A DNA stretch of 64,000 bases from Octopus vulgaris. Lineage: Eukaryota. The stretch lies in contig OX597814.1 in the NCBI GenBank assembly GCA_951406725.2, positions 48,112,001 to 48,176,000 of the forward strand, in the 5' to 3' direction. The translations under genes and the position numbers were made by a program. Shown piece after piece: positions 1 through 64,000 of this stretch. The notes beneath the pieces were generated by a model. It saw nothing but the letters and a program-made list of their open reading frames with translations. It had not been told where the DNA came from and searched no databases. The first letter of the stretch is position 1; each line of letters begins with the position of its first letter.

Positions 1-719
1 ATTGAATTACCAATAATTTGGGACTGTTTTCAACTGATCACAACACTGTCAGCCACAGTATAACCAAATGGTTAAGAAGTTCACTTTGCAACCATGAAGT
101 GTTGGGTTCAATCCCACTGCATAGCATCTTTGGCAAATGTTATTTTCTGTAGCCTCAGATCATCTTGTGAGTTTGGGTAGACAGAAACTGTATAGAAGTT
201 CATCTATATGGATTGCACCTGTAATTCAAGGTACAGCCTTGTCACACAGATTTCTGTCTAAGAATTACATTAAAAGTACACATGTCTGTGGAATGCTCAG
301 CCACTTACACGCTAATTTGGTAAGCAGGTAATCCATTTGATCACATAACTGAATACTCATCACCAAAATTGATGGAGATACATCCATATACACATTCACA
401 CGTCTAAGCACATATATATATATATATTCATATACAAATAGACACACAGGTATACACATATTATGTCTTTAAGTGTATATCTATGTGTGTGTGTGTTTGT
501 ATGTATGCATGATATGCATATATATATATATATATATATATTATACATAATAGATACACACAAATAGAAGATGTATATGAATATGTATACGATGATGATG
601 ACATACATGTGTATAACATTGGGGTCAAAAGTGGGTGGAGGTAGGATAAAGGAAAAAAATATATCACTGACTTTTAGGTACAAAAAAGTGAAGTTGTATT
701 ATATTTGAGATCACAACGA

Positions 720-929
720 GTATATACGTATATACGTATATATAATTGTAAGTGTATCTGTGTGTGTATATCTGTGTGTGTGTTTGTATATATGTGTATA
801 TATATATATATGTGTGTATGTATATACATATATATGTATATGTAAATATCTATATATATGTATATGTGTATATGTATGTATATATATGCATATATTTGTA
901 TATTTATGTCTATGTATATATATCTATGC

Positions 930-972
<43 letters not shown>

Positions 973-1017
973 TGTATATATATATATAATGTATGTATAT
1001 ATGTGTGTGTGTATACA

Positions 1018-1100
<83 letters not shown>
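720..1100. repeat. Compound (TA/TG)n + (CA)n microsatellite
   Basis: Direct reading; explains the YI/CV/HT ORFs. Confidence 0.9.
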
Positions 1101-1102
<2 letters not shown>

Positions 1103-1658
1103 GTAAGCACTTAGGTGAAAAATAAGGTGGAAAAAATAGTACTTGAATACCAAAGGCAGAGTAATATACTATTTCATTAAAGCTGAGAAAATCTTCACAA
1201 ACTGTGACCATTTCAGGTGACCTTTCATCAGACATGTGTGATATTATAGAGTGATCCCCTTTGGTCATGAATGACCATGGGATTGTTACCCTCAAAGGCA
1301 CAAGTCCGGGCAAGATTGTTTATGGATGACCAGCAGTTGCCCATGCATACCAGCCTCTCCTCTCCATGCCACAAATGTTATCCAAGAGAAAGGCAAAGGC
1401 TGATACAGCTTGGCACCAGTGACATCACAACTCATTTCTACAGCTGAGTGAACTGGAGCAATGTGGAATAAAGTGTCTTGCTCAAGAACACAACACGTAG
1501 CCCGGTCCAGGAATTGAACTCACAACCTCACGATCATAAGCCATGTGCCTTCATATGTGTGATAATATGGACTAATTATTCCATATTATCATAATTGTCT
1601 GATGAACAGTCACACGAAACTCTGAAACTCTTAGGAAGATTTTTTCAGCTTTATTAAA

Positions 1659-1732
<74 letters not shown>

Positions 1733-1872
1733 ATACACTCACACACCCACACACACACACACACACACACATACATTTGAATAATTGATTGACCCACTGC
1801 TTGTTTTTAAAATGCAAGTAATAGGAAAGTAATCAAATTTAACAATAATTATGTATGTATAATTATAATTAT

Positions 1873-1944
<72 letters not shown>

Positions 1945-2332
1945 TAAAACATTTTGGTAGTGTATAGAATAGTATATTGGCAGTATAGTATAAGGTCAGT
2001 CAAAAGAAATGAAAGAATTGTTCCTTTGTCTATACACAAGACAATAAAGACTTCAAATTTCTCAAGGAAATGAAATGAAATGGAATGAAATAAAATAGAG
2101 TAAAAATACAGTAGAATATTTAGTAGAGGCACAAGGCATTGTCAAACACTTGACAAAATATTCTTAAATGCTTTAATGTAACTATTCTACTTTATTTTAG
2201 TTAACTTTATCTTATTTCATTCCATTTCATTTCATTTCCTTGGAAAATTTGAAGATTTTTCTGAATATAAATAAACTTAATAATTTCTTCCTTTCTTCTG
2301 ACTACTAACTTTATTATGATGACTACCAACAT

Positions 2333-2386
<54 letters not shown>

Positions 2387-2854
2387 CACATGGATATAAT
2401 TTCTCATCACCTAAATGCTTTAATTATTTTATTTAGATGGTGGTTCTTGAGTTTATAGACTCTCAAAATATAAGACAGTAATTCATGTAGACTGCTCTGT
2501 TCTTGAGAATATCTCAATTTTCATTGCCTCTTTAAAATCTTTGTGAGGAGGGAAACACATAGAAATTGTTGGTATGAAAACCATTTAGAGGGAGAAAGAC
2601 TTTTCAAAAGTAGGTGTACTTTTTAAAGGCTGAAATGGAAATTTTCAAATTTTGACATATGATATACACCAATAATATTGAAATGATTGTTTATATTTGT
2701 GTTCATATTTTTGTGTGCTTGCATGTGTATGTGTGATTGTATATATATCTGTGTTTGTGTCTATGTGTTTGTTTGTCTGTTAACATAAATGGAATTAAAG
2801 AGATCTGTTGATAAATATTTCCTTGCAAAACTCCTGGAAATAAAAAATTTTATG

Positions 2855-2889
<35 letters not shown>

Positions 2890-3747
2890 TGATAGTAGTA
2901 AAGAAGTAAAGAAGCAGTACACAGTAGGGTAGGGTAAAGTAGAGTGTTTATTTAATTTGGTAGACTAAAACCAATGCCATTATTCCCTCATGATGACCTA
3001 ACAAACTGTGAAATTTTCGCATAAGGAAATTACAAATAGTCATTGGTGTTGGTTTCAATCAACCAAATTAATTAAATGTTTATATACACACACACAGACA
3101 CAAGCAGACACACATGCACACACACAAGTAACATATGTATATGTAGTACCTGTGTGTGCTACATATATTCCATTGTAATGCTACAACTGTTAGTTTTGCA
3201 ACAACATAAGTTTTTAGGTAATGTTCCAGCTTCATATGTTGCTTGTCAATGTAAGAATGGACACGAATTGATTGTTTCATATGTTTGAATTTTGTGTAAC
3301 ACTCTATTGTCAATTAACAATTAGAAAATAAATAATTTACATCACCAGAACACAGTTACTAGGACACAGAAATACAATTTCTATTCTGAAATTGTGTCAA
3401 TCTGCAGAAACTCCAGGAGAAATTAGATATGTATGAAGCCATTATTACTTCTTGCATTATTCAGAAAAGAATTGATTCTATGGATATGACTATAACAACA
3501 TAACTATATACTTAGAAAATTGGAAAGTATTTTAGACTGCAACACATTTGAGTTCTGAAAATTAACAATATACCATATGTTATTTAATTGTGACTCTTTA
3601 GATAAAGTGGTAATTTATCTGAAATCAAATGCTTTTTAAGCTTTTGCTCCTCAGAAAAGTTATCCATCTTGAAAAATCAAGCTAAAGTATTGAAAGCCAC
3701 TCAGAATTTATCTTTTTATACCTTGACATGTGTTGGTACTTCTTTAA

Positions 3748-3967
3748 CCCTTTAGCATTCAGATTATTCTGTTAAATATAATATTTATTTCTTCACATTC
3801 TTTTGAATTAATCATGTATTGTCTTGTAACTTTGAGATTTCAATGAAGCGATTGTTTGCTTTTAGTATGACAGTGTATGAGAGCTGTTAGAAACTGGATT
3901 TGGCCAATTTGAACATAAAACATGTAGAATATTTTAGCCGGATATGGCCGGTTTAAATGCTAAAGGG
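3748..3967. mobile_element. piggyBac-like MITE (~220 bp)
   Basis: TTAA|CCCTTTAGCATT ... AATGCTAAAGGG|TTAA: terminal inverted repeats with TTAA target-site duplication at 3744-3747 and 3968-3971. Confidence 0.85.
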
Positions 3968-4485
3968 TTAAACACCTTAATAACATCTTAATAGGGGTAA
4001 TAAAATTCTTGTAGAACACCCATTTCCTTTTTGTTTTCACTTTTCAATTTCCTCTTCAAATACTATTTCCTACCTAATTAATAAAAAAAGTTAAAAAAGT
4101 ACATGGGAATGATTTAACAAATTCTATTACACATGCAGATACATTGAAATATATTTGTGTATGCATGAATATACATGTACATACCCTACTATTAAAAGAA
4201 CAATACACTATCATACAGATGCATGTACACATAAGGGAAATGGTCCAGACAGACAGGAAAGTACATGGACATTTTCAAACAGGCTTGTAAAAATTCAAAT
4301 ACTCACTTTACAAAGTTGAAATGTACATCAAGACATATTAACAACACAAAATAGTCACCAATACAAATGCATGGTTCACAATTCAAACAATGTAAAAAAA
4401 AAAAGCTCTATTCGTATCTTAACAAGCAATGTATGAAAGTGGTGGAATATGAAACGTTACTGGAAGATATGTATATGTATATATG

Positions 4486-4540
<55 letters not shown>

Positions 4541-5084
4541 GTGTGTATTTGTATATATACATACACATACATATATATATATATATAATGAAGATAAATA
4601 TGTGTGTGTATATGTATGTATGTATGTATGTATATATATATATAAAGAGAGAGAGATTCATATGTATATACATATATATAAAACGAAAATAATTATATGT
4701 GTATATATTGTGTGTATGAGCATACACACACACACACACAGAGATTTATATATATGCATGTTACATAGCTATTCTCTTTATATAAAGATTCCTCATTCAT
4801 ACCTTCTTTGATATGAAGATGAACCATTAGATTCAAATATAATTGCCTGCCACATGTTGATATATTTGACAAGATCTTTTTAAAATGAATTTTGATTTCT
4901 TGAAAGATTTTCACTTTCTTATTTCACGAAATGAAATCAACCATATAGAGATTTTACACATGTTTCCTAGATGTTAAAATGTCTTGCAAGGAATCGAAAT
5001 AAAATTTGGTAATTCCATTTACCATTGATGCTACTAAATGCATCTCATGATTTTAGAAACTTGATATTTCTGCTTTAAACTCAT

Positions 5085-8000
5085 TTACCGATCTTTTTCA
5101 TCTGATGTAGTGAAATAGTCCATAAACTGTTTATATGTGTGAGTTGAAGCATGCTCAAGAACTGTGAGTAAGTCAATCTTCTGTTCATGGTCTTGCTGTT
5201 CAATTTCTTTGACATCTGCAAACATATCAGCTTCTTTTCCCTTTCCATCATCTTCTTCCAGTACAATTAATGGAGGCATCTTTGACTTTAGCTCCTCTAC
5301 CACTGACATTAGTTGTGAAATTAGACCTGGCTCATCATCAGTTTTATCCTCACAAGTATCACCTTCACATGTGCTAGCCTCTTCTTCACTATCTGGGATG
5401 CCATCACCATCATCATCATCATCTAAATAGTCAGGGACACCATCGCCATCAGCATCTTCTTTATAGTCAGGTATACCATCACCATCAGAGTCTCCTTCCA
5501 AATCATCAGGGATACCATCCCCATCACTATCGGCATCTAAATGGTCAGGTATACCATCACCATCACCATCAGACTCTTCATCAGCATCAGGGATACCATC
5601 ACCATCATCATCATCATCAAGATAATCTGGAATGCCATCACCGTCAGTATCTAAGTCTACATCAGCATTATCAATTTCTTGGGCATCGGGAATACCATCA
5701 CCATCTGAATCAGGGTCTGCAAAATCAATGATACCATCACCATCTTTATCATCATCTAAAGTATCAGGAATACCGTCATTGTCATCATCTTCATCAATAT
5801 AATCAGGTATGCCATCACCATCAGTGTCCTTCAAATAATCTGGGATACCATCACCATCACTGTCTAATACCAAGTGATCTGGGATACCATCACCATCATC
5901 ATCATCATCAAGATAATCTGGAATACCATCACCATCAGCATCTTCTTTGTGGTCAGGGATACCATCGCCATCAGTATCTCCTTCTAAGTGATCAGGGATA
6001 CCATCACCATCAGCATCTTCCTTGTAGTCTGGGATACCATCACCATCACTGTCTCCCTCAAGATGGTCAGGGATACCATCACCATCATCATCATCATCAA
6101 GATAATCTGGGATGCCATCACCATCAGCATCCTCCTTGTAGTCTGGGATACCATCACCATCACTGTCCCCTTCAAGGTGGTCTGGAATACCATCACCATC
6201 ATCATCATCATCCAGATAATCTGGGATACCATCACCATCAGCATCTTCCTTGTAATCGGGGATACCATCACCGTCACTGTCCCCTTCAAGGTGGTCAGGG
6301 ATACCATCACCATCATCATCATCATCAAGATGATCTGGGATACCATCACCATCAGCATCCTCCTTGTAATCTGGGATACCATCACCATCACTGTCTCCCT
6401 CAAGATGGTCAGGGATTCCATCACCATCATCATCATCATCAAGATAATCTGGAATACCATCACCATCAGCATCTTCCTTGTAATCTGGGATACCATCACC
6501 ATCACTGTCTCCTTCCAAATGATCAGGGATACCATCACCATCATCATCATCATCAAGATAATCAGGAATACCATCACCATCAGCATCTTCCTTGTAGTCT
6601 GGGATACCATCGCCATCACTGTCTCCCTCAAGATGGTCAGGGATACCATCACCATCATCATCATCGTCAAGATAATCTGGGATACCATCACCATCGGCAT
6701 CTTCCTTGTAATCTGGGATACCATCACCATCACTGTCTCCCTCAAGATGGTCAGGGATTCCATCACCATCATCATCATCGTCCAGATAATCTGGGATACC
6801 ATCGCCATCAGCATCTTCCTTGTAATCTGGGATACCATCACCATCACTGTCCCCTTCGAGGTGGTCAGGGATACCATCACCATCATCATCATCATCCAGA
6901 TAATCTGGGATACCATCACCATCAGCATCTTCCTTGTAATCTGGGATACCATCACCATCACTGTCTCCTTCGAGGTGGTCAGGGATACCATCACCATCAT
7001 CATCATCATCAAGATAATCTGGAATACCATCACCATCAGCATCTTCCTTGTAATCTGGGATACCATCACCATCACTGTCCCCTTCGAGGTGGTCAGGGAT
7101 ACCATCACCATCATCATCATCGTCAAGATAATCTGGGATACCATCACCATCAGCATCTTCCTTGTAGTCTGGGATACCATCGCCATCACTGTCTCCTTCT
7201 AAGTGATCAGGGATACCATCACCATCATCATCATCGTCAAGATAATCTGGGATACCATCACCATCAGCATCTTCCTTATAATCTGGGATTCCATCACCAT
7301 CACTGTCTCCCTCAAGTGGTCAGGGATACCATCACCATCATCATCATCATCGAGATAATCTGGGATACCATCACCATCAGCATCTTCCTTGTAATCTGGG
7401 ATACCATCACCATCACTGTCTCCTTCTAAGAGGTGGTCAGGGATACCATCACCATCATCATCATCATCAAGATAATCTGGAATACCATCACCATCAGCAT
7501 CCTCCTTGTAGTCTGGGATACCATCACCATCACTATCTCCCTCGAGGTGGTCAGGGATACCATCACCATCATCATCATCATCAAGATAATCTGGGATACC
7601 ATCACCATCAGCATCTTCCTTGTAATCTGGGATACCATCACCATCACTGTCTCCCTCTAGGTGGTCAGGGATACCATCACCATCATCATCATCGTCAAGA
7701 TAATCTGGGATACCATCACCATCAGCATCTTCCTTGTAATCTGGAATACCATCACCATCACTGTCTCCCTCTAGGTGGTCAGGGATACCATCACCATCAT
7801 CATCATCGTCAAGATAATCTGGGATACCATCACCATCAGCATCTTCCTTGTAGTCTGGGATACCATCACCATCACTATCTCCCTCAAGGTGGTCAGGGAT
7901 ACCATCACCATCATCATCATCATCAAGATAATCTGGGATACCATCACCATCAGCATCTTCCTTGTAATCTGGGATACCATCACCATCACTGTCTCCCTCA

Positions 8001-11000
8001 AGGTGGTCAGGGATACCATCACCATCATCATCATCGTCAAGATAATCTGGGATACCATCACCATCAGCATCTTCCTTGTAGTCTGGGATACCGTCACCAT
8101 CACTGTCTCCTTCTAAGTGATCAGGGATACCATCACCATCATCATCATCATCCAGATAATCTGGGATGCCATCACCATCAGAATCTTCCTTGTAATCTGG
8201 GATACCATCACCATCACTGTCTCCCTCGAGGTGGTCAGGGATACCATCACCATCATCATCATCATCCAGATAATCTGGGATACCATCACCATCAGCATCT
8301 TCCTTGTAATCTGGGATTCCATCACCATCACTGTCTCCCTCAAGGTGGTCAGGGATACCATCACCATCATCATCATCATCAAGATAATCTGGGATACCAT
8401 CACCATCAGCATCTTCCTTGTAGTCTGGGATACCGTCACCATCACTGTCTCCTTCTAAGTGATCAGGGATACCATCACCATCATCATCATCATCCAGATA
8501 ATCTGGGATACCATCACCATCAGCATCTTCCTTGTAATCTGGGATACCATCACCATCACTGTCTCCCTCAAGGTGGTCAGGGATACCATCACCATCATCA
8601 TCATCATCAAGATAATCAGGAATACCATCACCATCAGCATCTTCCTTGTAATCTGGGATACCATCACCATCACTGTCTCCTTCTAAGTGATCAGGGATAC
8701 CATCACCATCATCATCATCGTCAAGATGATCTGGAATACCATCACCATCGGCATCTTCCTTGTAATCTGGGATACCATCACCATCACTGTCTCCCTCAAG
8801 GTGGTCAGGGATACCATCACCATCATCATCATCATCAAGATAATCTGGGATACCATCACCATCGGCATCTTCCTTGTAATCTGGGATACCATCACCATCA
8901 CTGTCTCCCTCTAGGTGGTCAGGGATACCATCACCATCATCATCATCGTCGAGATAATCTGGAATGCCATCACCATCAGCATCTTCCTTGTAATCTGGAA
9001 TGCCATCACCATCACTATCTCCCTCTAGGTGGTCAGGAATACCATCACCATCATCATCATTGTCAAGATAATCTGGGATACCATCACCATCAGCATCTTC
9101 CTTGTAATCTGGAATACCATCACCATCACTGTCTCCCTCAAGGTGGTCAGGGATACCATCACCATCATCATCATCGTCAAGATAGTCTGGGATGCCGTCA
9201 CCATCAGCATCTTCCTTGTAATCTGGGATCCCATCGCCATCACTATCTCCTTCTAAGTGATCAGGGATACCATCACCATCATCATCATCATCGAGATAAT
9301 CTGGTATACCATCCCCATCTGTATCCTTTTTGTAATCCATGATTTTATTGCCTTTTCTGTCTTTTTCTAACTTATCCGGTATACCATTACCATTCGCATC
9401 ACAGTCTAGATAATCTGGTATGCCATCACCATCTGTATCTTCTTTATAATCCAATATTCCATTACCATCTGAGTCAACTTCTAATTTATCAGGTATATTG
9501 TTTCCATTTGCATCATCATCGAGATAGTCTGGGATACCATCACCATCTGTATCTTTTCTTCGTGACGATGGCAGAATCTTACCATCAGCATTAATATCTG
9601 TATCTAGCTTGTCTGGAATACCATCACCATCACTGTCTATTTCTAAATGGTCAGGGATACCATCACCATCATCATCATCATCAAGATAATCTGGAATACC
9701 ATCACCATCAGCATCTTCCTTGTAATCTGGGATTCCATCACCATCACTATCTCCCTCGAGGTGGTCAGGAATGCCATCACCATCATCATCATTATCAAGA
9801 TGATCTGGGATGCCATCACCATCAGCATCTTCCTTGTAATCTGGAATTCCATCACCATCACTATCTCCCTCAAGGTGGTCAGGGATACCATCACCATCAT
9901 CATCATCATCGAGATAATCTGGGATACCATCACCATCAGCATCTTCCTTGTAATCTGGAATTCCATCACCGTCACTATCTCCCTCAAGGTGGTCAGGGAT
10001 ACCATCACCATCATCATCATCATCAAGATAATCTGGGATACCATCACCATCAGCATCTTCCTTGTAATCTGGGATACCATCACCATCACTGTCTCCCTCG
10101 AGGTGATCAGGGATTCCATCACCATCATCATCATCATCCAGATAATCTGGGATACCATCACCATCAGCGTCTTCCTTGTAATCTGGAATACCATCACCAT
10201 CACTGTCTCCCTCTAGGTGGTCAGGAATGCCATCTCCATCATCATCATTATCGAGATGATCTGGGATACCATCACCATCAGCATCCTCCTTGTAATCTGG
10301 GATCCCATCGCCATCACTGTCTCCCTCGAGGTGGTCAGGGATACCATCACCATCATCATCATCGTCAAGATAATCTGGGATACCATCACCATCAGCATCT
10401 TCCTTGTAATCTGGAATACCATCACCATCACTGTCTCCCTCTAGGTGGTCAGGAATGCCATCTCCATCATCATCATTATCGAGATGATCTGGGATACCAT
10501 CACCATCAGCATCCTCCTTGTAATCTGGGATCCCATCACCATCACTGTCTCCCTCTAGGTGGTCAGGGATACCATCACCATCATCATCATCGTCAAGATA
10601 ATCTGGGATACCATCACCATCAGCATCTTCCTTGTAATCTGGGATACCATCACCATCACTGTCTCCCTCGAGGTGGTCAGGGATACCATCACCATCATCA
10701 TCATCGTCTAGGTAATCTGGGATACCATCACCATCAGCATCTTCCTTGTAATCTGGGATACCATCACCGTCACTGTCTCCCTCTAGGTGGTCAGGAATAC
10801 CATCACCATCATCATCATTATCGAGATGATCTGGGATACCATCACCATCAGCATCTTCCTTGTAATCTGGAATACCATCACCATCACTATCTCCCTCTAG
10901 GTGGTCAGGGATACCATCACCATCATCATCATCATCAAGATAATCTGGGATACCATCACCATCAGCATCTTCCTTGTAATCTGGGATTCCATCACCATCA

Positions 11001-13927
11001 CTGTCTCCCTCGAGGTGGTCAGGGATACCATCACCATCATCATCATCATCGAGATAATCTGGGATACCATCACCATCAGCATCTTCTTTATAGTCCGGGA
11101 TACCATCACCATCACTGTCTCCCTCGAGGTGGTCAGGGATACCATCACCATCATCATCATCATCCAGATAATCTGGAATACCATCACCATCAGCATCTTC
11201 CTTGTAATCTGGGATTCCATCACCATCGCTGTCTCCCTCAAGGTGGTCAGGGATACCATCACCATCATCATCATTATCGAGATGATCTGGGATACCATCA
11301 CCATCAGCATCTTCCTTGTAATCTGGAATACCATCACCATCACTATCTCCCTCTAGGTGGTCAGGGATACCATCACCATCATCATCATCATCCAGATAAT
11401 CTGGGATACCATCACCATCAGCATCTTCCTTGTAATCTGGAATACCATCACCGTCACTATCTCCCTCTAGGTGGTCAGGTATACCATCACCATCTTTGTC
11501 ACCTTCCAAATGGTCAGGAATACCATCACCATCATCATCATCGTCAAGATAATCTGGAATACCATCACCATCAGCATCTTCTTTATAGTCCGGGATACCA
11601 TCACCATCACTGTCTCCCTCGAGGTGGTCAGGTATACCATCACCATCATCATCATCGTCAAGATAATCTGGAATACCATCACCATCAGCATCTTCCTTAT
11701 AGTCAGGGATACCATCACCATCACTGTCGCCCTCAAGATGGTCTGGAATGCCATCACCATCATCATCATCATCGAGATAATCTGGTATACCGTCACCATC
11801 AGCATCTTCCTTGTAATCTGGAATACCATCACCATCACTGTCTCCCTCGAGGTGGTCAGGGATACCATCACCATCATCATCATTATCCAGATAATCTGGG
11901 ATACCATCACCATCAGCATCTTCCTTATAATCTGGGATACCATCACCATCACTATCTCCCTCAAGGTGGTCAGGGATACCATCACCATCATCATCATCAT
12001 CGAGATAATCTGGGATACCATCACCATCAGCATCTTCCTTGTAATCTGGGATACCATCACCATCACTGTCTCCTTCTAAGTGATCAGGGATACCATCACC
12101 ATCTTTGTCAACTTCTAAATGGTCAGGGATACCATCACCATCATCATCATCATCAAGATAATCTGGGATACCATCGCCATCAGCATCTTCTTTATAGTCC
12201 GGGATTCCATCACCATCACTGTCTCCCTCGAGGTGATCAGGTATACCATCACCATCATCATCATCATCAAGATAATCTGGGATACCATCACCATCAGCAT
12301 CTTCCTTGTAATCGGGGATACCATCACCGTCACTGTCTCCCTCGAGGTGATCAGGAATGCCATCACCATCATCATCGTCATCAAGATAATCTGGGATACC
12401 ATCACCATCAGCATCTTCCTTGTAATCTGGGATGCCATCACCATCACTGTCTCCCTCGAGGTGATCAGGAATGCCATCACCATCATCATCGTCATCAAGA
12501 TAATCTGGGATACCATCACCATCAGCGTCTTCCTTGTAATCTGGAATACCATCACCATCACTGTCTCCCTCTAAGTGGTCAGGAATGCCATCACCATCAT
12601 CATCATTATCAAGATGATCTGGGATACCATCACCATCAGCATCTTCCTTGTAATCGGGAATACCATCACCATCACTATCTCCCTCGAGGTGGTCCGGTAT
12701 ACCATCACCATCATCATCATCATCCAGATAATCGGGGATACCATCGCCATCAGCATCTTCCTTATAATCTGGAATACCATCACCATCACTGTCTCCCTCT
12801 AGGTGGTCAGGGATACCATCACCATCATCATCATCATCAAGATAATCTGGGATACCATCACCATCAGCATCCTCCTTGTAATCTGGTATACCATCACCAT
12901 CACTGTCTCCTTCTAGGTGGTCAGGGATACCATCACCATCATCGTCATCATCGAGATGGTCTGGGATACCATCACCATCAGCGTCTTCTTTGTAATCTGG
13001 GATTCCATCACCATCACTGTCTCCTTCTAGGTGGTCAGGAATACCATCACCATCATCATCATCATCAAGATAATCTGGGATACCATCACCATCAGCATCT
13101 TCTTTGTAGTCTGGGATACCGTCACCATCACTGTCTCCTTCTAAGTGATCAGGGATACCATCACCATCATCATCATCATCCAGATAATCTGGGATACCAT
13201 CACCATCAGCATCTTCCTTGTAATCTGGTATACCATCGCCGTCACTATCTCCCTCAAGATGGTCAGGGATACCATCACCATCATCGTCATCATCCAGATA
13301 ATCTGGGATACCATCACCATCAGCATCTTCCTTGTAATCTGGGATCCCATCACCATCACTGTCTCCCTCAAGGTGGTCAGGGATACCATCACCATCATCA
13401 TCATCGTCAAGATAATCTGGGATGCCATCACCATCAGCATCTTCCTTATAATCTGGAATACCATCACCATCACTGTCTCCCTCTAGGTGGTCAGGGATAC
13501 CATCACCATCATCATCATTGTCGAGATAATCTGGGATACCATCACCATCAGCATCTTCCTTGTAATCTGGGATACCATCACCATCACTGTCTCCCTCTAG
13601 GTGGTCAGGGATACCATCACCATCATCATCATCGTCGAGATAATCTGGAATGCCATCACCATCAGCATCTTCCTTATAATCTGGAATACCATCACCATCA
13701 CTGTCTCCCTCTAGGTGGTCAGGGATTCCATCACCATCATCATCATCATCAAGATAATCTGGGATACCATCACCATCAGCATCTTCCTTGTAATCTGGGA
13801 TACCGTCACCATCACTGTCTCTCTTTAGGTGGTTAGGGATACCGTGTCCACCACTGTCCTTCTTCAGTTTTGCAGAGCTGGTTTTCGCATCAATCGAAAG
13901 TATTTTTCTTTTACAAAATGTGCAGAC
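5085..13927 (-). CDS. Giant terminal exon of an Asp-rich DxDGDGIPD (thrombospondin type-3-like / DxDxDG) repeat protein, ~2,947 aa in this exon; 1-bp frameshift near 7316; upstream exon(s) not identified
   Basis: Splice acceptor ttttctttttttctttttaag|GTC at 13928/13927 opens [40 protein letters not shown]..., in frame with ORF 7199..11509 (13927-11509=806 codons). After a 1-bp deletion at ~7316 it continues in the frame of ORF 5085..6518 to ...[11 protein letters not shown] (5085-5087). Restoring the base gives 8844 nt = 2948 codons. Differences between units are mostly at third codon positions. Confidence 0.82.
5400..13830 (-). repeat. Coding tandem array, 114-bp (38-aa) unit made of three 39/36/39-bp sub-repeats
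   Basis: Unit [38 protein letters not shown] read directly from the ORF track. Roughly 65-70 units, degenerate at the C-terminal end (5400-5990) and in a central block (~9300-9645). Extra 39-bp [11 protein letters not shown] sub-units near 11470-11510 and 12080-12120. Confidence 0.95.
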
Positions 13928-15544
13928 CTTAAAAAGAAAAAAAGAAAATATCTTACTATATTTGTAATATGGATTTTTATACTAAATCATTTTTTTTTTT
14001 TTTTTTTCTTAATGTGGTGCAAGATGTACTGAAATGTTACAGCTTTTGTTTTGGGAAGTTGAAGGTTTATATTTGATTCCTGTGCAATACTGCACATGCA
14101 GTAAATTTTGATAGTGAAATTTTGAAACCTGTTTGTATCAAATGAACTGCATCTAAAATTCAAAGGATCAACCTCTATATACATATTGACACACAATTTG
14201 TATGATTATTATGTTAGGCCAAAAACATCTGAATCATACTTGACAACTTATACAATTCCTTTTATGAAATAGCTTGAACAATCATCTGTGGAATTAATGT
14301 GATCCATCATTATGTATTTTATTGTATCTATTTACATGTTTACATATTTTATAATATCCTATTTAAATTATATTTATTGTCATAGTCTGTTGTTGCTTTC
14401 AACTTCAATATATGTTAACATTTGCTTAAGGTATTCCAGCCATGACCATCTCATCTTTTTGAAGTCTCTAGAACTACATTATTTGATAATATGCAATGTT
14501 TTTTCTCAAGACAGAAGAGTGATGTTTGACTGATATTTGGTTTTTATTTTTAGTAGGTCTGGCAGCTACGAAGATGCTCCCCATGATTTATGTTTATTGT
14601 TTGATAAGGTGGTGTAATGGAAGAAATCAAAATTCAGGAATTACCTTATTAGATTTCATTATCATATATTGTTTAAATTCACTGAATTCACCTATGTCTT
14701 TCAACTTGGGACTGATAAAATAAGTACCAGTCATTTATTAGGGTTAATTCTATTTGTCATACAATTTTCTCCTAAAAGGTACATGACATTGCAGGAATCA
14801 TGTCATTATTAGCTTTGCTATCATTGTCATGATTATTATTATTGATGGGCTGGCAGAATTGTTATTATGCTGGGCAAAATGCTAAGCAGCACTTTGTCCA
14901 TCTTTGTGTTCTGAGTTCAAATTCTGCTCTGCTTTTCATTCTTTTGGGGTCAATAAATTAAGTACTTGTGAAACACTGGGGTTGACATGATCAGCTAGTC
15001 TCCTCTGCCAAAATTTCAGGCTTTGTGCTTTCAGTAGAAAGGGCTATTATTATTATTATTATTGTTATTATTATTATTGGTGAGCTGGCAGAATTGTTAG
15101 CATGCTGGGCAAAATGCTTAGTGGCGTTTCACCCATCATTATGTTCTAACTTCAAATTCCAACAGGGTTGTCTTTGCCTTTCTTCATTTTGGGGTCAATA
15201 AAAAATAAGTACTGGTTGTGCAATGGGGTTGATACAATCAACTTATCTCCTCTCCTGAACTGACCAACCTTGTGCTAAAATTTGAAATCATTATTGTTGT
15301 TGTTGTTGTTGTTATTATTAGTGAGAATGCATGAGTGCAATAATTTTCTCATTCTCTTTGTATACTCTCTGCTGGTGATTTGTTTCATTTCTTCATGTTT
15401 TATTTCATCTGCTTTCAGTATCCCCAAATACTTATATCACTGTCCTTTCTCAACCTCTTTTATTGTTTGCCCATTTGGCATTTCAATACCCTACCTTCCT
15501 TCAAATCTTACTCATTTCATTTTCAACATAGTGTACATATCCAT

Positions 15545-17000
15545 AAAAAGATGATTTATCTGACCATATCCTTTTCCCAAATCATAAGCTATTTTAACTT
15601 TATGCAATATCAAACTGAGTGGTATAATGGCCAATATAAATAGTAGTGGAGATAAGCTATTGCATTAAAATATTCCATGTCTGATGTTCACTTTTCCAAG
15701 TCTTTGTTTTCCTCCAATCAATTCAGTATTCCAATGTTTCGTACTTTCATTAACCATTTTCTCCATATTTTCTACCTCTCCAAACATGTTCATTGTTTTA
15801 CTTATCCAGCTGAACAATACTGTGTCATATGCTCTTTTGTAATCTAACCATGCTACATTTAGTCCCATCAATTTGCATGTACAATTTCTAATTATCATTT
15901 TATCAATTAATAGTGGTCTTTTGTTGCCTTACTTTATTTCCTGCATCCTTTCTGCTCTTCTGGAAGTAGATTATAACTTTCTGGATGATTAGATAACTTT
16001 TTCACCAAGACACTGGTCATAAGCTTGCATATAAGTGGTAAACAGGTTATAGGTAAAAAATCTGATGTCAAGTTACCTTTCAAGGGATCCTTGAGACATA
16101 ACAGCATTTGTCCACTTGTCATCCAGGTAGGGACATGACCATGTTACAGGCTTTCATCCAGTTGTGCTGCGATCCTTTCATGCTACTGTGTAAAGTTCTT
16201 CAGCCAGTAGCCTTGTACTCCTTCCAAGCCAGGTCCTTTCTAATTTACTATTTTATTTTAAACTTCAGTCTCACTGTATATAGATTGATTCTGACCTCCT
16301 TTTCGTCTTGGCACAACTGCAAGTTGTCTTTCCACCTGTTTTAGCCACTCTGCACTTTCTTAATGTCTCACTGACCTTTTTTTACAGTTCACTCCAAAAT
16401 ATTTTACTTTCTTTGACATCAGGAATCATTTCCTGATGTTGGTCCCCCTCTATTTTGTCAAAAAGATGCCTTCTATTTGATTGGAACAGTCTATTCTGTT
16501 CAAAGCCTTTGCATCTAGTATCATATCTTTTCAGTTTGGCCTTTAACAATATCACCCTTAGTAACAATTCTTCATGTACTGTTTACTTCTCCCTTTCTTC
16601 TAACCTGTACTGTCCATTCAACCATCTGATTACTCACTCATTCTTGAGCTCTCCTCTCATTATCCTATTCTATTACCCCACTTTTTTCCGTATCTTTTCT
16701 GACTTCAGTCATATTTTCTTCCTCCAGTTTAGTTCTTCCTTTTCATTTCCTTTAATTTCTTCAGTTTTCCACTTGTAGCCTACTATGTCAGCTACATCAT
16801 TAGCAGCAGCTATGATTAGCTGGTTTGTTCCACTGATGTTTTCTGTTCTAATCAAGCTCAAAATGTCATTTACTTTGGCTCTGGCTCTCCTTACTTTCCT
16901 TCTGTCCATATATCTGACATTTGGTGGTACTTCATTGTTCCCATAACACATTTTACCTCACATTTCCAGAATCTCCTTCTCTTCATCATTCAAATCTTGT
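15545..17000 (-). mobile_element. Decayed R4/Dong-type non-LTR retrotransposon, N-terminal and RT part
   Basis: Fragments FLPITCLPLICKLMTS, LLPEEQKGCRK, WLDYKRAYDTV...WI, FEQNRLFQSN in several frames, with stops and frameshifts. Confidence 0.8.
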
Positions 17001-17007
17001 GCAGCAG

Positions 17008-17054
<47 letters not shown>

Positions 17055-17230
17055 TTTTTTTTTTTTCTTTCAAATTTGCTTCCATTTCTTGACGAGTGTC
17101 TTCCCGACTCCTAGGGCAAAGAAACTCATAGTATACATTGGTAGGCCATTAAACTAAACTCAATAATTTGTTCATTTTTTTTTTTTAAGTTAAATTAAAA
17201 TACATGGGTAGTAATAGTTCTTTATTATTA

Positions 17231-17284
<54 letters not shown>

Positions 17285-17329
17285 TATTATTATTATTATT
17301 TATTACTACTATTATTATTATTATTATTA

Positions 17330-17374
<45 letters not shown>

Positions 17375-17386
17375 ATTATTATTATT

Positions 17387-18203
17387 GTCTTTGCATAGCT
17401 TCTAATGCTGGAGATGTACTACGGTGTCAGCTGTTCATTACCAGTGAACCATCCAGAGTATTGGAGTGGTTCCAAGCAGTGCAGCTTTCTACAAGTGCTC
17501 CACCCTTATTGCAGCCCCTATTTGTTTCATGTGCTTCTCAAGATTTTTACTCACTGTTCCCAGGGCTCTTACAATTATTGGTACTACTACCACCTTTTCA
17601 GCGACCACAACTGCTTAACCTCCTGAGCTAACCTGTCATATCTATCGACTTTCCTTTCTTCCTTATTGCATACATTGTTGTCAGCTGGGCATGCTATATC
17701 TATGATCCAGCATTGTTTGCTTTCTTTCTCAATTAACACTATGTCTGGTTTCCTATTCTCTATCTCATGGTCACACTGAATCATAAAATCCCATAGGATC
17801 TTTACATTATCATTTTCGATGATGTCTTCGGGTTTATGTTTGTACCACTTTTTTACTCTGTCAGGTCCATATTTGTTGCAAAGTGTCCAATGGACAATCC
17901 TTACTATATTGTCATTATGTTTCTTATAGCCACTGGGCTAGTGGCGTACATTGACTGGTAATATGCCACACAGTTTCACCATTTTGTCCACAAATTCTGC
18001 ACTTATCACTTTCTAATGTGTTGTCTATTCTGTATTTGATGTAATTTGTTCTTAGTGCTTGCTCTTGGGCAACACAGATTAGAGTCTCCATTTCTGGTTT
18101 TAAATCACTTTTAGTCATCCATAGCCATCTTTTTTCTCTGTCTTCAACATCTCTATGTAATTGTCTATGCATTCTTTTCTTTATCCACCTATTTTCAGTT
18201 TCA
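17387..18203 (-). mobile_element. R4/Dong-type LINE 3' part (CCHC knuckle + restriction-like endonuclease)
   Basis: LICVAQEQALRT, CRICGQNGETVWHITSQC, RKPDIVLIEK...IIDIACP (PD..D RLE motif); the 3' end abuts a (TAA)n tract. Confidence 0.82.
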
Positions 18204-18525
18204 TTCATTCATTCATTCATTCATTCATTATTATTGTTGTTGTTGTTGTTATTGTTATTGTTGTTATTGTCGTCGTCGTCATCATCATCATCATCATTAT
18301 TATTATTATTAGAGCAGTAGATTGGTAGAATTGTTAGAATATTGGAACAAATGCTTTACCTTGTTTGTTCCAACTCCTTACATTCTGAGTTCAAATCCTG
18401 GTGAAATGAAATTTGCCTTTTATCTTTTTGGGTCAATAAAATAAAATACCCATCAAGTGCTAGGTCAATCTATCAACTAGCCCCCACCCAACAAAGTGTT
18501 GGCCTTGTGTCTATAACAGAAAGAG

Positions 18526-18540
18526 TTATTATTATTATCA

Positions 18541-18636
<96 letters not shown>
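18526..18636. repeat. (TTA)n microsatellite
   Basis: Direct reading; similar tracts at 17010-17050, 17220-17386 and 26340-26395. Confidence 0.9.
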
Positions 18637-19610
18637 GTGGGATGGATTGGTAAGGGCATTGAACGAAACACATTGCAGCATTTAGTTATGACTCTTTACA
18701 TTCTGAGTTCAAATAATGTCAAGGTCAACTTAGCCTTTCATCCCTCTGGGGTTGATGAATTAAAGTACCTCTCAAACACTGGGTTTGATTATAATCATCT
18801 TATCCTCTCACCCCAAATTTCCAGCCTTGTTAGAAAATAGTATTGTTTAAGTGATGAAAAGTTAAAAATAGATCATTATTGCTAATGGGTTTTGATAGGA
18901 AATCCAGAGATGTTGCTCTATAAACATTTAAAAATTACCATCAGTTTTGCTTGACTAGGAATGACTTTTTTTTCATTGATCTTATTGTCAGTTGCCTAGA
19001 ACTAATCCACTGTCTTTCAGTGAATTTTTATCCTTTTCTGTCCAATTTTCCCCTTTCATAGAATCATTTGTCTTAAAATTTGGATCTCCAAAATTCACAA
19101 TTTCTCTTTGAAATGCAAATATGGATCTTTAACATAAAATAATAAAGTTCACTGAGATTGAAAAAGGAAAAATATTAGGTGCAAATAGTGAAAAAAGTGG
19201 AGCTAAAAAGCGGTTTAGCATTTTTTTTGTGTGGTTAACAGCAGTGTTGCAAACATAGCACTATAAGCTTTCCAACTGAAAAATCTTTGAATAACATTGC
19301 TACTTACCATAGGAAATTATTTACAACAAAATTTACAACAACAACTAAGTTAACAACAACTATAGCAACAACAAAAAACAACAGCATAAAATCAACAGCA
19401 ACAACAGCCTAGATAATTGTTTTTAATTTAGGCACAAGACCGACAGTTTTTCAAGAAGTCACACTAACACCAATACTTGTCTGGTTCTTTATTTTATTGA
19501 CATGCAAGGTTCAAAGGCAAAGTTGACCTTGGTCAGGTTTGAACTTGGAATGTAAAGAGCTGGAAGAAATACTGCAAGGCATTTTGTCTGACACTGCAAA
19601 GCATACTGTT

Positions 19611-19998
19611 GTGGAAGCACTCTGTCGGTTACGACAACGAGGGTTCCGGTTGATCTGAATCAACGGAACAGCCTGCTCGTGAAATTAACGTGTAAGTGGC
19701 TGAGCACTCCACAGACATGTGTACCCTTAACGTAGTTCTCGGGGATATTCAGCATGACACAGAGAGTGACAAGGCCGGCCCTTTGAAATACAGGTACAAC
19801 AGAAACAGGAAGTAAGAGTGAGAGAAAGTTGTGGTGAAAGAGTACAGCAGGGATCACCACCATCCCCTGCCGGAGCCTCGTGGAGCTTTAGGTGTTTTCG
19901 CTCAATAAACACTCACAACGCCCAGTCTGGGAATTGAAACCGCGATCCTATGACCGCGAGTCCGCTGCCATAACCACTGGGCCATTGCACCTCCACAT
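19611..19998 (-). mobile_element. Young tRNA-derived SINE with 13-bp target-site duplication
   Basis: Minus-strand head gtggaggtgcaatggcccagtggtt...ggtttcaattccc (A/B-box-like); flanked by aaagcatactgtt at 19598-19610 and 19999-20011; CpG-rich, so recent. Confidence 0.8.
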
Positions 19999-21207
19999 AA
20001 AGCATACTGTTATCCACTACCCTTAACAACAAGCTAAAAACTGTAAACAACAATAATAATAGCAACAAAACAATGAAAGAGAAAATATATTTAGCCCATG
20101 CCACAAACCAATGGGCAACACATTTATTTGAGGGAAAGTCAGAAGGAATCAAAAAGTATGGGAATGATATTCTATGCCCTGGAGTGATGTCACTTTTGAG
20201 CCAAAGAAATAATAAACACTCAGAAAAGGTTCAATCTCTACACTTGCATAAATTGTAGACACTGAAAACTATATTACTCATCTGCAGTCAAAATTCAAGA
20301 GTCTACACAGAAAGAAACAATAATGGATAATGAGAACTATTTGTAGGGAATAGAAAACTTAAGAAGGTTTTTCATCCTTTTCGGGTTGATAAAATAAGTA
20401 TGAATTGATCATTGGAGTTAATCTAGTTGACTTATCCACTTTCCCTAAAATCACTGTCTCTGGGCCAAAATTTGAAACCATTATTAGTATTATTGTTGTT
20501 GTTATTTTAGAAATAATTTTTATTATTGCTGTTGCTGTTGTTATTTGAGTGATGGAGTAAGGGAACCATTAAATGATTGACTAAATGCCTTTTGAGTGAT
20601 GGAGTGTACTGTTAAATTTCCTGTACATTCTGAGTTCAAATACTGTTACAATTAACTTTGCCTTTTATTTTCAAGGAAGTTGATAAAATAGTAAAATCCC
20701 AGTCAAGTAAGGGTGTTTTAATTAACTATAGTTTCCCACCACTTTTGATGTGCGACCTTGTTCATTGACCAGAAATCTTTATTAATATTATTGTTGTTGT
20801 TTTGGGCTGTGATGGAGTGGCAGAACTGGGAATTGTCAGATTAAATAACTTCTTGTGATATTTAGTTACATGCATACCTCAATTTAATGGATCAGTCGGT
20901 TTCAAATGTCCGATCATTAAGTGAGAGAGTGAGAGGCTAAGTCACATAGAAATATTGTTGTAATGCATTCTCATGGAGGAGATTTGAAGTAAGAAAATTT
21001 TAAAATGTTAAATAAAAAGCAAAACAACAGCATAGGCAAGACCAATGATTTGATTAAATGAATAATGTTTTTGCTCATTGTGGGTTTATCACTCAATGTG
21101 AATTTGTCACTTGTGTTTGATTCACTCGAGGAAGAAATAATTATTCTTTCCTTTATAAATCTACCAAGAATTCCTTTCTTCAGTTAGGGTTTTCTTTGTT
21201 TTGTTTT

Positions 21208-22155
21208 TTACTTCTGCCAAGGAAGGAGGTTATGTTTTCATTGGCATTGGTTTGTCTGTCTGTGTGCAAAATAACTTAAAAAGTTGTGAACAGTATTTGA
21301 TGAAACTTGCAGGAAAAGTTGGTAATGACACAAGGAACAGATGATGAAATTTTGGTAGTGATCCGAGAATTTTTATGGATTCTTGAAGGATTTTTCATTT
21401 GTTATATTTACTTTACATGAAGTATTACAATATTATATTCTTTGATTATCTCTCTTGAAAACACGTTCATCGTTTCCACGTAACTTATGATGGCGTTGCT
21501 GTTTCCAAAGTTTATTTTCGTTTCTCTATTACTAATTTTACTTGCATATCTATCTTAAAATGAGCTGCTTGGCGGAGGTCTGTGGAGGATGACATGACAA
21601 GCCTTGACTATTGGGATCAACTCAAAAGGCTCAGGCTTTGCTCCCTCCACTACCGCTGTGAGCTCTATATCATCTGTATGATGTGGAAAATATTCCATCA
21701 ACATTGCCCATCTTTAAAATTCGTCCGAGGCTTGGCCCCTGTGCCCTCCATCCACTACATAAAAGTTTGTGTCATATCACAACACTATGACAGAACTATT
21801 CCACCTCAATTGGCCCTGCTCTCTTCAACATTGTGCCATAAAAGAGGAAAGTGACTTCACAGCATTCAAGCAATCCCTAGATGATTACCCCCAACAAATA
21901 CCAGATAAACCACCCACACCCAGATATGTCTCTGAAAACAATAACCCTCTGCTTGAATGGGCTATGGTTCCCCAGAGCTGACTGTGTATCTCTTCCAGGT
22001 GGTGCTATTAAATTAGACATGGCCGCAGTCAACTTCAGCTGAAACTTATCCAAGTAATCTGATCTATGTTATAACCTTTTAATCAAAGCATGACAACATG
22101 GGTATAGGGTGGAAATTAGCTGCTTGGCGGAGGTCTGCACCCTCCGAATGCTTTT
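21208..22155 (+). mobile_element. Helentron-associated non-autonomous element (HINE/DINE-1-like) with an internal LINE fragment
   Basis: Subterminal inverted repeats acttctgccaag / cttggcggagg, a GTCT microsatellite near the 5' end, and a short terminal hairpin near 22135-22152. Confidence 0.65.
21583..22050 (+). mobile_element. 3' fragment of a CR1/L2-group LINE
   Basis: LDYWDQLKRLRLCSLHYRCELYIICMMWKI...FKQSLDDY..IPDKP, typical of CR1/L2-group ORF2 C-termini. Confidence 0.65.
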
Positions 22156-22434
22156 CTATTTAGATCTGTAGCAATTCTTTTACTTCATTTAGAATTTGAA
22201 TGTTGAAGTTTGAAAATCTCAGTTATTTTTTGAGTATGTGAAAAGGCTCCCTTTGAGCCCTTTGTGAGGGCAGAAATAAAAAAGGAGTTTCTACTGTTAA
22301 ACTTTCTTCAATGTTTTCATAATGGTTGGGCTCATGATCATAAGGTCATGGGTTAAATTCCCCCACCAGACAGTGAATCCTCAAGCAAGGTATTTTATTT
22401 TATGCTGTTCCAATTTACTCAGCTGGTGCAGCTT

Positions 22435-22542
<108 letters not shown>

Positions 22543-24424
22543 GCTGTCACATCTCTAATGTTCTGCTGGGTGGAGAGTAGGAGAGTTAAGAAGGTGTTAA
22601 TGTCTTATGACTTCATAGATACCTAAAACAACCAGTGAAAGTGTGATACAAGTGACCAGGTCATATTCATTTGCAAGCAATGTATCAACTTTTAATGAAT
22701 TGATTCAAATGTTTTACGACTAAAGAGTATTGGGGAGAACATAAATACAGTATGTGTGCTCAGCACCACCATGTAAACTAACTGAATGAACAAACTCGTA
22801 TACATTTACTATCAAGGTGCATTGTAGTAATTAAACTTTTAAAGCAACTGTTCTGAATGCTTAGTATATATTTTGCTCAAGTAACTTTAATTTTTAGAAT
22901 TAAAAAGCAATCATTAAAGTGGCATGTAGTTAAGTGGGAGATTGTTAAACAAAGTATTGCTGCCTGTTGCTTTATACTTTGCGCTCAAGTCTTGCTGGAA
23001 TTTTCATTGCTTTTCAGGTTTCAGAAGATATTCATAACGTACTAACTTCAATTTTATTGACTACTTCTCTGTACACATTTGTAATCTTGTAGTAAAATTA
23101 GAAATCAATATTATTATTGGCAGCAAGACAGTAGTATTTTTAGCATGTAGGCAAAATGTTTAGTAGCATTTTGACTGTCTTTACATTCTGAGTTGAAATT
23201 TCCACGAGGTCGACTTTACCTTCCATCCTTTTGAGGTTAATACAATAAGTATCAGTTGAGCTCTGGGGTTGATGTAATTGACTTACTCCCTCCCCAAATT
23301 TTGAAACCAATATTATTATTGTAGTTTTTGCTGAGGTGGCAAATCAATATAACTGTAATTATTTTTCTTAACCTAAAAAACACAAATGTCAAACTCAGCT
23401 ACTCTGTCTCACAGCATACTTTCCTCAGGTGTTATACCATTTTAATTTGTTAAAGGAAAGTTTCAATCCAGGGATTGAGAGTGCCTAAAAGTCTCAACAA
23501 CAACTTGTGCAAAAAGAAATCTTTCTGTCAATAACTCATACTTTGTCATATTCCATTCTTCTGTATAGTGAATAGCTGTTCCCAGACTTATGGCCAAAGA
23601 AACAAAGTTAATTCTAGATGTGTCACTGTTTGTGATGTCCATATCAACAGCTTGCAGTTGTGGAAGAAAATAGCAGTATTGAGGCCTTTTTTAACATTGT
23701 TTAGCACAGCATGGTGAAGTAAGCATCCCACATTGACAATCAGAAAGTGACAGTAGCTTTTATGTAACTGACACATGCAGAAACTGAGGCACTGAACAAC
23801 TCCAATGTATTTGCACACATTCAGGAGGGTAAGGCTGCTAGTTGACAAAGAAGGTACTGTGTTGAACCAGTCACCACTGTTTGGTTTTGAGGTAGTCTGG
23901 AGGCAGGTGAAATAGTGTTGGTCAAATGATGATTGAACCCTTGTGCTGGTGGATTTATGTTTGATCCTAGTTATGTTGGTTGGCTGTATACTCTGAAGGA
24001 CAATGAGGTCCCAATCACCAATTCAGGCAGCTCACACAGTCTTATGGTTCACTTAGGACAAAATACAAACAAACAGAAATGGGGTTGACATCAAATAAAA
24101 AAGACCACCACAATAAAAATTTCAACAAGAAAAGTTCCCATAAAAAGAAGGAAGTCTACCTTCTTACAAAAGCCTAAATTTCTCTGCCAAGATATCCTTT
24201 CCTAGTTTTTCTGTTTTCAAATTCTACCAGGGTAAATTTTGCCTTTCATCTCTCTGGGTTTGATATAATACAGAGAACTTATGTACAAGCACACACTATT
24301 ATTATTAAATGCATTTCAGTTTGGCTGCATCAGCTTTGTTTACCAAACATAATATAATATATATTTCCAGGGTGCATGAAATTTGAAAGTATTTACTATG
24401 ATTTCCAGTATGAGTTTCCTTATA

Positions 24425-25739
24425 CAGGGTGGTACATGGAAAAGTAGTCCAGATTCTGTTGCATAGTGTAAATACAGAAATGAATTTATAAGTGCTGGAA
24501 GGGATACACCATCATAGAAGATTTTGAAAATAGTTACCTGCAGCATCAATATACAGCTATGTTTATTTACACCCAATGTAAAATAGTGATGTCAATGGTG
24601 GTTCCTGTATTATGTGCAGGTTTTTTCATATGTTGTGCTCTTTATGTGTTCCAGAGATAATTATACATGTCAGGAGAACGTGGTGGTCGCAAATTTTTGA
24701 TAACTGTGTGTTCCTCAGAGAATATACCATGGACTTGCTGCATGCACACTGGAAAAGTGTGGTAAGTCACCCTGTCCTGCTGGAAGAAGTACACTTGTCT
24801 TCCAAGTTCAGTGAGTTGAGCACAAAATTGGTCCAAAATGTTCATGTAGACCTCTGTGTTGACAGTACTGTCAAAAAATATTGATCCAATGATACGTGTC
24901 CCTGAAACAGCACACCAAACACTGTTTTTTTTATTGTGAAGTGACTCCTCATACAAATGTTGAGGATTCTCCACTGCCCAGTACCATGTGTTTTGTGGAT
25001 TTACATAGCTGGAGAGATGAAACTATGGTTCATCACTCATTATATTCCAGAATAGGTGTGGCTCACCATTAGCAATGCTATTCAGAAGTCATGTTCTGTA
25101 ATTTACTTGTTTATTCTTGTCATCCACTTTTAATTGTTTTACACAGGTGAAATGATATGGCTTCAACTTGAAACTTTTTGATATCCGTTGGCATGACCTC
25201 CTCCTTATGTGAGACTGCTGTACCAATTTATGTGTTGACTTCTTTGGAATTTGAGTAATCCTTTGCTTAATGTCCTGAATAACTTCTGGCCTTTGAACTG
25301 TAGGGTATCTTTGTTTTGGGGTGTTGTGCGCTGACCCTGTAGTGCACCACTTCTTAACCAGCATTTATATCATTCTCTTTGCTGGTAAGCCTTTACCTGG
25401 AAACTTGACTTCAAAACATTTGTGCATTTGCTTAACAGAACCTGTTCTCACATACACTTCCACATTCTCCACTCATTCTGCTATCAAGTATTTCATCTTG
25501 CAGAAAAGGCTAGAAATGTTCGTTCAGTGTCATCTTACAATCAACTAATGTGGTGAGGGTGCACTGAGGGTAACATAGCAAGCAGTCGACTTGTGCGCCA
25601 TCTTTGTTCAGCAGTTAGAACTGGTGAAAATAACACAATGACACAAATGAAAGACTGGGTGCTTTTTCATGTGTGTAAATATATTTCTGTATTTACGCTA
25701 TGCTACAGAATCCAGGCTACTTTTCTGTGTGCCACTCTG
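24425..25739 (-). mobile_element. Full-length but decayed Tc1/mariner DNA transposon (maT/DD37D-like), 1315 bp
   Basis: ~57-bp imperfect TIRs (cagggtggtacatggaaaagtagtccagattctgttgcatagtgtaaatacagaaat and its reverse complement at ~25683-25739), TA TSDs at both ends; transposase remnants SVWCAVS..IIGSIFF, FQQD, PPRSPD in ORFs 24642..24974 and 25089..25364. Confidence 0.9.
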
Positions 25740-26099
25740 TATATTGTAGTGTGTATGTTAACCCTAACAGTAATTTGTTTTTGTGTGTTGTGTTAATATA
25801 CTGACTATTTGTGTTTGTATTTTTGTTAATGTTAGAAAGTCTGAGAATAAATCTTTGGAATATCGATATTTTGTTTGCAATTTGGGAACATAATTTATGT
25901 ATTTAAAGTCTTTAATTATATCCAGGAACATGAATAAATCTATTGGAATATCGATATTTTGTTTGCAATTTAAGAGCTACTGTGGATCATACTAACTTTG
26001 CTTGTATTTTTTTAGCTGAGACCAATAAAATAAAGTACCAGTCAAATACTGGGATCATTGGCTCTTTGAGATTGCTGGCCTTGCACCTAAATTAGAAGC

Positions 26100-26135
<36 letters not shown>

Positions 26136-26337
26136 GGTGGCAAGCTGGCAGAATTGTGAGCATGCCAGGTGAAATGCTTAGCAGTATTTTGTTTGCTGTT
26201 ACGTTCTGAGTTCAAATTGACTTTGCCTTTCATCCTTTTGGGGGTCAATAAAATAAGTACCAGTTGAATACTGAGGTCAAAGTAATCAACTCATCCCCTC
26301 CCCCCTAAATGACTACCCTTGTGGCAAAATTTGAAAC

Positions 26338-26398
<61 letters not shown>

Positions 26399-29333
26399 TT
26401 ATAAACAACAACACTTTCAGATACAGAGAAAACAAGCACATGATATTACTCAAAATAATCAAATCATCAACAAACATGTTCACCTATACTTTGTGTTTCT
26501 TTGCTTGCTACTCTTTTCCTGCTATGCAGGAATTACCATTTTAACTATTAACAATTAATTTTCACTTTCATCCTTTTGTAATCTGTAAAAAAAAGTACCA
26601 GTTGAGCATTGGAGTGGATTGGCAGTCTCATTAGAGCAGCAGACAAAATACCTTGCAGTTTTTCTTCCAGTTCTTTATGTTCTGGTTTCAAATTGCATTG
26701 AGTTGAACTTTGAACTTTTATCTCTTCAAGTACTTGGATCAGTGGTACACTCTGCCTCAAAATTGTAGGCCTCGTTCCAAATTTAGAAACAGTTTTGCCT
26801 TTCATCCTTTCATTGTGGATAAAATAAAGTATCAGTCAAGTACTATTGTCAGTTTAATTGACCAAGCCCCCTCCTACTAAGATTGTTGGCTTGTGCCAAA
26901 AATTATTATTATTGTTATTAATATTGTGTTTGGAGGTGAATAAACATGGCAACATCAACATATAGCTCCATTAAGCATTTGGATTTTACTGTATTTGCAC
27001 TTAAGTGAATTCTATTTTGTGCCTGTCACATGTACTTTGGGATGAAGAATAAAGGATTTATCCTTGAACAAGATTTTATGTATGTATGTGTGTGTGTGTG
27101 TGTGTGCACATGCGCACACATATGTGTGCATGTGTGTATGAATGATCAAGCCCTCAAATATATCAAAGCTGATTGGGTTAGAGAGTTTTGTCAATACACC
27201 GCAAACCTCAAACTTAAGTGATGAGATACATATGAAACCCATACATTAGAATCATAATTCAAGAAATTCTTGTACTAGATACAATCAAAGGCTTTGTTTT
27301 TGCAAAGGCAATGACATTACTTTTAACCTTCAAGAGAATGGGACTTCTGATGAGTTATAGAGAGAAGGATACAAGTACATTTTGCTTTATGGATGTCATA
27401 CTGGCGATAATGAGAAAGGAAAGGGACTCCACGTGTTAGGGATGTTTATTGCAGTAGAATCTCTTCAGAAAAGTGATTGAAACAGAGCAATAGTCCAGTA
27501 ATTATTTAGGCTAGAGAAGTCTTTCTTGAGAATAAGTCACTGGACCATATTTAGAAAGATTGAAATATATCTCTATGGAGAAAGAAAGATTGAAGTTTGG
27601 CTAGGAAAACAGATACCTCTAGAATACAGTCAGTGACTGTAGGTTTGTTAGTTTGAAGAGAGTAGAGTGTGGTGATGAGCAGTCTTTCTCTGTAAAATTA
27701 CAGCATTTAGAACCATGTTGGTTGTGAACAGTGCATAAGAAGATTCTGTAAAATTTGTATAGAGATCCTCTTGACAAAAGACCAAAAGTACTGGTGCTTA
27801 CTGAGTATTACAAGAATTTATAACTTGTAGTGAACAAGTGAGTTGATGTAGAGTTTTTCTATAATTTGTAGCTTGTATATTTTATTCATCTTACCATTTG
27901 AGGGTTGAGGGAGAAATGTGAAGACATACTTAAAATGATGGTATCTGTCACCTACTTAGCTAGGTCAAGGGCAAAGAATATTTGCAATTACAGGTGTCAT
28001 AAAAACTTACAAAGCTTTGATGAACTAGCTGACTTTAGATGCCATAGATTTTAAGAGGCAAGTGTATTGCATGTAGCTTTATGGCATTGAAGAACCAAAG
28101 AATTTGACCCAAAAGAAAGGAAATGAGCCAAAAGCAAAGGTATGGTAAAACTAATGAAGGGGAATGCCTCTCTCTAATTCCAGGAGGACATGGGTTTCTT
28201 TGTTATGCAAAGTACTGAGTAGCTAATAGAAATGATGAAGAGGACATTGAGAAAACTGAGTGTAAAGAAATAGGAAAAGAATTCAAAAAACAGATAACAG
28301 ACTGTGGGTGTCTTTTTTTTATCAATAGTCTATTATTGTATGAGACTGGAATATTCAGTGGATATGAGGTACTTTATACCTCATCTCGCAAAGAGGATTA
28401 TCATAAGCAATTTTGGTTAAACCATGTTCCAATATGGGGAGTGAAAAGTAGTTGTAGTTATGGGGTCCTTTGATTTAGCCTAGATAGTGGATACTTGTCG
28501 TAGGTGCAGGTAAGTTGCTCTTGTTTTGTTTACACACACACCCACATGCACACACACACAAACATGTGTACATATAAATATGTGAGTGTGTTGTAGATAA
28601 CAAGATATCAAATAACTTAATAGATGCATGCAATGAGTACCAAGGTTGAATTAATGCCTAAACACCAGTGTTAAGTACTGGATTGTGAAAATGAAAATTG
28701 GCTATAGGCAATATATCAGTTGGCTGCTTTAGGTATAATGGAACAAAAGCATAAACAGGTAGTTAATAGGTATGAAATTGATTTATGATATGTATATGTA
28801 TACTTATATATACCTATATAACATATTGAAGAAACATGAATGAACATAAATAATTAAAATATATATGTAGCAGAAACTCAGGGAATATAGATTGTGAAAC
28901 GTTCATAATAGTTCAAATGTAGACAGGTATATTTCAGGATAAGAAAGAAATGGAGTCCATCGTGATGATGAAACTTACTTCGGTTAAGAGATCAATGGTG
29001 ACACTGGTAAAAAAACTTTGGAATTGATGGTAAAGGTTTGCAAGTAGTACTATACAGCTACTATGGTAGCATGATTGATGCAGATCTTTGCATATTGTCT
29101 GCAGCACCAAAGGTTAGTTGCAACCTATACCATCATAAGAAGAACAATGGGAGTTATAATAGCCATTAATATATATATACATGGTCAGCTCCTCTCAAAC
29201 TGTCCAACCCATGCCAACATTGAAAACAAATGATGATGATGGTACATATGGTGGTGTATGGGAACATGCAAAACACATCGAGTATGCATGGATATAATGT
29301 TTACAACACTCGCACTGCTTTTAATTCATAACA

Positions 29334-29372
<39 letters not shown>

Positions 29373-29799
29373 GTAATGCCTGAATATACAACTTAATTTG
29401 TCCCTGGAGGTCACTCGCAAAGTGAAGACTCATAAAGCAGAGTAGTAATTTCCTATAGTAGCAATGAAATTTTATGCCATCATTTTACTCTGTTGCTGTG
29501 TAGACTCATCAGAACTTGTGTTGCCACATGTTGGAACATTGCCACTCATACAAAATGGCTGTTTAACCTTTCATATTTATAATAAAATAAAACTCATAAA
29601 TCCAGAGTAAAGTGAGGTATTATGGTATAAATATATATATATACTTGCATTTCTGTCCAATAAGTTATATGAATATAAATGTTATGAATTGATTTCATTC
29701 CTGTTGATAATATGCATTATATATATATAATAATAATTAATATATTATATATATAATAATTAATATATATATATATATATATAAATATATAATAATCAT

Positions 29800-30700
29800 C
29801 ATCATCATCATTATATAATGTCCGCTTTCCATGCTAGCATGGGTTGGACAATTTGACTGAGGTCTGGCAAACCAGATGCCTGCACCAGGCTCCAGTCTGA
29901 TCTGGCAGAGTTTCTACAGCTGGATGCCCTTCCTAATTCCAACCACTCCGAGGATGTAGTGGGTGCTTTTATGTTCCACTGGCATGAGGGCCAGTCAGGC
30001 GGTACTGGCAACAGCCATGCTCAAATGGTGCTTTTTATGTGCCACCTGCACAGGAGCCAGTCCAGTGGCACTGGCAATGACCTTGCTTGAATATTTTTTC
30101 ATGTGCCACCAGCACAAGTGCCAGTAAGGCAGTAAGTGCAGGTAACAATCACGCTCGAATGGTGCTCTTCATGTGCCACCGGCACAGAAGCCAGCCTCTT
30201 GCTCTGGCAACGATCAAGCTCGGATGGTACTCTTAGCGCTCCACTAGCATGCCAGTCATCGAATTTGATTTCGATTGCACTTGCCTCAACAGGTCTTCGC
30301 AAGCAGAGTTTAGCGTCCAATGAAGGAAGGGGCCAATGAATAAGTGGGCTGGTTACACCCCTGGCATAGGCCACGAGGTTATGGTCTCACTTGGCTTGCC
30401 GAATCTTCTAAAGCACAGCATATTTCCAAACGTCCCGGTCACTAGTCATTGCCTTGGTGAGGCCCAATGTTCGAAGGTCATGCATCACCACCTCATCCCA
30501 GGTCTTCTTGGGTCTACCTCTTCCACAGGTTCCCTCAACCGCTAGGGTGTGGCACACAGCTATCCACATCCATTCTCGCCACATGGCCATACCAGTGCAG
30601 TCATCTCTCTTGCACACCACATCTGATCCTTCTTAGGTCCAACTTTTCTCTCAAGGTACTTACTCTCTGTCGAGTATGCACACTGACATTACACATCATA
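29800..30700 (-). mobile_element. RTE-clade LINE 3' end with (CAT/ATG)n tail
   Basis: GRGRPKKTWDEVV..DL..LGL C-terminal motif (ORF 30408..30620) followed by the family 3'UTR ctggatgcccttcctaa; related copies at ~33655-34100, 44835-45055, 59680-59985, 62013-62140 and (+) 34880-35650. Confidence 0.8.
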
Positions 30701-30734
30701 TAAATTATATATAATATCTATCTATATATATATT

Positions 30735-30757
30735 ATGTATATATATATGTATACATA

Positions 30758-30856
<99 letters not shown>

Positions 30857-30889
30857 ATATATTATATATATATATATATATTTATATAT

Positions 30890-30938
<49 letters not shown>

Positions 30939-30953
30939 TATGTATATATATAT

Positions 30954-31010
<57 letters not shown>

Positions 31011-31100
31011 TATATATGTATACATATTATGTATGTATTTTATACATATTATGTATATATATTATATATATGTATACATATTATATATATATATATATAT
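30735..31100. repeat. (TA)n-rich microsatellite
   Basis: Direct reading. Confidence 0.9.
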
Positions 31101-31363
31101 TGATAGAAATGGCAAGACAACAAAAGAATGAAAGAGACCTCAATATTATGTAAATAGAGGAATTTATCTGTAAATATAATAAGTGGGAATTATTCGGTAA
31201 CCATGATGAAACTCTGAGTTTCGGATGTCGGGCCAGAAACCCATGCCGGCATCTCTTCAGTTATAGGGCCATCAAAAAAAAATGCTATGAAAATGACTGT
31301 TAAAACAAAGGGAAATTACTTTGTTTTTTCTAGGTGTTGCAATTCTGGCCAAAACTTATCTAA

Positions 31364-31415
<52 letters not shown>

Positions 31416-31669
31416 TGAGGGCACATAACCTAGTGGTTAGGGTGTGCAAGATCATGCTTTCACTACATGGACCAGGTAGTGCATTGTATTCTACGTATTC
31501 TAGAGCAAAACACTTAATCTAACATTGCTCTTTGATCATTCCAACATCTAATGCATGGTACACTGTGCAGCTGTTTAGACTATGATTTGATGAAAGGAGT
31601 GGGCTAATGTGCAGCATATACATTTGATAAACAAATCATTTGTGCAAGTTGTTTAGTAAAAACTGAACA

Positions 31670-31711
<42 letters not shown>

Positions 31712-32082
31712 GTTTTATAAATACTATTTTGTAACTATAAGTTAATACTATTTATTTAATTTGATGTTGTTTGTAGTAATAAGCAGGTGTTGGAGTAATG
31801 GACATACTTTGTTAAAGTTTCACTCCTGCTGATTTCTTTTGATTCCTGGGCAGTGTTTTTATGTTTTCAATGCTATTGACACTGTCAGACTGAAAGGGGT
31901 TGAAACCGATGATGGGAATGTATATTTGATATGCATGTTTGTGATTTTTTTGTCTTGGAAGTTTCGTTATTCTGAGTTGTCCTTCATTATTGTAAAGTTC
32001 AAAGTGTTTGTGGGTTCATGGTTTACAGTGATTACTTATATTGATATTGGTTGATTCAGTTCATAGACAATCTTATTAGGCT

Positions 32083-32120
<38 letters not shown>

Positions 32121-32727
32121 GAGAAATAACCTCTATTAAGTAATTCAATAGTGATAGACTTTATCTATATCATATAGAAAAATTTAAATATACTATAATA
32201 AGTATTATTCAAAAAATCACTAAATTAAATAAACATTAAATTGACTATGCACGTTTCGTGACTATATCTTTAAATCGATAATAATAAAATCAATACTATT
32301 AAAATTAACCCGATTTAAAAATATAGCCACTCTTCATTAATATTGTTATATTTTCTTTGGTTATTTATAGTTAAGAAACGTTTATTTCTGTATATATTTA
32401 TATATGTTAAGATACATACATTTAATTTATTATTATTTTAGACCTGAAGAGTGGCTATATTTTTAAATCAAATTAATTTTAAATTGAACTGAAATACAGT
32501 ATATATGTGTGTGTGTTTATATATACTGTATATGTATATATATATATATACTGTATGTAACCATTACACACATTTTTTTTCTCTCCTTGTTTTTTACTGT
32601 GTCCCTTTCTGTAAAAGAGCGTAGGCTCGAAACGTAAAAGACTTTTTCAATTCCTGAGCGTTATACTAATACATCTGTTTGTTTTCTACACCAACTGTCT
32701 TCATCTTTTATTTTTTTCGTGTACTAT

Positions 32728-32758
<31 letters not shown>

Positions 32759-33268
32759 CCATATATCCTCAAGTATAATCCGCATTTTTTCCCAAAATTT
32801 AAAAGTCAAAATTCCTAATGTGTACTATATACGAGGTAAAAATGAAAATTATTTTGTCATCAATGTCCGAGTCTCAATTTGCTGTCCAGCAATGTTTATT
32901 CAGATGCATTTTGTGATGTCGGGCCCGAAAATACCTTAAGTTAAGCCTGAAAGCCACGAGGTCATAAAAGAATCATCCATAACTTGCAATAAGCAACATT
33001 TATTAAACGTTATTCCTGTTATTTCTTTATTTTCTGCAAACAAAATGCCCAAAAAAGCTACATGTTTGCATCATGTTATGTATACAATAATAATAAAGGA
33101 TGTTACCGTATACATTTTTACAAACCAAGCAAGTTGTATAGACCTCCTTGACTCAAGTTAGAGAAGGGGTGCGTATTATACACAAGGTTTAGGTTTTTCA
33201 GAGGTACAGCCCCCTAAAAATCCCCTGCGTATTATACTCAAGGGCCGACTATACTTGAGGATTTACGG
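32759..33268. mobile_element. pogo/Tc2-like MITE inserted in a TA microsatellite
   Basis: TIRs ccatatatcctcaagtataatc / gactatacttgaggatttacgg flanked by TA. Confidence 0.75.
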
Positions 33269-33366
33269 TATATATATATAAATATATATATATACTGTAT
33301 ATATATGTATGTATATATATATGTATATATAGGGAGTATTGTATTTCGCTTGAAGCATTGTGCATT

Positions 33367-33636
33367 GTTTGTATGGTACAACAATGCACTATAATACAAA
33401 AAAATGAACTATATACCTGTTGTAATGTAGTTATCTGATGATATTTTGGAATAAAATTCCTTCTTCAGATATTCTTAGACGGAGTTACTGCCATATATAA
33501 TAATAATTATATATATATAATAAGAATATCTGAAGATGGAATTTTATTCTGAAATATCATTGGACTATGAATAACTAAATTACAACAGGTATATCGTCCA
33601 TTTTTTGTTTTATAGTGCATTGTTGTACCATTCAAA
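33367..33636. repeat. Imperfect inverted repeat, arms ~110 bp
   Basis: tggtacaacaatgcactataa...cttcagatattctta is mirrored by taagaatatctgaag...ttatagtgcattgttgtacca. Confidence 0.85.
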
Positions 33637-34137
33637 ACTTTTTATATATATATATCATCATCATCATCATCATCGTTTAACGTCCGCTTTCCATGCTGAT
33701 GGTTTGACTGAGGACTGGCAAGCCAGATTGATGCACCAGACTCTAATCTGATCTGGCAGAGTTTCTACAGCTGGATGCCCTTCCTAATACCGACCACTCC
33801 GAGAGTGTAGTGGGTGCTTTTACGTGCCTCTGGCATGATGGCCAGATAGGCGGTACTGGCAACGACCATGCTTAAATCGTGTTTTTACATGTATCCACAC
33901 AGGAGCCAGTCCAGTGGCACTGGCAACGACCTCATTCCAATGTTGTCTTTCATGTGCCACTGGCACAAGTAGTATGGTGACGCTGGTAATGATCACACAT
34001 GAATGGTGCTTTTTACGTGCCCCCAGCACAGAAGCCAGTCAGCAGCCCTGGCAACGATCATGTTCGGATGGTGCTTTTAGCGCTCCACTAGGACGGATGC
34101 TAGTCAAGAATCATGTATAAATATATATATATATATA

Positions 34138-34619
34138 TCTTTCTCTATATAAACGGCAGTTTGTCTGTCAGGTTGTACCCTCACCCTGACCATGGCTTTC
34201 AAACGATTCTGATGAAACTTGACACACACATAGTTTTGAATTCATAATTCAAAACTAAAGCAGCAAAAATTTTGAAAAGTTCCCCCAGTTCTGAAAAAAA
34301 TCGATAAATTCGACATGGGGTCGAGAATCTAAACTCTTTATGTGCAACACATTTTCTATTGTAATTTTCGCAACTTGCAATCGATTTTCACCAAACTCAT
34401 GGTGAAGCTTAATGTTACCCTAAAAAACTTAATTCTGATGTTAGTTTTCCATGCAATACCTTACCATCAGAAAAAATACACAGAAGTATTCGAGTGAAGA
34501 GAAGACATTGCAACCTACACATGTGCCTTCGTTCCCTAGAGCGAAAGGACTAGATTGGGATTAGTCGTTGCCTACTAGGGGCTCTTACATACCCGGACAA
34601 CGCCGGGCTATGCTGCTAG
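34138..34619 (+). mobile_element. Non-autonomous Helitron
   Basis: 5' TC, 3' GC-rich hairpin cccggacaacgccggg followed by CTAG, inserted between A and T of an (AT)n tract. Confidence 0.75.
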
Positions 34620-34633
34620 TATATATATATATG

Positions 34634-34665
<32 letters not shown>

Positions 34666-35820
34666 TGTATATATATAGGGGGAGAATTTACAAAAAAACA
34701 AAGGATGAAGACAGGTGGTGTAGACAACAAACAGATGTATTAGTATAATGCTTGGGAAGTGAAAAAGTCTTTAACGTTTCAAGCCTGCGCTCTTCCACAG
34801 AAAGGAACACAGAAAGAAACAAGGAGAAAAAATAAAGAATGTGTAGTGGCTAGCGATCTATCATGTTTATTATATGTCAAGGCAGATTGTAGTATGATGC
34901 CTGTGTACATACACCTATGTTGCATGGCATTGAAACATGAGCTCCAACAACAGAAAACTTGCAAAGGCCTGAAAGAAATGAAGCTAGTATGTTCCACCGA
35001 ATGGGCAATGTCAGTGTACATGCATGACAGAGTGCAAATGATTTAAGACAAAAACTGGCATCAGATGTGTGTAAGAGAGAAGATTGTGCTGGTTTGGTGA
35101 TGTGATGCATATGGATGAGGAAAGCTACTTAAAGAAGTGCTGATCTGTAATTGTGGAGGGTACCTGTGGAAGGAATAGACCCAGGAAGATGTAGGATGAA
35201 GTAGTGAAAAATGATCTTCAGATGCTGGGCCTCACTGAGGAAATGACATAGGACTGGGAGTTGTGGTGATTTGCTGTACTCAAGAAGATGCATCAAGCTA
35301 AGTAAATTTGTAGTCATTCATGCATACAGGCATGTCCTTTGCAAGTGCCAGTGCCACATAAAATGCACTCATGCATTTTTACAGGGCCAATACCAGTGCC
35401 ATGTAAAATGCATGAGTGCTGGTGCTGCATAAATGCATTCATGCTGATGCCATGTAGATGCACCTGTGCCCGTAGCATGTAAAAAGTACCCAACGCATTC
35501 TGTAAAGTGGTCGGCATTAGGAAGGGCATCCAACCGTAGAAACCATACTAAAACAGTTAACTGGGGTCTGGATTGCTCACTGGCTAGCCTATTCCTATCA
35601 AACCATGCCAACATGGTACATGGACAGTAAACAATGAAGATGATGATGATATATATGCATATACTTATTTTATTTGTATCATTTAAAAAATTTAGAGTCT
35701 TAATATATTTGTTGCACATCTTTTATCTCACTCTACTGTTAAATATCTTTAACTATATAAAGGCAATTATGTGAATAAAATTAAATATAAACAACTTGGC
35801 TTAGATATACAAAATATATA

Positions 35821-36180
35821 TGTGCAGGTGTGGCTGTGTGGTAAGGAGCTTGCTTCCCAACCACATGGTTCTGGGTTCAGTCCCACTGTGTCGCACCTTG
35901 GGCAAGTGTCTTCTACTATAGCCCCAGGCTGGCCAAAGCCTTGTGAGTGGATTTGGTAGACAGAAACTGAAAGAAGCCCATTGTATATATATAAATATAT
36001 ATATATGTTTGTTTGTTCCCCCTCTGCCACTTGACAACTGACTTTGGTGTGTTTACAACCTTGTAACTTAGTGGCTCAGCATAGGAGACTGATAGAATAA
36101 GTACTAGGCTTACAAAGAATAAGTCCTGGGGTCGATTTGTTTGACTAAAGGCAGTATTCCAGCATGGGCAGTCAAATGAA
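35821..36180 (+). mobile_element. tRNA-derived SINE (family 2)
   Basis: gtgcaggtgtggctgtgtggtaag...ggttcagtcccactg...ccttgggcaagtg; homologous copies at ~55-210, 45440-45590 and 51550-51950. Confidence 0.75.
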
Positions 36181-36202
36181 AGAATATCTATACATGCAAT
36201 AA

Positions 36203-36750
36203 GAAAGCAAAGACTGAAGACTTTCAGGCGATGAATATTTAAGTTTAAATATATAGATATTTATATTAATAAATCAAACTTATATAGAGTACAAACGACA
36301 GAAAATTACAGAAAATGAGGTAAGGTGTTTTAATCCAGCAGCTGATTTTGAGGGCTCATAGTTCTATCATGTTGGTAGATGTAGTTCACCATAATATGCA
36401 GGCTATAATGGAAGCAAATAAACATTAGATAAATTGAGCCTCCATCATCAGGGTACAAAAAAATCTTACACTTCAGATCTTATATTCCACCTCTAAAATT
36501 CTCTGCATCATGATTTTTTCTACCTGGTGACAGAGGCTTGATTTACAGCCTGCATATTGGGTTGAACTACATCTACCAACATTATGATGGCTCTCTGAGC
36601 TCCCAGAAACAGCTGTTGAGTTATAACACTTTGCCTCTTCATCTTTAATTTTCTGTTGTTTGTACTCTGTGCGAGTTTGATCTATTAATATAAATATCTA
36701 TATATTTACACTTAAATATTCGTCTGAAAGTTACCAATTTTTGATTTCTT
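36203..36750. repeat. Imperfect inverted repeat, arms ~210 bp
   Basis: atatatagatatttatattaata and tgttggtagatgtagttca are mirrored by tgaactacatctaccaaca and tattaatataaatatctatatat. Confidence 0.85.
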
Positions 36751-36972
36751 TCTGTTTGCATGTATACATATTTCATATATCTAACCCAAGCTGTTATATT
36801 TAATTTGTTTATCTGCATAATTACTTCTATATCTGCTCACCTTGATTCCACTTATCACCACTCTTTACCCCTTGAAATTGGACATCAGAGTCTAATTTCG
36901 AATCATTTGAGTGCCATTAAGTATTTTCTTTATCGAGAATCTCTGGATTTCATCTGTTGACTATATATCAAA

Positions 36973-37019
<47 letters not shown>

Positions 37020-37025
37020 TATATT

Positions 37026-37105
<80 letters not shown>

Positions 37106-37106
<1 letters not shown>

Positions 37107-37770
37107 ATTGTGTAATTATATTTATATGTGTGTGTGTATTGTGTAATTATATTTATATGTGTGTGTGTATTGTGTAATTATATTTATATGTGTGTGTGTA
37201 TTGTGTAATTATATTTATATGTGTGTGTGTATTGTGTAATTATATTTATATGTGTGTGTGTATTGTGTAATTATATTTATATGTGTGTGTGTATTGTGTA
37301 ATTATATTTATATGTGTGTGTGTATTGTGTAATTATATTTATATGTGTGTGTGTATTGTGTAATTATATTTATATGTGTGTGTGTATTGTGTAATTATAT
37401 TTATATGTGTGTGTGTATTGTGTAATTATATTTGTATGTGTGTGTGTATTGTGTAATTATATTTGTATGTGTGTGTGTATTGTGTAATTATATTTGTATG
37501 TGTGTGTGTATTGTGTAATTATATTTGTATGTGTGTGTGTATTGTGTAATTATATTTATATGTGTGTGTGTATTGTGTAATTATATTTATATGTGTGTGT
37601 GTATTGTGTAATTATATTTGTATGTGTGTGTGTATTGTGTAATTATATTTGTATGTGTGTGTGTATTGTGTAATTATATTTGTATGTGTGTGTGTATTGT
37701 GTAATTATATTTGTATGTGTATTGTGTAATTATATTTGTATGTGTGTGTGTATTGTGTAATTATATTTGT
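37106..37770. repeat. 31-bp minisatellite (tattgtgtaattatattt[a/g]tatgtgtgtgtg), about 21 copies
   Basis: Period read directly (tattg at 37106, 37137, ...). Confidence 0.92.
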
Positions 37771-37779
37771 ATGTATGTA

Positions 37780-38006
<227 letters not shown>

Positions 38007-38494
38007 CTGCATTTACATCTATTTGTAACATGCATACATTAATAAATTCTGGTGGCAAAACTAAAAAAAATAATTGTTATTACATATTAAATTTGTTTTT
38101 GAAGCATTGAAATGTATTGTAGAACAAGTAGAAATTGCCAGGAATTTTTTCTGTTCTCAAAAGGATTTTGTCCTTTATATATACTGTTCAGTATTTATGT
38201 TTTGAAAAAAATTGTTATTAATAGAGCGTTGAATGGCAGAAAAGGTAGATTGAGGGATTAACTTTCTCCCAAATTTCAATCACATGAAAGTTAGCTTTGC
38301 TTCTCATTCAATAAAGTAACTGTCAAGTACTTGAAGGTTAATCTAATCAATTGTTCCCCTCACCTCAAATTTGTGGTCTTATGTTTGTGTTAAAAATCAT
38401 TATTGTTAAAGGTGCAAGGTAGAATTCATAAAGTATCAGAACAATGCATTTCAGTATTTTTTTTGCATCATTTTATGTTCTTATACTGGAATGA

Positions 38495-38712
38495 AGGCAG
38501 CGAGTTGGCAGAAACGTTTGCACTCCAGTCGAAATGCTTAGTATTTCGCCTGCCGTTACGTTCCGAGTTCAAATTCCACCGAGGTTGACTTTGCCTTTCA
38601 TCCTTTCAGGGTCGATTAAATAAGTACCAGTTAACCACTGGGGTCAATGTAATCAACTTAAACCCCTTGTCTGTCCCCTCTATGTTTAGCCCCTTGTGGG
38701 CAATTAAGAAAT
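38495..38712 (+). mobile_element. tRNA-derived SINE (family 1, abundant)
   Basis: ggcagaa...gttccgagttcaaattcc..gactttgcctttcatcctttc.ggg.tcgat.aaataagtacc; homologous copies at ~14845, 15078, 18312, 18640, 23120, 26135 and 51596. Confidence 0.75.
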
Positions 38713-40519
38713 ATATACTGGAATGGAGGCAAGAATAATTAGAAAGGTTGCTACGAAAATGGTAGAAAAAAAAAAAGAGAATTTTAAAATATGCTGACAT
38801 CAACTTTGTCTTTTCTGTGAATGGCAACTGAATTATTTACTCTGTAAAAGATCATTTTCCAATGCCAACTTTTCATTACAACTTCAGCGAGTATGGTAAA
38901 AGCAATGCTTTGCAGACTTCTGAAACAAGACTGAGATATGGCCAGAATTATCTCCCATACTTGCCAAAAACTTTAGTTATTGAATAATATAATTTTTCTT
39001 CCTTGGTTTTTATTTTGAGGTTCACAGTATTTAATTTCATAACAGGAAGAGACCTATGGTTAAAGGTATTTTTCTTGGCATATCTCTTATTTTTCGACAT
39101 AATTTATTTTAGACATCAAGTTGCAGTTTGACTGAGACTTGGCTGCTATTTAGAGCAGGTTGAAGCTGCCTATGGGTTTTTATTGGAATGTAGAATTACA
39201 CATGTATCTCATCTAATAATTAGGAGTGAAACTTAGTTTAGCATTAAAAAAATTGTATTATATGTAAGGAAGACTTGTTTGATAAACAATGAGAAGGATA
39301 AGCATGGATAAATGAATCAGGAGCAGTGTACAGTGAAGAATTTAGCATATTGATGGCTCTTTCATAAGGATTCTGTTCTCAGTTCTTTCTCCATTGCTTT
39401 TGAGGCAATCTCAAATTAAACTATAAATCCTTGTTTTCTGACAATATGTTCCTACTGTACAATAATCATGTCTGACTTATTTCTCTTGAAAGATGTTAAG
39501 GGCTTTTTCATAGAGCCAGAACATAGTTTGTAGAAGTTGTCTAGATTCCCTTATGGGTGAGGTGGGGGCTTTCTTGGCAGATTAAGCAAGTGTGAAGGGT
39601 TATACTTCAGCTTTGTGGGGAGTCAGCAATTGATCAAAGCTGAAGTATTTTTTAACTTAAAAGGGAAGGAGTGGTCCTCAGCATTAAGCTTTAGTTATGT
39701 ATGTAGGTTCAATAAGAAAGTCAGTAATTACAAGATCAAGCACTTATGACTTTGAGGGTTATAAATATATGTTGTCAATGACAAGAGTGTGAGGTACAAA
39801 ATTGTTTACTGGATTGCCATTAACCTTTTGTGAAAAGTTGAAGAATGATAAGTATTAGCCTCTATGTAGAAGTGAGCATTATTGCAAGTAATAGTAAAGA
39901 TGCTATCAAATATACAAGAGAAAGAGTAGCTGCTGTGTGTGTCTGGATAATCAAGCCTTTAGTTACATCAAAATTGATAGATTGGGTTAGAAAACTGTCA
40001 CTGTACATAGCAATATTGACAGCAAATTTCAAATCTAAGATGAAACCCATATGCAAGAAATTAAATCAAGAAATTCTTGTACCAGACAGTCAAAGGTTTT
40101 GCTTATGCCATGTGCAGTGACATTACTTAAAAGGTATGGGACAGAGGAAAGTAAATTGCATGTACATCTTGCTTTACAGAAACTATACAAATAGTTATCA
40201 AGAAAAGAAAGACTCGAAGCACTGGAGAAATTTATTTTTGAAGAACGCCTCCTGAAAATGAAAAGTAATGAATAAAATAGAGCAATAGTTCTGTAGTTGT
40301 TAAGGTTAGAGAAGTTGCCTTTCTTGAGATTGGGACATTTTACCAGGTATCTAAGACTGGAAGATATCTATATAAAATGAAATATCGAAGTTTGGCGAGA
40401 ACAAGAGATAGCTCTAGAGCACATTCAGGTCTTGGACATGTTAGTTTCAAGTGAGCGTTGGTGTTCTGTTACACAGCACACACACTTCAACAAAAAATTG
40501 TACTCCATCTGGTGAGAGA

Positions 40520-41185
40520 AATATTATTTAATGGTCACAATACATGTATTAAAGTGCTACTAATAGTTTCATATGTTGAGAGAACTCAAACATATCTTCA
40601 GGAGCAAACCACATATAATGAACTAAAAAATTTAATAAATAGAAGAAATGTGATGATGCTGAGAAGGCAGCATATAGAAAATGCAGACAGTAAACAAAGA
40701 AAAATGAAACTAAATCATTTAAGGCCTAAGGAGGCCTTAAATGATAAGTTTTGAAAGATATCAAGTCAGGAAAAGGCAGAATTTTCCAATTCTTCAGAAT
40801 ATATTTATACATATGCATGCAACCACTAATCCCTAACTCTACTGAACTCCAGGTCAGAAATTTTCAGTAGTTACATGCATATGTATAAATACATTCTGAT
40901 GAATTGGAAAATTCCACCTATTCCTGATTGACTTGATATCTTTCCAGCCTTATCATTTAAGGCCTAAGGAGGATAACACTTTTTACCTCGACACTTTAGT
41001 TTCATTTTCTTTTGCTTACTGTCTGAGTTTTCTATATGCTATCTTCTCAGCTTCGTGTTTCTTCTATTTATACAATTTTTTTGTTATGATATGTGGTTTG
41101 CACCCGAAGAACATGTTTGAGTTATCTCAACACATCAAACTATTAGTAGCACTTTAATACATATATTGTGACCTTTAAATAATTT
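40520..41185. repeat. Long imperfect inverted repeat (foldback), arms ~310 bp
   Basis: ggtcacaatacatgtattaaagtgctactaatagttt... is mirrored by ...aaactattagtagcactttaatacatatattgtgacc; centre at ~40830-40866. Confidence 0.88.
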
Positions 41186-42807
41186 ATATATATATATAAT
41201 TGTGTGTAAAGGCATATGGCCTAGTGGTTAGTTAACTTTGACCGACATCTCTTGCTCTCATGTATTCTCATTTAGCCACTCAGAAATAGTACCTTCATGC
41301 TTCTTTTTCAGTAATGGTAAGGGTGAATATGCCTCATTCTGAATCCATTTCTCCAATGACATCTTGACATTCTATGGCACAGATCTGATGCTTACAACAC
41401 AAACCATGTGCAAATCCACTACTCTTGTAAGCATACATGATAACCTAGCTTTATAACTTTGTAATGCTTGTTGCTCCCCCTTTCCTTCCAGTGTGAGTGG
41501 ATAGACAACACACAACCCATAATTATCTATAAATGTAAGTTGTCTCCTGATCCATATAGGAGTCAACTGGTGTCACAAATCTGAAATTACAATTTGGTAA
41601 ATGTATCATATATACCCCAGTACAATAAAACATTCAATTATTTACATTCTGTCCATAGTCAGAGTCAAAGAAGGCATTCCAGTTACACTAATAAACTTTC
41701 TACTTGCATTATAAAGCTCTCAAAGACTTGTTTGAACATTTGATTACTAGCTGCACAGTTTGTACTGGCTATGGTTCTTCTTAATCTCTTCCCATAAAAG
41801 ACTAATGCCCTTACCAAAATTCCCAATAAAACTGATTTACATTGATGGTCCAAAAAAATTGTTTTCTTAGCTCTAAAAGTTTCAAACAAGATTTTAAGTG
41901 TCATAACTTTGTTATATAAAAAAAAAACCAAAAAAGTTATTAAATGCAAATTTTAAGTTTCTAGATACAATCAGGTCTTGATTTTGTGTGTGTGTGCATT
42001 TTTAAGGGAAAACCCATTTGACAATATATTGGTTTCAATTGATAATCATGGAAAGTAAATGGTATTCTGTGCTTAATGGTTGAATGAAAACAATCTGCAA
42101 ACTTCTGTAAGCTCTTGATAAGTATAATAATAAAAGCAAACATGCATTGAAGGGCACACATTAGTTGGCACATTTAAAACAGGACAATAAATAATTGTAA
42201 TAGAACAGGATTAAAATATAAAATTAATATTTACACTGCAATTATAACCAGGTAGGAGTTTTAGCAGGAAAATTACTGGAGGAGAGTGATGTGTGATTAC
42301 AAGGAAGAAAAGAATGAAGGAATTAAGCTTTTACCTACTTTATGTAACTAATTAAAATCCTCACCATCATTAATAAAATACAACCTGAACTATAAAACCC
42401 ATTTTACAACTTGAAAATTGATTCATCATCATAACCAGATAAATATATTGCATCAAAATTTTCAATAGGAAGAGAATTCAAACAAATTAAAATTTAAATT
42501 GAACATCTTTCAGTTATGTGAAAAAAAATACTAAGTAGGAACTAAGATTATAATTAGTTTTATCCAATTTATTTGTATTCAAATATTAAAAAACAAATTT
42601 TAAATACATATTAACCAAAAAGTAATACCTTTGACAACAGAGGAAAAAAAATGTTCCACTTTCTTGTCAGTAATTGGCTTCTATAAATAGTTATCTCAAA
42701 GGTTGAATGAAAATGGATACAGATGCAAAACTATTTTATCACTGTTATAAAGAAACCAACTTGATAATTTTAAGAGGGCAGAAAAAGAGAAAGAATAAGT
42801 AGAAAGA

Positions 42808-42813
42808 TTTATT
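42808..42813 (-). promoter_or_regulatory. Candidate polyadenylation signal (AATAAA) of HSP90B1
   Basis: tttatt on + strand about 260 nt past the stop, followed on the minus strand by a T-rich tract. Confidence 0.5.
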
Positions 42814-43073
42814 CACAAAGAATGATGTGTACACTTTCAATTCACTTCAGGCATAACAGTTTCACATGAAAAAAAATACAGAAACAAACAGAGAAAAGTC
42901 CTCTCAAAAAATGAAATGATATTTGACAGCAATATTTGATTTGATGAAGTATTAGTGAATTCTCCAAGGTAGTTGATAGGTGGTACTTGGTGGTAATAGG
43001 AAATTTCACACTTGTCAGGAACAACAGCTGCCAACTTTGTTAGTGTGAACAGAATAATTCCTCTTCAATGAGG

Positions 43074-43100
43074 TTATAATTCATCTGAATGATGGGATAC
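43074..43100 (-). CDS. HSP90B1: HSP90B1 last coding exon (VSHHSDEL*)
   Basis: attttatcag|GTA TCC CAT CAT TCA GAT GAA TTA TAA; xDEL ER-retrieval ending. Confidence 0.88.
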   Translation of the reverse strand, partial: VSHHSDEL

Positions 43101-46100
43101 CTGATAAAATGAAAAGTAATATAACGTTATAAACACAGAATCCCCTGCCAACCAGTACTGTGTGCCTCTCTGCCAGGTTTGTGTGTGCACACTAGGAAAG
43201 CCTAACAAAAGAGTTAGTGGAAGTGTCAAAACACACCATGCTTAATATGTATATATTATATAATCAAACAGCTATTAGTCAAGTTGTCTACAGACTACTT
43301 AGAGTATTTCTATAACTTCAGAAATCTACTGATGCTATATCTATAAGGTTAACCCTTTTGTTACCATATTTCCCTGCCTCATGTGTTTTAATTATATTAA
43401 TCAAATTTAGGCTCACCATGTGAAGCATATACAAGTGTCTTGAACACAAAAGATTCTTCCCTAAGCCAATTATGGAATTTGTCTTACAATTACTGATTAC
43501 AAATACAGTTAAATTTCAAATACAGCTATTTAAATTTTATTTAAATATCAATAAGGTATTAGCCAATATAGCTTACTAAATGCTCTGCATTTATTGCAAA
43601 TATGCCATGTGTTTGTTCAATTTGTCCCATTTCCTATGCTTACATTTTACATCATAATCAGTCATTGCCATTATATGGAACACTTAAATTGAATACACAG
43701 TCAACAGGTTTCCAGCCATGAGGATAACTGACTGGCTTCAGTTTCTAAAAATTTTGGAAGCTAAATATTTACATTTTCTTTCTCTTCATAGAAATTATTG
43801 CTTGACATTATTTACACATTCAGGAATTGAAACATTTGGTTTAATGACTAATTTTTAAATATTTACTGCATTTGAAAATCATTTCAAATTCAGAGGTATT
43901 ATTACTAAATCTGAGGTTTTATATAGTAAGGGGGTGGGGGCAGAGCATAAAAAGAAAAGGAAAAGTATTAACATATCCTAACAAGTTACTTATGCTGAAA
44001 ATGTTGGAGTGTGTACAGCATGTTTATTTAGTGAAATCCTACTGTGAATATAGCAATATTTGTTGATATTTTAACATGAAAAAAATGGGTGGTATTGGGT
44101 GGGTTGGTAACAAAAGGGTTACATACAAGAGCAGGAACAAAATTCCTTCAGTGGTATTAACACTTAAATGCTGTAGACAATTATAAACAAGAGGAACAAC
44201 AATTTTGCCCTTCAATTTTGAAAGGTGAAGAGCACACACACAAAGGCAAAAGCAGCAACACAATAACTGGAAGATTAAAAATTCATACTATTGTCACAGA
44301 ATTCATGCAAATTACATCATCATGCAAATAATTTGTAAAGTTGAGCATGCTATGGTATTGTCAAGCAAACAATCTAGTCAAAGAAAGCATGGTAACAATT
44401 ATCTTTGAATTGGGGAAAACAATGACAATCTGGATCTTAATGTAGAGAAAGTACTTTTATCATTTATTAGCATCTACACTTATGTTTTGCAAAATATGGA
44501 TAAAATTTTTAAAAGATGAGAGAAAGGAAACATACATGTAAAAGAAATTGATAACTGAGTTTTACTGCAGAATATACAGATTGGAGCCGTACATAATAAG
44601 GAAAGTAACTTTAATCATATTAATTTCAGAAATTTCTAAGTTGAACTGTCTTTGTATTTGGTAGACAATCAATTCAATATTGTTTATTTTTTAAAAATAA
44701 ACTGCTAAAATTTAAGATACGATCTATATGTTTGAGTGACAATGTAAAAACTAATTTGGTCAATCACTAAAATCCATGCAAATTTATGATATAACCACAA
44801 AACTTTTGTGTAAAAAATTATCAATTAGGAATTATCGTCATTGTTTAACGCCCACTTTCCATGCTAGCATGAGTTTGACTGAGGGCTGGCAAGCCAGAAG
44901 GCTGCACCAGGCTCCAATCTAATTTGGCAAAGTTTCTACAACTGGATACCCTTCCTAATGCCAACCACTGAGAGTGTAGTGGGTGCTTTTTACATGTCAC
45001 CAGCATGAGGGCATTGACCATGCTTGAATGGGGCTTTTTACGTGCCACCGGAACAGGGGAATGTAATTGATAAAATCCAATGTTCGAGAGATCAAGAGAA
45101 AACTGAATTATATAGTTTCTGTTCTCTCTCTATTGCAACATAACATGTATTTTTGAACTACTTAATTGTAGTAGGTTCTTTCAGTTAAAAAGTGCCTGTT
45201 CCTCATAACTACACAAATTTACAATGTCAATATTTGCCCCATATATATTGGGATGCAAGGTCAATTTTCATAAATACAGTAAACATTGCTCAACATTCAA
45301 AAAGATGGAGCTGGAACTGATCAGTAAGGGTATTTCTATATTGAAATGAGTTAAAAATTTCATTTATTCCAGTCACCGTTGCAATAAAAGTAAACCTTTA
45401 TATCATAATTGTGTGCATGCATACATATATAACTGGACAAAAGCATGGCTAAGTGGTTAATAAGCTCATTTAGCAACCATGAGGTTCATGAGAGAGCCTA
45501 CTGTGCAGTGTCTTGAACTTCACTATAGCTTTGTGATGTCCCAAGCCTTGCAAGTGAAATTAGATAATGAAAAGCCTGTTGGAGAGGCTGTGCCTGCATT
45601 TCAAAAAATCAGTCTCATACTGACTTTTTTACTTGAGAATTGTGAAGGGTACATGCTTGTGGAATACCCAACCACTTCCCATGCTAATTCAATAATTGTT
45701 CAGTTGATTGTTCCATCAGTTGCAATACAATACACAGTTGTTCAATTATATATAATCATCACTGTTAACCATAAAAATACAAGGGGAATCCAGGCAAATT
45801 AAATGACCTGGAAAAAAAAAACTGGCAATCAATTTTGTCATGAAAAATATATTTACGGAGTTTACTTACTTTTTCTTCCTTTTCATCTGTTTCACTTGCA
45901 TCAGCATCAACCTTTTCTTCCTGTTCTACTTGCTCCTCTTGTTCTTCAGGTTCTTCCTCAACCTAAAACATTTCAGTTAAAAATCTTATTTCCTAATGCC
46001 AAGTAATTAAACTAGGGTGTTATAAGAGTATGATAGAAATGGGGATTTAAGTGGATGCATGTCATTTGTGAATATCCATTTGGAGGGGAAGAGGAGATTT

Positions 46101-49100
46101 AGTGGGCCAAGGAGGAGGTAATAAAGAACAATAATAGAGAGAATGTGAAGCGTAATGGGTAAAATAGTTATTTACAGCATTAGAAATAGTGCTGTAGCTT
46201 GACGAGTGATGGGGGAAATGGATTTTAGAATGTGTGTAGTTTTAACATTCACTTTTCGGTGGTTGCATGGGTCAGATGGAATTTGTTGATGCATATTTTC
46301 TATGGCAGGATGACATTCCATCATCAACCGTCACCTGTTTAATATTTATTCTTGGCTGGGCATAATGGTGACTTGTTTACAACAGTTGTGATGTGGAGAC
46401 AAGACAACATCTACATATATGTATGTACACACGCACAACAAGGTTCTTTCAGTTTCTATCTCACAAAGAGGAAGAACTAACTCAAAGTGTCAAGCAGAGG
46501 GACTGAACCATGTGGTTGAGAAGTGAACAACCACACAGCCATACACACAAATCCCCTAACATCTGTTTTCCATGCTGGCAAGGGTTGGATGAGGATACAA
46601 TGGATCACAGACTGAATCATACTCCAGTGCCTGCCTCGGCATGGTTTCTATGACTGGATGCCTTTCTAAACAAAACTTTCTGTGTATGCTAGGTGCTTTC
46701 TTTTTTTTTTTTTTGTGTCAGTGGCACTATTGAGGTTACCATGTAGTTTGCAAGTCAACAAACCCAGAGAGTGAGGATATTGATCTCTATGCTAGATACA
46801 CATGTAATATCTCAATTGAAAGTATTATTGAACATGTAATGTATATGAAACATCCACTTTTCTCTGCTTGCATGGATCAAGCAGATTTTGTATGGCTGGA
46901 TACTATTCCTGTTGTCAACCTTCACTCATTTCTAAATAAGGTAATATTTCACTATAGCTAGACATGTTTTCAGGGAAGATCAGAAACAAAGGATACCACT
47001 TGCTTATAACTATCACATGATGTCAAGGCAAGGAGACAACAAAAACACACATGCATAAATAGGTATATATGAAGAAGTGTGGAAAAGTTCCTAGCTTTAA
47101 GTGTATCCCAAAAAGCCTGGTTGGAAGCCTAACCTTCCAAGTTCTTTTACAGAGCTTAGAAAAAAATGAAGGACTGCTGTAATAAATGTGTAAACCTGAG
47201 AGGGGAATATGTTGAATAAAATAACTGATCCTCCTGTATTTTGTTTTATGCAGAACCAGGAACTCAGAGTACCAACAAATTTGAATTAAACTGTTTTCAT
47301 CCATATATATCATCATTTAACATCCATTTTCAATGCTGGCAAGGGTTGGACTGCTTGACAGGAGCTGGCCAGCTGAAGAGCTACCCAGGTTCTATGTCTG
47401 TTTTGGCATGGTTTCTGTGGCTGGATGCCCTTCCTAACGCCAACAACTTTACAGAGTGTACTAAGTGCTTTTACGCAGCACTGGCATGGGTACATTTACA
47501 GTAAGGGTGCTTTTTACATGACACCAACACCCATGAGCCAACAAGGTTAGGAATGGTCAGCTGGAGAGGAATGCAGGGGACTGTCTGTAGGTAAGGACAA
47601 TCACACTTTCAAAGAATCTGAAGTATCTTTTCAAGCATAGTAACCCACCAGGAGTCTTGGTCCTGTTATCCCCTCAAAACTTCATTCCAGGTCTTCCTGA
47701 GTATCCCTTCCACATGTTCCCTCTACAATTTGAGACTGGCATCTCAATGCAACTGTCTTCATTCATATGCATTACATAGCCATACCAGTATAGTCTTCTC
47801 TTACACATTACATCTGATGCCTTGTATACCTAGTTTTTCTGTCAAGTCACTATTGTATATACAGACATTACTCAGCTATCAGAGCAAACTGGCTTCATTT
47901 CTTTCAAGCCTTTGCATATCCCAGTAGTTACAGCCCATGTCTCATTGCTACGTAGCATAGCTGTTTATACATAGGCATCATACAATCTGCCTTTCACTCT
48001 GAGGGAAAGGCCCTTTGTTACTAACAGAGGTAGTAGCTCTGAAATTTGCCCAGCCTATTCTTATTCTAGCAGTTATGCTTTCAGAACAACCTCCCCACTA
48101 CTAATTTGGTCACCTACATAAACTGTCTACTTCTAATGATCCCCTGACACCTTTAAATATTGAGCAGGGCCATCTCCCTTTTGGTTTTCCTACTTAATAC
48201 TTTAGTCTACATACACATCTATGAGTGTGCATATGTCATATCTGTTTACATTTCTTAGATTGTTGATGTCAAGGCAAGGAGACAACAAAAACACACATGC
48301 ATAAATAGTATATATGAAGAAGTGTGGAAATGTTCCTAGCTTTAAGTGTATCCCAAAAAGCCTGGTTGGAAGCCTAACCTTCCAAGTTCTTTTACAGAGC
48401 TTAGAAAAAATGAAGGACTGCTGTAATAAATGTGTAAACCTGAGGGGGGAATATGTTGAATAAAATAACTGATCCATGGAAAAAAGGTTACTATCAGGAA
48501 GGGCAAGCATAGAAAAACAGATTAGTTGGGAACTAAACAGACGTTTATATATATACAGGTATGAAAAGTATTGGTGTCAGGAAGACCCAAAAGGTATTGG
48601 GTAAACACTAAGTAAGAGCTCTGGATAGACCATGGTTAAGCTCCAGGCTCGATAATGATACGAGTGAAGAGTCCAACGTGGTCATGTATTAGCATGCAGA
48701 TATATAAATTGACAGAATGAGATAAAAACCGAAGGTAATAAATAGATTACATAATATTTATCAAGAAAAAAGTCTACAGCTGTTTCTGCAATATTTTATA
48801 TATCCCTTTAGAGACGGTGCAAGAAAGTGTTTGAGTATTAATTGTTGTAGAGAAGATATGAAATACAGAGAGAAGTAAGAGAATGAATATAGAAGTGAGA
48901 TACACAAGGATATTGTATTTGCAGTTCCATTATTCAAGTAAAATGGTGTATATAAGTGATGAAAAAATTTTCTTATACTTGGTGTGTGAGTTCCAATGGT
49001 GGTTATATTTGGTCGTTCTAAGCACAGAGCCTTGTAAACAGTATTGGTTGATCGAGGGTTTTTTTGGGGGTGAATTAAAATATGTTGGTAGTGTTAATGG

Positions 49101-52100
49101 ATAGATAGAGGGAGAAGAGATGTGTATGATTAGAAAGAGGAGATAGGTCAAATCAAAAACAGGAAGAGAGAATGGGAGAGAAAAGAGAAGCAAAAGGACC
49201 TCTTCCTTTTGCTTCTTCTATTTACTGTCTTGGTTTTTTTTTTTTTTTTTAAATCTCATTCTAAGAATTTATATATACATATGATTATAGAGGTGCAAAC
49301 AGTAATATTTTGAAAAGAGTTTAATATTCAATTTTATATGTGTGTCTTAAATTGATAAATATAACATACATAAAAATTTGCAATTTTGACATTAAACAAC
49401 GATTTGTTTTGATTAAAATATCAGGTACCGCAGAGCTAAACTTCTCACTATAACTCACCTGCATTTAGCACCCCTTACTATCTCTCATCCCATCTGTTTT
49501 GCCAGCATAATCAGAATGTGAAACGCATTGCATTTTATTACAGATTTTTATATATAGATATCAAATACATACATACAAATGCGTGTTTGCTTACATTTGC
49601 ATGTGATGAAAGACTAGCTATGTACGAGTGGTGGTAGTGTTAGGTATGTAAACAAATTGTCCGCTAACTTCACATCTTCAAAGATGTGTGAAATACAGGT
49701 AAGAATTAACAGGGAGGGTATGTCTGTAAAACAGGGTTTCAATATATTTTTCTAACCTATGCTAACATGGAAAAACAAATGGAACAAGAGAACGATTCAT
49801 AAACATGCGAGTTAAATGAACTTACCATATCTTCACCGTCAATATTCAAACTCAATCGAAGCATTCTCTCTACTCTACCAGCAAAACCAGCAGTATCAGG
49901 AACTAAATAACCTGATCTCATAGTTGCTGTTTCAAAAAGTATGACAGCTAGATCTTTGGCTGTTGGATCATCTTTATTACTCTGAAAATAAAGAGAAGTG
50001 AATGCATTGAATGTGGTTAAATAAAGGAAGTTTAGGAGAAGGGACAACTGTTGAAATGACTGGGTCTTAATGTGATTTGCATGGTAATTGCAACTGATGT
50101 GAACTGTAGTGTTGTACAATCTATACAAAGAGCGTGTATGACAAAATAGTAAATGTACAGCAAAAAGAGCTAGAATGAAGAAATTGAGCCCTAAAAACAT
50201 GGATCCAAATAGTGAATGCAGCAGCAACATTGTAGGACTGATTTTGTATCCATAATTTTGTGTTTTATGCAATATATAGGTTGGATGAAAATATTTGAAT
50301 TCAAATCTTATTGAAGAATAGCCATAAGTGTTAGGATGACTCACTAAAAGTTGCTATAACAGCCTCTACTTGTTTCATAACTCACTTTAGCTTACACCAC
50401 TTGTTACTATCAAGCTGAGATGAATAGAACAGGCTAAATAAAATATTGTGTTAACCTTCATTCATACTTTTATCACCAACTTGCATGGGGATAGGCCATT
50501 TAACAAAATTTGCATCAATTCTTATTGGCATTACAGCTATTTTAGATGTGTCAGAAGATCATGTCTCATTCAAGACATCTATTGTGGCATGGTTTCTACA
50601 GCTGGTTTCCTTAACTCAAACCACTTTACAGAGTATACTGGGTGATTTAAATTTTTATTGTTGTACCACCAGCACTGGAATGACACTCATACCCTCGGTG
50701 AGACTAAAGGAGTCTGCAAAGTAAAATTTAACATCTTGCACACATTTTAACTTTAATACAAATAAACTTACCTCAACTTTTTCTTTCAACATTTTGATAA
50801 GCTTGTGTCTGGGATTTATTTCAAGTGTTCTTTTCTGGTTAGCAAAATAGCTGGAAAAAAAATTCTCATATTGAAATAAATGTTAATTAGATATTTAAAA
50901 TAGCTACACTTATTGTTGCCTCAAGTAATTATAACAGGCTAGTAGCAGTATAATGCATAAGTATACTTCTTAAATCAAAGCTGACTAGTCTGGATACGTT
51001 CCAGGTTGTAATCATTTCAAAAACACTAAATGTCTAAAGGAAAACACTAACGTAAGTTCTCATTTCTCACTCAAATTATTAAATTTATATTCATTATGTT
51101 TGATACCTCTCTTTACAAAACCTCAAATAGATGGCTCCCACACTTGCATGAAATATCTGATTGATCATGAGATATATATTAGTGTCAAAGAACTAAAGAT
51201 ATTTAAGGTTTAGATTGTATTTAATACAACTGAAAACTGAAACAAAGGACACTAAAAATATTTGCTAAGTAATTTATAAAAGTGCCAATTTAAAATCCTT
51301 TTGCAACTTACTCCTGTGATGAATCTTTAGCTTTGGCATAGGCTTGGGCTCTCATAATTCTTTCCATGTTGCCAGACCAACCATATTGACTAGCAATCAA
51401 GGCACACGGGGAGGAAGACAATCTTTCAGAAACTGTAGCTTTTTCAATCTGACAAAGAAAAAATAGGAGTCAAAATACCTTAAAAAGAAAGCTCTTATAT
51501 ATAAGCTAAATTATTTTGAAAATATTTCAAAAAGATTTTCAACATTATAGGTGCAGGTGTGGCTGTGTGGTAAGAAGCTTGCCTCCCAACTGCATAAAGG
51601 CAGTGAGCTGGCAGAAATGTTAGCATGCCGGGTGAAATGCTTAGCTGTATTTCATTTGCCGTTACGTTCTGAGTTCAAATTCAACCAAGGTCGACTTTGC
51701 CTTTCATCCTTTTGGGGTCGATTAAATAAGTACCGGTTATGCACTGGGGTCAATGCAATCAACTTAATCTCTTTGTATGTCTTTGTTTGTCCCCTCTATG
51801 TTTAGCGCCATGTGGGCAATAAAGGAATAAGAACTGCATGGTTCTAGGTTCAGTCCCACTGGATGGCACCTTGAGCAAATGTCTACTATAGCTGACCAAA
51901 GCCTTATGAGTGGATTTGGTCGATGGAAATTAAATGAAACCCGTTGTGTATATAGTAATAATAATCCATGGATGGAATTTATAAATATTTATCCTAAATT
52001 ATATCAGCACAGCTTGGTGAGACCCTAAAAAACTGGTACTGCCATTTAGTATCATTAGGCTGAAGCTGGTATAATAAAATAGTTTTTGTGTTTCCCGTAA

Positions 52101-55100
52101 ATGAACTTAAAGGAAATATATACATATATGCATAATGAGAGTGTGTGTATGTATTTGTTCCTCTACCACTGCTTGACAACCACTGTTGTGTCCCTGTAAC
52201 TTATTGTTTGAGCAAAAATAGTCCAATAGAATAAACATAAGGCTTTAAAAAAGCAAAATAAGTACTGGTGCTGAGTGCCCCAGCATGGCTGCATTCTGAT
52301 GACTGAATCCATTAAACCATTCCCTATATTTCCCTATGAGAAGAAAGTCCAAAATTTTAGATAAAAATTTACCTGATTGCTCAATGCATCATCTTTCAAC
52401 CATTTCAGTAGGGGTTCATATTCTTTTTCTAAACTTTCTTTCTTTTCCTTAGCATTTTCAGAATCAGAAAGAGATAAACCTTCTTTGGCAACGTTTTGGA
52501 ATTTTTTGCCTTCAAATTCTGGTAAAGCTTGAATGCAGTATTCATCAACAGGCTCTATTAGATAGAGTACTTCATAACCTTTCTTAAGTAGTCGCTCCAC
52601 AAAAGGTGAATTTTTCACCTGAAACAAAAATAGGTTGTTCAATTTTCATATCAAAACTTTAGGTATTTTTTCATCCTGTATTCACGTTTGTAGATAACTA
52701 TGACAGAATATTTGATTCAAACAATAAAAGAACCAGCAGACTTTTCTAGATTGCATCAATGATTTCACACAAACGACAGAGTTAAATGAATCTGGCCTTT
52801 ACATATTTTAAACAATTTAAATATTGTTCATCAGAAAGAAAGAAAAAAAAAGCTAAGCTCTAATATGTATATTTCTAACTAAAAGATTAAATGAGATTTA
52901 GCAGAAATTTAATGATTTATCAGAGTTTTTCAGCAAGACAATGGTATGTGCAAATACATTAAGTTAAGAAATACCTTTGTGGAATTCTATGTACAAATCA
53001 AAGTTAGAGTATTTATACAAAACTAATATGTAGTTTGCTTGCTTTCATAGCAACAACAGATTATAACAGGATATGCTGCTGTCAAGTGAATGCAATATGA
53101 CTAGTTTGCCACAACATTGCCTAGTTGAGTGAAAAGCCTCAACAGAATCACTTGCTAGAAACAGCAGAAGAAATTTTATATCCCTTTTATTGCAGGTGTA
53201 GTTGATCAGGAATAACCTAAGATTAGGCAACAATGTTGTGTGCACTACTTATATTAGACAAAAATATAGAACATTGAATTAACACCTAAGTATACCAAGA
53301 GTGAGGGGTGAGATTAAGTCCTCTGCAAATGAAATTATTTTCCATGCCAGCAAGGAAGGCAGGTATAGAAATACAATAAGAAAAGTCTTTTGTTTCATTG
53401 AGAACTCAACCCTTTTGTTACCACACTATTTCTAATGAAATGCACTGCTTGCATTTTAATTTTGAAAAGAATTTGGAGAAATTTAATAAAATAGTCTTTT
53501 CATTAAGCTGATGTCTAAAACAAATTGAAAGATAGATGGTTGCAATATAAATATGAACACTTCAAATTGACAATTTTCTTTTTTATTGTGGTCAGTTTCA
53601 AGGATATTGGCATCTAAACAGTTAATTCTTATAATCCCAAAGAAATTGATCATATCAAAAATCTTTGTCCATTATCTCCCACCATTTATATATCAAATCT
53701 TCATGCATACATTTAAATAATAATAATAAAGGTTTTCCTTACCTCCTTCTGTGATGTTCCAGCCACAAAATAAATAGCTGTTTGTTTTTCTTTCATTCTT
53801 TCCACATATTCAGCTAAACTTGTTTGTTCAGTTTCAGAATTGGAAGAATAAAATCGTAGAAGTTTAGCAAGTCTAGTCCTGTTAGATGGATCTTCAATCA
53901 CTCCAAGCTTGATGCTAAAAAGGTTTATGGTAAATTGTGTATAACAAAATATAAAACATTTCATAAACTATGTATAAATATGTAACCAAAACTATTAAAA
54001 GTAATTCTACTATAATCCTCAACAGCAATCAAATTATATGATAACACCAACATCTTTTGCTATTTTTATTGAGTGTTCCTGCTTCTCTCAATCATGAGAA
54101 TGGCAGAATAAAATTTAAAAAAAAACAGGTCAATTGTAAATTGATCAAGTTTTACTGCCATGGCCTTTTCTAGGAGCAATATCAGTATCAACATGATGAT
54201 TAACTAAGAGAAAGCAGTTCTGATTGGAAAAAGAGAGAGGAAAGTAGTCAGTCATTCCACCAGAGGTTTTGAAAGTACATAGATGCACAAATATTAAAAG
54301 TAGGTGCATAGGAAGGCTGACAGACACAAATGGAGAAGAATTTGAAGTGTGCAAGCAGAAAACCATTATTTAAAGATATTATGAGATAGTGGAGGTTCTG
54401 CAAAAAATGCATTCTCGAAAACATAAAATGTCTTTGCAATATTCATATTCATATTGTTCAGTTATATTTAACATTTTGTCCATTTAGTGCTAATGGTCTA
54501 TACAGATTTCCTTCTCTCTTAAACTGAACCTTTGGGTAAGTAGAGAGAAACCTAACAGCTGAAATACCCATAAAACTTGTGCTAGTCTAGGATAAGTTGT
54601 CCTGTCAACCACCTTTTCCCATCTACCATAGACATCTTCATACCCAGCAACTACAACCTGCCACTAAAGAGCTGGGAAAATAGGCTTCTTGCTGCAACAG
54701 ATTTACTTCATGTAAGTCTATTTGTAAAACTTTGCCAAAAACTGAGATGTCTAAGCATTAATAACTCCATCCAGGGGAGATGGGTGCCTTCACACGTCAC
54801 ATGCAACCTCTGTAGTACTGGTAGCATGATTTTAGGGTACTTTAGTGTTTTATACTTCTTAAACTTATGAAAACATAGTATCTAGGCAGATAATTGTGAA
54901 AATCTGACATATTGGCTTACTTTGTGCTGTATTCTTTCCAGAAGCTTGCAAATTCCTCTTTGTCAATTTTCTTAATCATGTCCAATGTCTTACGAACAAG
55001 TTTTTTTTTGATGACTTTAAGAAGTTTATGCTGTTGTAAAGTTTCTCGTGATACATTCAATGGGAGATCATCTGAGTCGACCTGTAACAAAGAAGTCACA

Positions 55101-58100
55101 ATTTCTAGACAAAAGGAAAAAAAAGAACCATTTAGTATTCATCATTTAGCGTCTGTTGTCCATGCTAGTATGGGTTGGATGATTTGACCAGGGCTGGCAA
55201 GCTGCACCAGACCCCAGTCTGATTTGGCATGGTTTCTACAGCTGGATGCCCTTCCTAATGCCAACCACTCCGAGAGGGTAATGGGTGCTTTTATGTGCCA
55301 CGAGTATCTGCCATGACTGCAATTATACTTGGCTTGATGAGTCTTCTCCAGCACGACAATACCAAAGGTCTTGGTCATTACCTCTGAGGAGCCCAACACT
55401 CAAAAGAAGCTTTTCATGTGCCATCAGCATTGGACACTTTGCCTCTGTGAGGCCTAACGTGCCAGTTACACAATACCAGCATCAGCCACAACTATAATTT
55501 CACTTGGCTTGACAGGTCTTATCAAGCACAGAATATCACCAAAGGTCTCAGTCACTAGTCATTGCCTCTGTGAGGACCAAAGTTCAGAGATCATGCTTCA
55601 CCACCTTGTGCCACATTTTTCTAGGTCTACTTCTACTACAGGGTCTCTCTATAGTTAGAGATCACTTCTTTACACAGCTGTCTTTGTCCATACATATCAC
55701 ATGACCATACCAGCACAGTCGTCTATCTTGCACACCACATCTGATGCCTCTTATGCCCAACCTTTCTCTCAAGACGCTTACACTGTCAAACATGCACACT
55801 TACTTAGCACATCCAGTGAAATATACTGGCTTCATTTCTTTCAAGCCTATGCATGTCCTTGGCTGTCACAGCCCATGTTTCACTGCAGTGTAGCATAGCT
55901 GTTCACATACAGGCATCATACAATCTGCCTTATACTGAGGGAGAGGCCCTTTGTTGCCAGCTGAGGTAGGAGCTCTCTAAGCTTTGCCCAACCTATTCTT
56001 ATTCTTACAACTATGCTCTTGGAACATCTATCTTTGCTACTAACTTGGTCACCTAGATAACGGAAGCTATCTACTACCACTAGCTTACCCGGCTGACAGC
56101 CGAGTCTATTTTCTGTACATTTTCAGTGTTTATTTTACCTATACATCTTCCACACACAAAAGCTATTTTCCCTGTTAACCTTCTGATAATTACTGCACCT
56201 CTTATATGTCCAAAGCTTACACTGGGTACATCTTATGGAGTTTCTACCTACACACACCTTCTCTACAGATTGAGCAGGGCCATCTACCAGAAGGGATTTG
56301 TGATTGTCTGCCTTCCTTGCTCACTGTTTTTTTGCTAGGTTAACTCTAAGGCCCTTCGATTCTAGACCTTGTTTCCATACTTGAAACTTCTTTAGTTCTG
56401 TTAGTGATTCAGCTGTAAGAACAAGGTCATCAGTATAGAAGAGCTCCCAGGGGCAGCCTATCTTAAATTCCTCTGTTATTGCCTAGAGGACTATGATGAA
56501 CATGGGGTCTGAGGACCAATCCTTGGTGAACCCATCTTGTATCCTGAATTCTTTGCCAACCCTCATTGCACTGGTAGCATTCCTGTACATGGCTTGTATG
56601 GCTCTCACCAACCACTCATCTATCCCTAGTTTCTGCATTGACCACCAGATAAGGTATTGGGGGACCCTGTCAAAGGCTTTCTCCAAGTCAACAAAAGCCA
56701 GGTACAAAGGTTTATCTTTGGTTATGTATTTCTCCTGCAGCCGCTTTACCAGAAATATAGCTTCAGTGGCGATTCTCCCTTGCACAAAACCAAATTGCAT
56801 CTCATCAAGACTCTCCCGCATTAATTGGGCTATGACCTCTTCATAACTTTCATCACCTAATCCAGCAATTTGATACCTCTATAATTATTTCTATCTAAGG
56901 CATTACCTTTACCTTTGTAGCAGCTGCTACTACACCAGTCACTGGGTACGACTCCTTTGTGAACCACCTGATTTACAATATGGGTGACTGATTTACAATA
57001 TTTTAAGCATCTCAGTGGTGATTCTTGATGGGTGGGCTGGGGGATTTCCCTGTCTTCATATCCTTAATTGCTTTATCTACCAAGGTACTGTTGGTTCAGA
57101 TAGCTGGTTCCTCAACTGGGCCAACATTTGGCAAACTCTCCTCCTCCCACTCATTCTCCATGTTCAGCAGTCTTTCATAATTGCATTTCCAAGCCTCTTT
57201 CTTTGCAGAATCATTAAATGCAAGTGCGCTATCATTCATGCAGACACTTAAATGAAATTAATGAAAAGGAGTAAAATATTTAGTGTTGATTAATGAAAAA
57301 AAATAAATACACTTACCACTCCTGAGACAAAGTTTAAGTATTTTGGCATCATATCTTCAAAATCATCAGTAATGAAAACTCGACGAACATACATCTATTC
57401 AAAAAAAAAGTTTTAAAAGATTAATCAGGTATATGAATAAATGCACAACATGCATATATACAAACGGTTTGAAAAAGAATTTAAACTTACCTTAATACGG
57501 TCAGCTTTCTTTCCATAATTGTTGAAAGTATCACTTGGAGAAACTTTGGGCACATATAAGATGGATTTAAATGTGACTTCACCTTCTGCAGTGAAATGAA
57601 TTTTAGCCATGGGTGGAGTGAAATCAGAGCTAATAGACTTGTAAAAGGCATTATATTCATCATCAGTTATTTCATTGGGTCTGAAATTTAAAAAATACAA
57701 AATCTGTAGAAACTACTACATTTTTTCTAACATTAAAAACAGCGAATTAAAAAGATACTCACTTTCTAGTCCAGATGGGTTTTACACTATTTAGTAATTC
57801 CCAGTCCCATGTAGTTTTTTCAACAGTTTTTGTTTTTGGTTTTTCTTCCTTTTCTTCTTCAACTTTACCCTCCTCTTCTTCATCTTCCTCTTTTTCTTCA
57901 GCTGGCTTCTCCTCTTCATCTTCAACTGGTTCTTCAACTTTCTCTGTCTATAATACAATTACATTGACAGTATTTTACAATTCAGGAAGGCTAAAGGCAT
58001 CATTCAATTTTTGTATGGAAAAAAATTAATATAAAATTAAACATTAAAAATTTGTGTACCTTGCTGGTCCAAAGGTAAATGTTGAAATTGATGAACTGGC

Positions 58101-61100
58101 TGTATTTCTTAATTAGGTCTTTCAATGTATTTTCTTCAAGATAATCATGAGCTTCTTCTTTCAGATGCAAGCTAAACAAAATTTAAAAATACCATTACAT
58201 TTGTGTTACTGAAAACATCTTTGTAACAGATTCAAAAATATATATTATATTCAGCTGATTCATTGTAAGAATGAATAAGTGTGGGTTAGAGAAAGCCCAT
58301 CAATGTACATTGTAATGAAGTAGTCTGACAGAAAACTCATCCAAGAGATGAAAGTTGAATAGAACTCACTGATGTACAATTGAGTATCAAATCTCAAGCC
58401 AGACACTATGCTTTGCTGGTCTCAATGGCAATATCATTGCTAAAGTGTAACTGTACAGGAATTTCATGAATTGTCAGTGTGAAAGGAAAGAGATGAAGTG
58501 ATGGAAGGTAATTTTTCAAAGCTGTTTTTATCATCTTTGCGAATTTGAATACAAAGCAATATGACTATAGCTACAAGGGTCCAGTGAAGTTGCTCTTCTC
58601 CAAAATGGAACATTGTTAGAAGTTTCCATGAGATAAACTTAAAGAAAACTACTAAGTGAGGCCAACAACACTAACAAACAAAAAAAAAAGTTTTACTGAC
58701 TGAAAAATTTATAGAAGTTCTTAAATTCTGAAAAGAGAAAAGCTCTTCTCAGAAGAGAAAATCTATCTCATAAAACAAGATACTTGATACTTAGTTACAA
58801 GAGACTTTACATTCAAGAAGCTATAATGGAATTAAAAATGAAATAACATTAAAGAGAGAGAACAAAAAAAAAAAAATTTTTTACAAACACCAGAAGTTGC
58901 ACGCTCCAGACAAAATGAAAACTATAAAATAGAAAGGAATTAATTATACTGGACATACCTAATAGTAGTTCCTCGAGCAAGAGTAGTGCCACGTGGATCT
59001 TTTGATACTTGGAAAGAGTCTGAATCAGATTCCCAAATATATTGGTCATCGTCATTATGCTTGGAAGTAACCATTACTTTGTCGGCAACTGAAATCAAAT
59101 TTAAATGGTTTTGATACATATATGAATTTCAATTTCTTTAAACATTTTAGTACAGTAAAATTTAAGCTTTAGTCATTTTAAACAGAGACAAGACCAAATA
59201 TTTTGGATGGAAGGTTTATTTAATAAAATCAATCAATAAAATCAATCACAGTAACTGACCAGCACTTTATCAACCCAAGAAGGATGAAAGATGAAGCTGG
59301 GCTTTGATTTGAACTTGGAACATAAAGATAAATATTGCAAAGTAATATTTCTGCTATCACAGCCCTTGCATAAATTACCATGGTTTCTTTAACCTTTTTT
59401 GATATCAGCCTGTTGGAGATTGCTTCAGTTGTTATGATACAAAATTAGTGTTTTAAAGTATTCATATAAATTGGTTGATTAGTTAATGAGGGACTGTAAC
59501 AAGTGGCAAGACTAGTGAAACAGGTCTGGCCAACCCATACCAACATCGAAAAATGTGTAGAATGGCATGTAGTAGGAATTTTAAATATAAATGATAATAT
59601 CCTATGTTAAAATAAACTACATATGCCTGTTTATTAGGGCCTAACTTTCTTAGTTTTAAATTAGATTCATTACCATCATTTAACATCCACTTTCCATGTT
59701 GGCATGGGTTGGATGGTTTGACTGAGTGCTGGCAAGCCAGAAGGCTGCACCAGGCTCCAATCCGATCTGGCAAAGTTTCTACTACTGGATGCCCTTCCTA
59801 ACGCCAACCACACCAAGAGTGTAGTGGGTACTTTTTACGTGTTACCAGCATGAGAGCCAGTCATGTGGCACTGGCATTGACCATGCTCGAATGGTGCTTT
59901 TTATGTGCCACTGGCATGGGAGTCAGTCAGGTGGCACTGGCAGTGATCACGCTTGTATGGTGCTTTTTACGTGCCACTGGCACAAATTAAAATGATATAT
60001 TCAGAGGAGAAGAAATTATGTAAAGAGTGTGAAGACATTTTTAGTAAATTACATTTTTCAACTCTAGAGTTAAATTACACATATAATAGACTTTGAGATA
60101 AGATTTGGAGAAATCATTAACTTCATACCACTAGAACTAAGATAACAGCAGTTTTTCAACATGGATAGACATATCTAGTATGTAAGAAGGAATTATGTCA
60201 TTATGTTGACATATTTAGATTCTTAGTGGCTAGGTAGGATCAATATGTTTTTTTGGACGCATATAAAAAACACGAGTTATGTCAGTGAAATGAGAAAGAT
60301 TGTCTAAAAAGATACGAGAGCAAAAGGTGTGTTGGGAGTAAAAGTTAAGTTTTTAATCAGCTACTCAGCATAAGCAGAACTGTACCCATGACACCTAGAC
60401 TGTCAAGAGACTTATGTGGTTGTTTAGTTTGAACAGTTGTCTTTCAATGGCAAAGACGCAAGTGCTTGCAGTGATTGGTATCAGATTAGTTAGCAAAAGG
60501 AGATAAAGACAAGAGGAAGTAGTCATGCTGGAGTAGATGGTATCCAGTTACTAATCCAGAGAACTAGAGGCTACTATAATAATGAAGGAAGAGAGTAAAT
60601 GATTTGGTGAATATTTGCCTCAAGTGACCTGCTTTTGGGCATGGCTCTAGAGTGTTTCTTGCGACGCATAGCTTAGTTCTTACGAAGCAAACCCATGATT
60701 AAAAGCTTTCCAATTCTAACTATTGCCATTTCGTCTTTCAAAGTTTACATTTGAAAGAAATTTGGGTATAATTTTTTTTGCAAGTTTAGTAATCATATAC
60801 AGGATACGGCTAATTAGATGTGCATGAGAGCAGCTGCATTATATCAGACATGTGAACAGTTCTTTAGTATGACTTGAGGTTTATAGAGATCAATTGATCA
60901 AAGCTGAAGTAATTTTTGGCCCTGAAAATGAAGCTTAAATTTGAGGATGCAGTTTTTGGCAATTTTGTAAGTGAGAAAGCCATTAGATTTGAGGTTGATA
61001 TTTTGTATTGCATTGACATGGTTTATGAAACTTCTTTTGATGCATATAATGAATGCCTCTCGGTGCTGTTGAAGTAACTATTTCTTTTTTATGTCCACAT

Positions 61101-61386
61101 TGAAAGACGTATTTGAAGTCTGTTCATAGCAATATGTGCGTGAAGTGAGGTGTCCATGTTGCTTGTTAATGACATTGGTGTCATGTTGAGGGAGATTAAA
61201 GGGTGAATTATATACATTAAAATGGGAGTTAGAACTAAACTGCTAGCAAAGCATAGGTGAAAGACAGGAATAGTGAAGGAGAAGGCTCAATATTGGGGCT
61301 GCACCACAATTTATAAAATATGGGCCTAAGTGGCCCTTCAACACATGCCATAATAATGGAAGTTTGATAAAGAAATGCTAACCATA

Positions 61387-61441
<55 letters not shown>

Positions 61442-62481
61442 GTTGTCTAAGAGTTCATAAGCCAGGAAAAATGCACTCGTATATTTGTCAATAGAGTGGG
61501 TATATTACCCTAAGTGTACAATATTATACTGTACTGCGGCTGATCTTATCGACTGGTTTCGCACTAGGGACCAAATGGAGTGTTAGGTAACAGTCTGATT
61601 ACATAATCCTACACTCATCAGAGATGGAATAGAGAGCAGTTGCCATATTTCGTTCCATATTGGCTACTTCTGATGAGTGTAGGGTTGAATCCCTAGTGCA
61701 AGACCAAACATTGGCCAAAATGGATGTATAATACTGTATACTTCGGATAATACACACACACAGTGAATTTGTAATGTGGTTATCTTATAGCAGAAATTAT
61801 TTTAGAGTTGATATATCTTACCTTTTACTCTTTGCAGTCACTAGACTGCAGCCATGCTGGAGCACCACCTTGAATTTTTAGATTGGGGGGGGGGGGGGTC
61901 GATCCCAGTACTTAATTTTTAAGCCTGGTACTCATTGCCGAACCGCCAAGTTATGGAGACGCAAACCCACCAACAAGTGGTGGTGGGGGACAAACACAAA
62001 GACACAGATACAATCATCATTGTTTAATGTCTACTTTCCATGCTGGCATGGGTTGGGAAGTTTGACTGAGGTCTGGCAAGCTGGGAGGCTGCACCAGGCT
62101 CCAATATGATTTAGCAAGGTTTCTACAGCTGGATGCCCTTCTTATGTCTAGAGATTTATCTAAATCTCTTCAGATTTATGTGTAAAGTTGTAGGAAGTTA
62201 AAGATTCCTATATTTGCAGTATAAGGATCATGCTTAGAGACCAATTTGTTTATACTTGGAACAAATGCATAAACCTAAGACTTACCAAGGAAAGTTGAAT
62301 AGAAACCAACACCAAATTGACCAATCAAATCACTCATTTCTGTACTTCCAGATGTATCTAGCTTTTTCAGAAATTCACTTGTACCAGATTTGGCAATAGT
62401 TCCTAAATTGTTGACTAAATCACTTTTAGTCATTCCAATGCCAGTGTCTGTTATATGAAGTATGTGATTTTCTTTATCAGC
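43074..62481 (-). CDS. HSP90B1: Endoplasmin / GRP94 (ER Hsp90), 14 coding exons in window (653 aa + stop); N-terminal exons lie beyond 64000
   Basis: Hsp90 motifs [87 protein letters not shown], plus GRP94-type features ([31 protein letters not shown]) and a C-terminal ER-retrieval SDEL. All 13 introns are GT-AG with consistent phases; exon lengths sum to 1962 nt. Confidence 0.97.
45870..45962 (-). CDS. HSP90B1: HSP90B1 penultimate exon (acidic tail [11 protein letters not shown]...DEKEEK)
   Basis: tag|GTT ... AAA|gtaagt, 93 nt, phase 0-0. Confidence 0.9.
47018..48475. repeat. Near-identical ~213-bp direct repeat pair (47018-47231 and 48264-48475)
   Basis: tgatgtcaaggcaaggagacaac...aataactgatcc occurs twice with few differences; both ORFs share [33 protein letters not shown]. 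Confidence 0.9.
47310..48200 (-). mobile_element. RTE-clade LINE 3' fragment in an HSP90B1 intron
   Basis: [32 protein letters not shown]-like remnant plus the family 3'UTR. Confidence 0.7.
49826..49981 (-). CDS. HSP90B1: HSP90B1 exon ([25 protein letters not shown]...DGEDM)
   Basis: cag|AGT ... ATG|gtaagt, 156 nt. Confidence 0.95.
50772..50850 (-). CDS. HSP90B1: HSP90B1 exon ([26 protein letters not shown])
   Basis: cag|C ... GAG|gtaagt, 79 nt. Confidence 0.95.
51312..51448 (-). CDS. HSP90B1: HSP90B1 exon ([37 protein letters not shown]...)
   Basis: cag|ATT ... GA|gtaagt, 137 nt. Confidence 0.95.
51550..51950 (+). mobile_element. Nested SINEs: a family-1 SINE (~51596-51830) inserted into a family-2 SINE
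   Basis: The family-2 head stops at ...cccaactgcat and resumes at aactgcatggttctaggttc (~51832), so a short aactgcat duplication flanks the insert. Confidence 0.7.
52373..52618 (-). CDS. HSP90B1: HSP90B1 exon ([17 protein letters not shown]...FQNVAKEG...ALSNQ)
   Basis: cag|GTG ... CAG|gtaaat, 246 nt. Confidence 0.95.
53743..53914 (-). CDS. HSP90B1: HSP90B1 exon ([21 protein letters not shown]...GTSQKE)
   Basis: tag|C ... GAG|gtaagg, 172 nt. Confidence 0.95.
54921..55081 (-). CDS. HSP90B1: HSP90B1 exon ([19 protein letters not shown]...FWKEYST)
   Basis: cag|GTC ... AA|gtaagc, 161 nt. Confidence 0.95.
55140..57250 (-). mobile_element. RTE-clade LINE, RT region and 3'UTR, decayed
   Basis: [23 protein letters not shown]...[14 protein letters not shown] (ORF 56483..56821) and [11 protein letters not shown] downstream. 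Confidence 0.88.
57317..57394 (-). CDS. HSP90B1: HSP90B1 exon ([26 protein letters not shown])
   Basis: tag|ATG ... GTG|gtaagt, 78 nt. Confidence 0.95.
57491..57680 (-). CDS. HSP90B1: HSP90B1 exon ([15 protein letters not shown]...[12 protein letters not shown]...DRIK)
   Basis: cag|A ... AAG|gtaagt, 190 nt; overlaps ORF 57425..57700. Confidence 0.95.
57763..57947 (-). CDS. HSP90B1: HSP90B1 exon (charged linker ...[17 protein letters not shown])
   Basis: tag|ACA ... AA|gtgagt, 185 nt. Confidence 0.94.
58060..58171 (-). CDS. HSP90B1: HSP90B1 exon ([13 protein letters not shown]...[17 protein letters not shown])
   Basis: tag|C ... AAG|gtacac, 112 nt. Confidence 0.94.
58959..59088 (-). CDS. 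HSP90B1: HSP90B1 exon ([21 protein letters not shown]...ARGTTIS)
   Basis: cag|TT ... AG|gtatgt, 130 nt. Confidence 0.95.
60000..61370 (-). mobile_element. Highly decayed retroelement remnant, possibly Penelope-like; related pieces at ~27250-28500 and ~39480-40460
   Basis: Shared degenerate blocks (caattgatcaaagctgaagta at 39628 and 60891; ctctaga-containing blocks in all three); no intact ORF; family assignment is inference. Confidence 0.35.
62286..62481 (-). CDS. HSP90B1: HSP90B1 exon (ATP-binding domain: [18 protein letters not shown]...[12 protein letters not shown])
   Basis: tag|GCT ... CTT G|gtaagt, 196 nt, phase 0->1. Confidence 0.95.
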
Positions 62482-63149
62482 CTAAAAAGAGAAATATTTT
62501 TAAAAAGTTAATATTTCATGGATATTAATCAGTCAAAATTCTTTTCAAATAAATATTCCAACTGAATACTCAAAAAACATTTTATGCCATAGTATCTTTA
62601 AGTTGCCAGTATAATAAATGCCTTCAATTTTCATTGACAGCTAGCTGCCATGCTTTATTAGAACAGAAAAGTAATAATTTAACTACCTTCATATTCAATA
62701 CAAATAGATATTAAAATTTATCAATGAAAATTAACACTTAAGAAAAAGTAACATATAGAAAACAGCGGATGACATTGTTGCTTGAATCAATCATAGTATT
62801 TTACAGATATATGTTATTAACTTCGTATGAAAAGACTATGGCAGATTTGCAAAAACTCATCAATACACTACAACTACTCTTCTGAACTGGCAAACTGCAT
62901 ATAACCTGCTTTTACTACCCCACCAGAGACATCCCTCACTATACACTTAAATTTTCCTCCAGAACTGCAGTGCTCAATATTTTTCCCACAAGCATGCACC
63001 AAGAGTTGGGGTTAGACACTACAAAGTGACATCCCAACTAAATCACAAATGAATAAAAGGGATGTTAAATGATATGTTAGTCTATTAAGTAGACTGAGTG
63101 CTTAGAATATCTAAGGTTTCTAACTTCAGATCATGTGTAGATTATGTCA

Positions 63150-64000
63150 CACTTTTGCACATGCTATTTCAAATGACTGAGAATGAGTTGTAAGAATAGT
63201 CTGTCAAATTAATCTCTGGAAGAATGAAAGACAGAACTCGGACTTTCAAATTGTAACAAAGGGATGTAACCAAATACAAGACATTATCCTTACAAGTGAC
63301 AGTAATGATATTAATATATGGAATAGTAACTATTGTTTCTGCCTACACTCCTCAACCAGGGCTGCCAAATGAACAGAAAAATCAATTTTATGACACCCTT
63401 TGCAGACTACCTCATTGACAAATAATATTGGCCTTCTCTCCATGGCCAGTGACTTCAATGGGCATGTTGGGCAGTATCCAGGTGACTTTCATGGGGTACA
63501 TGGAAGCTATCCACAGTGAGGAGGGAACTAGGTTGTTGGACTTCTCTGATGCAAATGACCTGATGATTTACAATGCTAACTTCAGGAAACCAGTCAGTCA
63601 CCTGTTCACATATCAATCTGGTGGCCATACAAGCCAGATTAATTATATTCTCACCAGAAAGCAGGAAAGATGGTTGCTTGTAAATGCAAAGTGCTTCCCA
63701 GGTGAAGAGTACCCCCCATCAACATAGGTTAGTCGTTAGTGACTTCAAACTTCAGGTTAGAAGGATGCCAAGAAGCAAACCAGTCTTGAAAAAAAAGGTC
63801 TGGAAGCTTATAGTTAATAAGGTTGTTCATGATGGAGTCATACCTAATGAATAGTGGAGCAGCATTATAGTCAACCGCTACAAACATAATGGTGACACCT
63901 TAGAAATAATTAGAGGTAGCAAATTACTGGACCAGATAATAGCTCAATAAATTAGGAAGGGAGTCTAGATGAGATGCAGTTTGGTTTTGTGCCAGAGAGA
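63150..64000 (+). mobile_element. RTE-clade LINE, APE endonuclease remnant joined to the start of RT
   Basis: IVSAYTPQ, DFNGHVG, FTYQSGGHTSQINYIL and terminal [10 protein letters not shown] motifs; internally deleted and frameshifted. Confidence 0.8.

Follow-up and report, generated by a model that had tools for sequence, protein, structure and literature searches.

An aspartate-rich TSP3-like repeat exon is a likely alternative last exon of the octopus GRP94 gene

We analyzed a 64,000-nucleotide stretch of the Octopus vulgaris genome (contig OX597814.1, positions 48,112,001 to 48,176,000; the window), whose features are collected in Table 1. It contains an 8.8-kb exon built around a tandem repeat with a period of 114 nt (71.1 copies; TRF score, 8758). 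A first-pass annotation had read this exon as a giant, nearly Cys-free and very acidic protein with more than 200 calcium-binding motifs of the thrombospondin type 3 (TSP3) kind. We found that the array is genuine. Each 38-aa unit contains 15 Asp, 2 Glu, 7 Gly, and 1 Lys, and the tail of ~2,946 aa has 214 D.DGDG[IV]PD motifs, 1,100 Asp residues (37%), 5 Cys residues, and a net charge of about -1,155. The proposed Pfam check agreed with the TSP3-like assignment: both PF02412 (TSP_3; 118.9 bits) and PF18884 (TSP3_bac; 192.7 bits) matched above the cut-off of 25. Three pieces of the exon scanned with Pfam matched no family beyond these two.

Table 1. Features of the locus (positions are those of the window).
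Feature	Position	Strand	Remarks
Twelve internal GRP94/endoplasmin exons	49826..62481	minus	
Penultimate GRP94 exon (acidic)	45870..45962	minus	phase-0 donor common to both last exons
Short canonical last exon of GRP94	43074..43100	minus	SDEL + stop; AATAAA at 42813
Polypyrimidine tract and AG splice acceptor	13928..13950	minus	phase 0; 17/18 pyrimidines
Likely long alternative terminal exon of GRP94, coding part	5085..13927	minus	~2,946 aa; stop at 5085-5087
CxxC motif (CTFC)	13913..13924	minus	at exon start
RKIL, predicted SKI-1/S1P cleavage motif	13898..13909	minus	consensus R-X-aliphatic-Z
TSP3-like DxDGDGIPD array	5411..13843	minus	114-nt/38-aa unit; three loops, spacing 13-12-13 aa
Degenerate internal repeat block	9300..9650 (limits approximate)	minus	basic inserts and one Cys; interrupts array
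Extra Leu codon	7427..7432	minus	one unit ahead of frameshift, same variable position of unit
One-base loss shifting the frame	7314..7316	minus	probably assembly or polishing error
Unique 101-aa C-terminus	5088..5390	minus	single copy in genome; no KDEL-type end
Candidate AATAAA poly(A) signal, long isoform	3784..3789	minus	sequence only

The DxDxDG[IV]xD loops are held in common with thrombospondin/COMP and with bacterial TSP3 proteins, and the tail has weak matches to COMP (3fby) and BamM (9n2d). However, the octopus repeats lack structural cysteines and EGF or lectin domains, run to 214 loops, and are attached to an ER chaperone. With 5 Cys in 2,946 aa and no other Pfam family, the tail is therefore not a thrombospondin. 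In PMC3123361, the thrombospondin motif Dx[DN]xDG is described as binding Ca2+. The tail is most plausibly a high-capacity Ca2+ binder, in agreement with the first reading. Across the 62 canonical units, we counted 294 synonymous and 21 nonsynonymous codon differences from the majority, over ~23 synonymous and ~91 nonsynonymous sites per unit. Because synonymous differences far outnumber nonsynonymous ones, these are coding repeats under purifying selection and not a neutral minisatellite. A search of the genome with PF02412 gave one match, on contig C2, and missed the locus studied here; thus, this search is insensitive. A second match to the octopus repeat, also on C2, is an unrelated tandem repeat and was set aside.

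The exon lacks a start codon, with no Met ahead of the repeats. It opens at a phase-0 splice acceptor, which has the highest pyrimidine content among the 15 acceptors compared. Thus, the repeat exon is not a stand-alone gene, and the single-exon protein first proposed cannot be upheld. Upstream on the same strand, we located the gene for GRP94/endoplasmin (HSP90B1). Our model of it has 17 exons and 786 codons, is free of stops, and has GT-AG introns throughout; four of its exons, including the signal-peptide exon, lie past the end of the window. The model is 72.5% identical to Lymnaea GRP94, 67.6% to a snake endoplasmin, and 46.7% to a bird HSP90-beta. Its HSP90 core matches PF00183 and is nearer to endoplasmin than to cytosolic HSP90. 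The hydrophobic first exon is in frame, with the signal peptide judged by eye.

From sequence, this gene likely uses the repeat exon as an alternative last exon. The intron from the donor at 45870 would span 31,942 nt to the acceptor at 13927; the splice phase is compatible, and comparison with homologues shows the junction to be conserved. The two predicted isoforms are a 794-aa protein ending in the retrieval signal SDEL and a protein of ~3,730 aa (400 kDa) that ends in EKDR, without a KDEL-type signal. Both share the signal peptide, full HSP90 core, and acidic C-terminal stretch of GRP94 proper, whereas in the long form the alternative last exon exchanges the retention tag for a CxxC motif, a predicted S1P site, and ~2,940 aa of Ca2+-loop repeats.

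Gene models from one snail, Lymnaea, and from 17 species of trematode also join GRP94 to such repeats; all 18 homologues are database gene models and represent about two independent lineages besides octopus. What had been taken for a lineage-specific stand-alone protein is thus very likely a GRP94 exon found in these groups as well. With the first 150 aa of the exon as the query, which include no HSP90 sequence, the best 5 of 120 listed matches were trematode HSP90-domain proteins of 2,845 to 3,259 aa. Among 120 long HSP90-family proteins listed, 13 carry the tail, all of them from trematodes or Lymnaea; it was absent from the nonspiralian long HSP90 proteins in that listing. The fluke and snail models (e.g., Smp_030300.3/.4, named "putative thrombospondin," XP_018651354.1, KAG5444747.1, and CAL1526239.1) join at the same place, in lieu of the KDEL exon, and as in octopus they have CxxC and R[RK][LI][LM] motifs, DGDGIPD repeats, and no KDEL. 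In Lymnaea CAL1526239.1, the acidic GRP94 end continues into CAFCNRKLMSAD, a start nearly like that of the octopus exon. Residue 804 of the long Lymnaea protein falls at position 13924, colinear with residues 8 to 759 on the GRP94 exons. Schistosoma mansoni likewise has a short form from the same gene: AAF66929.1 (796 aa) and XP_018651354.1 (2,126 aa) are identical over their first 785 residues and then diverge. The tails do differ, being irregular in flukes, with 23 to 36% Asp, a long linker, and two protease-type motifs, whereas the octopus tail is a homogenized triplet with 37% Asp and one motif. Two candidates were left out of this set: the hemichordate protein P0186, which has a CxxC after GRP94 but no repeats, and P0202, which has two motifs only and a KDEL end.

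At the protein level, 19 of the 20 peptides assigned to the long isoform in an S. mansoni miracidium proteome are common to both isoforms. The sole tail peptide is low scoring, with one spectrum, and DGIPD is in no peptide. A 2022 survey of S. mansoni heat shock proteins enters the gene as endoplasmin precursor-like, and has no match for "thrombospondin" or "aspart." Our literature search, whose coverage leaves out most subscription journals, found no description of a long GRP94 isoform; one with a repeat tail appears not to have been described before.

We then compared the short linker between GRP94 and the repeats. The CxxC has counterparts in Lymnaea (CAFC) and most flukes (CPTC or CSTC) and none in Calicophoron, which nevertheless has the protease-type motif twice. 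The pattern R[RK][LIV][LMF] is present in the linker of all 18 homologues, as RKLM, RRLL, RKLL, or RRLF, and twice in each fluke (17/17); in the octopus tail it occurs only at RKIL. When linkers were shuffled, one such motif arose in 0.5 to 6% of trials, or 0.3% for the octopus exon start. The consensus for SKI-1/S1P cleavage, R-X-aliphatic-Z, is given in PMC8310232, which also lists RRLL and RKLM as documented S1P sites, RRLL as cleavable in the ER, and S1P as active in the Golgi. The long isoform shares this motif with S1P substrates, within a predicted secretory-pathway protein whose cleavage is likewise a prediction. The S1P consensus is short and permissive. The pairing of a Golgi-type protease site with the lack of a KDEL signal fits secretion as well as it fits ER retention.

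The C-terminus was said to be unique, and it is, being present once in the genome; as a query for homologues, however, it retrieved none (0/172 candidates). Against 1.84 billion representatives it gave three matches (E of 1e-5 to 5e-5), all of them unrelated acidic repeat proteins, and ESM Atlas matches were below 0.9 for both queries. It contains a moderately amphipathic helix at ~5283-5324, with an amphipathicity of 0.44 compared with 0.60 to 0.75 in flukes. An AlphaFold2 model of the last 301 aa, made without an alignment, had a mean pLDDT of 46 and a pTM of 0.17; its quality is too poor for it to be used in a fold search.

Our best reading, to which we assign a probability of about two-thirds, is that spiralians have a conserved isoform of GRP94 by which a lumenal Ca2+ buffer of high capacity is delivered and, through cleavage, probably set free. 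Some cells would, very probably, join the transcript to 13927, leaving out the SDEL exon together with its poly(A) site. The long protein would enter the ER through the GRP94 signal peptide, and we are confident that its 214 loops would bind Ca2+, in the hundreds of ions and at low affinity. By a slight preference, the cut by SKI-1/S1P would follow RKIL, in either the ER or the cis-Golgi, and separate a GRP94 part of 796 aa from a tail of ~2,940 aa (309 kDa), which would then be free. The tail may be retained by self-association or by its C-terminal helix or, before cleavage, through dimerization with the SDEL isoform. It would then act as a lumenal Ca2+ store, and the sarcoplasmic reticulum (SR) of muscle is the most plausible place for it, although we name muscle specifically with considerable reserve. 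The analogy is with calsequestrin, which together with HRC forms the SR Ca2+ stores of vertebrates. These proteins would be alike in function if our reading holds, being acidic, lumenal, and of high capacity, but they have no sequence relation to the octopus tail, which is encoded as a chaperone isoform. The thioredoxin-fold calsequestrin domain PF01216 had no match in the exon pieces scanned with Pfam, and a search of the genome for it, run without a positive control, gave 0 matches. ER/SR storage was among the roles named by the first-pass annotation, and that part of its proposal fits our reading.

Few ER chaperones have been studied as closely or are as conserved as GRP94. Researchers on chaperones and on calcium would hardly expect molluscs and flatworms to share an isoform of it that is four to five times as large. 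The tail is a candidate for lumenal Ca2+ buffering in these animals, and a whole chaperone serving as a prodomain would be a possible new class of S1P substrate. In flukes, it would be an exon that has escaped notice in a known gene and that the host lacks. The action of praziquantel rests on Ca2+ handling in fluke muscle. The boldest extension, which we hold to be doubtful, is that in spiralians the housekeeping gene GRP94 also encodes the precursor from which the chief muscle Ca2+ store is made. Loops released by S1P would then fill the role of calsequestrin in molluscs and flatworms, and the product could be MCBP-450, an unsequenced Ca2+-binding protein of 450 kDa from mussel muscle.

If the splice is as proposed but the protein stays uncut, the long form could be held in the ER/SR by dimerizing with the SDEL isoform, and the basic-aliphatic motif would serve some other use. 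GRP94 is a dimeric, Ca2+-binding ER protein, as is generally known, and this would suit such an arrangement. We nonetheless think it unlikely, given that the motif is in 18/18 homologues, is doubled in flukes, and persists where CxxC has been lost. The size of the uncut octopus isoform, computed at 400 kDa, also recalls MCBP-450, a very large Ca2+-binding protein from the membrane fraction of Mytilus smooth muscle according to PMC7589332. However, the same review gives MCBP-450 only ~38 Ca2+ per molecule and places it on the inner side of the plasma membrane, and the comparison, made by description, is a lead only.

A cleaved tail might instead be secreted and serve extracellularly, or within granules, as an acidic protein of mucus or one that binds mineral, for statoliths, calcareous corpuscles, or gland secretion. 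The absence of a KDEL-type end, the Golgi activity of S1P cited above, and the 37% Asp content are all compatible with this, and calcareous excretory bodies in flukes and statoliths in cephalopods are well known. We consider it improbable. The 3' end and UTR of the long form turn up in most of the listed runs (20/24; 10 studies, tissues given as codes), none of the runs being on record as RNA; such breadth is not what one would expect of a product restricted to one tiny organ. In keeping with our main reading, depth in the four runs examined fell to zero across two bins of the intron, the pattern expected of RNA. Moreover, flukes have neither a statolith nor a shell, and the most elaborate forms are theirs; templating of statoliths, as first suggested, or of shell is therefore the weaker option. 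The listing entries of papers on endoplasmin and aspartic acid-rich proteins in molluscs show no such protein.

We give little credence to the view that the exon belongs to another gene, with a small signal-peptide exon of its own within 14-43 kb, the GRP94 fusions in databases then being read-through of conserved neighbors. Across 13790-29700, a region that excludes the GRP94 exons and whose contigs are mostly dispersed repeats, no joint at 13927 was among the octopus joints, loose ends, and pieces listed. A signal peptide, a short propeptide, and RXXL would be an ordinary secreted layout, and HSP90 models fused to neighbors are common: the same listing of long HSP90-family proteins has 22 fish endoplasmins fused to a cNMP-binding domain and 8 HSP90s fused to a nucleoside transporter, so annotation read-through is frequent. 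However, only 5 of the 38 ATG-to-donor candidates between the exons were hydrophobic, and the one of these in phase 0 was microsatellite derived. Against read-through, fluke and snail fusions replace the KDEL exon at one and the same place, and S. mansoni has both forms with one 785-aa prefix. A signal-peptide-like exon at 34535-34465 was dropped for its wrong phase and improper AG context.

Finally, the array is not one open frame in the assembly. The first-pass annotation gave the size of the coding exon correctly, at 8.8 kb and ~2,950 aa, but missed a 1-nt frameshift near 7315 that splits it into two frames, A and B, of 2,260 aa (stop to stop) and 744 aa. This is probably an assembly error. 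Both anomalies, the lost base and the extra Leu codon, fall on those codons of the unit that vary most, which fits mispolishing of a tandem array. That the frameshift, a single base absent from the assembly, is genuine, with the long form truncated at 7202 in this animal or the exon decaying, is very improbable, since these codons are where mispolishing would strike, the 10 units past the break have 43 synonymous differences and 1 nonsynonymous difference, and the frame then stays open for 742 codons into the intact unique C-terminus.

Within AT-rich, microsatellite-bearing animal DNA on contig C1 of a 2.8-Gb genome, we found a minus-strand exon encoding a tandem array whose 38-aa unit carries three DxDGDGIPD loops at spacings of 13, 12, and 13 residues. 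Protein similarity and the style of the repeats suggest a mollusc, probably a cephalopod. The tail that it encodes (~2,946 aa) contains 214 motifs, 1,100 Asp, and 5 Cys residues and has a net charge of ~-1,155. This bears out the first-pass annotation, which had described a giant, nearly Cys-free TSP3-like array of more than 200 motifs; in the Pfam scan that it had proposed, both TSP3_bac and TSP_3 passed their cut-offs. Of 62 canonical units, 61 differed at the DNA level and only 6 at the protein level. Codon differences among these units were 294 synonymous versus 21 nonsynonymous, with zero differences at second codon positions. Because synonymous differences far outnumber nonsynonymous ones and none fall at second codon positions, the repeat array is under selection as translated sequence.

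Two structural claims of the earlier description did not hold. The frame is not uninterrupted, as a base missing at 7314-7316 breaks it. The unit preceding the break carries one extra Leu codon, and both anomalies fall on the unit's most variable codons. Past the break, the frame runs on for 742 codons into the intact unique C terminus, and 10 units there show 43 synonymous versus 1 nonsynonymous difference. Judged from the sequence, the break is likely an assembly error. Nor is the array a single-exon gene: it has no start codon, and its reading frame begins at an AG splice acceptor whose tract has pyrimidines at 17 of 18 positions, the top of 15 acceptors compared. Therefore, it is a terminal exon.

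HSP90 exons lie upstream on the same strand. The host model, including the neighboring stretch, has 17 exons and 786 codons with no stop and a hydrophobic N terminus. It matches Lymnaea GRP94 at 72.5% identity, a snake endoplasmin at 67.6%, and a bird HSP90-beta at 46.7%, and by this comparison the host gene is GRP94 (endoplasmin), the ER chaperone. HSP90 matches in the genome fell at this locus, at one place on contig C13, and at two distinct loci on contig C25 (near 16.88 Mb and 19.98 Mb). A single TSP_3 match on contig C2, near 206.38 Mb, may be a true thrombospondin. The repeat exon likewise opens in phase 0, with 31,942 nt between it and the exon 17 donor, and GRP94 joined to it would measure, as computed, ~3,733 aa and 400 kDa with 31% Asp.

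Features of the GRP94 locus (window positions)
Feature	Position	Strand	Remark
Tandem array, coding	13927-5085	minus	period 114 nt, 71.1 copies
GRP94 exon 17	45962-45870	minus	ends in phase 0
Short SDEL exon	at 43100	minus	gives canonical 794-aa protein

We searched with the first 150 aa of the repeat exon, a query without HSP90 sequence. The best five of 120 listed matches were trematode proteins of 2,845 to 3,259 aa with HSP90 domains; the rest were bacterial or unnamed. Cluster members bring in Paragonimus kellicotti and Clonorchis. The reverse search, with the GRP94 core against proteins of 914 to 2,909 aa, gave 269 matches; among the 120 listed, repeats or a CxxC-basic motif marked out 15, 13 of them trematode or Lymnaea GRP94 with a tail. 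Two flagged proteins were dropped as tail homologues: P0202, which ends in KDEL, and P0186 (XP_077985225.1, Glandiceps talaboti), an endoplasmin without TSP3 repeats that continues into a CxxC and an EGF-rich region, presumably CRELD-like, and ends in HKEL. In total, the fusion occurs in gene models of 17 trematode species and one snail, and the protein is thus probably not lineage specific, contrary to what had been supposed. Lymnaea CAL1526239.1 aligns with the GRP94 exons over residues 8-759 and with position 13924 at residue 804; its tail opens with CAFCNRKLMSAD, close to the start of the repeat exon here. In Schistosoma mansoni, 785 identical residues are common to the 796-aa short and 2,126-aa long forms, and the long isoforms are labeled "putative thrombospondin" in the PMC4723143 supplement. 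The many annotated long isoforms of S. rodhaini (1,691 to 2,617 aa; clusters P0154 and P0153) suggest that the fluke tail itself undergoes further alternative splicing. In PMC11547318, a peptide from an earthworm hydrolysate that shows this type of repeat is assigned to Owenia Ofus.G011730.

HSP90 gene models joined to their neighbors are common among the 120 listed long HSP90 proteins, and therefore database fusions on their own prove little. What sets the tail apart from read-through models is a fixed junction replacing the KDEL exon, a motif conserved at the repeat exon's first residues, and the absent start. The interval between the exons gave 38 ATG-to-donor candidates; a single one combined hydrophobicity with phase 0, and it was microsatellite derived. 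Separately, a cNMP-binding domain was present in 22 of the 120, all fish endoplasmins of ~1,050 to 1,270 aa and most with an RIIa domain as well (P0160-P0183, P0203); either the same read-through model recurs, or the fusion is genuine in teleosts. The nucleoside transporter domain PF01733 was joined to eight HSP90 models, mostly bird HSP90-beta (P0224, P0228-P0232, P0234, P0241), probably by read-through.

All 18 of the 18 homologues carry the motif R[RK][LIV][LMF], RKIL here, in the linker that joins the chaperone to its first repeat. Every fluke has it there twice, and outside the linker these long proteins have no more than one copy. The motif arose by chance in 0.5 to 6% of shuffled linkers (0.3% for the exon start here). 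Because the motif-bearing sequences are related, they represent only about three independent lineages. Calicophoron keeps the motif twice and lacks the CxxC. The part of PMC8310232 considered gives R-X-aliphatic-Z as the cleavage consensus of SKI-1/S1P, RRLL as its optimal site, cleavable in the ER, and RKLM as a documented site. A cut by S1P would split the protein into a GRP94 part of 796 aa, with CxxC plus the motif at its end, and a free tail of ~2,937 aa (computed 309 kDa, 37.5% Asp). Complete fluke tails end in a strong amphipathic helix (0.60-0.75); the best here scored 0.44.

The C terminus with 265 nt of 3' UTR was present in 20 of 24 listed runs (10 studies, five organisms), with half or more of the query words in 19. 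Fourteen such runs were guessed to be RNA, and zero are recorded as RNA. In four of them, over 13790-29700, two intron bins had zero depth; the bin with the exon start was covered, but it also includes a T-run. None of the joints listed for these four runs fell at 13927, and the putative splice to the repeat exon therefore rests on phase and homology. For the miracidium proteome of S. mansoni, the analysis covered rows 1 to 62 of 203 in the PMC4723143 supplement, including all PEAKS peptide rows. There, 20 peptides are assigned to the long isoform, 19 of them common to several isoforms; two shared peptides that we mapped both fall in the GRP94 core, and 0 of 20 contain DGIPD. The one tail peptide has a low score and a single spectrum. 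Thus, these rows give zero protein-level support for the tail.

The sequences show the architecture, the selection, and the conserved junction. In the mechanism that we propose, the long mRNA would leave out the SDEL exon and the long GRP94 protein would enter the ER. The tail loops very probably bind Ca2+, by analogy with the Dx[DN]xDG motifs of thrombospondin, which bind Ca2+ (excerpt of PMC3123361). S1P would probably free the tail from the chaperone, and the product would serve as a lumenal Ca2+ buffer. We prefer muscle SR as the site because cephalopod, snail, and flukes have muscle in common, because calsequestrin is patchily distributed among animals (PMC7016017, in part), and because a Ca2+-binding protein of 450 kDa has been reported in the membranes of mussel muscle (PMC7589332, in part). 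However, the same review credits that protein, MCBP-450, with only ~38 Ca2+ and a cytoplasm-facing site, which counts against muscle SR. The argument is also weakened by our calsequestrin search of the genome, which gave 0 matches and was run without a positive control, and secretion would also be compatible with the lost KDEL.

The components are already known, and their combination sits in databases without comment. In the part of a 2022 S. mansoni HSP survey covered (PMC9559072), the gene is named endoplasmin precursor-like, and a term search for thrombospondin gave zero matches. The literature searched, with subscription journals mostly outside its coverage, yielded no description of a long GRP94 isoform.

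Minor features were also seen around the gene. An RVT_1 reverse-transcriptase fragment lies in a GRP94 intron (56486-56878, minus), and the intron preceding the penultimate exon holds a ~200-bp near-identical duplicate (~47020-47230 and ~48265-48480). A 31/124-bp minisatellite occupies 36994-37820, and arrays at 29962-30194 and 59827-59982 have a 66-bp unit in common. A short minus-strand frame at 24645-25022 had zero Pfam matches; it resembles a Tc1/mariner-type transposase remnant. On contig C1 some 6 kb ahead of the window (L004, ~4080-5130) lies a 30-bp tandem repeat with several frames open for 250 to 350 codons.
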